Shown: positions 1 through 64,000 of the stretch, piece by piece
How positions within the stretch are numbered: position 1 is the stretch's first letter
How the letters are laid out: each line of letters opens with the position of its first letter
From: an uncultured bacterium
GTDB lineage: Bacteria; Chloroflexota; UBA5177; JANWHV01
DNA: 64,000 nucleotides
Direction: 5' to 3'
Assembly (NCBI GenBank): GCA_963729625.1
Contig: CAVSOU010000011.1
Coordinates: 800,001 to 864,000 of the forward strand
Program-made: the position numbers and the translations under genes
Notes under the pieces: model-generated
Database searches by the model: none
The model's input: only the letters and a program-made list of their open reading frames with translations
What the model was told of the DNA's origin: nothing

Positions 1-215
1 GGCCCTGCCCGTACGACCGACGTGTCACCTACGTCGAGATGACCGATAGAGGGCACGAGGCGCTGGAGCGCGCAACGCCGGTGCATCTCCAGGGCATCCA
101 GGCGCAGATGCTGGACCCGCTGCAGCCGGGCGAGGTCGCGCAACTCGAGGCCATCCTTGACAAGATTCGGGCCGCCCAAGGGGGTCAGAGCGCTCCTGGC
201 GCTGGCAGCGGGTGA
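1..215 (+). CDS. MarR-family transcriptional regulator, 3' part (truncated by window edge)
   Basis: Not in the ORF track. Frame +3 reads PCPYDRRVTYVEMTDRGHEALERATPVHLQGIQAQMLDPL...*, with TGA at 213-215. DRR-x(3)-V-x-(L/M)T-x-x-G is the MarR wing motif. Confidence 0.85.
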   Translation, partial: PCPYDRRVTYVEMTDRGHEALERATPVHLQGIQAQMLDPLQPGEVAQLEAILDKIRAAQGGQSAPGAGSG

Positions 216-260
216 GCGCTTCACGGATGCGGCACGGGCAGCAGGTCGTCGCAGTGGCGC
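184..260 (+). pseudogene. Scrap of an IS630-like transposase N-terminal helix-turn-helix
   Basis: Reads VRALLALAAGERFTDAARAAGRRSGA, which resembles the 'RALLAVADG-SFT-AAR-AGRRSG' N-terminus of IS630-type HTH proteins. Similarity is lost immediately afterwards. Confidence 0.45.
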
Positions 261-406
261 TGTGGGGACTATGCCCGAGCAGCCCGCTTCGACCGTCATC
301 GCTGTACTGGACACCCTGCAGTGGTTGTACTTGGCCCTGCACTTGAATGAGGTTTCCTAAAGGGACAGGTGAGATGGGCGGCCGCGGGGGTTCTGTCGTC
401 TAGCAG

Positions 407-1279
407 CTACTGCTGTGTCCGTCCCTGTATGAAGTTGAACCCGGCTGGGCCATACACGCGTACCACGCCGGCATCGCCGGCAAGCACCCCCGCCTGGACG
501 CGAGACGTGCCGCCGGGGTTGCCGAGTCCGAGGTACCCACCCTGAGCATGTTGCGCAACCTCCGCTACGACCGTACCGCCGGCGCCGAGCATCTGCAGCG
601 TCGCGCCGTCGCTGCCTTTCGCGCTGAGCACCGCTCTGGGTTTGCCACTCACACTCACCTGCACATCGCCACCTGTGGCGTCCCCGGTGGCTTGCACCAG
701 CGTGGCGCCTTTCGCGTCGCGAACTGAGAAGTACCCGCTGGTCTGGTCCGCAATCAGATTGGCCAGCAGCGTGGAATTGCTGAAGAGTCGCAGCCCGAAG
801 TTACTGCCGATCATGCCCACCTTCGCCGACCAACCCTGTGGCCCGTTGACCAGCAGCTCGCCACCTGTCCCTGCGCTATCGTCGATCTGCATCACCAGAC
901 CGCCGGTCTTGTTGACCACACGCAGCGGGGCGGTGATCGTCAGCGGCCCTGCAGCCGTGTTCGCAGTGGACGCGACGCTTCCCAGCGACCCAACGACCTT
1001 CCCTCCGCGGTAGTACAGGACCCCGTTCTTGTCAACCTGCATGAGCAGTGACCCATCAGCACCCACGACCCGGAATGGAGCAGTGACGGTGAGTGCGGTG
1101 GCGCTCGGCCGGGCGGATGCAGAACCAAGGGTGAGGGCAAGAGCCAGAGCAGCAAACGTCGCGCTCACCAGGGTTCGTGAGCCAAGCACCCGCCGCCGCC
1201 CCGCACGCAGTCGTTCGAGTTCCGTTTCTACCAGAGCCAGACGCTGCTCAAGTGATATGGTTTGCGGCTCGCCATTCAT
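407..1279 (-). CDS. Hypothetical membrane-anchored/secreted beta-rich protein
   Basis: ATG at 1279 has AAGGA upstream. Short coiled coil (LEQRLALVETELERLR), hydrophobic segment, duplicated LTVTAPFRVV/LTITAPLRVV motif, then Gly-rich beta repeats. Confidence 0.75.
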   Translation of the reverse strand: MNGEPQTISLEQRLALVETELERLRAGRRRVLGSRTLVSATFAALALALTLGSASARPSATALTVTAPFRVVGADGSLLMQVDKNGVLYYRGGKVVGSLGSVASTANTAAGPLTITAPLRVVNKTGGLVMQIDDSAGTGGELLVNGPQGWSAKVGMIGSNFGLRLFSNSTLLANLIADQTSGYFSVRDAKGATLVQATGDATGGDVQVSVSGKPRAVLSAKGSDGATLQMLGAGGTVVAEVAQHAQGGYLGLGNPGGTSRVQAGVLAGDAGVVRVYGPAGFNFIQGRTQQ

Positions 1280-1423
1280 TGCATGGTCCTTTTCTGCGGC
1301 ACATTGCTGTTTTAGTTGCGATGTTCGTTGGTTATGGATACCTGACGCCGTTCTTACGTGCAATATTCTCGCGCGCGGTGAGGGCCCGGACTACCTTCTT
1401 GGCCACTCGAGGCCACACATATT

Positions 1424-2410
1424 CTAGAAATCCACCATGGTCCCCGACCCACTCACCCGCGCGCACTGCAGGAGATACTGGGCCGCGGCTACGTCCTCGA
1501 CCGCAAGGCCCAGCGAGCGGAAAAGCGTGACCTCGCCTGGAGACGTACGCCCTTGCGCCCGACCAAGGAGCACCTCGCCGATCTCCGCCCTGATGAGATT
1601 GGTGCCGAGCCCACCTTCCTCGAGCGCGCGCTGATAGTCAGCAGCCTCGCGCTCCACCGACTCGCGTCTATCGACGAACACCGCTGCCGCCGCCCAGGTC
1701 GCCGTGTCGACCTCCCTGTTGGGCGGCCTGCTTGCTCCGACGGCGTTCACGTGGGCGCCTGGCGCGAGCCATGCGCACGAGAGAACCGGCTCACGCGCCG
1801 TCGTGGCCGTGACCACAATGTCGGCGCCTCGTACCGCTGCTTCCGCGCTGTCCACGGCCTGCAGCGCGCACTGCACCTGCGGGCTCATCCGCGCCACGAA
1901 CCGCTGCGCACCCTCCAACGTTCGACTGGCCACGCGGGCACGCGCGATCGGGCGCACGCACAGCATCGCCTCAAGGTGCCACCGGGCCTGAACGCCCGCC
2001 CCGATAAGTGCCAGCTCACAGGCGTCCTCGCGTGCCAGCAGCCGTGTTGCCACGGCGGAGACGGCGGCCGTGCGGATAGCCGTGATTGCCGCCGCGTTCA
2101 TCATCGCCCGCAGTTCTCCGGTCACACCATCCATCAGCACGACGGACCCTTGATGCCCGTCCAGTCCGCGGCTAGGGTTGTCCGGGATGACACACAGGAT
2201 CTTCATCCCGTAGACGGCGTCAGCGCCCGCGCGGTACGCCGGCATCCAGGCCATCGCTCCGGTGGCGCCGGGAGGGGCATAGATGGAGCGCAGCGGTTGG
2301 CTCAGCTCTCCCCGCGCCAGGGCCCCGAGTGTCTCGGTCATTACGTCGATGCACCGCTCCATGGAGAGAAGTTGCTCCACTTCCGCATGAGTCAGCACCA
2401 GAAAGGCCAT
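1424..2410 (-). CDS. Ornithine cyclodeaminase / mu-crystallin family protein
   Basis: Motifs ITAIRTAAVSAVAT, IGAGVQA, GAHVNAVGA, TLFRSLGLAVEDVAAA. RBS GAAGGGG before ATG 2410. Confidence 0.95.
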   Translation of the reverse strand: MAFLVLTHAEVEQLLSMERCIDVMTETLGALARGELSQPLRSIYAPPGATGAMAWMPAYRAGADAVYGMKILCVIPDNPSRGLDGHQGSVVLMDGVTGELRAMMNAAAITAIRTAAVSAVATRLLAREDACELALIGAGVQARWHLEAMLCVRPIARARVASRTLEGAQRFVARMSPQVQCALQAVDSAEAAVRGADIVVTATTAREPVLSCAWLAPGAHVNAVGASRPPNREVDTATWAAAAVFVDRRESVEREAADYQRALEEGGLGTNLIRAEIGEVLLGRAQGRTSPGEVTLFRSLGLAVEDVAAAQYLLQCARVSGSGTMVDF

Positions 2411-2460
2411 GGCACTATTCCCCCTTCGCCGTAACCGCGCTGCTAACCCGGCAGGGCCGC

Positions 2461-3597
2461 TCACCAATTCGTGAAGGCGCCATCCTGACGCTGCAGGTGC
2501 GGCAGCTCTCGCATCTCATACGCATAGTGGCGCGCTGCTGCACGATCGAACTCAACCCCAAGCCCGGGTTGCGTTGGGGCAAGCAGGTAACCCTGCTCGA
2601 AGCGAGGGACGACGGGAAAGACGTCGGGCAGTGCGGAGCCGGTGGGCTGCGGTAGCTCGAGCACTCCTACGTTCGGCGCCGCCAGGCACAGGTGCAAGCA
2701 GGCCGCAGTGCTGACCGGACCGTTGGGGTTGTGCGGCGCCAGATTGATATAGTGCGTCTCGCACCAGCCCGCGATCTTCTTGGACTCGGTGATGCCGGCG
2801 CCAAGCGTCGGGTCCAGCCGGGCATAGTCAATCAGGTCCTCTTCGATCAGCTGACGATACTCCCACTTGCTGGCAAACTGCTCGCCGGCAGCAAGAGGTA
2901 CGCCGGTACGCGCCCGCAGCGTGCGATAGGCATTGGTGTCCTCCGCCCGCAACGGATCCTCGACGAAGTACGGTCGGTAGGCCTCAAGTTCTCGGCATAG
3001 CGTCGTCGCATCGGCCGGGTCGAGCCGTGTATGCACGTCCAGACAGATCTCCACCTCGTCGCCCAGGACCCTGCGCACAGCCTCGCACTGGCGCGTCGCC
3101 GTCCGGAGAGCTTGCCGCGGCTCGAGAATATTCTCAGTGGTCGGCAGCCCCCAGCGTACGAACTTGTACCCTTGCGCAAGGGTTCGCTGGCAATCCTCGA
3201 CCAACGACTCGACGCTGCCGTCTTCGCCCGCGTTGTGAGGATAGCAGACCACTTTCTCGCGCACGAGGCCGCCGAGCAGTTGGTAAACCGGTACGCCATG
3301 CACCTTGCCCGCGATATCCCAGAGCGCAGTATCGATCGCCGACAGCGCGGAGGCACCCACTCGGTCGGCGGGGAAGAAGCCACTCCGGAACATGAGCTGC
3401 CACAAATGCTCGATACGCGTGGGATCCTGGCCGATCAACAGCGGCCGGAGGTGACTGAGGAAGCCCATTACCGCCTCCTCGCGTGAAGTCAGGTTGGATT
3501 CGCCGATGCCCCAGATGCCCTCGTCGGTTTCGACCGTCACGAACAGCCAGGTGCGGGTCGTACACACAGGGTAGGTCTCGATTCCGGTGATCTTCAT
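2461..3597 (-). CDS. Mandelate racemase/muconate lactonizing enzyme family acid-sugar dehydratase (DgoD/ManD-like)
   Basis: Motifs SAIDTALWDIAGK, PVYQLLGG, LDVH, FVEDP, AAGE, APHNP, PGLGVEFD. Confidence 0.93.
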   Translation of the reverse strand: MKITGIETYPVCTTRTWLFVTVETDEGIWGIGESNLTSREEAVMGFLSHLRPLLIGQDPTRIEHLWQLMFRSGFFPADRVGASALSAIDTALWDIAGKVHGVPVYQLLGGLVREKVVCYPHNAGEDGSVESLVEDCQRTLAQGYKFVRWGLPTTENILEPRQALRTATRQCEAVRRVLGDEVEICLDVHTRLDPADATTLCRELEAYRPYFVEDPLRAEDTNAYRTLRARTGVPLAAGEQFASKWEYRQLIEEDLIDYARLDPTLGAGITESKKIAGWCETHYINLAPHNPNGPVSTAACLHLCLAAPNVGVLELPQPTGSALPDVFPVVPRFEQGYLLAPTQPGLGVEFDRAAARHYAYEMRELPHLQRQDGAFTNW

Positions 3598-3975
3598 CTG
3601 AACATCCCCTCAGTCAGCAAGTCCGCGTTAGCCGCGACATGGGTCGCGCGCCCGCCATCGCCCCGTCATGCAGCGACTGCCGCGTGACGATTCCCGCGGC
3701 CTTACCATGGACGTTGGTGCCGGCGCAGGCAGCGTCCAGAGTGCAGCCGCGGGCCTTCATGGGCAGGATACATCGATCATGGCACGGCCATGCATCCACC
3801 CTGGCATCAGCTCAGAGCGAGCCGCTCCATTGGCGCCGGCAGCCATCAGTTTCGGTGGTCGAACAGCGAGACCAGAGCCGGCGCCAGCAGAATTCAGGTC
3901 ACGTGCCAGATCAGCTCCTGCACGACGGCGACTGATGCTCCGGAGCGATCCAGGTACCGCGCGGGGACCGAGTCG

Positions 3976-4434
3976 TTACTGCCCCAGGACTGCACGAATC
4001 GTCTGAAGATGCTCCCTTGGATGGCCAATCAGGATATGCTCGATCAGACTCCCCGCTGTGCCAAAAGTGGCGGCAGCCCCGAGCTGGTCATCGCGCAGCC
4101 CGTGGACGACGCCAGCGGCGGCGAGGCCATTTGCGTGTAGGAGAGCCAGCGTCTCCGCCTTGGTGCACTGGGCGTGCTCGGCCGCGTGCTGGGCGTTAGC
4201 CTGGTCGACCATCTCCATCGTCAGGGGCGGTGGCTGTCCTGCCACGGCAGCCTTGATGAGCTCGGCAATCTCGCTGTGACCCACGGCCACGTGATGCGCC
4301 ACCACGCCCACCGAGCACTTTTCGCTGGGGCAATGAGTAACCCACTCGGCAGCGGAGAACCCTTCTACTGCCGCGATAAACTCGTCGTTCGCTTGCTCGA
4401 ACTGGGTAGCTAACGACTCGGTCGTTGCTTCCAT
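3976..4434 (-). CDS. DinB / maleylpyruvate isomerase N-terminal-like family protein
   Basis: GGAGGTG RBS before ATG 4434. Motifs SVGVVAHHVA and C-terminal HPREHLQTI (His triad). Confidence 0.85.
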   Translation of the reverse strand: MEATTESLATQFEQANDEFIAAVEGFSAAEWVTHCPSEKCSVGVVAHHVAVGHSEIAELIKAAVAGQPPPLTMEMVDQANAQHAAEHAQCTKAETLALLHANGLAAAGVVHGLRDDQLGAAATFGTAGSLIEHILIGHPREHLQTIRAVLGQ

Positions 4435-4844
4435 ATCCACCTCCTTCGCGCCTACTCGTTCGCGCATCTCGCCACGCCGCTGCGCCACATAATCTACCTC
4501 GGTGGAAAGGCCGTCCCAGAAGTGCCAATCTTTGCCCGCGCCCGCCCCTTCCTCCGATCCAAGACGAAGAACCGTATTGCGAGCGCCCACCAACCAGGTG
4601 TCGAGCCCGTGGCCAAACGGCAGCCGGTGACGCAACGCTTGAGCGATCTCACTCGGTGTGCCTGTCCGGCGCAGCGAGGGCCGCGGCAGGGTGCGGCGCC
4701 GTCGCGTCCAGACTCAACAGTAGCACGTCGCTGGCCAACTTGATAGACGTAGAGTCCGCCGAAACAAGGCCGTACTGCTTAGCGAAGCCCCCGATCTCGA
4801 TGGCCACCGGCCCGGTTGCGGAGCCCTGCACGGGCCCCCTTGAC

Positions 4845-5081
4845 TTACACGCCGACCTGCGCCGCACAACGGCCGCACAAGAGTGTAGGGAACGTGAAGT
4901 GCAGAGGGCCCCCGCATAGGGGACAGGGATCCTCCACCAGGAGATCCTGTTGGTCGGGTTGCAGCTGGTTGACGTGCTGCGCATACAGCCTGGCATAGAT
5001 CGCCACCAGCGCGTGCTCGCGCGCCTCACGATCCGCGGAGCGACCGTCCGGATCGCTCCGGTTTCCCGCGTCTGGCGCCAT
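4845..5081 (-). CDS. Small zinc-ribbon protein
   Basis: GAGGAGG RBS before ATG 5081. C-terminal CPLCGG...LLCGRC. Confidence 0.7.
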   Translation of the reverse strand: MAPDAGNRSDPDGRSADREAREHALVAIYARLYAQHVNQLQPDQQDLLVEDPCPLCGGPLHFTFPTLLCGRCAAQVGV

Positions 5082-5341
5082 GCCTTGCACCCTCCTCATG
5101 CTGGATTAACGATTCTTCCCCACTCCATAATCGAGTCGCCATCTTGGACGCGTAGCATCAATACAGGGTCGCAGGGAAGGCTCACGCGTCGAATTGATTG
5201 TTTTCGGGGAGTCGCTTCTCCTTTGGTTGCTCGCTGGCCCCGAGTGCTCGCTAACGGTGTAGCCGTTATTGCCCGCTCGATGCAGGGCCCTGGCATTGCA
5301 CGTGGCGGGCATGTCCACAGCGCCGCCTCCGGCCAACCGAG

Positions 5342-5722
5342 CTATAGCTCCAGCGGCGCCAGGCGGCTCACGATCTGTGCCGCATTGCCGGCGGGGTCCG
5401 CGAAGAAGATCATGGTATCGCCGAATGCATTCGTCGTCGGCTCTTGCACCGGCACCCCGCTCGTCCTGAGGGCCGCGAGCGTGGCCTCCAGGTTCGCCGC
5501 GTCCACCACGAACGCCAGGTGGTGTGGCAGCGTCAGCGGCGGCTGCGCGCGCGCCATGATCTCCAGGCGTCCTCCCTGGCCATCGCCGATGAAGGCAAGG
5601 TCGCCGGGATTCTCCTTGATGCGGTGCCATCCAAACAGCTGTTCGTAGAAGCGAACCGTCTCTTCGAAGCGGTCTGGCGCCGCGCCGATGCCCACGTGCT
5701 CAAGCCTGCCAGTGCTGCTCAT
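5342..5722 (-). CDS. VOC / glyoxalase family protein
   Basis: Motifs LEHVGI, RFYEQLFGW, HHLAFVV, FFADPAGN. Confidence 0.92.
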   Translation of the reverse strand: MSSTGRLEHVGIGAAPDRFEETVRFYEQLFGWHRIKENPGDLAFIGDGQGGRLEIMARAQPPLTLPHHLAFVVDAANLEATLAALRTSGVPVQEPTTNAFGDTMIFFADPAGNAAQIVSRLAPLEL

Positions 5723-6096
5723 CCTCAGTCCTACCTCTCTGCGGCCAATCGGCCGATCAGCCCCTGCCACGCCACGATGAATCAGGATTTCCGATGCTCC
5801 TGGATCACCTCATCTGTGAGTGTGCCAGGTTTCGCGTGGCCCTGGTAAACCTCACGCCGCCGGAGTTGACCTGGCACTCGCCGGCGCCGGCTCAGCCGAG
5901 ATGGCCTGCTCGATCGTCCTGCACCTTGGCGTGGTGACAAGGCAGGATCCGAATGCCGCACGTTCATCGCCGACACCGGACCAGCAGACCCGAGCTTCGC
6001 GTGGCAGGAAGGTTTGCGGGATCCGAAACGCTCAGGTATATGTTCTGCGTACTGTCCGCGGTTTCAGGCGGGGACACGCGCCATTTGGAGGTAGCT

Positions 6097-7014
6097 GTGT
6101 TAGTCAACGGGATCGTCGCCTCGTCGGTTACGCCGTTCAGCCCGACCGGTGAACTGAATCTGGACCTCTTGCCGGCGCACATCAATTGGCTCATCGGGGA
6201 AGGCGTGAGCGGCCTATCGCCACTCGGCAGTGCCGGTGAGTTCGTCGCCCTGGAGGTCACCGACCGCAAGCGCCTTCTGGAGGGCGTGCTGGCAGCCAAC
6301 GATGGGCGTGTCCATGTAATGGCCGGCACGCATCATTACGCGACGCATCTCGCCGTCGAGTTGTCTCGACATGCCCAAACGGCAGGAGCACACTCCCTGC
6401 TTGTAGTCCCTCCCTATTACATGGCCCCGTCGGTCCCACAGGCGATGGACCACTATCGCAGGCTCGCGGATGCCGTGTCCATACCCGTAGTCCTCTACCA
6501 CAATGCGAGCGGCACGCGGGTCGACCTGCGCACCGAGCATCTCGTACAACTCTTCGATGAGGGCGCGATCGCTGGCGTCAAGATGTCCAACAGTGATCCC
6601 GATCGCATCAGTAGCCTGCTCCAGGCCACCGGCGGCCGGCTCGTCGTCTATGCCGGCATCGACACGGTGGCCTTTGAAGGGCTGTGCCACGGGGCGCACG
6701 GCTGGATCTCCGGCATCCCCAGCATCGTCCCGCGTGCCGCGCGGGAGCTCTATGAAACTGTTGCAGTCCGCGGCGATCTCGCCTCGGCACGCCGGCAGTG
6801 GCGGGCGCTCGCTCCCCTTATGCGCTTGGTGTTTGCCGGCCACATCCATGGGACCGGTCTGGAACCGCACTGGCTGAGCATCATGAAGGCGGCCCTTAAC
6901 ATGATTGGTCCGCCGGTCGGCAATCCGCTCCCACCGGTTCAACCACTGGACGAGGCGACAGCGCGGGTGCTGGCGGCGTTGTTGCGCGATCTTGGCTACG
7001 CCGTTCGCGCCTGA
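6097..7014 (+). CDS. Dihydrodipicolinate synthase (DapA/NAL) family lyase
   Basis: GGAGG RBS then GTG at 6097. Motifs TPF, GSAGEF, PPYY, VVLYHN, Schiff-base GVKMS. Confidence 0.93.
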   Translation: MLVNGIVASSVTPFSPTGELNLDLLPAHINWLIGEGVSGLSPLGSAGEFVALEVTDRKRLLEGVLAANDGRVHVMAGTHHYATHLAVELSRHAQTAGAHSLLVVPPYYMAPSVPQAMDHYRRLADAVSIPVVLYHNASGTRVDLRTEHLVQLFDEGAIAGVKMSNSDPDRISSLLQATGGRLVVYAGIDTVAFEGLCHGAHGWISGIPSIVPRAARELYETVAVRGDLASARRQWRALAPLMRLVFAGHIHGTGLEPHWLSIMKAALNMIGPPVGNPLPPVQPLDEATARVLAALLRDLGYAVRA

Positions 7015-7083
7015 GCACGAACGGCGTTTCGCAGAAGCAGTGGTTACCGACTCCACCCAGCGCCGGAAAGGGACCGTACACTG

Positions 7084-8172
7084 ATGGATGGCAGCAGCAG
7101 CGGCGCGGACCATGCTGTAACCGTGCCCGCGCGGGACCTCGCGCATTTCGCCGCTCAGCTGCTCACGGCAGCCGGTGTGACTCGCGATGATGCGGAGATG
7201 ACCGGCGGTATCCTGGCCGACGCCAATACACGGGGTGTCGACACGCACGGCGTCGCCCTGCTTACCCTCTACCTCGGGCAGCTCCGGCGTGGAGCGGTCA
7301 ACCGGTGCCCTCACAGGACATTCACGCCGCGGCGAGCGGCGACTGCAATCCTCAATGCCGATCACGGCATGGGTCATGCCGCCACGGCAGAGGCGATGGA
7401 GCATGCGGTGCGCATGGCCAAAGTTGCCGGCGTGGCGACAGTCCTGGTGGAGAACTCGAATCACTTCGGCGCCGCGGCCTATTACGCGATGCTAGCCGCG
7501 CGCCATGACTGCATAGGCATGGTATGGTCGCCCGCGGAGCCCAGCGTCGTGCCATTCGGAGGGCGCGAGAGGTTCTTCGGTACCAATCCTATTGCTATCG
7601 CGGCTCCACCAGGCACGCAGTACCCGGGGTTTACCCTCGACATGGCGACCAGCGTTGTGGCAGGCGGCAAGATCGCGCAGGCCGCCAAGAACCACCGGAC
7701 CATCCCGCCAGGCTGGGCAATCGACCAGCATGGATCGCCCGTAACGCGACCGTCGGACGAAGACGCCATACTGGGAACGTACTCCTTGCTTCCGATGAGC
7801 GGCGCCAAGGGCTATGGTCTGGCCATGATGATCGATTGGACATCATCTCTCCTGGCGGGCACGCACTGGGGCCCGACCGTTCCGCGTTGGAGCGATGGTG
7901 CGGAGGACCCGGCGTCGATTGCCCACTATGTTCAGGCGCTCGACGTCGAGGCGTTCGTCCCGCTTGATCAGTATCGGCGTCGTGTCGACGAGTTTTGCGC
8001 GGCGCTCAAGAATGTGCCTCCCGCCGACGGGCACCGCGAAGTCCTGCTGCCGGGCGAGCCGGAGTTGCTCACGGCCCGCGAGCGCGCGAGGACGGGGTGT
8101 CCGCTGACGGCCCACGTGGCCGCAGTGCTCGCACAATTGAGCGCCGAATATGGGGTACCGCTGCCCTTTTGA
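7084..8172 (+). CDS. Ldh_2 family oxidoreductase (malate/L-lactate/DpkA-like)
   Basis: Motifs RGVDTHG, NSNHFGAA, FGTNPIA, LDMATS, KGYGLA, LLPGEPE. Confidence 0.93.
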   Translation: MDGSSSGADHAVTVPARDLAHFAAQLLTAAGVTRDDAEMTGGILADANTRGVDTHGVALLTLYLGQLRRGAVNRCPHRTFTPRRAATAILNADHGMGHAATAEAMEHAVRMAKVAGVATVLVENSNHFGAAAYYAMLAARHDCIGMVWSPAEPSVVPFGGRERFFGTNPIAIAAPPGTQYPGFTLDMATSVVAGGKIAQAAKNHRTIPPGWAIDQHGSPVTRPSDEDAILGTYSLLPMSGAKGYGLAMMIDWTSSLLAGTHWGPTVPRWSDGAEDPASIAHYVQALDVEAFVPLDQYRRRVDEFCAALKNVPPADGHREVLLPGEPELLTARERARTGCPLTAHVAAVLAQLSAEYGVPLPF

Positions 8173-8220
8173 CGCCGGCACTAGGTCGTGCTAGCCGCGA
8201 CGAAGGCCCCGCCTGCCTCC

Positions 8221-9351
8221 TCAAAGGCCAAATTGCGGCACCTCAACGGCTGCTCCGCCGGCCAGAGCGGACTCATGCGCGCAGATTCCCGCGGCAGTCC
8301 AGTTGGCGGAGGTCACTGAGTCGACTGCAGGTCGACGTGACTCGACGATGCTGCGCACGAATTCGTGTACCAGGTGGGGATGCGATCCACCGTGCCCGCC
8401 GCCCTGAATGAATGAGAGGTGAGGCTCGGCGGCATTGTAAACGCCGCACTGCGTGAACCGCGCGATCTCGGATGGCAACAGGTCACCGCGGTCAGGAACG
8501 GCGATGCGCTCGACCTGTATTGGCCGGCCTCGCCCCGGCTGCAGGGCATCCATCGTGAAGAGGACCGGCTGCTCCTCCTCGATCTGCTGCCACTCAAATG
8601 AGCGCTTTTCGCCGTAAACGGAGAAGCACTCGGTGTAGGCGCGCGCGGTATGAAACAGCGTCCGGGTTACTTCCAGTGCCGCATTCGTACCCTCGAGCGC
8701 GAAGATCGCGGTTTCTGCCGGAAACGTATTGCCATACGGGCGATGAAGCTCCTCCCGCATCTCACCCGAGCCAAAGCAGTGCACGCGCCTGGCCCGCGCG
8801 CGGGCGAGGCAAAGCAGCGGCGAGATGGCATGCGTGGCATAGTGCATAGGTGGCAGCCCCATCCAGTAGCTTGGCCAGTTCTCCATGTCCTGGAAGTGAG
8901 CGCCGCGCAACAACTGTACGTTGCCGATTTCACCGCGGGTCATCAGGTCGTGCGCGAAGAGGAACTCGCGCGTGTAGACGGCCGTTTCCATCATCATGTA
9001 GTTCCGGTTGGCTTGTCGCTGCGCCGCCACGATGCGGTGCAGATCGGCAATGGACGTCGCCATGGGTACGGTGCAAGCACAGTGCATCCCTGCTTCCAGC
9101 ACGGCGATGGACTGCTCCGCATGGATCGGTATCGGCGTGACCAGGTGTATGGCGTCGAGGTCCTGATCGAGCATCTGGCCCAAGTCCTGGTATCGGCGTT
9201 CCAGCCGGTAGTGGTCGCCTAACGCGGCCAGAATACCGGCGTTGGGGTCGCAGATAGCCACGCTCTCTACGTCCGGGTGGGCCAGGTAAATCGGCACGAA
9301 CTCGGCGCCGAAACCCAACCCCACGACTCCAACACGAAGCTTCCTCGGCAT
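8221..9351 (-). CDS. Gfo/Idh/MocA family oxidoreductase
   Basis: Rossmann VGVVGLGFG, TPIPIH, HCACTVPMA, PPMHYATH, GGGHGGSH. GAAGGGG RBS before ATG 9351. Confidence 0.92.
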   Translation of the reverse strand: MPRKLRVGVVGLGFGAEFVPIYLAHPDVESVAICDPNAGILAALGDHYRLERRYQDLGQMLDQDLDAIHLVTPIPIHAEQSIAVLEAGMHCACTVPMATSIADLHRIVAAQRQANRNYMMMETAVYTREFLFAHDLMTRGEIGNVQLLRGAHFQDMENWPSYWMGLPPMHYATHAISPLLCLARARARRVHCFGSGEMREELHRPYGNTFPAETAIFALEGTNAALEVTRTLFHTARAYTECFSVYGEKRSFEWQQIEEEQPVLFTMDALQPGRGRPIQVERIAVPDRGDLLPSEIARFTQCGVYNAAEPHLSFIQGGGHGGSHPHLVHEFVRSIVESRRPAVDSVTSANWTAAGICAHESALAGGAAVEVPQFGL

Positions 9352-9792
9352 GTGGACCCCCTTCGTAGCCATGCGGCGCGCTGCCTGCGCCGGCAGTGGA
9401 AGCGCACCCCTGTGTGCGGCACGCCGTAAAGCACATGGCGGCCTTTTCTGACCGGAGCGACACGCGCTACGACTCCAGTTGAGTCTATACGAAACGCGCG
9501 CGCCTTTCTTGCCCAGACACCCGTTCGCGTTGACTGGTCCCTGGATGAAGCGATCTGGCGTAACGCCGGACTCGCGTTCCGCGCCTATGTGCGGCAGCGA
9601 AAAACGGAGATCGCCCGGGTACACGTGCGTCGTATTCTGGCTGATTTCGGCAGAGGGGCGCGCGCCGCGCAACGTCAGGCCACATTGCTCGCCTGGGACG
9701 AAGGCATCTACTGCGCCTATTTCCCCGGTCTGATCACAGTCACCTCATGCCGTGCCCCATGACGAGCCAAATAGAGATACAGCTCTTCCGTA

Positions 9793-10536
9793 CTACGGCT
9801 TCGCCGCCTGTATCGGTTGACTCACCGTATACCAGGAGCCAGTTGTAGGGTCGCGAGTCAGGCCGGGCGTTTCGGGGAAGTACGCGCCCTGCAAACTCGA
9901 TCGCGGTATCCACTTATTGCTGATAGTGTCGAACACAACATTGACAGAACCTGGCCCGGTGGCCATTTCATTGCCCGGAGAAGAGCTGTACAGCACCAAT
10001 GACCCGTCATTGTATTGCTGAAATTGAGCTGGCGTCAGCTGCGGTTCCATGGCGCCCAGCGTGCCGGCCGATTGGCTCGCGGTGCTGCTTGTGCCGCTCG
10101 CAACGAGCGGCAGCGACGAGGCAAGCGTCAGCTCGATTCCCTGGCTGGAAGCTGACTGCGTTGCCCCGGTCGTCGAGGGTGTTGTGCTCTGGCCCGTGTC
10201 GCATTCGATCGCCTGGGCAAGCGACTGCACGAGATCCTGGCCGTTGAAATGCTGCGCGGCATTGAAGCCGCTAGGCGGACCGTAGGTGTTGCCGTCAAAG
10301 GGAATGCCGCCTGCTCCGGTGCTGGCCGTGACATCCTGCGCGCTGCCAGAGATTAGCGCCTGCTCAAGGCTCTGCAGCGCGTCGGTAGAGATCTCCGCCG
10401 AATCGGTTGACTGCGAGTTGCCGGATTGACTGGGCCGCGCGCTTCCGGCTACCTGCGTGATTACCTGCTGCTGCAACTGTTGTACACGTGCCGAGACATC
10501 TGGGTAATTCAATCCGCCTATTCCTGAGGTACCCAC
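9793..10536 (-). CDS. Hypothetical Ser/Thr/Gln-rich low-complexity protein
   Basis: 247-aa ORF, GTG start with GAAGGGAG RBS, no signal peptide or TM segment. Confidence 0.65.
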   Translation of the reverse strand: MGTSGIGGLNYPDVSARVQQLQQQVITQVAGSARPSQSGNSQSTDSAEISTDALQSLEQALISGSAQDVTASTGAGGIPFDGNTYGPPSGFNAAQHFNGQDLVQSLAQAIECDTGQSTTPSTTGATQSASSQGIELTLASSLPLVASGTSSTASQSAGTLGAMEPQLTPAQFQQYNDGSLVLYSSSPGNEMATGPGSVNVVFDTISNKWIPRSSLQGAYFPETPGLTRDPTTGSWYTVSQPIQAAKP

Positions 10537-10961
10537 TGGCGCTGACTCCCTTCGCTCGCGGCTACCCGGTTGCGGACACAGGATATGCCATACTGGGGAG
10601 CCACCTAGCTACAGTATCGCCACGTCCTGGCAATTATCGGTAACGACGGTCAGGGTCAATCGCGTCGCAGGGCTCGCCGCGGGCGCAGGGTTGATCGCAG
10701 GCGCGACGACCACGCTACAGGTTGATCCGGGCCAGGACAGCGCCGCGCGGAGTACATTAGGGAAGCAAGGCCGGTTGTGACTCTCATGGCAGGCAGCGTC
10801 GCCGTTTCTCGCCGAACGAAAGGATGATCCGGCGCGCGGCCAGTGCCCGCCGGTGTGGCCCGCAGAATAGCGTCGTGAAGGGCCTTGAGACCGTAGGCTA
10901 GTGAAGAAGCATAGACGGCACGCTCGTAGTGCGAGAGTCCCCTGTCCGAAAGAGAGCATCA

Positions 10962-11729
10962 ATGGCCATTGACCTGATCATCGAAGCCCGCGACCTCAAG
11001 AAGACCTACGTCACTGGCGCACTGAAGGTGCAGGCGTTGCGTGGCATCGATTTCGCCGTCCAGCGTGGCGAAATGGTGGCCATCATGGGGCCGAGCGGCT
11101 GCGGCAAGACAACCCTGCTCAACTGCCTCTCCGGTCTCGACGATTTCGACGAAGGCGAGGTCCGCATAGCAGGCAGTTTACTCAAGGACATGAGCGATAA
11201 CCAGAAGACCGATTATCGTGCCAGGAAGATGGGCTTCGTCTTCCAGGTCTACAACCTGCTCCCTGTCTTGAGCGCGGTGGAAAACGTGGAGCTGCCGCTT
11301 CTTGTGAGCGGCGTCCATCCCAGGGCGGCCCGGCAGCGGGCGCTGGCCGCGCTTGCCACCGTCGACCTGGAGAAGTGGGCCGGTCACCGCCCAGCCGAGC
11401 TCTCCGGCGGGCAACGCCAGCGCGTCACCGTCGCGCGCTCGCTTGTAAACGAGCCGGCAATTGTCTGGGCCGACGAGCCGACCGGCGCGCTCGATTCAGA
11501 GGCCTCCGGTGGCATCATGGACCTGATGTGCCACCTCAATAAAGCGAACGGCCAGACTTTCGTGGTGGTGACACATGCCCTGGAAGTCGGCGAGCGCGCA
11601 GACCGCATCGTCAGAATGCGCGACGGGCACATCGAGGATGCAGGCATGGGCCAGGGTGCGCATGGAATGACAGCCCTGCTGGACGATCATCGCGCTACCA
11701 CGCAGTCGCGAAGGGACGATGAGCGATGA
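10962..11729 (+). CDS. ABC transporter ATP-binding protein (LolD/MacB-type)
   Basis: Walker [37 protein letters not shown]. Confidence 0.97.
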
Positions 11730-14700
11730 ATTCGCTGTTCGGCCTCTCAATGGACACGATCATGGCCTGGTTGCTGGCCATCTTTCTCCTGATCACGTGC
11801 GTGCTGGTCGCGCTCGCGGTATTCAACCGCTTGTTCTTTACACTGGGGCTGCGGAACATCCCACGGCGGCGCGCGCAGACTGTCCTGATCATCGTCGGCC
11901 TGATGCTCAGCACAGTGATCGTCACCAGCGCGTTCAGCACCGGCGATACGGTCAGCTACACCATTCGGTCGGCGACAATCACGAATCTCGGCAATATCGA
12001 TGAGTCTGTCAGCGCGTCCGGCGCCCAGCTCGGTCGCCTCGGCGCGGGTGGTGGCCTGGTTGCCGCCATCTACCTGCCTGTGTCCGTGCAGCAGCGCATT
12101 CGTGCCGCGCTGGCAGGAAATGCCAGTGTTGATGGCGTCACAGGTGTGGTGGCGCGCAACATCCCGCTCCAGGACCTGACCTCGGGGCAGACCAAGAATC
12201 AGAATGTGCTGGCAGGTATTCCGAGCAACTATCCGGCGGCCTTTGGCCCATTGACCACTGTCGGCGGCACGCCGGTTACGCTGAGCCAGCTCGGCCCCGA
12301 CGAGGTGTACATCAACCAGCAGGCGGCCGATAATCTGAGCGCCCGGCCGGGCGACACGCTGCAGACCTTTGCCGGCAGTGGTGCCGTGCGTGTGACCGTC
12401 CGCTCAATACTCAGGAGCGAATATCTGGCGTCGGGCGGCCTGATGTCGAACGGTGAATCCGCCGACCCCACGGTGATGCTGCCACTGAACCGCCTCCAGT
12501 TGCTGCTCGGCCTGCCCGGGGCCGTGACCATGATGCTGATCTCGAACCGTGGCAACGATACCGGTGGGTATTCGCTCAGCGATGGCGTGACCGATCAGCT
12601 GCGAGCGCTGCTGGCCAACGACAGCGAGGTAGCCAAAGTGAAGTCGCTCCTGGCCGGAGCCGGAGGCAAGGCTGCGCTTGCCGCCTTGATTCACGACCAA
12701 TCCGGCAGTAGCAAGACCAAGCTCGAGCAGCTTCAGGCTCGGGTGGCCGCTCCAGGAATAAGCGACACGCTCCGCAGCCTGTTGAGCGACACGGCGGTCT
12801 CCGAACCCCTGATGTCGATGAAGGCGCCGGCGCGGATCAGCGCGCCGCTCAACGATGCGCTTGCCTCGATCAGCAACTATCACGTCGAGCCGCTCAAGAA
12901 GAATGGCCTTGACGCGGCGGATCTCTTTGGCAGCGTCTTCACCACCTTTTTCGTAGCCTTCAGCCTGTTTTCAATTGCCGCCGGCGTCATGCTGATCTTT
13001 CTCATCTTCACCATGCTCGCGGCGGAGCGTCGTCCGGAAATGGGCATGGCGCGGGCCGTGGGCACCAAGCGCCGGCACCTCATTCAGATGTTCCTTTTTG
13101 AGGGCTACGTCTATGATCTTGGCGCTGCCCTGGTTGGCCTGATCCTTGGCATCGGCGTGGGGCTCGGCATGGTCCGCATCATGGCGGCGTTGCTGGGCAG
13201 CGTTTCGAGCGATTTCACGCTCGTCGGCCACGTTGAGCCGCGCAGCCTGATCGTGTCCTTCTGCTTGGGCGCGCTGGTGACCTTTCTCACCGTGGCGTTT
13301 TCGTCGTACCGGGTCAGCCGTCTCAACGTCGTGGCCGCCATCCGCGACCTACCGGAAAGCTTTGGCGTCAAGACTGACGTCGGCCACGCGTGGCAGCAGA
13401 CAACACGGGAATTCGGCCTGATCTTCGCACGCAAGGAGCGTCTCCGGCTCATCCTGTGGGTGGTGGGCATCGTCGCGCTCGTCCTGCCACATCTGCGTGT
13501 CCTCGGCATCGTGTATCTCGTGCTGCGCCTGGCGTGGTACCTCAGGCACCTGTTCGGGGCATTCGTCAGTCGTGGATGGCTCTTCCTTCTGTTAGGTGTC
13601 CCCCTGGTTCCGGTCGGGATCAAGACCGGCCAGGAGATATTCTTCGGACTCGGCGGATCCTTTGTCGTCATCGGCGTTGCCATGCTGGTTCGCTGGATCT
13701 TGCACTTCCAGCACGTGGACGACGCGGTGCGGAATCGCATCGGCTATTCGCTGGCCGGTATCGGCCTGGTTGTTTACTGGCTGCTGCCGTTTGACTTCTG
13801 GAACCAGTTTGGCGTGCCTTCGCTCAACGCCGGCCCTGAGATGTTCTTTGTCGCCGGCATTCTACTGGTAATCGGCGCTGTGTGGACGGTCATGTACAAC
13901 GTCGACGTGATCCTGGGCGGTCTCCTTGCCGTGTTCGGCCGGTTCGGGCATTTGGCGCCCGTGATCAAGATGGCCGTCAGCTACCCGATGCAACACAAGT
14001 TCCGCACCGGCTTGACACTGGCCATGTTCAGCCTGGTGATCTTCACGCTCATGTTCATGTCGGCAATTGTGGGCAGCACCAGCAGCAGCCTGAGCAGTGA
14101 TCGCGACACCGGGGGCTACCAGATCTTTGGCGCCGCGAATCCGAACAATCCAATTCAGGGCGGCGTGCAGCACGGCATCAGCGCCAATCCTGCTTTGAAG
14201 GACATCACAGCGGCGGGAAGCATCGCCAAGGTCGATGTCGGACTGCGCCAGCCGGGAAAGCAGAACCAGAGCTGGCACCCCTACATTGCGAACATCCTGG
14301 ACGACGCGTACCTGGCGAGCACGAACTTTACCCTGCACTCCCGTGCCGATGGCTACGGCAGCGACGCTCAAGTCTGGCATACGCTGCGCACCAAGCCCGG
14401 GTATGCCGTGGTAGATGGCGGGCTTGTGCTGGACCAGCCAGGTGGCCAGAGTGACGGCTTCGCCATCGATGGCGCCTATTACGAGCACACGTCGTTCTCC
14501 CCGGTGACTATTCAGATGCGAAACACTACGACCGGCGCGATGCTCGCGCTCACGGTCATCGGTGTGCTCGATCAGCGCGCGGGAAACCTGCCCGCGTTGT
14601 CCGCCGGCGTGTACACGGGCGAAAACACCCTGACGGCCGGCGGCCAGCCGGCCGCGGAGCCGAACTTCTTCGTGTTTCGCGTTGGCGCCGGCGGCGATGT

Positions 14701-15202
14701 GCATGCCATCGCGCTGGCGCTGGGCAAAACCTTCTTGCAGAATGGGCTGGACGTCAAAGAATCGCAGAAACAGTTTGACAGTAATCAGGCAGTCTCGATC
14801 GGGCTGTTCGACCTGCTCGAGGGCTTCATGGGGCTGGGCTTGATCGTCGGAATTGCAGCCCTGGGCGTCGTCGCGACCAGGGCCGTGGTCGAGCGCCGCC
14901 AGGAAATCGGCATGATGCGGGCTATCGGGTTCCGGCGCGCAATGATTCGGACCACGTTCCTGCTGGAATCGAGCTTCGTGGCCATTCTTGGCACGCTGCT
15001 CGGCATCGGTTTGGGCCTGCGTGTGGCCCAGAATCTGATCGACGAGATCGCGAAGACCAATAGCAGTATTGCCTTCACGGTCCCCTGGCTGCAGATCGTG
15101 GCGATCGTGGCGATCGCGTATGTCGCCTCGCTCATCACGACCTACCTGCCGGCGTGGCAGGCCTCGCGCGTCTACCCGGCGGAAGCATTGCGCTACGAGT
15201 AA
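11726..15202 (+). CDS. ABC transporter permease with two FtsX/MacB modules
   Basis: ATGA overlap with the ATPase. [12 protein letters not shown] start, two ERR-x-E-x-G-M-x-RA-x-G motifs, C-terminal [17 protein letters not shown]. Confidence 0.95.
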
Positions 15203-15590
15203 GCGGCCCGCAGCGCTTTTCTGAACGTTCCAGCCCGACTGCAAGTGGAACGTGTACAGGTTCGTGCCGGGTGGTCCGCCATTCATGATCGCCAGCGCGA
15301 TAGTGTGGCGGATCTGTGCCATCAGCGTGTCGCTCGTCTTGTACAGGAACTGGCCATTCACGGGAATGCAGCCAGACCACCAGCCAGGCTACTTCGCGGT
15401 AGCAGCCCCACCAGCAGTGGTTGGCCCGATGCTGTCAGACGTGCCCGCCCGAAAATCCGGGTGCGACGGAACCGCTTGTCAAGTGAGGTACGATGATCTC
15501 AGCTGAGTACCGCTGGAACCATGCTCGTGATGCTCAGGCAGACGCTCAGTGAGCAGAACCACTTTGGGGCGCTGGACGAGGCAGCTTGCT

Positions 15591-16637
15591 ATGAGACCGT
15601 TCGCCGTGTTCGCGATTCTCGGCGCGCTGCTACTCAGCGGCTGCGGATCGTCGAATACCTCAAAGCCGGGGGCCGGAAGCGGTACCAACGTGTCGACCCT
15701 GGCAAGCGTGCCGTCCTGGCCCCTGCCTGGACTGTCGCCAAGCGTGACGGTCACGCGGCAGGACTTCGCAGCCGGGTTCGCGGGAGCGCTGCTCACGCAG
15801 ATCGAGCGGCAGGGGCGCTTCACGCGCAGCGCCGACCCAGCCCGGCCTCAAAGACTTGACCGGGGGGCGTTGCTGTCCGTGCAAGGTCTGTCGCCATCGG
15901 CCCACGTTCCCTTTTCCTCCAATGTGTTCCTTGGTCCCCTGGAATATGAGCCATCTGCCGTGTCTGGCTTGTCGCTGTCGTCCAAGCTCAATGCCGAGTT
16001 CGTGAAGCACTATTGCCTGCCCGCCAGGGGATCGGGCCGCTGCGCGAAGGTCGGTCGCGCCACGGGCATCATCGCCCTGCTCACGCCGGAATCGATTCGC
16101 AGCCAGGCACGCGGTTTCACCCGCGCGAGCGACACGGACTACGGTCACGCGTACGGAGGGGCAGTACTCATTCGGCCACCTGGATATCAGACCGGGAAGG
16201 GAACGACGCAAGCGGGGCATCAGCTGGGATACGAGCTTGGCGGTCCCGTGAAGGACGCAAGGAATTTCGTGACCCAGTTCGACCTGGCCAATGCTCCAGC
16301 CCAGAGCAGCCTCGAGAACGCGGTAAAGGATGAGCTGACGCCGTTCAGCACAAGCTCGGGTAAGTCCAGCGGCGTCACCGTGTTCCTTCGCGTGACGCCG
16401 ATGTATCGGGAATCGTGCGTCGTTCCATACGAAGTGCACTACGAAGCCGTTGGCTCCGATGGCTGGCAATTGCCACAAACGGCAGTGGGGTTGGCGGCAA
16501 AATGGCTCAGGTTCGAGCGCACAAATGACGGTATCACCGTCGCGATCATCCGCAACGCAGTACAGTCTGGGCACACATGGCTGGTGCCCGGCCAGGATCC
16601 GAAGGCGACCTGCGTTCCCAGCGGTTACTCGGGGTGA
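15591..16637 (+). CDS. Lipoprotein with C-terminal DNA/RNA non-specific endonuclease domain (Endonuclease_NS_2-like); putative toxin
   Basis: Lipobox LLLSG-C after a hydrophobic signal, then Ser/Gly linker. C-terminal GRATG...AGHQLGYELGG...RNFVTQ...AN...LENAVK...FLRVTPMY...VPYEVHYEAVG pattern. Confidence 0.82.
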   Translation: MRPFAVFAILGALLLSGCGSSNTSKPGAGSGTNVSTLASVPSWPLPGLSPSVTVTRQDFAAGFAGALLTQIERQGRFTRSADPARPQRLDRGALLSVQGLSPSAHVPFSSNVFLGPLEYEPSAVSGLSLSSKLNAEFVKHYCLPARGSGRCAKVGRATGIIALLTPESIRSQARGFTRASDTDYGHAYGGAVLIRPPGYQTGKGTTQAGHQLGYELGGPVKDARNFVTQFDLANAPAQSSLENAVKDELTPFSTSSGKSSGVTVFLRVTPMYRESCVVPYEVHYEAVGSDGWQLPQTAVGLAAKWLRFERTNDGITVAIIRNAVQSGHTWLVPGQDPKATCVPSGYSG

Positions 16638-16639
16638 TC

Positions 16640-17254
16640 ATGGCGCTCATGGATCTGCGGCAACGTCTTCAGCCGCCAGCTCGGCCAATGGACGCGGGTT
16701 CGCCGTCGGACTGGGCCGCCGCCGAGTCTGCGCTTGGAATCAGCTACCCGCGCGATTTTCAGGAGTTCATCGGCACGTACGGGAGCGGCGCCATCGACGG
16801 CATCATCAGCGTGATCAATCCGATGAGCGTCAGCTGGCGTGGTGCACCGGCGTTCGACACCTTGCCTCACGCGTTGGACGCCTTGCTTGCCGCGTTCAGC
16901 CCCTGTGGCAGCGCGCCCGAAGCGTGGCTATACGGGCTCGCGTCCACGCTGGCTGTCTGCAGCGGCTGGGAATCTCTCACGCTCGCCGGACGGAGCACGC
17001 CGATGCCGGTCCGGCTCTGGCCCGAGCTTCCGGGGCTGTACCCGTGGGGCCGTGGCGATGCCGGCCAGGCCCTGCTCTGGTGGACGGAAGGGATGCCTGA
17101 GCAGTGGCCCGTGGTCCTTGCCGATCCGTCGGAAGGGCTGCGCACGTACGGCATGGACATGACGAGCCTGCTGGCGGGGTGGCTTTCCGGATCCGTCGTG
17201 CTGGAGTATCTGCCGCGAGTCCACCGGCCGCGCTTCAGCCAGGAGGAGGCCTGA
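16640..17254 (+). CDS. SMI1/KNR4 (SUKH) family immunity protein
   Basis: Starts 2 bp after the nuclease stop. Motifs DWAAAESALGISYPRDFQEFIGTYGSG and LYPWG...LLWW...PEQWPVV. Confidence 0.9.
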   Translation: MALMDLRQRLQPPARPMDAGSPSDWAAAESALGISYPRDFQEFIGTYGSGAIDGIISVINPMSVSWRGAPAFDTLPHALDALLAAFSPCGSAPEAWLYGLASTLAVCSGWESLTLAGRSTPMPVRLWPELPGLYPWGRGDAGQALLWWTEGMPEQWPVVLADPSEGLRTYGMDMTSLLAGWLSGSVVLEYLPRVHRPRFSQEEA

Positions 17255-17328
17255 CGCCACGTTCCGATGGATACATACGGCACCGCGAAGGCCAGCCAGG
17301 ACGTGAAGCGCAATCTCGCACGGTGCAT

Positions 17329-17910
17329 CTACTTATTCCCCTCACGGACCGGGTTGGTGAGGCCGTGCCGAATGAGGCCGGTCAAACCGAGCTTCACGGA
17401 TTCGACGTCGGCGACTCCCTCGGAAATGGCCCAGTACGCCATGCCGTCGAGCAAAGTCGCCAGCATCGGCACATCGTACGGTCCATGGTCTGGGCGAAGA
17501 TATGGCTCTACAAGGGCCGCGATGCGCTGACTGAGCAGGTGGCGGCGCCGGCGCTGGAATTCCGGCGCCCCGCCGCTGTGCAGCACGGCGAGAAAGCCCG
17601 GCTCGTCGATCAGGATGTCAAACGCGGCGGAGATTACCGAGTGATCCCCTTCCGGAATGGCGACCGTGCGTGCCGCGACAACGACCGGCTCCAGGCGCGC
17701 CCACAACCGCTCCAGACCGTTGTCGAATAGGGCTTCCAGAATCGCCGACGTGGTGGCGAAGTACGTGTAGATCGTCGGCCGAGACGTCCCCAGCCGGGCC
17801 GCGATGTCGCCCATGGTAACCTGCTCGAAGCCTCGCTCGATAAACAACTGCTGCGCTGCCACAAGGATCTGCTGTCGCCTGTCACTCGCGCGCAAAACAC
17901 CGTCCTCCAT
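17329..17910 (-). CDS. TetR/AcrR family transcriptional regulator
   Basis: HTH ILVAAQQLFIERGFEQVTMGDIAARLGTSRPTIYTYF. Divergent from the MMPL gene. Confidence 0.95.
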   Translation of the reverse strand: MEDGVLRASDRRQQILVAAQQLFIERGFEQVTMGDIAARLGTSRPTIYTYFATTSAILEALFDNGLERLWARLEPVVVAARTVAIPEGDHSVISAAFDILIDEPGFLAVLHSGGAPEFQRRRRHLLSQRIAALVEPYLRPDHGPYDVPMLATLLDGMAYWAISEGVADVESVKLGLTGLIRHGLTNPVREGNK

Positions 17911-17996
17911 CGGGCTTCTGGGGCCGTCTGAACACCTTCGGCCACTGCCAAAGCGCATCGGTACGCCACGGCGTCGTGGACAGATCGTAATCTCCT

Positions 17997-18048
17997 CATT
18001 GACAGATTGTCAATGTTTCGTATACTCAATTACTGACACAATGTCAGT
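17997..18048 (+). promoter_or_regulatory. Sigma70-type promoter of the MMPL gene with two TGACA-N3-TGTCA operators
   Basis: TTGACA (17999-18004), 16 nt, TATACT (18021-18026). Perfect inverted repeats CATTGACA-gat-TGTCAATG (17997-18015) and ACTGACA-caa-TGTCAGT (18032-18048). Confidence 0.88.
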
Positions 18049-18075
18049 TCATAACCGCTTCGAAGGAGCGCCACG

Positions 18076-20598
18076 ATGATTCGACTCGTTGGAGGTGCCG
18101 CGTACCGAGCGCGTTGGCTGGTGCTGGTCCTCTGGCTGGCGGCCGTCGCTGCCGTGTCGCTCGTTCTACCCGATCTCGGCTCCGTGGTGACGCACCACGC
18201 GGTGCCAAACCTGCCGAGTTCGTCGACGGTCATCCAGGCGGAAGACCTGCTCGCGCATGTCGATCCTGCCCACCGGGCACGCAGCACGGCAGTGCTCGTG
18301 CTGCAGAGCGAGCACAAGCTGACTCAGCAGCAGCACGCCTACTTCTCGCAGGCAGTGGCGCGCATCGGCACGCATGCGGCGGCGTACAATCTCTCGAGTA
18401 TCGTCGATGCCGGCACAGCCGGTGCGGCGCTCGCATCGCAGTTCGTCAGCAAAGATGGACGCACCGTGTTAGCCATGGCTGGTTTCCCAACCGATGGCAT
18501 GAGTGACGCCACCATGAACGGCGTGGTGGCGCTGCGCGCCGCGCTGGCGAATCCACCGTCCGGCGCCCAGACATACGTCACCGGTGACGCCGCGATCAGG
18601 AGGGACACGGTCACCACGAGCCAGGACGGCGTGCAGAAGACCGCGGGCGTGACGATTGTCCTCGTCCTGGCCATTCTTCTTATCGTCTACCGCGCGCCGC
18701 TCGCCGCGCTCGTGCCACTTGTTGCTATTGGACTGAGCTTTCTAACAGCATCTCGCATCGTTGCCTCGCTTGGCGATCGAGGCCTGCCGGTCTCGTCCTT
18801 CACGCAGACGTTCCTCATCGCCGTCCTGTTCGGTGCGGGCACCGACTACTGCCTGCTCATCCTGTCACGTTTCCGCGAAGAGTTGTACCTGGCGCACGGC
18901 GACCGGCACGCCGCGCTCGATCGCACGCTCGCGGGTGTCGGCAAGACGGTTATCTTCAGCGGGCTTACCGTGCTCATTTCGTTCACAACCCTTTTCTTCG
19001 CGGGTTTCGGCATCTACCGGAGCGCCGCCGGGGTCTCTATCGGACTCGCCGTTACCCTTCTTGCATGCTTCACGTTGGTACCTGCCATGCTCGGCGTGCT
19101 CGGCCCGTACCTGTTCTGGCCGCGGCACCCCAAGCCCGGCGCCGAACACCCCGACTCACGCATCTGGGGCTGGACCGCGCGTGTTGCGATCGCGCGGCCC
19201 TGGATCACCGTGGCGGCCACCGTGGTGATCCTGGCGCCGATCGCGCTGCTGTTCCGAGGCCAACGCACGTTCGACCCGCTCGCGGAGTTCAGCAGCTCGC
19301 TGCCGTCGATCCAGGGTCTTCACGCGGTGTCCTCGGGGTTCGGTACCGGACGCGCACTCCCCATGGCAATCGTCCTGCAGACAGGGTCGAGCATGCGCAC
19401 GCCCGAAGGTCTCACGACGATCGACCGCATATCACAGACATTGGCCGCCCAAACCACGGTGCAGGAGGTGGACAGCGCGACGCAGCCGGCCGGAAGCACC
19501 CTGTCCGCCTTCCAGCTCAGCACGCGCGACGCAGAGGTGGCCCAGGCTCTGAGCACGCTGCATGCCGGCGCGGCGAGCCTCGGTTCAGGCTTGAGCGCGT
19601 CGGCGAGCCGCGTGCAGCAGATTCAGCGGTCAGTTGCCGCTCTCGGCGGCGGCGCGCAAGCAGCGCACGCTCTGGGCGATCTGAACGTCGCGCTCCAGAA
19701 ACAGACACTCGGCGCCACACGCCTGGCGACGGGCACAGTCCAGCTTCAGAGCGTACTCGCGGCGAGCTCGGGCGCGGCGATGCAGGGTGATCCGGGCTTC
19801 TATGTGCCCGAATCCGTCATCGCGCGGAGTGCACCACTGCGCGGTGCGCTCGACGCCTACGTCTCGTCGGACGGGCACATCGCCAAGTTCACGGTGATCC
19901 TCAAGGGAAATCCTTACGCGGAAACCGCGGTTGAGGCCGTGCCGCGGCTCGTCCAGGCCGCGCAGGTGGCGCTCTCCGCCAGTCCGATCAATGCTGGCAC
20001 TGTACGTCCGGCCCAGACGACGCCGGAGCAGTGGGATCTCAACAACGTATCTCAGGATGACTTCCTGCGCACGGCCTTGCTTGTCGTGGCCACCGTGCTT
20101 GTGCTGCTGATCGTGCTGCTCCGCTCGATCGTGGCGCCGCTCTACGTCATCTTCTCGCTGGTAGGAGCCTACTTCGTCACCATGACGTCGGTTGAGTGGA
20201 TCTACGTCGACCTGGCGGGCAAGCCGGGCCTGAGCTGGGCGGTACCCTTCTTCATCTTCTTCCTGCTTATCGCGCTTGGCGTCGACTACAGCATCTTCCT
20301 GATGTCCCGCTTTGACGAGGAGTACGTGCGCCGGCCGTCGGCAGGTGCTGCAATGCAGGCAGCCTTGCGCGCGATGGGCGTCGTGATCTTCTCCGCCGCA
20401 TCGATCATGGCGGGCACGTTTGGCTCGCTCACCGCCTCCGGCATTACCACACTGCTGGAGATCGGCACGGGCATCATCATTGGCCTGCTGCTCTACGCCG
20501 TGGTCATGCTCGGGTTCTTCGTCCCGGCCTGTGCCGCGATCGTCGCGCGCGGCCACCACTGGCCGCTCAAACATGCGGCCGAGGGCGCAGGCGCCTGA
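18076..20598 (+). CDS. MMPL family (RND superfamily) transporter
   Basis: Motifs YVTG, FGAGTDYCLLILSRFREEL and ALGVDYSIFLMSRFDEE. Two TM bundles and a coiled-coil extracytoplasmic insert. Confidence 0.95.
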   Translation: MIRLVGGAAYRARWLVLVLWLAAVAAVSLVLPDLGSVVTHHAVPNLPSSSTVIQAEDLLAHVDPAHRARSTAVLVLQSEHKLTQQQHAYFSQAVARIGTHAAAYNLSSIVDAGTAGAALASQFVSKDGRTVLAMAGFPTDGMSDATMNGVVALRAALANPPSGAQTYVTGDAAIRRDTVTTSQDGVQKTAGVTIVLVLAILLIVYRAPLAALVPLVAIGLSFLTASRIVASLGDRGLPVSSFTQTFLIAVLFGAGTDYCLLILSRFREELYLAHGDRHAALDRTLAGVGKTVIFSGLTVLISFTTLFFAGFGIYRSAAGVSIGLAVTLLACFTLVPAMLGVLGPYLFWPRHPKPGAEHPDSRIWGWTARVAIARPWITVAATVVILAPIALLFRGQRTFDPLAEFSSSLPSIQGLHAVSSGFGTGRALPMAIVLQTGSSMRTPEGLTTIDRISQTLAAQTTVQEVDSATQPAGSTLSAFQLSTRDAEVAQALSTLHAGAASLGSGLSASASRVQQIQRSVAALGGGAQAAHALGDLNVALQKQTLGATRLATGTVQLQSVLAASSGAAMQGDPGFYVPESVIARSAPLRGALDAYVSSDGHIAKFTVILKGNPYAETAVEAVPRLVQAAQVALSASPINAGTVRPAQTTPEQWDLNNVSQDDFLRTALLVVATVLVLLIVLLRSIVAPLYVIFSLVGAYFVTMTSVEWIYVDLAGKPGLSWAVPFFIFFLLIALGVDYSIFLMSRFDEEYVRRPSAGAAMQAALRAMGVVIFSAASIMAGTFGSLTASGITTLLEIGTGIIIGLLLYAVVMLGFFVPACAAIVARGHHWPLKHAAEGAGA

Positions 20599-20860
20599 GA
20601 CGCGTTCGCTCCGTCTGGACCCGCTTCCGCCCGCCAGCGCTTCCCAGCGGTGCACGGACGCAGTATTGCTCATCAGTGGGATCACGTGCACCTGGTTCTG
20701 CACCAACGGTCGCCGCTGCTGCCGCAAGCCGAACGTCTGTCGCGTGGCTCGCGCTGCGCTATCGATCGCCTGCATACTGAGGCTACGGCCAATCCAGGCT
20801 GATGCGGGGCCTGGTGACCGGCCACACCGACATGCAGTGTGGCGATCGAGGAGGAGAAAC

Positions 20861-21952
20861 GTGAATATTGCCGAGCTCGACACGCCCAGCCTGATCGTCG
20901 ATCTCGATCGGCTGGAAGCGAACCTTCAGCGCATGGCGGAAATCAGCCGGGCAACTGGCGTCTCAATCCGACCTCACGCGAAGACACACAAGATTCCCGA
21001 GATCGGCAGGCTGCAGATCGCCGCGGGCAGCTCCGGGCTTACCGTGGCCAAGCTCGGCGAGGCGGAGGTGTTCGCCGAGCATGGCCTTGACGACCTGTTC
21101 ATCGCCTACCCGCTTTGGGGCGAGCAGAAGTGGGAGCGTCTGTGCCGTCTGGCCGCCAGAATACAGGTACGCGTGGCGGCTGATTCCTGCGAGGTGGTCG
21201 ACGGCATCTCGCGCGCCGCGACCCGCCACGGACTGCGTATTCGCGTGCGGCTCGAGATGGAGAGCGGCATGGAGCGGTGCGGCCTGCAGTCGCCCGAGCA
21301 GGCGATCGCGCTAGCCCGACAGATGGAGGATCTTCCGGGCGTCGAGCTCGTCGGACTCATGGAGTATGCGGGCCACAGCCTGCAGCAGCCCACCGTAGAG
21401 GGCATCAGGGCCGCCGGTGTGGCGGAGGCCGAACACCTGGTCGGCGTTGCGAAGGCGCTGCGGCGCGAGGGGTTTGCAGTGCCCGAGCTGAGCGTCGCCG
21501 GCACGCCATCCGGTCCCGCGGCCGCGCGCGTCCCGGGCATCACGGAGATTCGCCCTGGCACCTACCTCTTTTCCGACCGGACGCAGGTGGCGACCGGGTG
21601 GAGCAGCCTGGACGAATGCGCGTTGACTGTGCTGGCCACCGTGGTGAGCCGCCCCACATCGACGCGGGCGGTCGTCGACGGCGGATCCAAGACCTTCAGC
21701 AACGACGCCGCGGTGCGGTCGCCGGGCTTCGGGGCCGTACTTGGACACGAGGACTATGCGCTTGTCAGGCTGAGCGAAGAGCACGGGGTGATCACTGTTC
21801 CCGACGGCAGCCGTCTGCCCATCGGTACCCGGCTGCGCATCGTGCCGAACCACGTCTGCGCCTGCATCAATCTGCACGATAGCGTCGCGGCCGTGCGGGG
21901 CGAAGAGGTAGTAGCGATATGGCAGGTGGCCGCGCGGGGGAAGGTGCAGTAG
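20861..21952 (+). CDS. PLP fold-type III D-threonine aldolase / D-serine dehydratase (DSD1) family enzyme
   Basis: GAGGAG RBS then GTG 20861. Motifs LDTPSL, RPHAKTHK, EIRPGTYLF, LSEEHG, PNHVC. Confidence 0.93.
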   Translation: MNIAELDTPSLIVDLDRLEANLQRMAEISRATGVSIRPHAKTHKIPEIGRLQIAAGSSGLTVAKLGEAEVFAEHGLDDLFIAYPLWGEQKWERLCRLAARIQVRVAADSCEVVDGISRAATRHGLRIRVRLEMESGMERCGLQSPEQAIALARQMEDLPGVELVGLMEYAGHSLQQPTVEGIRAAGVAEAEHLVGVAKALRREGFAVPELSVAGTPSGPAAARVPGITEIRPGTYLFSDRTQVATGWSSLDECALTVLATVVSRPTSTRAVVDGGSKTFSNDAAVRSPGFGAVLGHEDYALVRLSEEHGVITVPDGSRLPIGTRLRIVPNHVCACINLHDSVAAVRGEEVVAIWQVAARGKVQ

Positions 21953-22129
21953 CGACAGTGTTGTCAGGGCCTGGGCGTCCGTCTACGCGTACATCCCCGG
22001 GGATGCCTGAGTGCAATGGGCAATCGTATACGCCGGGTCCGCGGCTTAACACGCGCACAGTGCATAACAAAGCTATCGACGATAACCGGCCCCGTCGAGA
22101 CGGCGCGCCAGGTATGCCTGCTTACGCCA

Positions 22130-23353
22130 TCAGATGGCGCCGGCTGGCTGAATGCCGCTCTCAGACGTCGCCGGCGCATCGTTTTCCTCCGCCTTTACGG
22201 TCAGCAGGGCGACCAGTGCCGCAGCCACCGAAAGTAGCAGGACGAAGAAGATGCTGCGATAGCCCCAGAGTGCCACCATGCCCGCCGCCAGGAAGCTGGA
22301 GAAGAATGCGGAGATCGATTCGGCTGCCGACTTCAACCCGGCGAAGACGCCCGTGCGCTGCGAGGGGATGAGTGTCGTCAGCAGCGGCCACGACAGCGCA
22401 TTGTAGGCGCCATTCCCGATGCCGGCTACCACCAGCAGAGGGAGGACCTGGAGCGCTGTCTGGACCGGAAGCGCCAGCGCCGAAGCCACGGCGATCAGGA
22501 AAAGGCCGCCCACCAGCACCGGCTTCATCCCCACCTTCTCGGCCAGCTTGGCAGAGGGCACGACGAATAGTCCCGTAAGCAGCACCAACACCAGGGCAAG
22601 CTTGAGCGCATCTCCGTCGGAGACGTGAAGCACCTTCGTCGCGTATCGAGTGAGGTTCACAAGAATGGTGTTGACGCCGATGTTGTACAGCGCCAGGGCA
22701 AGCAGATAGCGTGCGGCGGCGTGATGAGTGCGCAGCGACTGTACGTACGCCGCGAATGGGGTGCGCGGCTCGAGCTGAACCTGTTGCCTGTCCTCCGAAA
22801 CTCCCACAACCGTGAGGGCAAACATGCCCAGAATCACGATCGCCACTATGGGATAAATCGGTGTGGGGATGTGCTTCTGATCGGCAAGCGCCAGGAGCAG
22901 GCCGGCCTGGCTGACGAGCGTGACCACGTTGGAGATCGCATTGAGCAGCGGCCGTTGCCTCACCGGCGCTATGTCCGCCTGCAGGGCATTGTAGGGATCG
23001 GACGCGATGTTGTAGAGGAGTGAAAAGAGAAATACGCACAGGGCAGTAAATCCAAGGTTTGGCGCCATCGGAGTGAGCACGATAAAGACGGCGCTGAGCG
23101 GAATAGCCACTGCCATGAACGGCCGGCGGCGACCAAGGCGCGTCCAGATGCGATCGCTCCAGGCGCCGATCGTGGGCTGCACGACCGTGCCCTCAATCGA
23201 GCGCGTGTTGCTCAGCAGATTGACGATCAGGCCCGGTGCTCCCTTCAGCAGGAGCGGTAACACGAAGTTGTTGAACGCGTTGAACACACCTGAGCCAATA
23301 GAGGCCGCGCTGTAGAAGGCCATCGTGCGACGGGAGACCGGCCGAGGGTTCAT
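22130..23353 (-). CDS. MFS transporter (glycoside/SLC45-like)
   Basis: GAWSDRIWTRLGRRRPF motif, about 12 TM segments, GGAGAGG RBS. Confidence 0.93.
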   Translation of the reverse strand: MNPRPVSRRTMAFYSAASIGSGVFNAFNNFVLPLLLKGAPGLIVNLLSNTRSIEGTVVQPTIGAWSDRIWTRLGRRRPFMAVAIPLSAVFIVLTPMAPNLGFTALCVFLFSLLYNIASDPYNALQADIAPVRQRPLLNAISNVVTLVSQAGLLLALADQKHIPTPIYPIVAIVILGMFALTVVGVSEDRQQVQLEPRTPFAAYVQSLRTHHAAARYLLALALYNIGVNTILVNLTRYATKVLHVSDGDALKLALVLVLLTGLFVVPSAKLAEKVGMKPVLVGGLFLIAVASALALPVQTALQVLPLLVVAGIGNGAYNALSWPLLTTLIPSQRTGVFAGLKSAAESISAFFSSFLAAGMVALWGYRSIFFVLLLSVAAALVALLTVKAEENDAPATSESGIQPAGAI

Positions 23354-23684
23354 TCTGACCACCTCTCCGAGACAGGACGCTGCACTCTTCGTATCGAGCG
23401 CCACGCGACCTGACCGCAGCATATGCGTGCCACCGCTCTCGTTCCCAGGGCACGCACTCTATGACGCTCTCATCAGCTCCTGATCAACCCCAGTGAGAGT
23501 TTGGTAGAGCTTCTGCACTCCACGTGATAGCTGTCGCCGCCCTAGAATGCACTCACTGTATCTCACGGAAGCGCGCACAGTCTCCCCGCTACCGGCGAGT
23601 CCGAATGGTGTGGAGTGACTGCACGCAGCGATTCGGTTTTCAGGCGCGCACATGCGCGCTATTCTTGACGGGAGGTAGCAGCAT

Positions 23685-26411
23685 ATGGCAATGAAGGCGG
23701 CGAGCCCTACCGGCACTACCATGCGATCCGACGATACGGGCTCTGGGCCTCTCGCCCAGGACCTGTTCCTGGCAATCGCCGACCGCTGCCGCCGGCTGCC
23801 GGACGCTCCCGTGGTCGGAGGCCAGGAAGGTCTCCGCTGGAAGACACTGGCCGGCAGCCAATTCCTCGATCGCGTGGAAGCGCTGGCCCGCGATCTGCAC
23901 GCTCGCGGCGTCACCGCGGGCAGCCGCGTCGTGCTCTGGGTGCCGAACGGGTGGCGTACCCCGGCACTCTTCGCCGCCATCTGGCGCCTCGGCGCCATCG
24001 CGGTGCCTTTCGACCGCGAGATGAACGTTGAGGCAGCTCGTGCCATCCTCGATCGCGTGCGTCCGGCACTGGTGATCACCGGGTATAACCAGCCGCCGTC
24101 GTGGACCTCTGAATCGACCGCTGAAGAATGGTGGGAGCCGGGTCGCGCGGCGGGAATCGCTGCCCAGCCAGAGCCCGATGGGGACCGTGTAGCCGTGATC
24201 TACTTCACGTCCGGCACGACCGGGGCGCCCAAGGGCTGTACCCTCACGCATCGCAACCTGCTCTCTCAAGCTGCGATCATGCCGCGGTTGGTACCGCTGA
24301 AGCCCGGCGATGTTCTTGGCAGCATTTTGCCGCTCTCGCACATCTACGAGCTTAGCTGCGGCATGATCTACCCTATCGTGCAGGGCGCCCACGTTGCGTA
24401 TATCCCATCCCGCAAGGGGCCGGATATCGTGCGGGTGCTGAAGGAGCAGCGTGTCACCCACATGGTGGTGGTCCCGCAGGTACTCAGCCTCATGGGCGGC
24501 GCTGCCGAAGAGCGGCTGCGGAAGCTGCTGGGCGATACACGCTACCAGCGCGTCCTGCGACTGGCGGATCGCCTGCCCATGCAGTGGCGCCGTCTGCTCT
24601 TCTGGCCGATTCTGCATCGTCTCGGCGGCCGTCTGCGGCTTATCGCCAGCGGCGGTGCCGCGCTGAACCCCGAGGTACAGCGGCTTTGGGAGCGCATGGG
24701 TATCCGCACCGTGCAAGGGTACGGCGCGAGCGAATGCTCGCCGATGATCGCCTGCGGCCATGTGGACGGCAGTACGCCCTATGGGACCGTAGGCACGCCC
24801 GTTCCAGGGGTGGAAGCACGCATAGACGAGAGCGGCCAGTTGCTTATCCGTGGCCCTAACGTCATGCAGGGCTACTGGGAGGACCCGGAGCGCACGGCCC
24901 AGGTCATGACCGCCGACGGCTTCTACGCGACAGGCGACATCGTGGAGCGCGATACCCACGGGAACATCACGATCATGGGCCGTGCCCAGGAGCTGCTCGT
25001 GCTTCCTTCTGGGATGAATGTGTGGCCCGACGATGTAGAAGATCAGCTGCGGAAGCTCGACATGGTCAAGGATGCCGTCGTACTTCTGGTTCCCGGTGCT
25101 TCGGGCGGCGCGACATTGCACGCCTATCTGCTGCCTGCCGGCGCGCGCGACCCACAGGTCATCCCCGGAATTGTCGCCACCGCCAACGGGCATCTCGCGG
25201 TGCATCAGCGCGTGGCGACTGCCTCATGGTGGCCGGAAGACGACTTTCCGCGCACGTCTACGCTCAAGATCAAGCGACGTCTGATCCCGATTCCGGACCG
25301 TCTGCAAGCGCACGCGCAATCGACGCAACAGGTCGATGTAACCCAGGCAGGCGACGATCCGGTCGCCGCGGCTCTGCGCGCGGTGACCACCGGCGCGGCC
25401 ACACGGGACGAACAGTCGCTGGCTGAGCTGGGGCTGGACAGCCTTGGTCTGGTCGGCCTGCTTGTCGAGATCGAGAGCCGGACAGGTCTCACCATCCCCG
25501 AAGGGACGCTCGAGACGTCCATGACGCTCGCCGCGCTGCGTCTCGCCGTTTCGGCGGTCGCGACCGGAACGGAGTGGCCCGGGATCGGCGACACACCCAC
25601 CGAAGACCGCGTGAAGCGTGCCGAGGAAGCGCACACGTGGTTGCCTCCGCTCTGGCTGTACACCAAGGCGCGCGCGCTTCGCCGGCTGCGGACGCCAATT
25701 GACATGCTGCATCGGCGCGCGGTGCCAGAAGTCATCGTTCTCGGCACGGAGCACCTCGAGATACTGCGTCGCGGCGCCATCGTGGCCGGCACTCACCGTA
25801 GCTTCGCGGACGTGCCGACGATGCAGCGCGCGGTGGCTGAGGCTGCATCGCGTGACATCGCCGACCGGCTCACTGTTGCCGCCTCGTCGGTCATTGTCGG
25901 GCGGGCGGGATGGCTTGGCCGTCTCACTACCGTTGGCTTCGGCCTGTTTCCGTTGCGCCAGTATGGCGGCCAGGAAGAGAGCCTGCGCCGCCTCGCTCAG
26001 ATCGCCGACGCGGGCAACTCGATCCTGCTGTTCCCCCAGGGTCACCACACTGACCCGGAAGACGAGCGACAGGCGCTGCCGGCCGCTGATTTCAAGCCGG
26101 GCATCGGCCACCTGGCCGCCGATCTGGACCTGCCGGTTTTACCGTTCGGCATGGCGGGTACCGAACGTGTCGTGGCGCCTCGTACGCCTGAGAGCTTCAC
26201 CGGAGTGGTCATTGCCGGCATTCCGGTGCGCTATCACCGCCAGCCGGTGGCCGTGGCCTTTGGAGCACCAATGCAGCCTGAGGTGAGCGAGAGCGCCGCG
26301 GCATTCGTCCGGCGGCTGCAAACCGCCTGTTACGCCCTGGCCCGACAGGCTGAAGCCGCGCTGGCCGATCGCTCCTCCTCGGGCGCCCGAACAGGGTTGC
26401 GCAAGGAGTAG
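23685..26411 (+). CDS. AMP-binding (acyl-adenylation) - ACP - PlsC-like acyltransferase fusion
   Basis: A domain: YFTSGTTGAPKG, QGYGASE, ATGD, PRTSTLK. ACP: LGLDSL. Acyltransferase: THRSFAD, LLFPQG, FKPGIG. Confidence 0.92.
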   Translation: MAMKAASPTGTTMRSDDTGSGPLAQDLFLAIADRCRRLPDAPVVGGQEGLRWKTLAGSQFLDRVEALARDLHARGVTAGSRVVLWVPNGWRTPALFAAIWRLGAIAVPFDREMNVEAARAILDRVRPALVITGYNQPPSWTSESTAEEWWEPGRAAGIAAQPEPDGDRVAVIYFTSGTTGAPKGCTLTHRNLLSQAAIMPRLVPLKPGDVLGSILPLSHIYELSCGMIYPIVQGAHVAYIPSRKGPDIVRVLKEQRVTHMVVVPQVLSLMGGAAEERLRKLLGDTRYQRVLRLADRLPMQWRRLLFWPILHRLGGRLRLIASGGAALNPEVQRLWERMGIRTVQGYGASECSPMIACGHVDGSTPYGTVGTPVPGVEARIDESGQLLIRGPNVMQGYWEDPERTAQVMTADGFYATGDIVERDTHGNITIMGRAQELLVLPSGMNVWPDDVEDQLRKLDMVKDAVVLLVPGASGGATLHAYLLPAGARDPQVIPGIVATANGHLAVHQRVATASWWPEDDFPRTSTLKIKRRLIPIPDRLQAHAQSTQQVDVTQAGDDPVAAALRAVTTGAATRDEQSLAELGLDSLGLVGLLVEIESRTGLTIPEGTLETSMTLAALRLAVSAVATGTEWPGIGDTPTEDRVKRAEEAHTWLPPLWLYTKARALRRLRTPIDMLHRRAVPEVIVLGTEHLEILRRGAIVAGTHRSFADVPTMQRAVAEAASRDIADRLTVAASSVIVGRAGWLGRLTTVGFGLFPLRQYGGQEESLRRLAQIADAGNSILLFPQGHHTDPEDERQALPAADFKPGIGHLAADLDLPVLPFGMAGTERVVAPRTPESFTGVVIAGIPVRYHRQPVAVAFGAPMQPEVSESAAAFVRRLQTACYALARQAEAALADRSSSGARTGLRKE

Positions 26412-26470
26412 CCGCGAAGCGGGCTGCGTGGAGCGTCGCAGTGTCGCCCCGCCGGCCCCGGGTGTGTTTC

Positions 26471-26499
26471 TTTACACCGGCGCCGCCGCGTGCTAGGCT
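26471..26499 (+). promoter_or_regulatory. Sigma70-type promoter (extended -10) of a non-coding transcript
   Basis: TTTACA (26471-26476), 17 nt ending TGc, TAGGCT (26494-26499). Confidence 0.7.
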
Positions 26500-26505
26500 A
26501 GGCAG

Positions 26506-26694
26506 CGTCGAATGAGCAGTGCTCATGCCGTGGATGCGTGGATCTGCAGCCCTAGAAAGGTCGGACGCCTGAGAGACTGAGAGCGACCAGGGAGCCGCCC
26601 CCTCCTCCTGACGCCTGCCCTTGTGTGGTCACCCCGGCCTGCAGGGAGCAACTGGTGAACCCGGCCACGACCGCATTGTCGTGTGCCGGTTTTT
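26506..26694 (+). ncRNA. Putative 6S RNA-like structured ncRNA (~190 nt)
   Basis: ORF-free unit between a promoter and a terminator. Nested pairings CGUGG/CCACG, CCCU/AGGG, GGUCGG/CCGGCC, GACC/GGUC give a rod-like fold. CCGUGG-UGCG start and GGGAGC motif resemble 6S RNAs. Ends are approximate. Confidence 0.6.
26660..26694 (+). terminator. Intrinsic terminator
   Basis: CCGGC-CACGAC-cgcatt-GTCGTG-t-GCCGG followed by TTTTT. Confidence 0.8.
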
Positions 26695-27099
26695 CGTCCC
26701 CGGCGCGGAAGGAGCCTCTCGAAGCAGGTGAGCCTCGTCTTCGGCCTGGCTATCGCATTTACCCCTTCCGCGCCATCAGGGAGAGCCGCGGCGCTGAGAT
26801 CCAGCCAAATGGCGACAGGAGTGCTGCGCCAAGCGGGCCTCAGAGATAGGCGCGTCGGCAGGAACTGCCACGACCAGGGTGAACGCCCGGCACACGATGT
26901 GATCGGTCCTTTTCATTGACCCCGAGGCGGGTGAACAGACGCCTGCGCGGGCGCCGGTGACAGTTTTTGCGAGCAAATGGTCTACAGATGAGAGTGCTGA
27001 GGGGCGTAGGGTTTGGTCCATAGGGTCTGAGGTGATGACGCTGGCGCCGCGCATGTGGTGCATGCGTTCGGTCAGATGCTCCGGAAAGGAGACGCAGAC

Positions 27100-27753
27100 G
27101 TGGACGCGAACTTGGGAGTAGTGCTCTGGCTGGGAGCACTCGCGGCACTGGGATACGGGTTGCTATCGATGGGTCAACGAATTCGCCATATCCTCGCGCG
27201 TACGTTGACCTGGCTCATTCTGCTGCTCGCAGTCGGTCTGGCCTTTGCCTTTATCGGATACTTCGGATCGCTTGCCATCTTTATTGCCGGCGTCCTGCTG
27301 GCATCGTTTGCGGTACTGCTGGCCATCATCAGCGTGCTCATCGCAGGCGTCATCGGCCTGGTCACCGCCTTTGGCACGCGCTCTCCCAGTACGGCACACG
27401 ACCACGAGGCAGGGCGGGCCTATCCTGTGCCGGCTGCATATGGACCAGCCACCCCAAGCTTCGATGCGTTGAACGAGAAACCCGAAACGCAGCGACCTGG
27501 CATCGGCGAGCCGCACGGGCTTGGGCTTCTTGCCGGGCCGTCCGGCTCGATTGGAATGCCGTGCGATGGCTGGCTGGGCGGGTGGGTAGCAGTTGCTGCC
27601 ACCATGACACCGGCGACCGCGGACATAGCCGGCTCGACTCACTCGCCGGCCAATCCTGTGGAGGACGGCTCCGATGCAGGTGAGCTGCCGAGCGTAGCAG
27701 CACCGACGGAAGGAGTCGAGCCCATGCCGCAGACTCGCACGCTGACGCTATGA
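27100..27753 (+). CDS. Hypothetical membrane protein (3 TM, disordered tail)
   Basis: AAAGGAG RBS, GTG 27100, three hydrophobic helices, then a Pro/Ala-rich tail. Confidence 0.65.
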   Translation: MDANLGVVLWLGALAALGYGLLSMGQRIRHILARTLTWLILLLAVGLAFAFIGYFGSLAIFIAGVLLASFAVLLAIISVLIAGVIGLVTAFGTRSPSTAHDHEAGRAYPVPAAYGPATPSFDALNEKPETQRPGIGEPHGLGLLAGPSGSIGMPCDGWLGGWVAVAATMTPATADIAGSTHSPANPVEDGSDAGELPSVAAPTEGVEPMPQTRTLTL

Positions 27754-27881
27754 ACCGTCGATCCATCAGTGCCAAGCAGTCAAGGTCCCGAGCCCGTTCG
27801 ACCTATCGCGCACGGTGAGAAAGCGTGCATGCCGGCGCTGTCCCGGAGCTCGGGCAGACGCGGCTGAAAGGGGGAAGTGCG

Positions 27882-30800
27882 ATGCAATGCCCACGGTGCA
27901 CGTACGAGAGCCAGGTCGCGAACGTGCAATGTCCTGGCTGCCATTGTACGTTTGTCAGGGCCGAGCTGGAGGAGCTTGACCACCTGAAATACACGCTGGA
28001 CCGGCTGATGCGCTGGTACGATAAAGGCTTGCTCCCACCCAGAACCGCCGACCGTCTCGCACAGCTGACACATGCCGACACGCGCGCATTGCTGGCGCGC
28101 ATCGGCGAGCGACAAGCGCCGGTGTATCCGGCATCCAGCCAGGGAGCCGCACCGGCGGAGGCGCCGGCGAGAGTGCACGCCGAAGCAGCGGCCGTCGCGG
28201 CGAAGGCCGCAAGCCAACCCGTGCAGGCGGCCGCTGCCCCGTCTGTCGGCGTGCCGGCTGCCCGACCCGCGCCGGAAGCCCCGCGAGCCGCAGCAGCAGC
28301 CCTTGGCCAGGCCTCGACGCGCGCCGGGGTGATGGCCCAAGGGCCGGCCATGCAGGGAGCCGCGGTATCGAGCCCTCACGGTTCTGCTTCTCCACGACCG
28401 CTATCTCCGGCGATGGCCGTGCCGACTCCGCCGTCGAAGCCAACTCGCAGGCCGTCGCCCTCGTTCAGCTGGAAGCAGGTGGGTACGTACCTGCTCTCCG
28501 AGCGCACGCTCAATGCCCTGCTCGGACTGGGCGCCTTCCTCATCCTGGCGGCGGCGGTGGTAATCTCAACGGTGAACCCCACCGGGCTCGGGCCGGTGCT
28601 TCACCTGGCGGCGATGGTCGGCACGACTGCAGTCTTCTATCTGGCCGGAGCGCTCGTGCAGAAGCGCCTGCGCCTGGCGCGCACGGGTGCCACGCTGCTG
28701 GCAGTCGGGGCTGTCTTCATCCCGCTCGACGCGTGCACCTTTGGCAGTGACCTGCTGAAGTGGGAGCCGAGCGCCATCTGGGTTCTGGCGTCGCTTGTCT
28801 GCCTCCTCATCTACCTGCCCTCGCATCTCTCGCTCTACGATCGCGCGTCGGCAATCCTCACCGCTGCTGCCGGCGGCAGTCTCGTCCTGTCGCTGGCGCG
28901 CCCGCTGGGCGTGGACCCGATTTGGGGCGGCTGTGGACTGGTTGTCCTTGCCGGCGTCTATCTGATCGTCGCGGACCGGCTTCGCCACAGCCAGACGAAC
29001 CTGCATTGGGCACTATCCTGGGCGGCACAGCTGGCCACGCCTTCGGCGATGGCAGGCTTGCTTGCGCTGCGCTTCAGTCGGCAGCTCCTGGGCACCTTCC
29101 CGCCGGATTCCTTCCTGCAGACACTTGGCGCTCTACCCGGCGCTTCCATGGACTATGCGGTGGGTGTGACCTGGTGGCTGGGCGCGGCCTTCTATGTCCT
29201 GGCCACGCAGCTTGTGCCACGGCGCGCCAGTTCGCTTGCCGCGGCCTGGATCGTCCCCTGTGCCTTCCTCTTCACGCTCACCAAGGCGCCCTTCGACCGG
29301 GAGTGGTACGGCGTCGCCCTGGCAGCGCTGGCCGTGCTCTACATGCTGTTCGGGCGCCAGGTCCAGCGTGCGCTCAAGGGCGTGGCGCGTCCAACCCTGA
29401 TACAGTTGCTTGGCCAGCCCGTCTATCAGGTCGGCCTGACGCTGGCCGTGGTAGCGGGAATGTGGCCCGCGGCGATCTCGGTAGCCCGGCTCACTTCCAG
29501 CAGCGAGGCGATCGCTCTCTGGATACTGGTCGGTCTCTTCGCCTGGTCGGCGTTCACGTTCAAACACATCCTGTTTCGCTACGCCGCCGCATACCTGATC
29601 CTGGCGGCACTGGCGTGCATTCCGCCCGAACACCTGTTGTCGATTCCCGATCGGCCTGGCCTCGGGCTTGCGGCGCTGGCAGCCGGCTACCTGCTGTTTG
29701 GCTGGCTCACGGGCGGGCAGGCGATCAGAGGCGACGGGCCGTCCGCCCGGAGGGCGGTCGCTCGCGATCCGGTTTTCCAGGTAGCGGCATGGTGCACGGC
29801 CGCGGCCGCCTTGTGGCCGGCCCTCACCTCCCAGGCGACGTTCGTCACGGCCGAGGAGATCACTGCGCTCATCGCCGTTGCTCTGGTGTACGGCGCCGCG
29901 GCATTCCTGCTGGAACAGCGTGCCTGGGCCTACATCTCCGTTTCTCTCGTGCCGATTGCCTGGGGACTGTTTATGGCATTCCGGGCATACGACGACGGCC
30001 CGACGCTGCTTGGCTGGGCGCTGCTGGCGGTTGCGTTGTGGGTTGCCGCCGAGGTGGCTGCGCGACGCACGTCGGAAGGCAGGCGGCCGCTGATTGAGAC
30101 GGTGGTCGGTCTCGGCAGCTGGCGCTCTCGCTTCGCCTCACCGCTCTTCGCCGCCGGCTATGCAGTGAGCGTGATGGCCGTATTGGTTGGCTTGGCGCAA
30201 GCCTCGGATGCTTCCGCCATGCCTGGGCAGAGCGTCGCCGGTCTCCTGGTCGTGTGCGCGCTGTACGTCATCTCGTCGGCGAGCCGGCGGAGCAGCGTGT
30301 TCCTCTACCCGGCTACCTGGCTGTTTCTGTTGCCGCTCACCGCCGTGGTGTCGCACGCGTACGCGCGCTCGGGCATGGCCTATACCGCCGCGCAGGACGC
30401 ACGGGTGATGGCGGTGCTTGGGCTTGCCTATCTGGCACTGGCCTTCATCGTGGATCGTGCCGGCGGGCACTATGCGAAGCCGGTCTACCTGGCGGCGTAT
30501 GCCCTGGTGGTTCTGGGTGTCGCGACGGCGATTCCCGACCGGCCGATGATCGTGCAGACACTGGGCGCTGGGCTGGTCGCGCTCGCCTGGTCGGCCTGGC
30601 TCGTGCATAGCGGCCGGCACCCGTCCTACGCGTGGACGGTGGAACAGCTGGTGGCGAGTGTATCGGCCACGGTGTGGGATGCAGCCGAGATGCTGTTCCA
30701 GTATTTGGCCGTCTGGCTGTTGCCGGTCTGGGTGATCCTGCTGCAGAGCCTCCGATCGCCCCTTCCTGCGACGGCCGACTACGGCGTGACCCTGGCTCTC

Positions 30801-32945
30801 CTGGCGCTTGTCTACGCCCCCGTGGGACTGCTCTTCCGGCGAATCGACGTGGCCTATCGGCTGCCATGGCTGATCGGCGCCTACGCGCTGTCGGCAATGG
30901 GTCCGTTGGTGGCGTTGCCGGATCCCACACTGCGCATCGCCGCGCTGACGATGTCCATCGCGCTCTACGTGGCCAGCGCCCTGCAGTCGCGCCGGCATGA
31001 ATGGCTCTGGCTCACGGCGGCGCTGGGGCCCGTGCTTCTGCTGGAATGGGTCATTCGTGCCGGCGACGTGGCTCGCGACTACGGCATCGCTCTGGTAGTG
31101 ATGAGCCTCGGCTACGGCGTGATCGGCCTGGTCATTCAGCGCCGTGGCCTGCGCGGTCTGTGGATGCCCTTGCGCGAGACCCCCGACCGGTTCGCCCTTC
31201 CCTTCCTGGCGATCGGGCAGGCGCTCTGCATTGCAGGCCTGGCCCTCGTGCTGGCGGTGCAAAGCTCGAGTGCGGCGCTCGGGCTAACACTGCAGAGTCC
31301 CATGCTGGTATTGATCGGCTTCACGCTCGGAGCCGTGCAGTATGCCTGTGCCGCGGCCATCTCTCGACGCAGCATCTTCAGCTCACCGCTGGCGCTCACG
31401 CTGGTCGTGGCCTACCTGAGCGCGATGATCAGCAGCGGACTGCCGGCTGTTGACTTTGGCCCCGCACTGTTGCCAGGTCTCTGCGCTTTCCTGCTCATCG
31501 CGGAGACCTTACGTCGCACAGCTGATACCGCGGACGTCGTGGCGGAGCGCCGGCGCAAGGCCGTCACCGGCAGCTGGGCGCTGCCGTTCGAGACGTTCGT
31601 GCACATTGGCGCCGTGTCCGCCTTCATCCTGAGCGCGCAAGACACCAATCAGACGCTTGCCTGGTGGGGCGTCGCTGCGCTCTACGTTATGCTCGCCGCC
31701 ATCCGGCAGCAGCCCGGCTGGCTCTATGCTGCTATCGGTTCCGCTCTTGCTGCATTCGTGGGAACGGGAGTTCTCCTGGCGCCCGATCTCACAATGCCGG
31801 AGCGGCTGCTCATCCTTGTGCCTCCGGTCTACGCTCTCGCCGGAGTCGCCCATGCAATCCGTAGCCGGCCGGCTGCTGAGTCCAGATCTGCGCCGCCGTA
31901 TTTCCGCTGGAGCGGCGCTGCGCCCGGTCCCTGGGCCGAACCCCTCCTGACCTGGGGCTCTGTCACCGCGATCGTGTCCGTCGCGCTCAGCGGCGGTGAT
32001 GCCGCCCTTCACGCACGCGTGGCCGACCTGTGGGTAGCCGCGGCCTACCTGTTCTTGGCGACGATCCTCTCGGTGCTCTGGCAGGCCCGGCCACTCGTCT
32101 GGGCCGCTATCGCGACCGTTGCCCTGACGTTCGAGGAGGCGTTAATGCTGGCAGGTGTCCGCTGGGCCGACCAGCCGGCGTGCTGGGCCGGCGCTGCCCT
32201 GGTTGCCTACTTCGCCGCAACCGTGTGGAAGCGGTCGCCGGGCAGGGTAGCAACGCTCTGGAGCTCTCCGCTGCAGTGGGCGTCGCACGCGGCCGGCATC
32301 GCCGCAGTCGCGGTGGCCCTTGCCAACCTCAGCCTTGGGCAGTACGCGCTGCAGCCGCTGGCGGTAACCTTGACCCTGGCCGGCGCATACCTGATGATAG
32401 GCGGGATTGTCGAGCGCCGGCGCATCCTGTCCTACGCGGCCATCGGCCTGGTGTATGGCGCCTACGCCTGCGAGCTTGCCTACAGACAGGTATCCCAGCC
32501 GCAAGCATTCGCGCTTGCGCTTGGGGCTTCTCTGCTGCTTGTGGCGTACCTGGAGTGGCGGCGCGGCGCGGATACTGCAAAGGGGCTGTTGGAGCTGGCA
32601 GCGATCGCGGTGATACTTGGTACGACCCTGGTCCAAGGCTGCGGTGGTCTTGGCGTTGGCAACGATCGTTATAGCTATGACACGTTCCTGCTGCTCGAGA
32701 GCGTGGCCGTGTTCGGCCTGGGTGCGGTCCTGCATTGGAAGCGCCTGTTCTTCGCGGCCTGTGGCGCCCTTGTAGTGGACGTATGCATCCTGCTGGTCGA
32801 TCCGGTGCGGTCGATGCAGGCGTGGTATCTTGTGGCGATCATCGGTTTTGCCATGATCGCGTTGGTGGTCTTCCTCGAGCAGCGGCGGCAGCAGATCCCG
32901 CTCTGGATCGATGAAGTGCGCTTGCGCCTGGATGCCTGGGACTGA
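27882..32945 (+). CDS. Giant polytopic membrane protein with N-terminal zinc ribbon (DUF2157/SCO7613-like)
   Basis: MQCPRC...CPGC, Ala/Pro linker, LSERTLNALLGLGAFLILAAA, then dozens of TM helices, ending ...LEQRR...RLDAWD. Confidence 0.85.
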   Translation: MQCPRCTYESQVANVQCPGCHCTFVRAELEELDHLKYTLDRLMRWYDKGLLPPRTADRLAQLTHADTRALLARIGERQAPVYPASSQGAAPAEAPARVHAEAAAVAAKAASQPVQAAAAPSVGVPAARPAPEAPRAAAAALGQASTRAGVMAQGPAMQGAAVSSPHGSASPRPLSPAMAVPTPPSKPTRRPSPSFSWKQVGTYLLSERTLNALLGLGAFLILAAAVVISTVNPTGLGPVLHLAAMVGTTAVFYLAGALVQKRLRLARTGATLLAVGAVFIPLDACTFGSDLLKWEPSAIWVLASLVCLLIYLPSHLSLYDRASAILTAAAGGSLVLSLARPLGVDPIWGGCGLVVLAGVYLIVADRLRHSQTNLHWALSWAAQLATPSAMAGLLALRFSRQLLGTFPPDSFLQTLGALPGASMDYAVGVTWWLGAAFYVLATQLVPRRASSLAAAWIVPCAFLFTLTKAPFDREWYGVALAALAVLYMLFGRQVQRALKGVARPTLIQLLGQPVYQVGLTLAVVAGMWPAAISVARLTSSSEAIALWILVGLFAWSAFTFKHILFRYAAAYLILAALACIPPEHLLSIPDRPGLGLAALAAGYLLFGWLTGGQAIRGDGPSARRAVARDPVFQVAAWCTAAAALWPALTSQATFVTAEEITALIAVALVYGAAAFLLEQRAWAYISVSLVPIAWGLFMAFRAYDDGPTLLGWALLAVALWVAAEVAARRTSEGRRPLIETVVGLGSWRSRFASPLFAAGYAVSVMAVLVGLAQASDASAMPGQSVAGLLVVCALYVISSASRRSSVFLYPATWLFLLPLTAVVSHAYARSGMAYTAAQDARVMAVLGLAYLALAFIVDRAGGHYAKPVYLAAYALVVLGVATAIPDRPMIVQTLGAGLVALAWSAWLVHSGRHPSYAWTVEQLVASVSATVWDAAEMLFQYLAVWLLPVWVILLQSLRSPLPATADYGVTLALLALVYAPVGLLFRRIDVAYRLPWLIGAYALSAMGPLVALPDPTLRIAALTMSIALYVASALQSRRHEWLWLTAALGPVLLLEWVIRAGDVARDYGIALVVMSLGYGVIGLVIQRRGLRGLWMPLRETPDRFALPFLAIGQALCIAGLALVLAVQSSSAALGLTLQSPMLVLIGFTLGAVQYACAAAISRRSIFSSPLALTLVVAYLSAMISSGLPAVDFGPALLPGLCAFLLIAETLRRTADTADVVAERRRKAVTGSWALPFETFVHIGAVSAFILSAQDTNQTLAWWGVAALYVMLAAIRQQPGWLYAAIGSALAAFVGTGVLLAPDLTMPERLLILVPPVYALAGVAHAIRSRPAAESRSAPPYFRWSGAAPGPWAEPLLTWGSVTAIVSVALSGGDAALHARVADLWVAAAYLFLATILSVLWQARPLVWAAIATVALTFEEALMLAGVRWADQPACWAGAALVAYFAATVWKRSPGRVATLWSSPLQWASHAAGIAAVAVALANLSLGQYALQPLAVTLTLAGAYLMIGGIVERRRILSYAAIGLVYGAYACELAYRQVSQPQAFALALGASLLLVAYLEWRRGADTAKGLLELAAIAVILGTTLVQGCGGLGVGNDRYSYDTFLLLESVAVFGLGAVLHWKRLFFAACGALVVDVCILLVDPVRSMQAWYLVAIIGFAMIALVVFLEQRRQQIPLWIDEVRLRLDAWD

Positions 32946-33048
32946 CGAGCGAGTGGCAAGGAGGACGGTCCACTATAATCATCCCAGGACGACACATGCA
33001 GGGTCGCGCACTGAAGCGCGAGTGCACGTGCAGCAATGAGAGCGCCTG

Positions 33049-34614
33049 ATGACCGCACCGCAGGGTGGAACGCCGATGCCGGAACTGGACGAAGCGAGCG
33101 CCTCGCAGCTCCAAGCGGCCATGATGGCGGGCGACCTGACCTCGCGCGACCTGACGGCCTTCTACCTGGCGCGCATCGAGGCTCTGAATCTGCAGGGGCC
33201 GGCACTGCGCGCTGTCCTGGAGACCAATCCCGCCGCCATAGAGATCGCCGCCGGCCTCGACCGCGAGCGCCGGGAAGGAAGGATCCGCGGGCCGCTCCAT
33301 GGCATCCCGGTCCTGCTCAAGGATAACATCGATACGGCGGACGGCATGATGACGAGCGCCGGCTCGCTGGCCCTGATCGGAACCCCCCCGACCCTGGACG
33401 CCACGGTGGCTGCTCGGCTCCGGGCGGCAGGCGCCGTGCTGCTCGGCAAGACCAATCTGAGTGAATGGGCCAATTGCCGCTCCCGTCCGTCCTCCAGCGG
33501 TTGGTGTGGGCGGAATGGCCAGGCACGTAATCCCTATGTGCTGGATAGGAATCCAGGCGGGTCCAGCTCTGGATCGGCCATCGCCGTGGCCGCTGGATTG
33601 TGTGCCGCATCGATCGGCACGGAGACTGACGGCTCGATCGTCAGCCCCGCCGGCTCGTGCGGCGTGGTCGGAATCAAGCCCACAGTCGGGCTGGTGAGCC
33701 GGGCCGGCGTGGTGCCGATCTCACACACACAGGACACAGCCGGCCCGCTTGCCCGATCGGTCGCCGACGCCGCCACGCTGCTCACCGCTATCGTTGCCGA
33801 GAACCCTGACCGTCGCGACCACGCCACCAGGGCAGGAGCGCCGGTCGATTTCACCCGGTTTCTGGTTCCCGATGGGCTGGTGGACGCCCGCATCGGCATC
33901 CCGCGCAACCTTGGGTTCGGCGCCAGCCCGAGGGCCGACGCGATCGTGGACGAGGCCATACGTGCCATGCGCGCGGCCGGAGCCGAGATCGTCGATCCGG
34001 TACGCTTGTCGCCGGACCAGGAGCGGGCGAACAAGGCCGAGATGACGGTGCTGCAGTATGAGTTCAAGCATAACCTGAATGCCTACCTTTCCTCGCGCCG
34101 GCAGATAGCCCTGGATCGCGAGGGCTTTCCGCTTACCCTGGCGGGGCTGATCGCGTTCAACGAGGCACATGCGGACGAGGAATTGCGGCTCTTCGGCCAG
34201 GAGATATTCCTCGACGCCGAGGCGAAAGGCCCATTGAGTGACGCGGCGTATAGGGAGGCGCTGGCCGAGAGCTTCACGCTTTCGGGTCCCGAGGGCATCG
34301 ATCGGCTCCTCACCGCGCATCGGCTCGACGCGCTGGTAGTGCCGACCAACGCTCCCGCCTGGCTGATCGACCCGATCAATGGCGACGCCTCGGTCATTGA
34401 CACCGCGGGACCCGCGGCACGAGCCGGCTACCCGCAGGTCAGTCTTCCGGCCGGATTTGTCTGCGGACTGCCGGTGAATATCACGTTCGTAGGCGGGAGC
34501 TTCAGCGAGCCGGCGTTGATCCGCATCGCCTACGCGTTCGAGCATCTGACCCAGGCGCGCAGGCCACCGCGCTTCCTTCCCACGGTGGCAGATGCCTTGC
34601 TCGACCGACGGTGA
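33049..34614 (+). CDS. Amidase (amidase signature family)
   Basis: Motifs GPLHGIPVLLKDN, GKTNLSEWAN, GGSSSGS, GTETDGSIVSP, GIKPTVG. Confidence 0.96.
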   Translation: MTAPQGGTPMPELDEASASQLQAAMMAGDLTSRDLTAFYLARIEALNLQGPALRAVLETNPAAIEIAAGLDRERREGRIRGPLHGIPVLLKDNIDTADGMMTSAGSLALIGTPPTLDATVAARLRAAGAVLLGKTNLSEWANCRSRPSSSGWCGRNGQARNPYVLDRNPGGSSSGSAIAVAAGLCAASIGTETDGSIVSPAGSCGVVGIKPTVGLVSRAGVVPISHTQDTAGPLARSVADAATLLTAIVAENPDRRDHATRAGAPVDFTRFLVPDGLVDARIGIPRNLGFGASPRADAIVDEAIRAMRAAGAEIVDPVRLSPDQERANKAEMTVLQYEFKHNLNAYLSSRRQIALDREGFPLTLAGLIAFNEAHADEELRLFGQEIFLDAEAKGPLSDAAYREALAESFTLSGPEGIDRLLTAHRLDALVVPTNAPAWLIDPINGDASVIDTAGPAARAGYPQVSLPAGFVCGLPVNITFVGGSFSEPALIRIAYAFEHLTQARRPPRFLPTVADALLDRR

Positions 34615-34838
34615 TCCTTATATCTGAATATCTGACACGGACCGCCAGGCGTGCGCCACCGCCTGCCACGTCGGCAACGCACGCCGGGCTCCCCAATCTA
34701 GGTGATAGCCGCAAGGAGACATCCACGTTACGCTCGGCGTAGCCCCGTATCGGCCGTGGACTCTAACAACTCGGCGCACCGGGATGCGGGAAGCTGAGCG
34801 AGAAGGGTGCGACGACTTCTGTCCCGAGGAGGCCAGCC

Positions 34839-35336
34839 ATGCTCGTCAACGATCTGATGACTGTTGCAGGCCGCATCGAGCCCCATGCGAAGGGGGATCA
34901 CGGCGACAACCGCGCCATGCTGGACCCACCTGACGAGCGCCTCGACGTGGAAGCCGCGGCGGCCCGGTTTCAGGCGGGCGACCAAGAAGTGTGGTCTTGG
35001 CTGCGCGGCTTCCTCATTCACGAGCAGGAGTTCTCGGCCCGCCGGCTCAGTGCAGGCGACGTCTTCCCTGGCAGCCTGCTGCCGAAGGCCGAGGCACTGG
35101 CCCACACGGTCGCGGAGGAGCCGGACTGGAGCGTCGAGAGCACGTGGTGGCTCGACGATCGCGCCCTGACGGTCCACGTGATGTACAGTCACTGCGGCTC
35201 TGGCGACGTCTGGAGCGGTCTCTGCCGAGCTCCGCTGGCCGCTCTACGTGGCTTCGCGCGCGTCGATGCCGGGGAACAGGCGCCGAAGCCAGGCTCCGGG
35301 CCGGCGCCGAGCTCACCGCTCCGCGCCATGGCCTGA
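34839..35336 (+). CDS. Hypothetical protein
   Basis: GGAGG RBS before ATG 34839, 165 aa, globular composition, family not recognised. Confidence 0.55.
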   Translation: MLVNDLMTVAGRIEPHAKGDHGDNRAMLDPPDERLDVEAAAARFQAGDQEVWSWLRGFLIHEQEFSARRLSAGDVFPGSLLPKAEALAHTVAEEPDWSVESTWWLDDRALTVHVMYSHCGSGDVWSGLCRAPLAALRGFARVDAGEQAPKPGSGPAPSSPLRAMA

Positions 35337-35754
35337 TCGCGTCGTCACAAACTATTCCGCGGAACATCGGGCCGGCGTGACCGTGCCGGTCGTAGAGGCA
35401 CTGCCGGCTTCCCACGGAAGCGTCGAGTCTGACATCGTGCTTGCAGCATGGCCGCACCAGGTGCGGAGCAGGACCCTGATAGCGATCGACGCCTCACGCT
35501 GTTTTTCGTGGACGATATGTGCGGCCACGGCAGCCGCGGACGCCTTGACGGTCCTCGGTCGGTCGGACGATCCTGCTCCGTATGTACACGCAGATCGCGC
35601 AATGTCCCGCCCGTGCCGCTTCCTCCCTGGTTATCTATTCGCGGGAGAAAAAGTTGATTTCGTCGCGCGGCCAAAACAGACGGGCTGCGTCCAACTGAAT
35701 TGGGGCAGTTGGGGCTATATTGCATCGTGACTAGCAGGAGCGGAGGGAAGAGCC

Positions 35755-37206
35755 ATGAATCACGTGTTGCCTGCGCCGCCGGCCCGATCGGGCAAAACCG
35801 CCCGCCCGCGGGCCTCCGGGCGAGTTGGGCTGTTCAGCATAGGGCTGGCCGCCTACTGGCCGCAGTTTCCCGGCCTCAAAGAGCGCCTCGAAGGCTATGC
35901 GGCGCAGGTATCGGAACGCGTATCCGGCTGGGCGGATGTTGTATCGGCTGGGCTTGTGGACGATGCTGATGGTGCTCGCCGTGCCGGCGAGCTATTCGCA
36001 CGCGAGAGCGTCGATCTGATCTTGCTGCACACCGCTACTTACGCCACCTCGAGCCAGGTGCTGCCTGCCGTGCAGCGGGCCAAAGTCCCGGTTGTCGTGC
36101 TCAATCTGCAGCCGGTTGCTGCCCTCGACTATCCCAGCACGGATACGGGCGAATGGCTGGCCAACTGCTCGGCATGCTGCGCACCGGAACTGGCGGGCGC
36201 GTTTGCGCGCGCCAGCGTGCCGTTCCAGGTGGTGTCCGGGCTCCTGACCGCCGACGACGGCGCCCGGGCCTGGCGCGAAGTGATCGACTGGTGCCGCGCT
36301 GCCGGTGTAGCCAGGGCGCTTCGAGAAGCGCGGATGGGTTTTCTGGGTCACACGTATCCTGGCATGCTCGACATGTACTCGGATATCACCCAGCATCACG
36401 CCCAGCTCGGACTCCACGTGGATGTGCTGGAAATGGACGACCTCCAGCAGTGCGTGGACGCGGTCACCGATGCCGAGCTCGAGGCTACCGTGGTGGGGAC
36501 GCGGGCGATGTTCGAGCTGGACACCACCGTGGACGAAGACAGACTTCGCTGGTCGGCGCGGGTTGCCGCCGGCATGGATCGCCTCGTCGCTGAGCGCAGG
36601 CTGGATGGCTTGACCTACTACTATCACGGCCGCGGAGCACTCGAGGATCTGGGCGCCACATTGATTCTTGGCGGATCGAGGCTCACCGCGCGCGGAATTC
36701 CGTGCGCAGGCGAAGGAGATCTCAAGAACGCCGTGGCGATGCTCATTCTGGATCGGCTCGGTGTCGGTGGTTCATTCACCGAGTTCTACGCGATGGACCT
36801 GGCGGAGGGCTTCGTACTGATGGGGCACGATGGACCCGGTCACGTGGCCATCAGCGCCCGCCCGCCCATATTGCGTGGCCTGGGCCTGTTCCACGGTAAG
36901 GCCGGGCACGGCGTATCCGTGGAGTTCAGTGTCAAGACTGGCCCGGTGACGATCCTCGGCTGCTCGCAGACGGCCGATGGACGGCTGAAGTTTCTGGTGG
37001 CGGAAGGCGAGTCGTTGCCCGGTCCCATTCTCCAGATCGGCAACACGAACAGCCGGCTGCGTTTCTCGCTGCCCCCGGATGAGTTCGTTGACCGATGGTG
37101 TCAGGAAGGACCGACGCACCACGTGGCGCTTGGCGTCGGCCATTGCGGCTCGACAATCGCAAAGGTCGGCAGGCTGCTGGGCGTGGAAACCGTAGTTGTG
37201 AAATAG
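35755..37206 (+). CDS. L-fucose/L-arabinose isomerase family protein
   Basis: Motifs YWPQFPGL, YPGMLDMY, PCAGEGD, GSFTEFY, MGHDGPGH, FHGK, GPTHHVALGVGH. Confidence 0.92.
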   Translation: MNHVLPAPPARSGKTARPRASGRVGLFSIGLAAYWPQFPGLKERLEGYAAQVSERVSGWADVVSAGLVDDADGARRAGELFARESVDLILLHTATYATSSQVLPAVQRAKVPVVVLNLQPVAALDYPSTDTGEWLANCSACCAPELAGAFARASVPFQVVSGLLTADDGARAWREVIDWCRAAGVARALREARMGFLGHTYPGMLDMYSDITQHHAQLGLHVDVLEMDDLQQCVDAVTDAELEATVVGTRAMFELDTTVDEDRLRWSARVAAGMDRLVAERRLDGLTYYYHGRGALEDLGATLILGGSRLTARGIPCAGEGDLKNAVAMLILDRLGVGGSFTEFYAMDLAEGFVLMGHDGPGHVAISARPPILRGLGLFHGKAGHGVSVEFSVKTGPVTILGCSQTADGRLKFLVAEGESLPGPILQIGNTNSRLRFSLPPDEFVDRWCQEGPTHHVALGVGHCGSTIAKVGRLLGVETVVVK

Positions 37207-37245
37207 ACGGACCATGACGAAGAGCACCAGGCTCAGGAGGCGCAA

Positions 37246-38760
37246 ATGAGCCGATACCTCGCCGTCGACCTCGGGGCTGAGAGCGGAAGGGTTATCGTCG
37301 GGGTGTTTGACGGCCGGCGTGTGACCCTCGAAGAGGTTCATCGCTTCCCGAATCTCCCCGTCCGCCTTCCCGACGCATTGCACTGGGACGTGCTCGGTAC
37401 GTACAAGGAGATACTGGCTGCGCTGCAGCTGGCTCGCGAACGCTTCGGCCCCGAGTTCGCGGGCATTGGCGTCGACTCGCCGGGCGCCGATTACGGACTG
37501 CTCGACGCGCAGGGGCGGCTTCTCGGCAACCCGGTCCATTATCGCGATGCCCGCACCGATGGGCTGCCCGCGGAAGCCACGAAGTACGTCTCCGCGGCCG
37601 AGCAGTACCGGCGCACAGGGATTGCCCAGCTGCCCTTCAATACGATGTATCAGCTGATGGCCGCGGTGCGGAGCGAGGACCGGTGCCTGGATGTGGCGCG
37701 CAACCTCCTGCTGGTGCCGGATCTGCTGCACTACTGGCTCGGCGGCCGGCCGGTCTGTGAGCGCACGAATGCCAGCACTTCCGGGATCCTTGATGTGCAC
37801 CGCCGGTGGACTCTGGACCTACTGCAGCGACTGGGGCTGCCCACCCACATGCTGCACGAGACGGTACCCCCCGGCACGGTCCTTGGCCGGCTCGGTGCCG
37901 GCGCCCAGCAGTCCAGCGGGCTGGGCGCTATCCCGGTCATCGCGCCTGCCACGCACGATACCGCCTGTGCTGTCGTAGCATCACCCGTTGCATCGCGGCC
38001 AACTGGTCACAGTCCTGCGTATCTTAGCTCCGGAACATGGTCGTTGTTGGGGGTCGAGCTGACGCAACCAAACGCCAGCGAGGCGGCGCGGCTAGCAGGA
38101 TTTACCAACGAAGGCGGCGCCGCGGGCACGTACTGCTTCCACACCAACATCATGGGCCTGTGGCTACTGCAGGAAACACGCCGTGCCTGGTCCGTTTCCG
38201 CGAGCACGGCGGCCCAGAGCTACGCCGACCTCATGGAACATGCCGCTGAGGTGGCCTCTCCTGGTGTGGTCATTAACGTCGACGATCCCGCCTTTCTGCA
38301 CCCGCAGAACATGGTCGCGGCGATCATGGATAGCCTGGCGCCTGACGACCGTGAACGCCTGACCACACCGGTGCTTCTGGCTCGAGCCATTCTGGAAAGC
38401 CTAGCGCTGGCCTACCGCCTTACGCTCGCACAGGTCGAGCGGCTGATAGGCAGCACCACGACCGTGTTGCACATTGTGGGCGGCGGCTCCCGCAACACGC
38501 TGCTCTGCCAATTCGCCGCGGATGCGACAGGCCGAGAAGTCGTCGCCGGACCGAGCGAAGCCACCGCGCTGGGGAATGTGATGGTCCAGGCCATGGCCAC
38601 CGGGGAAATCGCCGGACTGGCGCAGGCGCGCGATGTGGCGGCTGCTTCAGCCCAGGTGCGGCACTACGAGCCACACGAGTCCTCCCAGTGGGAGGAACGA
38701 GAGGCGCGCCTCCTGGCGATGCGCCGGAAGGCGCAGCTTGCCCGCGTGAGCGATGCGTGA
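37246..38760 (+). CDS. Rhamnulokinase-family FGGY carbohydrate kinase
   Basis: Motifs LAVDLGAESGR, EVHRFPN, HYRDART, HDTACAV, SSGTWSLLG, GFTNEGG, NIMGLWLLQE, EATALGN. Confidence 0.94.
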   Translation: MSRYLAVDLGAESGRVIVGVFDGRRVTLEEVHRFPNLPVRLPDALHWDVLGTYKEILAALQLARERFGPEFAGIGVDSPGADYGLLDAQGRLLGNPVHYRDARTDGLPAEATKYVSAAEQYRRTGIAQLPFNTMYQLMAAVRSEDRCLDVARNLLLVPDLLHYWLGGRPVCERTNASTSGILDVHRRWTLDLLQRLGLPTHMLHETVPPGTVLGRLGAGAQQSSGLGAIPVIAPATHDTACAVVASPVASRPTGHSPAYLSSGTWSLLGVELTQPNASEAARLAGFTNEGGAAGTYCFHTNIMGLWLLQETRRAWSVSASTAAQSYADLMEHAAEVASPGVVINVDDPAFLHPQNMVAAIMDSLAPDDRERLTTPVLLARAILESLALAYRLTLAQVERLIGSTTTVLHIVGGGSRNTLLCQFAADATGREVVAGPSEATALGNVMVQAMATGEIAGLAQARDVAAASAQVRHYEPHESSQWEEREARLLAMRRKAQLARVSDA

Positions 38761-38845
38761 TCGACTGTGAATCAGTCCGCACAGGTGCCAAGGCTAGAAA
38801 TCACGACTGAAGTATGTCACGTACCCAGCATTGCAGGAGGAACGC

Positions 38846-39883
38846 ATGAGCTCCTGGAAGCCCGATTTCAATCGCCTAAAGCAAGTCCTTTGCAGAGACG
38901 GCATGCCGGATATAGTTCCGTTCTTCGAGTACCTGATTGATAGCGAGATTATTCAGGAGCTCACTGGGAAGAACATAACTACCGCAAGTACAGTTGAATT
39001 CTACTCCACGTACGGCTACGACTATGTCATGGTGAGAGCCGACTATTCCTACAAGATCATGGACTTGGAGGCTGCAGATACCGCCATCCTGTCGCGCGGC
39101 GCCAGACGTTTTAACAATGAATCCGAAGGACCTATCAAGACCAGGAAGGCGTTTGACGACTATCCATGGAAGAAGGTTGACGCATCCGTCTCACGCCCCA
39201 TGCTTGAAACGGCATCGTGTCTTCCTTCCGGTATGAAGATGATAATTCGCCCGCCGAAGGGAGTGTTCGAGAACGTAATCCGCTTAATGGGATACCTCCC
39301 GTTCTCGTATGCACTCTACGAAGACCTTTCTCTGGTCGAGGATATCTTTGAGCATGTCGGCAGCAACCAGCTCGCCATTGTCAAGGCGTGCCTTGAAAAC
39401 TGCGACATCTCCGCCATAGGCGCGGTAGCCATGGCTGATGACTTGGGGTACAAGTCTGGAACCATGATTGCGCCTAAGCTATTAAGAGAATATGTCTTCC
39501 CTTGGCATAAGAGGATTGTGGATCTGGCTCACAGCTATAACCTTCCCCTGATACTGCACTCTTGCGGCAACATTGCAACGGTAATGGATGACTTGATTGA
39601 CTATGTTGGGATAGACGCCAAACACTCGTTCGAGGACAGCATTCTGCCGGTTGCTGAAGCAAAGAAGCGGTACGGGAAGAGAATCGCGATATTAGGAGGA
39701 GCTGATGTCCACGTATTGTGTACGGCGGACGAGGCAGGAATAAGGCAGTACATATCGAAGATAATGCGGGACTGCACCCCTGGCGGGGGATATGCGCTTG
39801 GCACGGGAAATAGTGTTGCGAACTATATCCCGGTAGCAAATTACCTCACCATGCTTGATGAGGGCAGAAAGTGGAGAGCATGA
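38846..39883 (+). CDS. Uroporphyrinogen decarboxylase (URO-D/MtaA-CmuA) family protein
   Basis: AGGAGG RBS. Motifs ADDLGYKSG, LHSCGN, AKHSFED, LGGADV, YALGTGNS. Lower GC than neighbours. Confidence 0.9.
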   Translation: MSSWKPDFNRLKQVLCRDGMPDIVPFFEYLIDSEIIQELTGKNITTASTVEFYSTYGYDYVMVRADYSYKIMDLEAADTAILSRGARRFNNESEGPIKTRKAFDDYPWKKVDASVSRPMLETASCLPSGMKMIIRPPKGVFENVIRLMGYLPFSYALYEDLSLVEDIFEHVGSNQLAIVKACLENCDISAIGAVAMADDLGYKSGTMIAPKLLREYVFPWHKRIVDLAHSYNLPLILHSCGNIATVMDDLIDYVGIDAKHSFEDSILPVAEAKKRYGKRIAILGGADVHVLCTADEAGIRQYISKIMRDCTPGGGYALGTGNSVANYIPVANYLTMLDEGRKWRA

Positions 39884-40582
39884 CCGGACTGGGAACTGAT
39901 CGAGTGCTATGGAGCGGTGGGATTTCGCATCTGGGCGACAATGCTCGTCTGTTGCATGGAGCGTCTGGCCGACGAAGTGTCGCTTGCCCGCGGACACTCC
40001 TCCGCCTGCGTGGACAATCGCTTTAGCCAGCAGAACTCCAGCTGTCCCGCACAGACACGCCCGTGTCGTGCGCCGGGTGCGGCACTACCGGGGTGGCTGG
40101 AGCCGCGCGCCGCGACTGCCGCTTCAGGTCTTGCTCCGCAGGAGCCTGGGAATGCCCTGAGGCAAGCCCAAACAGATTGCGGACGCGAAGAGTCGAAAGG
40201 AGTTGACAGAGGTACGCAACGACATTACACTTGGTTCGCTGCCGGCACTGTACCAGCAGCACCAGCCTATTCTCTCCGCCGCGGCGCAAGCACGCATCGA
40301 CGTGCAGTGCGGCTCGGATGGAGAGCCGCATGTGTCTCGGTCAACACTCAGAGTTACTCTGTTCCGCAAGGCTTCATCGAAAAGCCCTGCCAGCCAAGGG
40401 GACAGCCAGAGAAGGGAGGTAATTCTGCATAGCCATTTCCCTGTAGAGTTCATGTCCAGGTGTAATGGGCTCTACGGGCCCGCCCGCTCCGGCCACGCAG
40501 CCGAAGCTTGACACGCGGCATCGCTCGAAGCGTTCGAGATTCATGATCGGCGCCGAGCTCTGGACTCATGGAGGATGCATAC

Positions 40583-41902
40583 ATGCTGCAACGAAGAGCT
40601 TTCCGCACCTGCGCTCTCTTTCTGATGATCGCCACGATGCTGATACCCATGCACCCCGCCAGCATGCAAGCGGCGACCACGTCCCACGTGTCTTGGTGGA
40701 ACTGGGACGACGCCCTGATGGGCGGCGGCTCGACCCAGACCACCGGCTACAAGACCAATCAAAAACTGGCGACCAAGGTCCTCGCTGAGGCCGCCACGCC
40801 GGGCCTGGTCGTGGACGAGACATCCTATCCCTATAACGATTATCTGACCGCGCTCAAGACCTCCTTCGCCAGCGGCACCGAGCCGGACGTCGTCGACCTG
40901 CAGCCGGGTGCGTCGCTTCAGGAGTATCAGTCATACCTGGTGCCCATCAATGCGCTTGCTGCCAAAGCGTGGGGACCGAATTGGGAAAGCAAGTACGCAT
41001 CCATAGGCATTCGACAGGCCATGGGACCCAAGCCGAGCGGCGGCGTTGTCTACGGATTGCCGGCCGACATTTTCGACGGCTCGGGCCTCTACTACAACCG
41101 CGCGATCTTCGCCAAGTACGGGCTCTCCGTGCCGAAGACGTACGCGGATCTGAAGCACGTTGCGGACGTGCTCAACAGCCACGGTATCATCCCCATTGCC
41201 TGGGGGGCCAAGGATGGGTGGCCGAACGCCGACTGGTACCTGATGGTGGCCGAGCAGATGGCGCCGGGAGTCTGGGACAAGGCGCAGGTCGGCAAGGCCA
41301 AGTTCACGGATCCCGGCCTGGTCAAGGCCTTGCAGGTCATGGTCAACATGCAGAAGGACAAGATATTCGGCCGCTCGTCCTGGGCTACCACCCAGTATCC
41401 TGAGGCGTTGACCCTCCTGGAAACCGGGCGAGCTGCCATGTGGGCCTCGGGCTCCTGGGATGCCTGGACTATCTGGAGTCTCAAGAATCACGCCGACTAC
41501 TCGCTGATGCCGATGCCCAGGCTTGCGCCGGATGCCGGTCCGGGCCATTTCTTCGGCGGTGTCAACTTCGTGATGGTGATCACCAAGGCAGCCAAGGATC
41601 CTGCAACGGCGTTCAAGCTGCTCGCCTGGCGCGCGGGCGCCGGTGGTCAGCAGCAGATCGCTATGAATCGTTGGGGCTATCTGTCAAGCGTCAACGGTGT
41701 TACCGGCACGTTCCCCTGGAACGCGGACTACAACAGTCGCGTCTGGTCACAATGGGCCAACGGTCTGAGCACGGCCATCGATCGTCAACCGAAGTCTGCC
41801 GCGGTCCAGCAGGCCCTCTGGGACGCCATTGCCGCCGCGTCCACGCAGGGTGAGGATCCTGCCAAAGCCATGGCCTCGGTGCAGGCCGCCTATGGGAAAT
41901 AG
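40583..41902 (+). CDS. Carbohydrate ABC transporter substrate-binding protein
   Basis: Signal peptide; motifs EPDV, VYGLP, LYYNRAIFAKYGLSVPKTYADL, GRAAMWASGSW. Confidence 0.92.
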   Translation: MLQRRAFRTCALFLMIATMLIPMHPASMQAATTSHVSWWNWDDALMGGGSTQTTGYKTNQKLATKVLAEAATPGLVVDETSYPYNDYLTALKTSFASGTEPDVVDLQPGASLQEYQSYLVPINALAAKAWGPNWESKYASIGIRQAMGPKPSGGVVYGLPADIFDGSGLYYNRAIFAKYGLSVPKTYADLKHVADVLNSHGIIPIAWGAKDGWPNADWYLMVAEQMAPGVWDKAQVGKAKFTDPGLVKALQVMVNMQKDKIFGRSSWATTQYPEALTLLETGRAAMWASGSWDAWTIWSLKNHADYSLMPMPRLAPDAGPGHFFGGVNFVMVITKAAKDPATAFKLLAWRAGAGGQQQIAMNRWGYLSSVNGVTGTFPWNADYNSRVWSQWANGLSTAIDRQPKSAAVQQALWDAIAAASTQGEDPAKAMASVQAAYGK

Positions 41903-42084
41903 CTAGTCTCTGCGCCATCGACTGCGGCCGGGCAGAGGGCAATACCGACGATTATCGTTCGGTACCAGCACTGGCCGGCCGCAGTCCTTGTGCTGTTGCA
42001 CCCCTGCTGTCGTCTGCGGCTACTGGCATGAGTATGTCGAGCTCGGGCCGCTAAATTCTGGTACCCAGAGGGAACTGGAATCTG

Positions 42085-43029
42085 ATGTCGCTCAGACTCG
42101 AGCCTGGTCAAACTGCCAAACCTATGCGCACGTCATCGATCCGTATGCTGTTCTACCGGCCTTCCACGCCGATGAATCTGCTGTTCATCCTGCCTGCGCT
42201 CGTCATATTCTGCGCTTTTATCTTGTACCCGCTACTATCGATCTTCTATCTGAGCTTCTTCAGTTGGGATGGCCTGGCCGGACCACGCGTCTACGTGGGC
42301 GCCGCGAACTTCCATACAGTGCTCTTCGCGGACCCCATCTTCTGGGTGACGCTGCGCAATACCGGCATCTATCTCCTGGTCGGTTCGGCGCCGTGCATCA
42401 CGGTCGGCTTCATCCTATCCTGCCAGCTACGCAAATCGGGTTTGGTCGGCCGGGTGCTTCGCTCCGTCGTGTTCTTGCCTTACGTGGTGCCGTCCATTGT
42501 AGTGGCCCAGATCTGGGCGTGGATCCTGCAGCCGGATTACGGCACGCTCAATTCATTTCTCGTCCAGATCGGCCGCCCCGACTGGGCGCTGGTCTGGCTG
42601 GGAAGCGCCGGCCTCGCGATGCCCGTGGCAAGCCTGATCGCAGCCTGGGCCGGCTTCGGCATCACCACCGTTATCTACCTCGCGGGAATCGGCCAGATCC
42701 CGGAAGAGATCTTCGAGGTCATGCGCCTGGACGGGATCGGCCCGGTGCGGCAAATGTACTCTGTGCTGTTTCCCCTGCTCGCGCGCCAGACGATCACGTT
42801 GAGTATTCTCAGCGTCACGAACGCCCTGCGTGAGTTCACATTCCTGTACATCTTGACCCAGGGTGGACCGGACCACCAGACCGAGCTGCCATCGCTGCAC
42901 ATCTTCAACGAGGGCTTCGATCTGTTCCAGCAGGGCTACGCGAGCGCACTGGCTACCGTGCTGTTCTTCATGACACTCCTCGTCACCGTGGGCCAGCTCT
43001 GGTTCTATCGACGAGCAACGGACTATTAG
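42085..43029 (+). CDS. Carbohydrate ABC transporter permease
   Basis: Motifs FILPAL, YVGAANF, EAA-like IPEEIFEVMRLDG, LTQGGP, GYASA. Confidence 0.93.
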   Translation: MSLRLEPGQTAKPMRTSSIRMLFYRPSTPMNLLFILPALVIFCAFILYPLLSIFYLSFFSWDGLAGPRVYVGAANFHTVLFADPIFWVTLRNTGIYLLVGSAPCITVGFILSCQLRKSGLVGRVLRSVVFLPYVVPSIVVAQIWAWILQPDYGTLNSFLVQIGRPDWALVWLGSAGLAMPVASLIAAWAGFGITTVIYLAGIGQIPEEIFEVMRLDGIGPVRQMYSVLFPLLARQTITLSILSVTNALREFTFLYILTQGGPDHQTELPSLHIFNEGFDLFQQGYASALATVLFFMTLLVTVGQLWFYRRATDY

Positions 43030-43046
43030 GCGTAGGGAAGAAGGCA

Positions 43047-43904
43047 ATGCAGCGTTACCCAGCACGCGCCCAATGGCAGCCAGGACGCACAACCTGGTTC
43101 GTGCTCAAGGTGGCGGTAATCGTCGCCCTCTGCCTCCTCTACCTGTTCCCTTTGATCGACGCCCTGGGAACCGCGATCAAGGCGAACGGCACCAGCATTA
43201 GCGACCTCTCGGTAATCCCGGCCCAGCCCCATTGGGACAACTTCATCTACGTGATCCAACAGACCAGCTTACCGCAATACTTCAAGAACAGCGCCGTCAT
43301 TACCAGCCTCAGCGTCGCGCTGGTGGTCGGCTGCGGCGCGGTTGCCGGCTTTGGTTTCTCGCGCTTGAGATTCCCCGGTCGGACAGTGCTGTACATGCTC
43401 TTCCTCAGCGGCCTCATGATTCCCGTGGTCGTGATCGTGGTGCCGCTGTTCCAGATGGTGCGGTTATTCGGGTTCTTCAACACCTACGGGGCCTTGGTGG
43501 GCCCTTACACGGCGCTTGGCCTGCCGCTGAGTATCATGATCTTTCGCAGCTTCTTCGACGGCATACCCATGGCGCTGGAAGATTCGGCGCGTATCGACGG
43601 TTGCACCAACTGGCGCATTCTGTTCAACGTGATGTTGCCGCTCGCGAAGCCCGCCCTCATTGCCGTTGCCGTTTTGCAGGCGGTCACCAGCTGGAACGAA
43701 TTCCTGCTTGCCCTGCTGTTCATGACGCACGACGACATGCGCACGGTACCGCTGGCCATCATCCCCTTCATCGGGCAGTTCGGTAACCAGACAGAGTACA
43801 TGTTCGCCACGCTCCTGCTCATCTCGGTGCCGCCAATGGTGCTGTTCGTGTCGCTGCAACGCTACTTCCAGATCGGACTGACCACAGGCTCGATCAAGGG
43901 CTGA
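43047..43904 (+). CDS. Carbohydrate ABC transporter permease
   Basis: Motifs YFKNS, IPMALEDSARIDG, WNEF, GLTTGSIKG. Confidence 0.95.
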   Translation: MQRYPARAQWQPGRTTWFVLKVAVIVALCLLYLFPLIDALGTAIKANGTSISDLSVIPAQPHWDNFIYVIQQTSLPQYFKNSAVITSLSVALVVGCGAVAGFGFSRLRFPGRTVLYMLFLSGLMIPVVVIVVPLFQMVRLFGFFNTYGALVGPYTALGLPLSIMIFRSFFDGIPMALEDSARIDGCTNWRILFNVMLPLAKPALIAVAVLQAVTSWNEFLLALLFMTHDDMRTVPLAIIPFIGQFGNQTEYMFATLLLISVPPMVLFVSLQRYFQIGLTTGSIKG

Positions 43905-43937
43905 ATGGAATGCTGGGGGAACAGGAGGAGACATACA

Positions 43938-45086
43938 ATGCGTAAACTGCCTCGAGACACCATGACGGCGCGCGAGCGAATCGAGACCACGCTGAGCGGC
44001 CAAGTCCCTGATCGCGTGCCCATCTTTGACCTCATCCACAACATCCCCCTGATAGAGCACACGACCGGCCACAAGATGACTCTCGACAACGGCCTGGACC
44101 TGTTATGCCAGACGATCGGCGAACGTCTGGATATTACCCGCGGCATCGCGGCCCCGGTGGAGGACAAAGTCCTCGAGCACGCGGATGGGTTCGCGTATAA
44201 GCAGGAGTGGTGGACCACCTGGCTCGTTCGAAGACCGTTCCATGATGTAGCGGGATTTCTGGACTACGTCCGCCGGAACATCGAGGAGCTTTATAGCCGG
44301 AAGAAATACGAGATGTGGACGTTCGCCGGCAAAGGAGACGTATGGGGTCAGGCCAGTGAATCGCCTTGTGACCAACACCTCCGGCTTCAGCAGAAGGTAG
44401 GCGACAACACCGTCGTATTCCCCGTCGAGAGCCCGGTCGGACTGGATACAGCACATGCGCGCGCCGGCCTGCAACTGTTCAGCTACGGTTATGCAGAGGA
44501 CCCGGCCCTGATCTCGCAATGGCTGGAGGCGTTGAACTGGGCAGAGATACAGCGAGTGCATGAAACTGCCGACGTCCAGCTGAGCCCGGTGGCACTTGTG
44601 TACGCCGACCAGGCCGACAAGAATCAGACTATCTTCTCTCCTGCCTTTCTGCGCCGGGAATTCTTTCCGCGCCTGGGCAGACTGGTGGAAGCCTGGCATT
44701 CGCACGGAATTAAGGTGGTCTTTCACTCGGACGGGAACCTGTGGAAAGTCCTGGGCGACTTCAAAGCAGCCGGCATAGACGGCCTGAACCCGCTCGAGCC
44801 GCTCTCTCACATGTACGCCGGTGACGTGCGAGCACAGTATCCGGACTGGATCTTGATGGGGGGAATCGACGCCAGCCAGCTTCTGCCGTTCGCTTCGGAG
44901 GAAGAGGTTCGGGGAGCCGTGCGACAGACAATCGACGATGCTGGGCAGCGCGGGCGGTTATGGTTAGGCTCCAGCACGGAGATTCACCCGGCAATTCCTT
45001 CCCGTAACGCTCTCGCCATGTGGGACGCGATCGAGACCTACGGATATTATGAAGACCGCTCGGTAGAGATCGGCCCTCGCGGGTAG
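43938..45086 (+). CDS. Second URO-D family protein
   Basis: AGGAGGAG RBS. Motifs MTARERI...PDRVP, IFSPAFLRREFFP, FHSDGN, GIDGLNPLE, MGGID, GSSTEIH. Confidence 0.9.
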   Translation: MRKLPRDTMTARERIETTLSGQVPDRVPIFDLIHNIPLIEHTTGHKMTLDNGLDLLCQTIGERLDITRGIAAPVEDKVLEHADGFAYKQEWWTTWLVRRPFHDVAGFLDYVRRNIEELYSRKKYEMWTFAGKGDVWGQASESPCDQHLRLQQKVGDNTVVFPVESPVGLDTAHARAGLQLFSYGYAEDPALISQWLEALNWAEIQRVHETADVQLSPVALVYADQADKNQTIFSPAFLRREFFPRLGRLVEAWHSHGIKVVFHSDGNLWKVLGDFKAAGIDGLNPLEPLSHMYAGDVRAQYPDWILMGGIDASQLLPFASEEEVRGAVRQTIDDAGQRGRLWLGSSTEIHPAIPSRNALAMWDAIETYGYYEDRSVEIGPRG

Positions 45087-45515
45087 GACACCCTTGCGGA
45101 CAGCATGAACACGCGGAGTGCAGGCACTGCGAGCGCGGGCGACGGCGATGCTGCGGCAGAGGCGCTTGAATGGGGCCGCGGGCTCGCTGGAGGAGGGGCT
45201 GGCCCCGGCCCGCCGCGGTGTCGCGCGGACACCGGCAGGGTGACGCCACTTGAGGTGAGCATGGTCGCCCGCCGGTTGGGCTCAAGCGTCCCCGGCGATC
45301 GGGGACAGAAGTCACGGCACCGAGGGGCGCTTCGACTCATGCCACCGTGACAGCTTGACGACATACTAGTGTCAGTAGAGCAAGAAACTACTTGTTCAAG
45401 CTCGTGGCTCGAGTTGAGCAGGCCACAGGAGCATGGCGGTGGCCTCCGCAATCGGCCACGCCGTTCACAGCTCGTCCAGACTCGGGCGCAGCACCGTAGC
45501 AGAAAGGCCAGCCCG

Positions 45516-45725
45516 ATGAACCACTCTTCTCCATATGCTCCGGCGGTCGTTCTGGCGCGACTGCGCGCCTGGCTGGCGGGTACGAGCGCGATCGAGCAGC
45601 CGCAGCCGCCCGCGCGTCACCTCTGGATCGTGCGGCCGGAAACGGAACCCCTGCCGATTGAGAATCAAGGTCCTGAGCCGCAAGCACGTGCAGCGCGCGC
45701 GGGCGGTCGGAGACCACGCGCGTGA
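45516..45725 (+). CDS. Possible small hypothetical protein
   Basis: AGAAAGG RBS-like sequence before ATG 45516, 69 aa, no recognisable domain. Confidence 0.35.
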   Translation: MNHSSPYAPAVVLARLRAWLAGTSAIEQPQPPARHLWIVRPETEPLPIENQGPEPQARAARAGGRRPRA

Positions 45726-46157
45726 GCGGGTCGATCGCAACGTGCCCGTGATCGGCTGGCAAGCAGCCAACAGACATCCAGATTACTGACAAAGCTTGCG
45801 CGCGCTTGCTCGTCTGCGACGGTGAAGCTGTTCATTGGTGCGGCGGGCCGCAACGCGATCGCCGAGCCCGTGCGTGACCACTGGGCGAGCACCGAGCCCT
45901 GGCAGGGCTTTGCGATGGCCGCTCGCGAGGTGTACCTTCCAGTCGACCCTGGAGTAAAGCTGCGACGAGATCTCCATCGACACGCACGATCCTTGGGGCG
46001 CGGGCCTCTCGCCTGCCATCGTTTGGTGGCCGGCACGCCTGCGGATCCCACAACGGCTGGAGTTTGGTAACCGATTCTGCCATGGGGACTGCCGCGCTTC
46101 CGAGCACGCGCGACGAATGCTGCCTGGCGACGAGACAGGGCATCGGAGGGAAAGAGA

Positions 46158-46625
46158 TTGGAACCATACGAGTTGGAGCAGCTCGAACGATTTATCGTGC
46201 GCGCGAAAGCGTCATCCTACGTCGGCGAAGGCAAGCAGCTTCTGCCCTACCGGCTGGACTCGCATGATGTGCAGTACGTCGAGGGCGATTGGGCCTATCA
46301 CGACAGCTACGTGGGCGAGAGCGATTTCTCGGGCCAGGAAGTCGCGTACCTGCGCCGAAAGGCCGTCTGGGCCATGAACTACTACGGCCGTATCGTAGAG
46401 CCGACGGCCATCACCGGCGCCGAGGCTGGACGCGTGATCCGGGCCAGTCTCTCGGCCCTGTACAACGAGGGGCGGTTCCTGGGTGGCTACCGCCACCAAA
46501 GTGAGCCGTTCACCTACTACGACACAAACGACGGCGACTTCACCTGGTTTCACGGCAGGGAATGGATCACGGCCGAAAAAGGCCTGGTATACGAGTTGCT
46601 GTACCACGGCGGCCTCATCCACTAG
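46158..46625 (+). CDS. DUF5680 family protein
   Basis: Motifs YHDSYVGESDFSGQE, VWAMNYYG, FLGG, FHGREWI, YHGGLI. Confidence 0.85.
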   Translation: MEPYELEQLERFIVRAKASSYVGEGKQLLPYRLDSHDVQYVEGDWAYHDSYVGESDFSGQEVAYLRRKAVWAMNYYGRIVEPTAITGAEAGRVIRASLSALYNEGRFLGGYRHQSEPFTYYDTNDGDFTWFHGREWITAEKGLVYELLYHGGLIH

Positions 46626-46740
46626 ATTGTCTTGGCTCGCGGACCACTACCGCGCGTGAACACGCCGTACGCCCCGCCGCAGCCGGAGTGCTGCGCACCC
46701 CACCGCAGTGGGGATCCCGTGTAATTCTTGTTACACTCAC

Positions 46741-46784
46741 TTGCCATTATCGTTCACGAAGAGTATATTTCAGTTAGTAAACAT
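46741..46784 (+). promoter_or_regulatory. Sigma70-type promoter of the MFS-MarR operon with possible MarR operator
   Basis: TTGCCA (46741-46746), 17 nt, TATATT (46764-46769). Imperfect AT-rich palindrome ATATTT-N8-AAACAT overlaps the -10 and start site. Confidence 0.6.
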
Positions 46785-46837
46785 TTCGATGACTTGTAGC
46801 ACCGCTACTCGGATCTTCTCTGAATGGAGATGAGCTC

Positions 46838-48370
46838 ATGCAAAGCCAAGCCGCGGCAGGCGCCGCGCCATTCCAGCTACGATCGATAATGATGCCCTTG
46901 CTGACGATCATCGTCGGCCTCTTCATGGTTATCCTGGACGCCACGGCAGTGAATGTGGCGCTGCCAACCCTGGTCAAGGACTTTCACGTCACGTTGACGT
47001 CCCTGCAGTGGGTCTTGACCGGCTACATGCTGGCCCAGGCCGCGGTCATTCCGCTGGCCGGCTGGCTGTCCGATCGATTCGGTGCCAAGCGGATTTTCCT
47101 CACGGCCATCGCGCTCTTCACACTGGGCTCCGCCCTCTGCGCGATCGCCCAGAGCAACGAGATGCTGATCGCATTCCGCGTCCTCCAGGGTCTCGGCGGC
47201 GGCTGTCTCATGCCTATCGGCATGGCGTACACCTACCGGCTGAGCCCGCCGGATAAGCGCGGTGTGGTGATGGGCACTATCGGCATCCCGATTCTCCTCG
47301 CGCCCGCGATCGGTCCAACCGTCTCCGGCTGGCTGGTGGAGTACGCGAGCTGGCGCTGGATCTTCTCGATCAACCTTCCTATCGGACTCTTCGCCATGTG
47401 GCTGGGTCTGCGCAAGCTTCCCCACGTCGCCACGCAAGTCGCCGGCGACCTCGATCTCCCGGGCATGATCCTAGGCCCACTGGCCTTCAGCCTGCTCTCG
47501 TACGGCGTGAGCGAGGGAGCTACCAGCTGGACATCCTTCAACACGCTGGGCGGCTTGATCGGCGGCGCGGTCGTCCTTGTGGCTTTCGTCCTGCGCGAGC
47601 TTCGTGCGAGCAAGCCTTTGCTCGAGATGCGGGTGTTCAAGTCAATCGACTTCTCAATCGCCGTAGTCGTGCAGTGGGTCGGCCAGGTCGCGTTGTTCGG
47701 CGGCATTTTCCTGGTTCCGCTTTTCTTGCAGCAAGTGCGGCTCTACGGCCCCTTTGACACGGGCATGGTGATGATGGCCCAGGCGCTGACCGCTGCCGCC
47801 TTCATGCCAATTGGAGGCCGGCTTTTCGATAGGATCGGCGCGCGCCCGCTCGTGGCTGGTGGTCTTGGCCTGGTCGCGCTTGGCACCTACCTGTTGACCA
47901 GGCTCAGCGGCGCCACTTCCGAGGCCGACCTCATCTTCCCGTTGATGCTGCGCGGCGCCGGCATGGCGTTGATGATGATGCCGCTGAACACGCACATCCT
48001 GAACTCCGCCCCGCGCAAGCTGGTGAGCCGCGTCACGTCGCTCACGGCGGCGCTGCAGAGCGTGGTCAACTCGCTGGCGATCGCCGGCCTGTCTACCGTG
48101 CTCGCATCGCGGCCGAGCTTTCATCAGGCGACGGCGCTGCTCTCAGCGCCGCACGGAACGGCCGCTCCCGCCTCTCAAACTCTCGGTCTGCCCGTTCCGG
48201 TCGCCAATCTGTTCGCGAGCGCCTTTAGCGACACGCTTATGGTAGCGGCAGCTATCTCTCTTGCCGGCGCACTACTGGGCCTGTCAATCCGCGGGAAGGC
48301 CAGGGCTCAGGTGACGACAGAAAGCCGGTCAGTGTCCAGCGAGACGCCTGCTCTCGAAATGGCGGGTTAA
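46838..48370 (+). CDS. DHA2 family (EmrB/QacA) MFS efflux transporter
   Basis: Motifs LDATAVNVALP, GWLSDRFGAKR, FRVLQGLGGG, GPTVSGWL, WRWIFSINLPIG. Confidence 0.96.
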   Translation: MQSQAAAGAAPFQLRSIMMPLLTIIVGLFMVILDATAVNVALPTLVKDFHVTLTSLQWVLTGYMLAQAAVIPLAGWLSDRFGAKRIFLTAIALFTLGSALCAIAQSNEMLIAFRVLQGLGGGCLMPIGMAYTYRLSPPDKRGVVMGTIGIPILLAPAIGPTVSGWLVEYASWRWIFSINLPIGLFAMWLGLRKLPHVATQVAGDLDLPGMILGPLAFSLLSYGVSEGATSWTSFNTLGGLIGGAVVLVAFVLRELRASKPLLEMRVFKSIDFSIAVVVQWVGQVALFGGIFLVPLFLQQVRLYGPFDTGMVMMAQALTAAAFMPIGGRLFDRIGARPLVAGGLGLVALGTYLLTRLSGATSEADLIFPLMLRGAGMALMMMPLNTHILNSAPRKLVSRVTSLTAALQSVVNSLAIAGLSTVLASRPSFHQATALLSAPHGTAAPASQTLGLPVPVANLFASAFSDTLMVAAAISLAGALLGLSIRGKARAQVTTESRSVSSETPALEMAG

Positions 48371-48378
48371 CTGAATCG

Positions 48379-48912
48379 ATGGCAATCGAAACCGACGTAT
48401 CTGTAGACTCGGCGTGCACGACAGATCGGATCCCCTCGACAGAGGACTGCATCGAGGCCCTGGTGCGCGTGCTGCCGCGCGTGACTCGGGCGCTGAAGTC
48501 CCAGCTGCGCAGCAGCAAGCTCGGCACGCAGCATATCTTCCTTCTGATGACAATCGCGGACCTGCAACAGGCGAGTGGCGAAGGTGCACATCCGGGCGAG
48601 CTCGCCCGGCTCGCCTGGCTCTCCGGCGCGGCGATCACTGCCACGTTGGATGACCTTGTGGACGCAGGTTACTGCGCGCGCGCGCACACTGAGAAGGATC
48701 GACGCAAGGTACTGGTTCAGGTTACCCCCGCGGGCCAGAAGATCCTGGAAGAAGTGCACACGCAGGCCAAACAGTCGCTTCGCGAAGTCCTGGGAGACTG
48801 GAATGAACAGCGCCGGGTCGAGTTATGCCGGGTTCTGCATGATCTCGACGGCATCGGCACGACGCTGCTGCGCGCCTCGCATGCGTGCCCGGAGCGAGCC
48901 GCCATGAGCTAG
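48379..48912 (+). CDS. MarR family transcriptional regulator
   Basis: HPGELA...LDDLVDAGY...DRRKVLVQVTPAG. Confidence 0.92.
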   Translation: MAIETDVSVDSACTTDRIPSTEDCIEALVRVLPRVTRALKSQLRSSKLGTQHIFLLMTIADLQQASGEGAHPGELARLAWLSGAAITATLDDLVDAGYCARAHTEKDRRKVLVQVTPAGQKILEEVHTQAKQSLREVLGDWNEQRRVELCRVLHDLDGIGTTLLRASHACPERAAMS

Positions 48913-49063
48913 CTCTACCCAAGTCCTGTCTCTCGTGCGCGCGCAACCGCCTCGGAGCGACTGACCTCCTTGCGTGTCACCTGGTGGGACAGTGTGAGCA
49001 AGCCACGACGCCTGACTTCTCGCCAGCCGTGGCGTGATCCCGTGCCGGTTGAGGCGGCAGAAC

Positions 49064-50035
49064 TCACAACGGCTGCAGCGCTGGCGCGCTGATCTCACCC
49101 CTGGCGATGAGCGATTGCACCGCCTCGTACACGGCTTGCAGCGACGTGTAGCGTGGATGATAGTCGAGGAGGCGCTCCGCCTTGGCTATGCTGCAGTTGG
49201 GGCTGTGCGCGACGTGGTCCCAAGTTATGGCCGCCTCGTCCTCCGCTACCGTGGCACGCCATTCGTCCCATGGCACGAAGCGCAGTCGAGCTTGCTGCCC
49301 AAACCAGCCCGCTACCGACTCGGCATAGCCGCGCAGGGTGAGCGCGGCCGGTGAGACCACGTGGAAGCTTTCGCCGAGAGCCGAGCTTCGACGCGCCAAT
49401 ACCTGCATGAACGCCTGCGCTACGTCGTCGGCGTGCACGTGATGCACCGTTTCCAGACCGAAGTTAGGCAGAGCCAGCTCCTCTCCGCGCGCCAGTCGCT
49501 CGAACACAAGTGGGTTGAGATTGCCTGCTGGATTCACGGGAAGCCAGCCGGGACCGACGATATGGCCCGGATGCAGGATGGTGGCCGGGAAGCCGCTTCT
49601 GTGCGCCTCACCGAGGACATACTCCTCGATAGCCGCCTTCTTGATGCCGTAGTCGCCGAATGGGCGACGCGGCTGCTCTTCGGTCGTCGGCACCACGGCG
49701 CTTGGTCCATGGACCCAGATCGTGCAGCACATCAGCATATGGCCGATCTCGCCTCGCAGCGACTCCACCAGCTGGCGCGCACTATCGGGCTCGAAACAGA
49801 TCATATCGACGACCACATCAGGGCGTAGATCGCGAACGCGGCGGCCAAAGGTGCCGGCGGCGTCTTCGGCGTTGCGGTCGACGACGATCCGGCGCACGTG
49901 GCGCCACGCGCCGTGCTCCTGGTACGGGCTGCTCTGGCCGCGGCTGAGCGCCACAACCTCGTAGCCGGCCTCGACGAGTCGAGGTACCAGGTAGGTTCCC
50001 ACGTGGCCGCTGGCGCCGATCACAACTGCGCGCAT
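49064..50035 (-). CDS. NAD-dependent epimerase/dehydratase family protein
   Basis: Motifs VIGASGHVG, YGIKK (YxxxK), HPGHIVGPG, VHADDVA. GGAGG RBS. Confidence 0.93.
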   Translation of the reverse strand: MRAVVIGASGHVGTYLVPRLVEAGYEVVALSRGQSSPYQEHGAWRHVRRIVVDRNAEDAAGTFGRRVRDLRPDVVVDMICFEPDSARQLVESLRGEIGHMLMCCTIWVHGPSAVVPTTEEQPRRPFGDYGIKKAAIEEYVLGEAHRSGFPATILHPGHIVGPGWLPVNPAGNLNPLVFERLARGEELALPNFGLETVHHVHADDVAQAFMQVLARRSSALGESFHVVSPAALTLRGYAESVAGWFGQQARLRFVPWDEWRATVAEDEAAITWDHVAHSPNCSIAKAERLLDYHPRYTSLQAVYEAVQSLIARGEISAPALQPL

Positions 50036-50433
50036 GCATACACCTCCTCGCATTCAATGCCTGTACCGTCTATTCTCTCACGTTAGGCACGTCCGCTCAT
50101 ACAGTCCGAATCTGTGGGCTGCGCCCCACAATCGTTGTCGGGCAGGGAAAGGCAGGCCGATCGGCGATAAAGTCACCTCCTCCATCCGGAGGATCCGAGC
50201 TGAGCTATCCAGATTTCCCTGGTGGGGGCATGATGGAAGGTACCGCGGGACTGGTCTCATTTGCGATGGACGTAGCAGTTCGACAACCGCGCCGAAGTGG
50301 AGTACGATAGCGACCCAGCGAGCCTATGATTCGCCGCCGGAATACTCCGGGATCGGCCCTGCTTGCGAGCATGTCCGGCCAGCCATCGCTGCCTGTCTCG
50401 CCCGCGTTGCGAAGGAAGTGGAGCGTGCGCGGC

Positions 50434-53373
50434 ATGATGCATCTCCCGCATTGGCTGACGCAGCGGCAACGGTTCCCCAGAGTGCTTGCCCTGCTGTTGC
50501 TGCTTACCGGGCTGCTGGCTCCTGGCCCGGCCGGGGCGACCGCTGCCAGCACTACCGCGCCGACCGCCATCACCCTGGTGGGAGGCACGGCGACTACGCC
50601 GGTTGGGACGGCCGTGCAGCATGCGGCCGGCGCTCCCAGCACCTGGGTCTGGCGCAACCCGCTGCCGCAGGGCAACACGCTCAACGCCGTCGTCTGCCCC
50701 ACCGACCTCGCCTGCGTCGCGGTGGGGGACGCCGGGACCGTGCTCACCAGCGCCGATGGCGGCAGCACCTGGGTGCTCCGCCCCTCCGGCACCGGCGCGA
50801 ATCTGCACGGCATCGCCTGCCCGACCAGCCACGCCTGCCTGGCCGTGGGCGATAGCGGCACTATTCTGGCCAGCGCGGACGGAGGGGCGGGCTGGAGGGA
50901 TCGGTCGTACCCCACCGGCAGCAACCTGAACAGCATCGCCTGCCCCACCAGCAGCATCTGCCTGGCCGTGGGCGAGGCGAGCGACTGTCCCGCCGCCGCC
51001 CCCGCCGGCTGCCTCGCCGCAGCCGGCTATGACACGATCTTGGTCAGCAATGACGGCGGAGCCACCTGGCAGAGTCATAACCCGCCCGGAGGGGACAGCC
51101 TGGAGAGCGTGACCTGCCCGAGCGCGCGGGCCTGCGTGGTCGTGGGCTCGACGATCCTCACCACGACGGACGGCGGCGCCACGTGGAAGGCGAGAAGCTA
51201 CCCAAATCCCGGCAACGGCAGCCTACCGAACGTCCTGTTCAGCGTGACGTGCTACGCCAGGGACGCGTGCCTGGCCGTAGCTCCGCAAGGCGTCGCGGTG
51301 AACAGTGCCGACGGCGGGGCGACCTGGCGCTACCGAGAGAACTACCAACTAGGGTTTGGCGTTACCTGCTTAGCGGCCGGGCACTGCCTGATCGTGGGCA
51401 GCAACGGCACCGTCGAGACCAGTGACGACGGCGGCATCACCTGGGCCAACCGCGCATCGGGCACCACCTTAACGCTCCGTGCCGTCGCCTGTGCGAGCGG
51501 TCGCGCGTGCGTGACCGTGGGTGATGGAGGCGCCGTGCTGGCCAGCGCGGACGGCGGGACCACCTGGACCAACCGCGCGACCAGCCTCAGCGGCGCCCTG
51601 CGGAGCATCGCCTGCCTCACCACCAGCGCCTGCCTGGCCGTGGGCGATAGCGGCACCATCCTGGCCACCGCCGACGGCGGCGCAAGCTGGACCGAGCGGG
51701 ACTCGCGGTACGGCCAACAGCTTTGAGTGTGGCCTGCCCGAGGTAGCCGAGCCTGCCTGGCGGTGGGCGACCACAGCCACTGTCCTGACCAGCCAGACGG
51801 GGGCGTCACCTGGCGCCGCCGTGCTCCCGGCCGCCGCGGGCTCCTGCTCTCCGGTGACCTGCCCGAGCAGCACGCTCTGCCTGGCCGAGGGGAGCCATGG
51901 CATTTCCTGGCAAGCAGGGATGGCGGCGCGAGCTGGAGCAGACGGGACGCCGCGGGCTACGCAGCTTTCGCGGTGTCGCCTGCCTACGCGCGAGCTCTGT
52001 CTGGCGCTGGACGCCGCGGCGACAGTGTCCTGCTCAGCACGATGAGGGCGTGACCTGGCGCAGGCGGCGACCGGTCCCGGCTTCGGCGGCTTGAGCGTCG
52101 TCTGCTGGGCGCCACCACGCGAACTGCCTGGCCGCGGTCCCCGGCGGCGGCATCGTGGCCACCACGGACGCCGGACGCACGTGGCAAAGCCGTCCCTCCC
52201 AGACGTCAATGGGTCACTGGTTAGACGTGGCGTGCTCGGCCACAGGCGCCTGCGTGGCCGTGGGCAGCCTTGGCGCGATGGTGGCCAGTGCCGACGGCGG
52301 GGCACCTGGACCGTCCAGTCTTCCGGCACCGACAACCTGCTCAACGCCATCGCCTGCCCGAGTGCTGGGCGGTGCCTGGCGGTCGGTCGCTACGGCACGA
52401 TTCTGGCGGGCAGCCCGGCGCAGGCGACCTGGGCGGCGGGAACACCTTCGCCATCCCCAACACGCGCCCCGACGCCGGTGCCAACGGGCACCCCTGAGCC
52501 GGCACCGGCGACGCAGTGGCACGCGCGCCGGTCGGGCGCTACGACCGACCTCTATGCCATCACCTGCCCGACCAGCACGATGTGCCTGGCGGGCGGGGGC
52601 GCTCCAGTAACGTCCTGGTCAGCGCCGATGCCGGAGCCACCTGGCACGCCAGCTCGTCGTCGCGAACGTGACCGGGCTCGCCTGTCCCGCCCGCAATTTC
52701 TGCCTCGCCGGGCGGGTGAGGACGAGTCTCAAGCTCCGGGACGCGGCGCCTGGCGGGCCGTCGCTCGAAGTCTTTCATCGACCTCTCGAGCATCGCCTGC
52801 GCCACGAGCAGCACCTGCGTGACGGTCGGTGAGCGAGGCGCTAGTGATATCCGCCGCGCCGCCGGCCACTGGAACTCGCAGGGCAGCCGCCCGGCCGCCA
52901 CAACCGCCGACCTGCTCGGCGTCGCCTGTCCCAGCAGCAGTCTCTGCCTGGCGGTCGGCCAGGCGGGCACGATTCTCGGCAGCCTGGACGGGGCCTCAGC
53001 TGGGACGAGCCGGCCCTCGGGCACCGCCAACTTCCTGTACGGCATCACCTGCTCGACCGCCAGCATCTGCGTGGCCGTGGGCTCGCGCGGCACCATCCTG
53101 ACCACCGCCGACGGCGGCGCCACCTGGTACACCCGCTCCTCCGGCACGACGAACGCCCTGGCCGGCGTCGCCTGCTCCACCGCCGGGGCCTGCCTGGCGG
53201 TCGGCGAGTATGGGACTATCCTCGCCAGCGGCGACGGCGGGGTTACCTGGACCGCCCGACCCTCGGGCACCACCGCCTTTCTGAATGCCGTCACCTGCCC
53301 CAGCGCGGCGGTGTGTCTGGCCGTGGGGCAGAACGGCACCATCCTGGCCAGCACCGACGGGATAACCGGATGA
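50434..53373 (+). pseudogene. Secreted Cys-rich BNR/YCF48-like beta-propeller protein, frameshifted in 51720-52830
   Basis: Signal peptide, WVWRNPLPQGNTL, then about 21 repeats of L-x-x-V-x-C-x5-C-x-AVG-x-x-GTIL-x-S-x-DGG-x-TW. Intact at 50434-51720 and about 52830-53373; many indels between. Confidence 0.85.
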
Positions 53374-53932
53374 CCTGACACTCCACCGTATGGAGGCAAT
53401 GGGGGCGCTATGGGAGCGGCATTGGACGAGCCACGCGAGCCTCGCCTCGCGGAAGGTCTCCCGGCGAGTGGGCGCCGTGATGCAATAGCTGCATCCGCCG
53501 CGGTATGCATGCCATCTCATTGGTCTCCTGCCATGCCCATCATGTCGCGTCGCACCATGACCCACGTGCCCCCAGCGCAGCTCGCCGCGCCCAGCACTGC
53601 ATGGCGGACACGCCGGCTCCTTCCTGGATACCGGCTGGCCGGCAGTGACTTGAGGGAAGTCGCACCTGCTGTCCACTCGTCGCTGGCAGGCGACACCTGC
53701 GCTGCCGCCGCGGCCGGAGCGGCACACTGGCCTCAACCGCATGCCGATTTGCGCGGCCGACGGGAGGCTTTGGCCAGGAATGGCCACGGCGGGCACAGGC
53801 GTACTACCATGCTGCCTGGCGGACCCATCCGTGACCGCCGGTCGATCCAGGTTCCGTGCCTATCGCGCCACTACCCGACCGCTCGTGGCGGCCAATGTCG
53901 CTGTGCTGTGAAGGAATTGGAGCGTGCGCCGT

Positions 53933-54631
53933 ATGGTCAACCTGCTTGCCAATCGCCCGTGGAGGCAAGCGTGCCTCCGCCTGGTGCCCTTCTCGCTCAT
54001 CCTTTCCGGCATTCTGGCGCCCGCCGCGACGCCATCCCGCGCTACAACCGCGACTGCCGCAGCCGCGGGGTCGGACACCTTCGCCGGCTCCAGCCTGGAC
54101 ACCTCCAAGTGGAACTACACCAACGGCAGCGCCGCCGTCACCGTCAACAACGGGCTGACCATCACCGAGGCAGCGGGAGACAGCAACCAGAACTAAGGCA
54201 TCAGCTCCAAGACCACGTTTGGCGCCGGCTACCTCACCGCCGCCTACGCCGCCGACACCCTGGGCACCTCCGCCTATTGGAACGGCATCTACGACCGCTT
54301 CAGTTGGGGCCAGTACATCGACCACTGGTTCAACAATGCCGGCAACTTCTTTTCCGACTCCACCACGAACTGCTGCCAGGGAACGACGGAAGGGGCGGGC
54401 GACAGCAACCAGCACACGTTCCAGATCGCCCGGTCCTCGACGGGCCAGCCCTACTACTGGCTGGACTCCTACTCCACCACCAACACGGACCCGACCGAAC
54501 GCAACACCAACGCGCTCAGCGTGGTGCTGACGGTGTCCAACAGCACGAGCACGGTAGCCATCCCCGACGTGATGACCGCCGCCTGGGTCAAGGTGCGTCC
54601 CTGGATTCCAACCGAGCCGGGGGTGAGCTAG
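53933..54631 (+). pseudogene. Secreted ConA-like lectin-fold (DUF2341 C-terminal-like) protein with one in-frame TAA
   Basis: Signal peptide, DTFAGSSLDTSKWN, TAA at 54194-54196. The same frame continues GISSKTTFG...HTFQIAR...WVKVRPWIPTEPGVS to TAG 54629-54631. Confidence 0.75.
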
Positions 54632-54643
54632 CGTCGATGCGGA

Positions 54644-54683
54644 CGTCACGATGCCGAAGCACCTGGAACTCGGCATCGTGACG
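54644..54683 (+). terminator. Strong hairpin downstream of the lectin-like gene
   Basis: Perfect 14-bp inverted repeat CGTCACGATGCCGA / TCGGCATCGTGACG with a 12-nt loop; no U-tract. Confidence 0.6.
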
Positions 54684-55033
54684 CCGCGGCACGGGCAACG
54701 ATAACGACACGTGCCCCGGCGAGGCCCGGCGGGCGGGCAATGAAGCCGCGGTCCAGCAGGACGCGCCGATGCTGGCCGCCCACGGTGTACCAAATGTGAC
54801 CGGCGGATTGTTGTTATCCCAGCCACGCCCCCAGTGTTTGAGGTGGGGACTGTGCCGGGAGATCCGATCAGAGCCGGCGCTCACGGCATCTTGTACCCGG
54901 AGATTGTCCCTCCGCATCCCGGGGTGGGTCCGCTAGAGCGGCCGTGAGGTGCCGACATCTCCTCCGCGACCTGGCCGGTCTCCGCCGGAGTCATGGCGTG
55001 CTGCAGCCCGTGCGAGCGCGGCGAATCATCGCG

Positions 55034-56014
55034 TCAGGGCACGCGTAGCACGATCTTGCCGATGTTGGCATTCGATTGCATGTACCGGTGCGCCTCCGGC
55101 GCCTCCGCCAGGCTATACACCCTATCCACGATGGAGCGGAGCCGTCCGTCCGCAAATCGTTGCAGGGCAAAGCCCTTGAATTGCTCGACGAGCGCCACTT
55201 TCTCCACGAGCGGGAGCGGACGCAGCACGGTGCCGATGACTCGCACCCGCTTGGCCTGCAGCGCGCCAATGTTGAGAGCGACCGATGTCCCTCCGAGCGC
55301 GCTGACCAGAATCAACCGCCCTGCCGTGGCAAGACAGGCAATATTTTGCTCCCAGTACGGCGCACCAACCATGTCCAGAATCACATCCACGCCGCGACCG
55401 CCGGTTGCCTCTCTCACCAGGGGCTCGAACGGACCGTCGTGATAGTTTATGGCGGTGATGGCGCCAAGCTCGCGACATCTCGCGGCCTTCACGCCGGAGC
55501 CCACGGTGACGATGGCCTGCGCCCCACTCTCACGCACGAGCTGGATCGCCGCCGTTCCCACGCCGCTGGCGCCGGCATGAATGAGGGCGAAGGCGCCGGG
55601 CGCCAGACCGCCAAGCATGAACAGATTGAGGTATGCGGTGAGGAAGGCCTCGGGAATGCCGGCTGCTTCTTCATACGTGAGGTTTGCCGGGAGAGGAACG
55701 GCCATCGCCGCCGGGAAGGCCACCAATTCGGCGTAGCCCCCGCCCAGCAGCAGCGCGCAAACGCGATCGCCGCGAGACCAGCCGGCTACGCCGTCTCCCC
55801 ACCCGACGACCTCACCGGCCATTTCCACACCAAGCGTTGCGGGCGCGCCGGGCGGCACCGGATAGCGGCCTTCACGCTGGGCCAGATCCAGCCGATTCAG
55901 CGCCGTGGCACGGACGCGGGCCAACAGCTCGCCGGGTCCAGGAATCGGGTCGGGCAGCTCGCCCAGCCGTAGCACGTCCGGCCCACCCGGGTGCTCGATG
56001 ACGATCGCACGCAT
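55034..56014 (-). CDS. NAD(P)H-quinone oxidoreductase (PIG3/zeta-crystallin family)
   Basis: Motifs PGGPDVL, ALNRLDLAQREGRYP, HAGASGVGTAAIQ, GRGVDVILD, GKIVL. Confidence 0.95.
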   Translation of the reverse strand: MRAIVIEHPGGPDVLRLGELPDPIPGPGELLARVRATALNRLDLAQREGRYPVPPGAPATLGVEMAGEVVGWGDGVAGWSRGDRVCALLLGGGYAELVAFPAAMAVPLPANLTYEEAAGIPEAFLTAYLNLFMLGGLAPGAFALIHAGASGVGTAAIQLVRESGAQAIVTVGSGVKAARCRELGAITAINYHDGPFEPLVREATGGRGVDVILDMVGAPYWEQNIACLATAGRLILVSALGGTSVALNIGALQAKRVRVIGTVLRPLPLVEKVALVEQFKGFALQRFADGRLRSIVDRVYSLAEAPEAHRYMQSNANIGKIVLRVP

Positions 56015-56343
56015 GTCGTCACTCCCTTCGATCTTTGTGGTTGTCGCTGCCTGTTGGCGCCCGGCCGACCTCTGCGCAACGGACCCTCTCGCCTGTGCGG
56101 CCGGGTAGAGCGCGTGCGTTTCGAACAGCACACGTTCGATGCAACGGTACCGCACTCGCTGAACAAGTCAACAGAAGCCTGCCACACCCAAGGGGTTTGC
56201 CAATGATGTTTCCCAAGACGAAGCTACTGTTGCACAAGCAGCCTGAGCCTCACCAGAGTGCAACGGCGGTGACGCGGTGCAAGGAATGGGCAAGATCGGC
56301 GTTGTATGCTGGCCCCATGAACTGATGCCGGAGCAGAAGAGGA

Positions 56344-58539
56344 ATGACGACAATGACGCTCATTCGCCGGGGCGCGCATGCCAACCGCCGTGTTCTCGTT
56401 GCGCTCGCGCTTGCTCTGCTTGCGCCCCTGCTGGCGCCAACGGCGGCGGAAGGCCCGCCGGCGCCGGCGCGTGCCGCCGAGGCCCACATGGTCTGGCGAC
56501 TTGATCAGCGCAGCTTCGACCCCTCCAGTGGCCGCGATACGATCGCGCAGACTTTCACTCCCACCTCTCAGTACTACCTTGTCCAGGTCGCGCTCAGCAG
56601 CAGCGATCCGCAAGACGAGATCTTCGTGCAGCTCGGCGACAACGACTACGATTACACCCAGGTGCAGAGCGGCGAGCAACGGTTCTTCGCGGCAACCCAT
56701 TTGCGCGCGGGAGCCATGCCTGCACTGCGCGCGATCGCCGATCCGAAGCACGACTACGGTGGGCGCACGCTTACCTATGCCGTGCGTGTGTTCTCCGCAC
56801 TCGACGTACCCCAATCATTGAGCGGAACGGCAGCCAGTGCCGTGCCGAATTATCTCCTGTTCCAGATAGCCCAGGCGGCTACCTATACGATCCACTATCA
56901 TCTGGCGTCGGGAAGCGCCGTGCTTGCGGTGGCTAACGGCAGTCAGACCAAGAAGAGCGGAAAGCTCACCGGCGATGGAGGCTTCAGCGTCGATCTGACG
57001 GCCGGACCCATGCTCGCCGAGCTCCAGCAGGTCCCTGGCAGCACCGCCATGGACTGGACTATTGTGGTGGGAATCGCGCCGGCAGCGCACGACTTCCAGC
57101 CCGCAAACAATGCCAGCCTCAAGCTGGCTCCCGAAACGGTCTCCGTCGTTACCGACCCGGGGGCCGGCCTGCTGCTGGACAGGCGGGTAGTTGCCGGCAG
57201 CTATGATGCCTCGACCAGGCGCCTGACCTACCGCCCGGCCAGGCCGCTGGCGCCCGGACTCCACTTGCTCGAGGTCATGAGCGCCGATGGCATGCCCGCC
57301 ACACGGCACGCAGAATTCCTCGTGCTGCCGCCGACCACCGTCCAGCCGCCGAGCCACCCTGCCGGGACCGTGGACGGGCAGGCCTGGGTGCGCACGAGCA
57401 CACCGGACGGTCGCTACGGGATGCTCATGCCGGAGTCATGGCAGATGGCCGGCGCCAACGGCACGGTCGTGCTGGCCGACAAGAACGGCGCGGCGTTCGC
57501 GATCCTCAACGAGCGTTTCTTGAGCACGGTCGTCGACGCATCGGAGCTCGCGCACAAAGTCGTGTCCCTGCTGCCATCGGTTTTCAAGCATCTCAAGGCA
57601 AGCGGCTCGCCCACATACGCGGGCAACGCGAACGGCGCCACGTTCTCGATGACCGTCACCACGCCGACGGGCAGCAGGATGACGCTGATCGGCTCCGTGC
57701 TGCCCTCGCCAAAGCAGTTCAGCCTGCTACTGGCCTTCGGCTTCGCCGACCCGCAGCAACCTGCAAGCGTCAAGCAGCTCAGCCGCGTGCTATCGTCTCT
57801 TGCCGCGCACGACGAGGCCGGCGTGCGAGCGGCCCGATTCTGGTCGCGCTTCGCACAGCCCGGCCTCCACCTGGATTACCCGTCGGATTGGGCGGCCGAT
57901 TTCACATCCCCAAACGTTACCTGGATTGCCGGGCCGCGGGATCAGGCAGTGATGATCGCCATCGGCTCGGAGTACGATGGTCCCGCCAACCCGTCCAATG
58001 CCGGACGGCTTGGGCAGCAGGTTCTTACCTACATCAAGAGCAATCTGCACGCGAACCTCGAGATATTGGCGAACCAGAGCGCGAATGGTGTGTACCGCTG
58101 GCTCGGCCGCTACACGAGTAAGGACGGCCGGACTGACTACGTCGAGGTTGGCCAGGCGGTGGTGGCTAATGGCCATCTCGAGAGCCTCTGGGGCGACACG
58201 AGTGTCGACCAGTTGCCGGCCAACCTGCCTGTGTTCGAGCGTTGCCTGGACAGCGCGGCTCTCTATGCGAAGGTAAAGCCGTCGCAAAGCTTCACTGTCG
58301 TATCCACAGTTCAGGCGCTCCGGGCCAACAGCCCGCAGCCAGCCTCCATAGGCCAGGGACAGACAGGAACCAGCGGCCAAACCACCGCCTCGGATTACAA
58401 GAAGGTGATGCAGCAATCGCGAACGCAGTACATTGGCTTCTCAAACTTGATGGAAACGGCCTGGAGCGGCGCTATGAACGACATCAGCGCGATGGCGGGA
58501 AGTGGCGACTACTACATGCCCGACTACTCCAACTATTAG
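56344..58539 (+). CDS. Secreted multidomain hypothetical protein (beta-sandwich/Ig-like plus two PsbP-like modules)
   Basis: GAGGA RBS, signal peptide, Ig-like LTYRPARPLAPGLH segment, two W-x(8-9)-(Y/L)-x(3)-P-x-x-W modules. Confidence 0.75.
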   Translation: MTTMTLIRRGAHANRRVLVALALALLAPLLAPTAAEGPPAPARAAEAHMVWRLDQRSFDPSSGRDTIAQTFTPTSQYYLVQVALSSSDPQDEIFVQLGDNDYDYTQVQSGEQRFFAATHLRAGAMPALRAIADPKHDYGGRTLTYAVRVFSALDVPQSLSGTAASAVPNYLLFQIAQAATYTIHYHLASGSAVLAVANGSQTKKSGKLTGDGGFSVDLTAGPMLAELQQVPGSTAMDWTIVVGIAPAAHDFQPANNASLKLAPETVSVVTDPGAGLLLDRRVVAGSYDASTRRLTYRPARPLAPGLHLLEVMSADGMPATRHAEFLVLPPTTVQPPSHPAGTVDGQAWVRTSTPDGRYGMLMPESWQMAGANGTVVLADKNGAAFAILNERFLSTVVDASELAHKVVSLLPSVFKHLKASGSPTYAGNANGATFSMTVTTPTGSRMTLIGSVLPSPKQFSLLLAFGFADPQQPASVKQLSRVLSSLAAHDEAGVRAARFWSRFAQPGLHLDYPSDWAADFTSPNVTWIAGPRDQAVMIAIGSEYDGPANPSNAGRLGQQVLTYIKSNLHANLEILANQSANGVYRWLGRYTSKDGRTDYVEVGQAVVANGHLESLWGDTSVDQLPANLPVFERCLDSAALYAKVKPSQSFTVVSTVQALRANSPQPASIGQGQTGTSGQTTASDYKKVMQQSRTQYIGFSNLMETAWSGAMNDISAMAGSGDYYMPDYSNY

Positions 58540-58557
58540 GGCATTGGCCACAAGTTA

Positions 58558-61014
58558 CTACCGCTTGACCAGGCTCGCGCAACTATACAGTTGTTGGCCG
58601 CCTCCTCTGCCGAAACCGCCGGAGTTGCTCGTCGTGGTCTGCCACTGGCTGGACGGCACCGCCGTGCAGTGCGCCCGCACCCATTGTGTCAGGTCGCCGG
58701 TGGCATCGGTGCTGCCGGTAAGCTGGCTCGACGTGATTGCGCTCTGGCCCGTATTGGCCTGCGTGAACTGACTATCGCCGCCGCCGGCCGGAATGTAGAA
58801 GTAGCGCACGGTGTTGCTGGCTACTGCCTGTGCCAGCTGGGCCGGTGTGAGAATGCGATCCCAACCCTGATAGCCGCCAAGGGCCATCGCCGGCTGGTTT
58901 GTCTGCAGGATGAACAGGCTCGCATACGACGAGCTGGTAGTCGCCACGAGGAACTTCGCTCCACGCTGGTTGGCGATCAGGTAGTTGATGAGCTTGGCGT
59001 CCAGAGTCGGTATTTGGTCGCCCGCGAAGGTCATGGCGCCGCCGCTTCCACCACCAAAGCCGCCTCCGCGCCCGGAGCCGAAGCCGCCTCCGCCCAGGAA
59101 CTGCCGCTGCGATCCGCCCTGGCCGAGAGCGAAGCCATTGCCTCCAGCAGTTGTCTGCGTCTGCCCGCCCGGTGCGCTCCCTCCGCCCGTGGCCTGCTGG
59201 GCACTGCCGGGAATCTTGCCCACACTGCCGCCGGAACTCTGGCCTGGCCTGGAGAAGCCCCCCGCTTGGCCGTTGAAGCCCTGCCCCGACACATTCGAAC
59301 CGCCCGACTGACCGCTGAAGCCCTGTCCAGGCTGGGCGAATCTGCGGTTTTGGCCGCCGAAGCCCTGGCCGAATCCGTTGCGCGCGCCCCCGAACGCGCC
59401 TCCTCCGCCAGCCGTCGCGCCCCCGCCGGGACCCGCTTGAGGCAGCCAGGCGCTCCCATCTCCATCCGCCACCGATTGTGCCGACCAGGCCGCGGGCGCG
59501 GCGGCCAGGACCAGCAGCGCCAGAGCAACCGCCGTGCCGGCCCAGATCCGCGTCCCTTCCAACACGACGCCCGGCGCTACCTGCACGTGTACGCGCAGCA
59601 ACGCGAGCGTGAGTGCCAGCGCTGCCACGACCGAACCGGCGATAAGCACGGGCTGCAGCCAGCCGCCCCAGTCCGGATACGCCTGCAAGATCTGGAACTG
59701 CAGATAGGCCGTGGCCAGCAACGCGGCCGGCAGCAGCCAGGCGACCAGGCGGTTGAGGCCTCGCCCGTCAAATGCGCCGCGAGCATAAAGCCGCCAGAGC
59801 GATGCCACGCCGATCCCGGCCAGCACGGCCGCGGGCGGCGCCAGCATCACGAGATAGTAGAGGTGGTAGAAGCGGCCGGTGCTGAAAAAGATGCTGGCCG
59901 CGGCGAGCCAACCTGCCCACAGCACAACCGACTGGCCGCGCTCGTCGAGCGGCAGACGCCAGCGAAGTCCGATCAATGCGGCGACCAGGCCGATGAGTGC
60001 AAGCGGCAGGAACCAGCTTGCCTGTTCGGCTATGACAGGAGTCACGAGCCTCAGAATGCTCGGGTTGCCGATCTCCGGCGCGAACGCCGGCACGACATTG
60101 AGGTCGATTGTAATGCCGAAGATGTGCACGCCCGATAGTCCGGAGAACAGCGCCTGCGTCACCCGCCCCAACCCGTTGTAGCCCAGGGCGAGACTGAGCG
60201 CCGAGTTCGTGCCGCTGTCGCTGACGAACGGTCGCGATCCGGCGGGCGTCATGTCGACGGCCACCAACCAGGCCAGCGAGACGATCAGCAGGGCCAGCAG
60301 CGCGCAGGCAAGGTGGGCGATGCGCGCTTTCCAGGTGCGTGGCGCTCCCAGCAGGTACATGAGCGCGAGAGCGGGCACCACGAGATAGGCCTGCATCATC
60401 TTGATGTTGAAGCCGAATCCCACCAGCACCGCGCTCAGCAGAAGAAACCGCAACTGTCCGCGCTGTGTTGCCTCGATCGCCGCCCAGGCTGCGAGCAGCA
60501 GCGTAAGGATCAGGAGGCTGTCGATCGTGTTATTGCGATCGGTAATCGCGGTGATGGGGGTGATGGCCAGTGCCAGCGCGGCGACGAGGCCGGCAACCGG
60601 ACCAAATGGGCGAGCCACGAGCAGGTAAAGCAAACCCACCGACAGCACGCCGGCCAGCGCTTCGGGCACAAGCATGCTGATGCCACTGAACCCGAACAGT
60701 TTAGCGCTGGCCACCTCGACCCACAGACCCAGCGGCGGCTTGTCCACGCTGACGAATCCGCCGGCGTCGAAGGACGCATAGAAGAAGTTATGCCAGCTGG
60801 TCAGCATGCTCTTGACGGCAGCCGCGTAGTACGAGTTCGCATAGCCTTCGCCCGAAAGGCCTATGAACTCCAGCGACGCTGCCAGCACCAGGATCGGCGC
60901 CAGGGCCGCGCGCGGCCACCAGAGAGGCAGGCCGCGCCGCTGCGACGTTGCCTCCAGGCCTTCAACTGATTGGCTGCCGGCGAGCGGAAGATCCTCCACG
61001 GCGATCGTAGCCAT
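58558..61014 (-). CDS. Glycosyltransferase family 39 (GT-C, YkcB/YycA-like)
   Basis: Motifs YANSYYAAAVKSM, SWHNFFYASFD, VDKPP, RNNTID, GFNIKMMQA, GYNGLGR, MALGGY. Gly-rich insert. Confidence 0.94.
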   Translation of the reverse strand: MATIAVEDLPLAGSQSVEGLEATSQRRGLPLWWPRAALAPILVLAASLEFIGLSGEGYANSYYAAAVKSMLTSWHNFFYASFDAGGFVSVDKPPLGLWVEVASAKLFGFSGISMLVPEALAGVLSVGLLYLLVARPFGPVAGLVAALALAITPITAITDRNNTIDSLLILTLLLAAWAAIEATQRGQLRFLLLSAVLVGFGFNIKMMQAYLVVPALALMYLLGAPRTWKARIAHLACALLALLIVSLAWLVAVDMTPAGSRPFVSDSGTNSALSLALGYNGLGRVTQALFSGLSGVHIFGITIDLNVVPAFAPEIGNPSILRLVTPVIAEQASWFLPLALIGLVAALIGLRWRLPLDERGQSVVLWAGWLAAASIFFSTGRFYHLYYLVMLAPPAAVLAGIGVASLWRLYARGAFDGRGLNRLVAWLLPAALLATAYLQFQILQAYPDWGGWLQPVLIAGSVVAALALTLALLRVHVQVAPGVVLEGTRIWAGTAVALALLVLAAAPAAWSAQSVADGDGSAWLPQAGPGGGATAGGGGAFGGARNGFGQGFGGQNRRFAQPGQGFSGQSGGSNVSGQGFNGQAGGFSRPGQSSGGSVGKIPGSAQQATGGGSAPGGQTQTTAGGNGFALGQGGSQRQFLGGGGFGSGRGGGFGGGSGGAMTFAGDQIPTLDAKLINYLIANQRGAKFLVATTSSSYASLFILQTNQPAMALGGYQGWDRILTPAQLAQAVASNTVRYFYIPAGGGDSQFTQANTGQSAITSSQLTGSTDATGDLTQWVRAHCTAVPSSQWQTTTSNSGGFGRGGGQQLYSCASLVKR

Positions 61015-63323
61015 CAGGACACCGCGCGCCCGCAGTCGTAGAGCTGCCCGCCGAAGCCCCGACCGCCGAATCCACCAAATCCTCCGAATCCTCGGGGCGC
61101 GCCGCCGGTGTCTGAGCCGAACCCGGGCAGCGGATTCTGCTGAACGCCGTTTGTCTGGCCGGCATTGCCGAAACCGCCGCCTGGAGCGCCGGCAGTGGGG
61201 TCCGTCGGCTGTTGTGACGAGCCGCTGTAGTCACTGGAAGGCACGGCAGTACACGCGCCCTGCACCCACTGGCCAATGTCGTCGTTGCCGCCGACGCCAA
61301 GGAAGTAGCGCACGACATTCTGTCTCACAAGCTGCTGGAGGTCCGCGAGCGTCAGAATCGGATCGCTACCGCCGAAGCCGCCCAGCGACATTACCGGCTT
61401 GCCGGTCTCGATCACGTACGACGCCGCGCTGTTGGAGTCCTGTACCGCCAGCAGGTACGTGGTGCTACCCTGCTGCTTCTCCAGATAGCTCAGCAGCCCG
61501 CTGTTGGCATTCCCGGTGTCGCCGAAGCCAGAACCCCCGCGGCTGCCTCTGCCGGCGCCGCCGAAGCCAAAATCGCTGCCGGCAGAGGGTCCGGCAACTG
61601 GCGTCATGCCCCCTCCGCCCTGCGTCGTCGTATAGACGGACCAGGCGGCAGGCGCGGCGAGCAGAGCCAGCAGGCCCACGGTCGCGGCCAGCGGGGTCCA
61701 GATCCGCACGGCACGGTGCAAGCGTGCCGGGTGGCGAAGCCGTCCGGCGACAAGCACGATCGCGGCGGCGATGGTCGTGGCGACGACAAGCGGGATGAGC
61801 CACCGGCTCCAGTCTGGATATGGCTGCAAAAGGGAAACCTGGGCCGCGGCCGCGATCGGCAGCGCCGCCGGCAACAGCCATCCGCGCCACCCCCGACGGA
61901 TGTAGTCGCGCCACAGCGTTATGCCGCCCACGCCGGCGAGCGCGGCGGCAGCGGGCGCCAGTGTTACCAGGTAGTAGCTATGGAAGAAGCCGGCCACGCT
62001 GAAGAAGGCGCCCGCGGTGAGGAGCCAGGCACCCCAGAGCAGCACGCTCTGCTGCTGCTCGTCCAGGGGCAAGCGGATCCGGCGCCTGCTGGCGGCCGCC
62101 AGGAAACCAATGACCGCCAACGGGAGCAGCCATCCGGCCTGGCCTCCCAGTGACTGGCCGAGCAGGCGGAATGGTCCCGCGGCGCCGTTGTCGAACATGC
62201 CGGCCCCGCCGCCACCGGGGCGTCCATTTCCGCCGTTACCGGAGCGGCTGAAGTCGAAGCTGAAGTCGCGCTGGAAACCGCCCTCGAAGCGAGGAGCAGT
62301 TCCGTCTCCTGCTGACGATTGCCCGCCGATCGAGGCTGCTTCCTGCCGCGACGGCCCGAGGCTGGGCCCGGCACTGGCGCCGGGAATCTGACCCGCGCCG
62401 CCGATTCGATCGGGCCGCTGGAAATTGAATCCCGCGCCGGGACCGCCACGACCACGCACACCGTTCAGGCCAAGGAGGCGGTCGAGTCCGTTGTAGCCGA
62501 GCGCAAGGTCCAGCTCAGAATTGGTGGTTGTGGAGTCTACCCACGGCCGTTGGCTGGCCGGTGTCATATCCACGGCCAGAGCCCAGGAAAGTGATACGGC
62601 TAGCAGCACCACGGCAGCCACGAGCAAATGCCAGATGCGCGTCCACCAGGAACGGTGCGCGCCCAGCAGGTAGGTCACGCCGAAGGCTGGAACTACCAGG
62701 AAGGCCTCCAGCATTTTGACGTTGAAGCCGATGCCCACGAGTAGCGCGCAGAGCAACAGCCATCGCAGGCTGCCCCGCTCTGCCGCCAGAATCGCCGCCC
62801 ATGCGCCGAGGAGCAGGAAGAGCACCAGGATGCTGTCGACGATGTTGCTGCGATTGCTGGCCACCGCGACCGGCGTCACGACCAGCCCCAGGGCCGCCAG
62901 CAAGCCGGCGGCGTGGCCAAAACGCCGATCTACCAGGTAGTAGACCAGCCACACCGACAGCATTCCGGCCAGGGCCGAGGGCAACAGCAGGCTCACGCCG
63001 CTGTAACCGAAGATCTTGGCGCTGATAACCTGGAACCAGAAGCCTACGGGAGGTTTGTCGATAGTGACGAAACCCCCCGGATCGAACGATGCGAAGAAGA
63101 AATTGTGCCAGTTCTGCATCATGCTGCGTACGGCAGCCGCGTAATAGGAGTTGCCGTATCCATAGCGGTCGAGCTGGGCAACATTGAGCCAGGCCGAAAA
63201 CGCCAGAATGGCTGCCAGCACCAGCCGGTACCACGGTATCGTGACCCGGCGCGCACCGGGAACCTCGTCCCCATGCCGGGGAGGGTTCTCCGCGGTGAGA
63301 AGTGTCGTCTCGAGATTGTCCAT
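61014..63323 (-). CDS. Glycosyltransferase family 39 (GT-C, YkcB/YycA-like), paralog
   Basis: Motifs YGNSYYAAAVRSM, IDKPP, GFNVKMLEA, GYNGLDRL, MSLGGFGGSDP. TGATG overlap with the next gene. Confidence 0.94.
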   Translation of the reverse strand: MDNLETTLLTAENPPRHGDEVPGARRVTIPWYRLVLAAILAFSAWLNVAQLDRYGYGNSYYAAAVRSMMQNWHNFFFASFDPGGFVTIDKPPVGFWFQVISAKIFGYSGVSLLLPSALAGMLSVWLVYYLVDRRFGHAAGLLAALGLVVTPVAVASNRSNIVDSILVLFLLLGAWAAILAAERGSLRWLLLCALLVGIGFNVKMLEAFLVVPAFGVTYLLGAHRSWWTRIWHLLVAAVVLLAVSLSWALAVDMTPASQRPWVDSTTTNSELDLALGYNGLDRLLGLNGVRGRGGPGAGFNFQRPDRIGGAGQIPGASAGPSLGPSRQEAASIGGQSSAGDGTAPRFEGGFQRDFSFDFSRSGNGGNGRPGGGGAGMFDNGAAGPFRLLGQSLGGQAGWLLPLAVIGFLAAASRRRIRLPLDEQQQSVLLWGAWLLTAGAFFSVAGFFHSYYLVTLAPAAAALAGVGGITLWRDYIRRGWRGWLLPAALPIAAAAQVSLLQPYPDWSRWLIPLVVATTIAAAIVLVAGRLRHPARLHRAVRIWTPLAATVGLLALLAAPAAWSVYTTTQGGGGMTPVAGPSAGSDFGFGGAGRGSRGGSGFGDTGNANSGLLSYLEKQQGSTTYLLAVQDSNSAASYVIETGKPVMSLGGFGGSDPILTLADLQQLVRQNVVRYFLGVGGNDDIGQWVQGACTAVPSSDYSGSSQQPTDPTAGAPGGGFGNAGQTNGVQQNPLPGFGSDTGGAPRGFGGFGGFGGRGFGGQLYDCGRAVS

Positions 63324-63443
63324 GCTGGTTATCCCCTAGTCATAGAAGCGGCGGGCGGGGCCGTTGGGACGGCCTGCTTCCGCATCAGCGGCTAGTGACG
63401 GCCGGACGCAGACGCGCGTCGGCCGTCACGAATTCCATCTTCC

Positions 63444-63498
63444 AGGCTATGCGAGCGCGATGACGCCCGTGTGATCGGCGAGTGACAACTTCGTGACA
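63444..63498 (-). promoter_or_regulatory. Four 11-bp-phased (T)GTCAC direct repeats and a -10 upstream of the GT39 operon
   Basis: Minus strand: TGTCAC (63498-93), TGTCAC (63487-82), GATCAC (63476-71), CGTCAT (63465-60), then TAGCCT (63449-44). Confidence 0.72.
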
Positions 63499-63677
63499 TG
63501 TTGAGCGCGCTCGCCGCCTGACCCGCTACCGCATCATGCAGGCAGCGACGACGATCCGTGCTGGCTTGGCGCCCCCAGCCCGCGGCTGCGGCCTCATGGC
63601 TGCACCGCTACTGCGATGAAGCCCTCTTGTCGGGAGGCGTGTGGTGCCCGGATCTTCGTCCGCCTCCGCCGTGCGCG

Positions 63678-63953
63678 CTACCGCGCGTCATCGCCGAAGC
63701 GGATCTCGCGCAGGAAGGCCCGGTCGTCCGCTGGCCCCATCCCGGCCGGTCGCGGTGCGATCCCGACCACCGAGCGGAGGGAAGGGCCGTCCGTGGCGCG
63801 CGCGGCGGGCAGAACGAGCAGCGAGCCCCGCGTAGTGCGCGCGAACGCGAGCCGATCGCCGGGCCGGATGCCGGCAGCGCGCAAGGTCTCGGCAGGGATC
63901 ACCGCGCCCGTCTCCGAAACGGTCACCTCGGGGAGAAAGCGCTCGTGTTGCAT
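63678..63953 (-). CDS. AbrB/MazE/SpoVT family DNA-binding protein (antitoxin-like)
   Basis: AGGAGG RBS. VTVSETGAVIPAETLRAAGIRPGDRLAF...GSLLVLP is a swapped-hairpin pattern. Confidence 0.75.
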   Translation of the reverse strand: MQHERFLPEVTVSETGAVIPAETLRAAGIRPGDRLAFARTTRGSLLVLPAARATDGPSLRSVVGIAPRPAGMGPADDRAFLREIRFGDDAR

Positions 63954-64000
63954 GGGATCCTCCTGCTCGCACCGCCAGCCGTGCGCGTCACGTGCGCACC

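Follow-up and report, generated by a model that had tools for sequence, protein, structure and literature searches.

Why would a nuclease with an export signal be encoded immediately ahead of a gene for a cytoplasmic protein of the SUKH (SMI1/KNR4) family? In the window analysed here, that is, the whole stretch of 64,000 nucleotides, the genes P0001 and P0002 form such a pair. One answer is that P0001 is a toxin delivered into neighbouring cells and P0002 the immunity protein that protects kin. Another, which we prefer and to which we give an even chance of being right, is that the pair constitutes a self-protected surface nuclease with a cytoplasmic SUKH inhibitor, and that no delivery is needed.

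The gene pair and the putative tether of P0001

The locus comprises the following elements:

15203..15590, + strand: intergenic gap of 388 bp 5′ of the pair, after an FtsX permease gene; promoter presumed
15591..16637 including the stop, + strand: P0001 gene, 348-aa predicted tethered nuclease (ORF and translation; PF13930 family)
15591..15644, + strand: predicted signal peptide with the lipobox L-S-G-C, Cys18 codon tgc at 15642-15644 (direct reading of the sequence)
15645..15710, + strand: low-complexity linker of Gly, Ser, Thr and Pro, residues 19-40 (pLDDT, alignment variability)
15711..16634, + strand: predicted Sda1/Spd1/EndA-like beta-beta-alpha-Me fold, one unit, residues 41-348 (AF2, VIA-align, Foldseek)
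16116..16175, + strand: insertion particular to the nuclease family, residues ~176-195 (A3 alignment, complex model)
16218..16316, + strand: catalytic core, with H210 at 16218-16220, N225 at 16263-16265, N234 at 16290-16292 and E242 at 16314-16316
16640..17254 including the stop, + strand: P0002 gene, 204-aa cytoplasmic SUKH-family protein with a predicted role as inhibitor or immunity protein

The P0001 reading frame runs on the + strand from an ATG at 15591 to a stop codon at 16635-16637. A GTG at 15549 is a possible earlier start that would add 14 amino acids, but in the family alignment (A1, 16 nuclease family members: P0001 and 15 homologues with 55-74% identity) the homologues start level with the ATG and not with the GTG. 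The junction with the second gene reads ...ggg tga tc atg..., with a spacer of 2 bp, and contig pieces spanning it were found in three runs (pieces of 150-330 bases, at low depth). Translation of P0002 is probably coupled to that of P0001. The first 30 residues of P0002 contain no hydrophobic stretch, which confirms the description in the earlier note of a SMI1/KNR4 gene without a signal peptide 2 bp downstream. A promoter and terminator scan of 15100-17500 returned no sigma-70-like site and no terminator.

At its N-terminus, P0001 reads M-R-P, followed by a hydrophobic run and then by L-S-G-C18; this direct reading upholds the signal peptide II and lipobox (LLLSG-C18) proposed before. The only NCBIfam match at the level of P0001 or P0002 was a weak lipoprotein-signal one (E 0.064), and the source genome carries two Lgt genes and one LspA gene. 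Within the family, the cysteine of the lipobox column is present in 8 of 16 members, another 4 are truncated, and the other 4 have a hydrophobic N-terminus without the cysteine; a hydrophobic export or anchor segment is found in all 12 A1 members that have an N-terminus. Judged from the alignment, the family keeps its tethering by two different means, the lipobox cysteine or an anchor without it. The linker columns (residues 19-40) are variable in A1, and pLDDT is 43-60 over residues 1-40.

An export signal on P0001 and none on P0002 (both N-termini were read) is the arrangement expected of an exported nuclease with its inhibitor. It also bears on whether the two genes might form an intracellular toxin-antitoxin or anti-phage defence pair, which we regard as extremely improbable: adjoining nuclease and inhibitor genes with tight spacing would suit such a pair, but every member with an N-terminus (12/12) has the export signal, PADLOC gave no match for P0001 or P0002, and no phage or mobile genes lie nearby.

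The nuclease fold and its predicted cap

P0001 alone scores slightly below the cut-off of PF13930 (Endonuclea_NS_2; 26.1 bits against 27, E 1.1e-5, residues 197-285); all 16 nuclease family members match this domain at E <= 0.01 (best 4.7e-12), and many of the 255 relatives found with the A1 profile carry it above the cut-off. Structure prediction by AF2 with the A3 alignment gave a model of P0001 with a pLDDT of 85.8 and a pTM of 0.84 (a model made with the 16-row alignment, pLDDT 39.1, was discarded). When model residues 39-339 were compared by VIA-align, the top matches over the mature protein were Sda1 (5fgw; Z 13.6, 171 aligned, rmsd 3.1), Spd1 (2xgr; Z 12.5) and, both at Z 11.8, EndA (3owv) and S. 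agalactiae NucA (4qh0). Together with EsaD, the Serratia nuclease and Anabaena NucA (2o3b, Z 9.6), the matches of this predicted model span Z 9.6-13.6, and the first unrelated row lies at Z 3.6. Foldseek agreed with VIA-align (Spd1, E 3.5e-7) and likewise listed 2o3b. According to the model, residues ~40-339 are one nuclease fold that follows a linker of ~22 residues after the lipobox. The N-terminal region of ~140 aa that had seemed unrecognised is thus real as sequence, but it is no separate domain, since the nuclease fold starts from about residue 40. Because a single nuclease fold fills mature P0001, there is no room for a translocation or escort domain.

P0001 nevertheless differs from these exported streptococcal DNases in several respects: structural-alignment identity is only 21-23%, the motif is QAGH and not DRGH, there are four conserved cysteines and ~120 extra residues as insertions, and a lipobox tether is combined with a dedicated adjoining inhibitor gene. 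EndA is described as membrane-attached and surface-exposed (PMC3025545), and that paper states that no protein inhibitor of it was known at the time of writing.

Is the catalytic site intact? The A1 profile matched Spd1 (2xgr; E 3.2e-5) in an alignment that pairs H210 with the GH histidine and N234 with the asparagine replaced in the 2xh3 mutant. In a comparison of the catalytic columns over 122 sequences, H210, N225, N234 and E242 were conserved in 16/16 family members, in 6/6 giant proteins (see below) and in 96-100 of 100 remote relatives, so the nuclease-like domain with catalytic His, Asn and Glu that was first noticed in the sequence is borne out. The roles assigned to the P0001 residues derive from EndA H160 and N191, as given in the EndA literature.

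One position of the motif, however, stands apart, since residue 208 is Ala in all 16 family members (QAGH) and Arg in 88 of 100 remote relatives (DRGH). It could be argued from this that P0001 is a weakened nuclease-like protein, or a mere nucleic-acid-binding surface protein, and that the SUKH protein has some other role. The score of P0001 alone slightly below the Pfam cut-off would go along with this, as would a six-frame PF13930 search of the source genome that did not report the gene (0 matches at E <= 0.001), although the latter shows little because the P0001 gene scores just below the cut-off. We consider such a loss of function very unlikely. The four catalytic residues do not vary within the family, position 208 is occupied by R, P or K in the giant relatives, and the R158A change in EndA is described as lowering activity less than the other active-site changes. 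Moreover, a dedicated partner predicted to sit over the catalytic centre suggests that the activity it covers is dangerous.

Four cysteines (C142, C151, C276 and C341) occur in 15 of the 16 members of the family and in 4-6 of the 6 giants, but in only 0-4 of 100 remote toxin tips, 71 of which have no cysteine in the domain at all. Their conservation here and their absence from those tips fit an extracytoplasmic workplace of the nuclease.

As for the partner, P0002 alone stays below the Pfam cut-offs (SUKH_5, 23.8 bits against 27; others 18.2 and 16.5 bits), and its close homologues form 16 clusters. Its SMI1/KNR4 (SUKH) identity, claimed in the earlier note, was established at the level of the family: at E <= 0.01, SMI1_KNR4 matched 11, SUKH_6 10 and SUKH_5 9 of the 14 members of the SUKH family, and the profile of the P0002 family (A2) found a named SMI1/KNR4 protein at E 1.7e-15, which itself exceeds the cut-offs of SUKH_6 (48 bits against 27) and of SMI1_KNR4 (31.4 against 25.4).

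Modelling of the P0001-P0002 complex gave an ipSAE of 0.89, the median of three runs (0.89, 0.01 and 0.90), against 0.00 for the best control; in calibration, 116 of 157 solved complexes and 2 of 215 mismatched pairs attained that ipSAE mark. The partner has a pLDDT of at least 83 and contact agreement is at least 83%. The predicted interface on P0001 comprises residues 207-210, 234-236 and 242-243, among them H210, N234 and E242, as well as residues 177-179, 181, 186 and 189-193, which lie in the family insertion at ~176-195 that is missing from the remote toxin tips (A3) and is predicted to supply much of the interface. On P0002, the contacting residues are predicted around D140, P163-E165 and 187-193. 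The model thus supports an arrangement in which P0002 would bind over the active site of P0001 and cap the nuclease. A search of the PDB with the A2 profile found no solved complex of a similar kind (best match E 1.5).

Relatives, distribution and the possibility of delivery

Where else does the nuclease module occur? Outside the family, its closest relatives form the very C-terminal end of giant secreted proteins, 906-2340 aa long; these have a signal peptide and fn3, Kelch, LamG and lectin domains, and the whole module (residues ~41-346) makes up their end (E 3e-53 to 4e-41). This C-terminal position is typical of polymorphic toxins. The giants resemble the toxins that have only a signal peptide, with LamG or beta-propeller repeats, in Zhang 2011 and Zhang 2012; Table 1 of the latter (PMC3482391) includes Sec-dependent polymorphic toxins with beta-propeller repeats. 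The remote relatives are tips of RHS, PT-HINT and T7SS-signal toxins, in agreement with the view, already taken before this analysis, that Endonuclease_NS_2 domains tip toxins. In a genome of the same genus, the tip of an RHS-repeat locus is a related nuclease (PF13930, 47.9 bits), and the first 50 residues of the product of the following gene resemble P0002 (BLASTP, E 4e-6).

All these relatives speak for an interbacterial toxin and immunity pair, in which the nuclease, tethered or cleaved at its linker, would enter the cytoplasm of neighbours through vesicles, membrane contact, an unknown importer or some other route for which this locus has no genes, and the SUKH protein would protect kin. 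The nature of the partner points the same way, since SitA1/SitI1, described in 2017, already couples a lipoprotein nuclease to a SUKH immunity gene, and the disordered linker after the lipobox is likewise reported as a feature of SitA. Zhang 2011 (PMC3113570) describes SUKH genes beside NucA-family nuclease genes in distant bacteria and predicts them to be toxin and immunity pairs. The distribution is also very patchy, as would be expected of an accessory gene for competition: of the 401 phylum genomes, the source genome (G000) alone carries either gene family at high score, and the nuclease occurs in a single genome of the 5 in the genus and of the 21 in the class sample.

Other evidence goes against delivery. 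Mature P0001 is modelled as solely a nuclease fold, without a translocation, receptor-binding or escort domain. The family lacks C-terminal polymorphism: the N-terminal part (residues 25-110) was joined to another C-terminal domain in none of the 255 profile hits, bar two short fragments, and the nuclease is the same in all 16 members, so that the expectation of variable C-terminal toxins on a shared N-terminus failed. The gene is single-copy in the source genome, and neither a paralogue nor an immunity gene standing alone or in an array was found. Hence, of the features by which polymorphic toxins are recognised, P0001 shows a toxin domain common to other delivery scaffolds (the giants, RHS, PT-HINT and T7SS) and an adjacent cognate immunity gene, but no constant N-terminus with variable tips. 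Whereas the polymorphic toxins of Zhang are variable tips on a constant N-terminus, the P0001 family is a constant stand-alone tethered nuclease. The same four cysteines that mark the family are missing from canonical toxin tips. In PMC3482391, the lipobox is assigned to the APD1/2 effectors of Amoebophilus and to MafA and not to a NucA-type nuclease.

Among the large ORFs scanned, no mobile-element, phage or secretion genes neighbour the pair, and none of RHS, LXG, WXG or HINT was found in the 41 other large ORFs of the window. RHS_repeat has 40 matches in the source genome and 0 inside the window, the nearest lying ~15 kb beyond its end; the earlier statement that the window holds no RHS, LXG, WXG or Hint gene therefore stands for RHS and, at the level of the large ORFs, for the other three. 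Each of the 4 genus relatives that lack the nuclease has a homologue of the ABC permease. The TetR-MMPL-dehydratase block is retained in the relative G001, in which a DUF4180 gene flanks the block in place of the pair. Protein identity in the compared block is only 58-79%, and therefore synteny says little on insertion of the pair.

Is the pairing itself a family trait? Three nuclease and SUKH cluster pairs occur on contigs of equal size (6616, 2749 and 15438), the equal size being the only ground on which they are paired, whereas the nuclease clusters P0008 (12221 bases), P0013 (60090 bases) and P0014 (14262 bases) have no SUKH cluster on a contig of equal size. No related loci appeared in the A1 scans of genome and metagenome contigs or in the P0180 (genome) and P0032 (metagenome) scans. 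At 16 clusters the family is small; it is environmental and lies near to known logic.

The likeness to SitA of the myxobacteria, drawn in the earlier note, holds in part. SitA1/SitI1 and P0001/P0002 share the lipobox, the disordered stretch, a C-terminal nuclease and a SUKH gene directly downstream. What defines SitA, however, is an N-terminal escort domain, conserved and ~375 aa long, ahead of the toxin domain (PMC8546572), and the SitA proteins have polymorphic ends, a WHH and not a NucA-type nuclease, delivery by TraAB outer-membrane exchange, and a restriction to Myxococcales. P0001 has no such escort domain and no polymorphism, and no Omp85 was found in its genus (0 of 5 genomes, 83-95% complete, against 7 of 7 diderm controls). 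The source genome yielded no LpxC either, and the lineage seems to have no outer membrane. Outer-membrane exchange of the SitA kind would then not be open to it, and membership of P0001/P0002 in SitA was rejected for want of both an escort domain and an outer membrane. In addition, 4 of the 12 N-termini are anchors without the lipobox cysteine, which means that transfer by way of the lipid cannot hold for the family as a whole. In the open-licence literature, among the matches listed for lipoprotein toxins with an immunity protein, those that deal with such toxins by title or abstract concern the myxobacterial SitA, and none a monoderm; nothing was found there that joins Endonuclease_NS_2 with immunity.

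With this evidence on both sides, we rate delivery of P0001 into neighbouring cells, and with it the toxin and immunity reading, as a serious but rather doubtful candidate. The original proposal of a candidate undescribed contact-dependent toxin system goes too far, since nothing shows a new weapon and SUKH-linked NucA-family nucleases were described in 2011. A bolder version would have nuclease toxins tethered by a lipid or a helix, with SUKH immunity, arise in monoderms from the tips of giant toxins and act through an undescribed contact route; this we think unlikely. Such a route may consist of membrane contact, vesicles, or cleavage of the linker followed by uptake, as a counterpart of SitA without TraAB. 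If the toxin reading is true, it would suggest that bacteria with no outer membrane have a way of delivering membrane-anchored toxins.

A proposed exported nuclease with a fail-safe inhibitor

How would a self-protected surface nuclease work? Both proteins would be made from one mRNA, with the 2-bp spacer suggesting coupling. P0001 would be a non-specific DRGH/NucA-type nuclease (His-Me, beta-beta-alpha-Me) that leaves the cell through Sec; the pre-nuclease would be exported unfolded, Lgt would lipidate Cys18 and LspA would cut the protein, the genes for both enzymes being present. The nuclease would then fold outside the cell, probably with two disulfides (C142/C151 and C276/C341), held at the outer face of the cytoplasmic membrane of the producer by the lipid anchor and the flexible linker of ~22 residues. 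There it would degrade extracellular DNA or RNA, with H210 as the general base and N234 as the Mg ligand by homology. Any nuclease folding prematurely in the cytoplasm would be captured and blocked by the SUKH protein, as predicted by the complex model. The use of the enzyme may be nucleotide scavenging, an EndA-like processing of DNA at the surface or turnover of matrix DNA.

Such fail-safe logic would have analogues in Anabaena NucA/NuiA, B. subtilis NucA/Nin and barnase/barstar. In each of these systems, the gene of an exported nuclease adjoins the gene of a cytoplasmic inhibitor that blocks the substrate site (NucA/NuiA, 2o3b), and Anabaena NucA shares its fold superfamily with P0001; B. 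subtilis nucA is described as adjoining nin (PMC5758888), and cytoplasmic inhibitors of secreted nucleases are presented as back-up systems against failures of sorting (PMC2790893). The argument of the earlier note that a scavenging nuclease needs no cytoplasmic immunity protein is consequently unsound, the three pairs being counterexamples, and because exported nucleases with intracellular inhibitors exist, a SUKH partner alone does not imply a delivered toxin. The present pair differs from them in that the SUKH fold of P0002 is unrelated to NuiA, Nin and barstar, that P0001 is lipid-tethered and not released, and that inhibition is predicted.

Several findings count against the surface-nuclease reading. 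To our knowledge, the SUKH proteins characterised to date are immunity proteins of delivered toxins. Sec substrates pass the membrane unfolded, and many exported nucleases do without an inhibitor. To this type of partner and these inhibitor-free nucleases must be added the C-terminal tips of the giants, the RHS, PT-HINT and T7SS tips, the patchy distribution, the complex run at 0.01 and the three nuclease clusters without a matched SUKH cluster.

If the self-protection reading is true, P0001/P0002 would be the first case found in which a SUKH-fold protein serves as a fail-safe against a tethered and exported nuclease of the Sda1/Spd1/EndA kind by inhibiting it, and the high-confidence complex model would provide a testable picture of how such a nuclease is capped. 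The line between an immunity protein of a delivered toxin and self-protection from a cell's own secreted enzyme would then blur, which would matter wherever toxins are annotated from the presence of a SUKH gene.

Arrangement and surroundings of the gene pair

The two genes lie in tandem, and the junction (ggg-tga-tc-atg) places the start codon of the second gene 2 bp past the stop of the first, just as the earlier note had described. Translation of the open reading frames gives:

15591-16637 (+): nuclease gene P0001, 348 aa, ATG at 15591 and stop at 16635-16637
16640-17254 (+): SUKH-family gene P0002, 204 aa, ATG at 16640

For P0001 a GTG at 15549 is an alternative start; in the nuclease family alignment (A1), however, the first residue of the homologues falls opposite the ATG at 15591. 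The public call of the SUKH gene, P0018, starts at Met17 (188 aa). Because residues 1-16 are conserved across 14 homologues (L10, P13, P16), the 204-aa form from 16640 is favoured over that call.

The G+C content of the pair is about that of its neighbourhood. An ABC ATPase and a 1158-aa FtsX permease lie on its 5′ side, and TetR, MMPL and D-serine-dehydratase-like genes on its 3′ side. The 41 other window ORFs scanned included no gene for secretion and none from phage or mobile elements. Three further regions of the window were noted:

9793-10536 (-): ORF of 247 aa, rich in Ser/Thr/Gln/Gly and without a Pfam match, just upstream of the ABC transporter genes; perhaps a secreted protein of low complexity, perhaps not a gene at all
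27825-32945 (+): 1706-aa ORF with no Pfam match; its translation has a Cys-rich zinc-ribbon-like N-terminus and an Ala/Pro-rich stretch, with dozens of hydrophobic segments after them, which gives it the look of a very large polytopic membrane protein
58558-63323 (-): tandem pair of PMT_2/YkcB-type glycosyltransferase genes (818 and 769 aa), fitting an envelope that bears glycosylated components

The host genome (G000, 5.4 Mb, 87% complete), in which the window is C11:800001-864000, holds one copy of each gene. Its RHS-repeat proteins all lie outside the window, in agreement with the earlier note, at C8:~560900-563500 (-), C17:~87200-89100 (+) and C11:878688-879930 (+); two of these loci have open frames of ~2930 aa, and the third, ~15 kb past the window end, is split into 264 and 706 aa.

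The nuclease family comprises 16 clusters (55-74% identity) and the SUKH family 17 close clusters, and two homologues are recorded under the source name "Chloroflexota bacterium". Among 61 genomes of relatives the A1 profile had a match in two, as it did among 401 genomes of the phylum: the host and, weakly, G001, a genome of the same genus; the SUKH profile (A2) matched the host and one weak stretch elsewhere. Three nuclease/SUKH pairs are judged co-located from matching contig sizes only (6616, 2749 and 15438 bases). Among the five nuclease clusters on contigs >5 kb, two have a size-matched SUKH cluster and three (P0008, P0013, P0014) do not. An extra basic C-terminal tail of ~60 residues after the conserved ...CVPPGYA ending (A1 columns ~380-428) marks a subgroup of the nuclease family, P0010, P0013 and P0014, which are clusters without a SUKH cluster on a same-sized contig. 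Short contig pieces from three runs also span the junction of the two genes (0, 9 and 6 differences); they stem from near-identical strains and do not count as independent evidence.

A nuclease of one fold with a predicted tether

The N-terminus of P0001 (M-R-P, a hydrophobic run, L-S-G-C18) confirms the lipobox noted earlier and, read directly, appears to be a lipoprotein signal; the genome encodes two Lgt and one LspA. Omp85 was found in none of five genomes of the genus (83-95% complete) and was matched in all seven diderm controls, and LpxC was not found in the host genome. The cell probably lacks an outer membrane, which would place the lipoprotein on the outer face of the cytoplasmic membrane.

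On its own, P0001 reaches 26.1 bits against PF13930, under the cut-off of 27; all 16 family members match it at E <= 0.01 (best 4.7e-12), and a PDB search with the profile of the family picks up Spd1 at E 3.2e-5. In the alignment to Spd1, H210 is the GH histidine and N234 the Asn replaced in the 2xh3 mutant. Across a 122-row alignment of family, giant and remote relatives, N225 and E242 never vary and H210 and N234 hardly do, in keeping with the catalytic His, Asn and Glu that had been proposed. The motif is QAGH in the family (Ala in 16/16) versus RGH in relatives (Arg in 88 of 100 remote ones). As the equivalent EndA change, R158A, is reported to reduce activity less than other active-site changes (PMC3025545), P0001 is by analogy expected to be active.

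AlphaFold gave pLDDT 39 with the 16 family rows, and pLDDT 85.8 and pTM 0.84 with 122 rows, the latter model being confident from residue ~41 to 348. VIA-align compared it with 48,161 chains, the top matches each covering residues ~39-339.

VIA-align matches to the P0001 model
Sda1: Z 13.6, 171 aligned, rmsd 3.1
Spd1: Z 12.5
S. agalactiae NucA, EndA: Z 11.8
EsaD: Z 11.0
Serratia nuclease, Anabaena NucA: Z 9.6
First unrelated row: Z 3.6

Foldseek was concordant (Spd1 at E 3.5e-7). Mature P0001 is thus modelled as a low-complexity linker of ~22 residues and, after it, a single nuclease fold that is complete and carries insertions specific to the family. The unrecognised N-terminal region that the earlier note had set apart belongs to this fold, and since the matches span residues ~39-339 of it, P0001 has no separate delivery, escort or translocation domain.

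The SUKH partner and the predicted complex

P0002 alone falls below Pfam cut-offs (SUKH_5, 23.8 bits versus 27). Among 14 members of its family, SMI1_KNR4 matches 11, SUKH_6 10 and SUKH_5 9. The profile built from the family extends, at E 1.7e-15, to a named SMI1/KNR4 protein that itself scores above the cut-offs of SUKH_6 (48 bits) and SMI1_KNR4 (31.4 bits). No N-terminal hydrophobic segment is present in the P0002 sequence, so that the signal-less SMI1/KNR4 neighbour first described holds.

The modelling of the complex that had been proposed as a check supports binding as a prediction: the P0001-P0002 model scored 0.89 (runs 0.89, 0.01 and 0.90) against 0.00 for the best of three controls. 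Solved complexes attained the mark in 116 of 157 cases, mismatched pairs in 2 of 215. Partner pLDDT was at least 83 and contact agreement at least 83%. The confidently predicted interface includes nuclease residues 207-210, 234-236 and 242-243 (with H210, N234 and E242) and the family-specific insertion 177-193, and on the SUKH side includes the invariant D140, P163 and E165. By sequence, no similar solved complex was found (best A2 match in the PDB, E 1.5).

Surface nuclease or delivered toxin

Why would an exported nuclease have a cytoplasmic partner? The earlier note held that a surface nuclease used only for DNA scavenging would not need one, a premise that fails, as cytoplasmic inhibitors of exported nucleases are well known: for NucA/NuiA, barnase/barstar and colicin E3 the inhibitor is portrayed as a back-up against sorting failures (PMC2790893), and B. 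subtilis nucA is reported to adjoin nin (PMC5758888). The chances are about even that the pair is a nuclease tethered outside the cell and backed by a fail-safe inhibitor, in which P0001 would be exported and held outside the cell while cytoplasmic P0002 would cap its active site. This reading is favoured because P0001 is a single fold without an entry domain, all family members share one architecture, the tether is a lipobox in eight N-termini and a Cys-less hydrophobic anchor in four, and the family and its giant relatives keep four Cys that canonical toxin tips lack.

That P0001 is instead a delivered toxin, with P0002 as its SUKH-type partner, is less likely, though plausible. The type of the partner and the patchy distribution speak for it, and so do the relatives. 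When 1.84 billion representatives were searched with the nuclease family profile, 255 matched. The whole module (P0001 ~41-346, ~305 aa) sits at the very C-terminal end of proteins 906-2340 aa long (P0032, P0033/P0180, P0034, P0035 and P0037; phmmer E 3e-53 to 4e-41), whose other domains are fn3, Kelch, LamG or lectin-type. P0032, P0033 and P0034 have signal-like N-termini and no RHS match; the giants may be either polymorphic toxins or giant surface nucleases. Remote matches share the core only (residues ~190-293, ARGHLLG motif), at the tips of RHS, PT-HINT and T7SS-signal proteins. The variable C-terminal toxins that were to be looked for with the N-terminal part did not appear, since none of the 255 matches joined it to a different C-terminal domain. 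In G001, an RHS-repeat locus split over several frames (G001:C12:1-9437, about 4255-8845; L023, the same stretch as L002; RHS_repeat 58 bits in ORF 4255-5535) ends in an Endonuclea_NS_2 tip (47.9 bits) in a frame different from that of the preceding 676-aa ORF. A 273-aa gene without Pfam match follows, its first 50 residues resembling P0002 (E 4e-6). This is either a decaying toxin locus or one with frameshifts from the assembly. The tethered-nuclease and delivered-toxin readings have in common an export signal, an intact active site and a predicted capping partner; they differ solely in whether P0001 enters other cells.

SUKH genes adjoining NucA-family nuclease genes were reported in 2011 as predicted toxins (PMC3113570), and polymorphic toxins with a signal peptide only, and effectors with a lipobox, are listed in PMC3482391. 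SitA1/SitI1 likewise joins a lipoprotein nuclease to a SUKH immunity gene (PMC5562445). SitA is described as requiring an escort domain of ~375 aa, TraAB and an outer membrane (PMC8546572), a description that P0001 does not fit. We class the pair as a nuclease of the DRGH/NucA family and its SUKH-family inhibitor, which is no new kind of system. What is new lies in the architecture, in which an Sda1-like nuclease that stands alone and is tethered by a lipid or a helix has a SUKH partner, in what is probably a monoderm.
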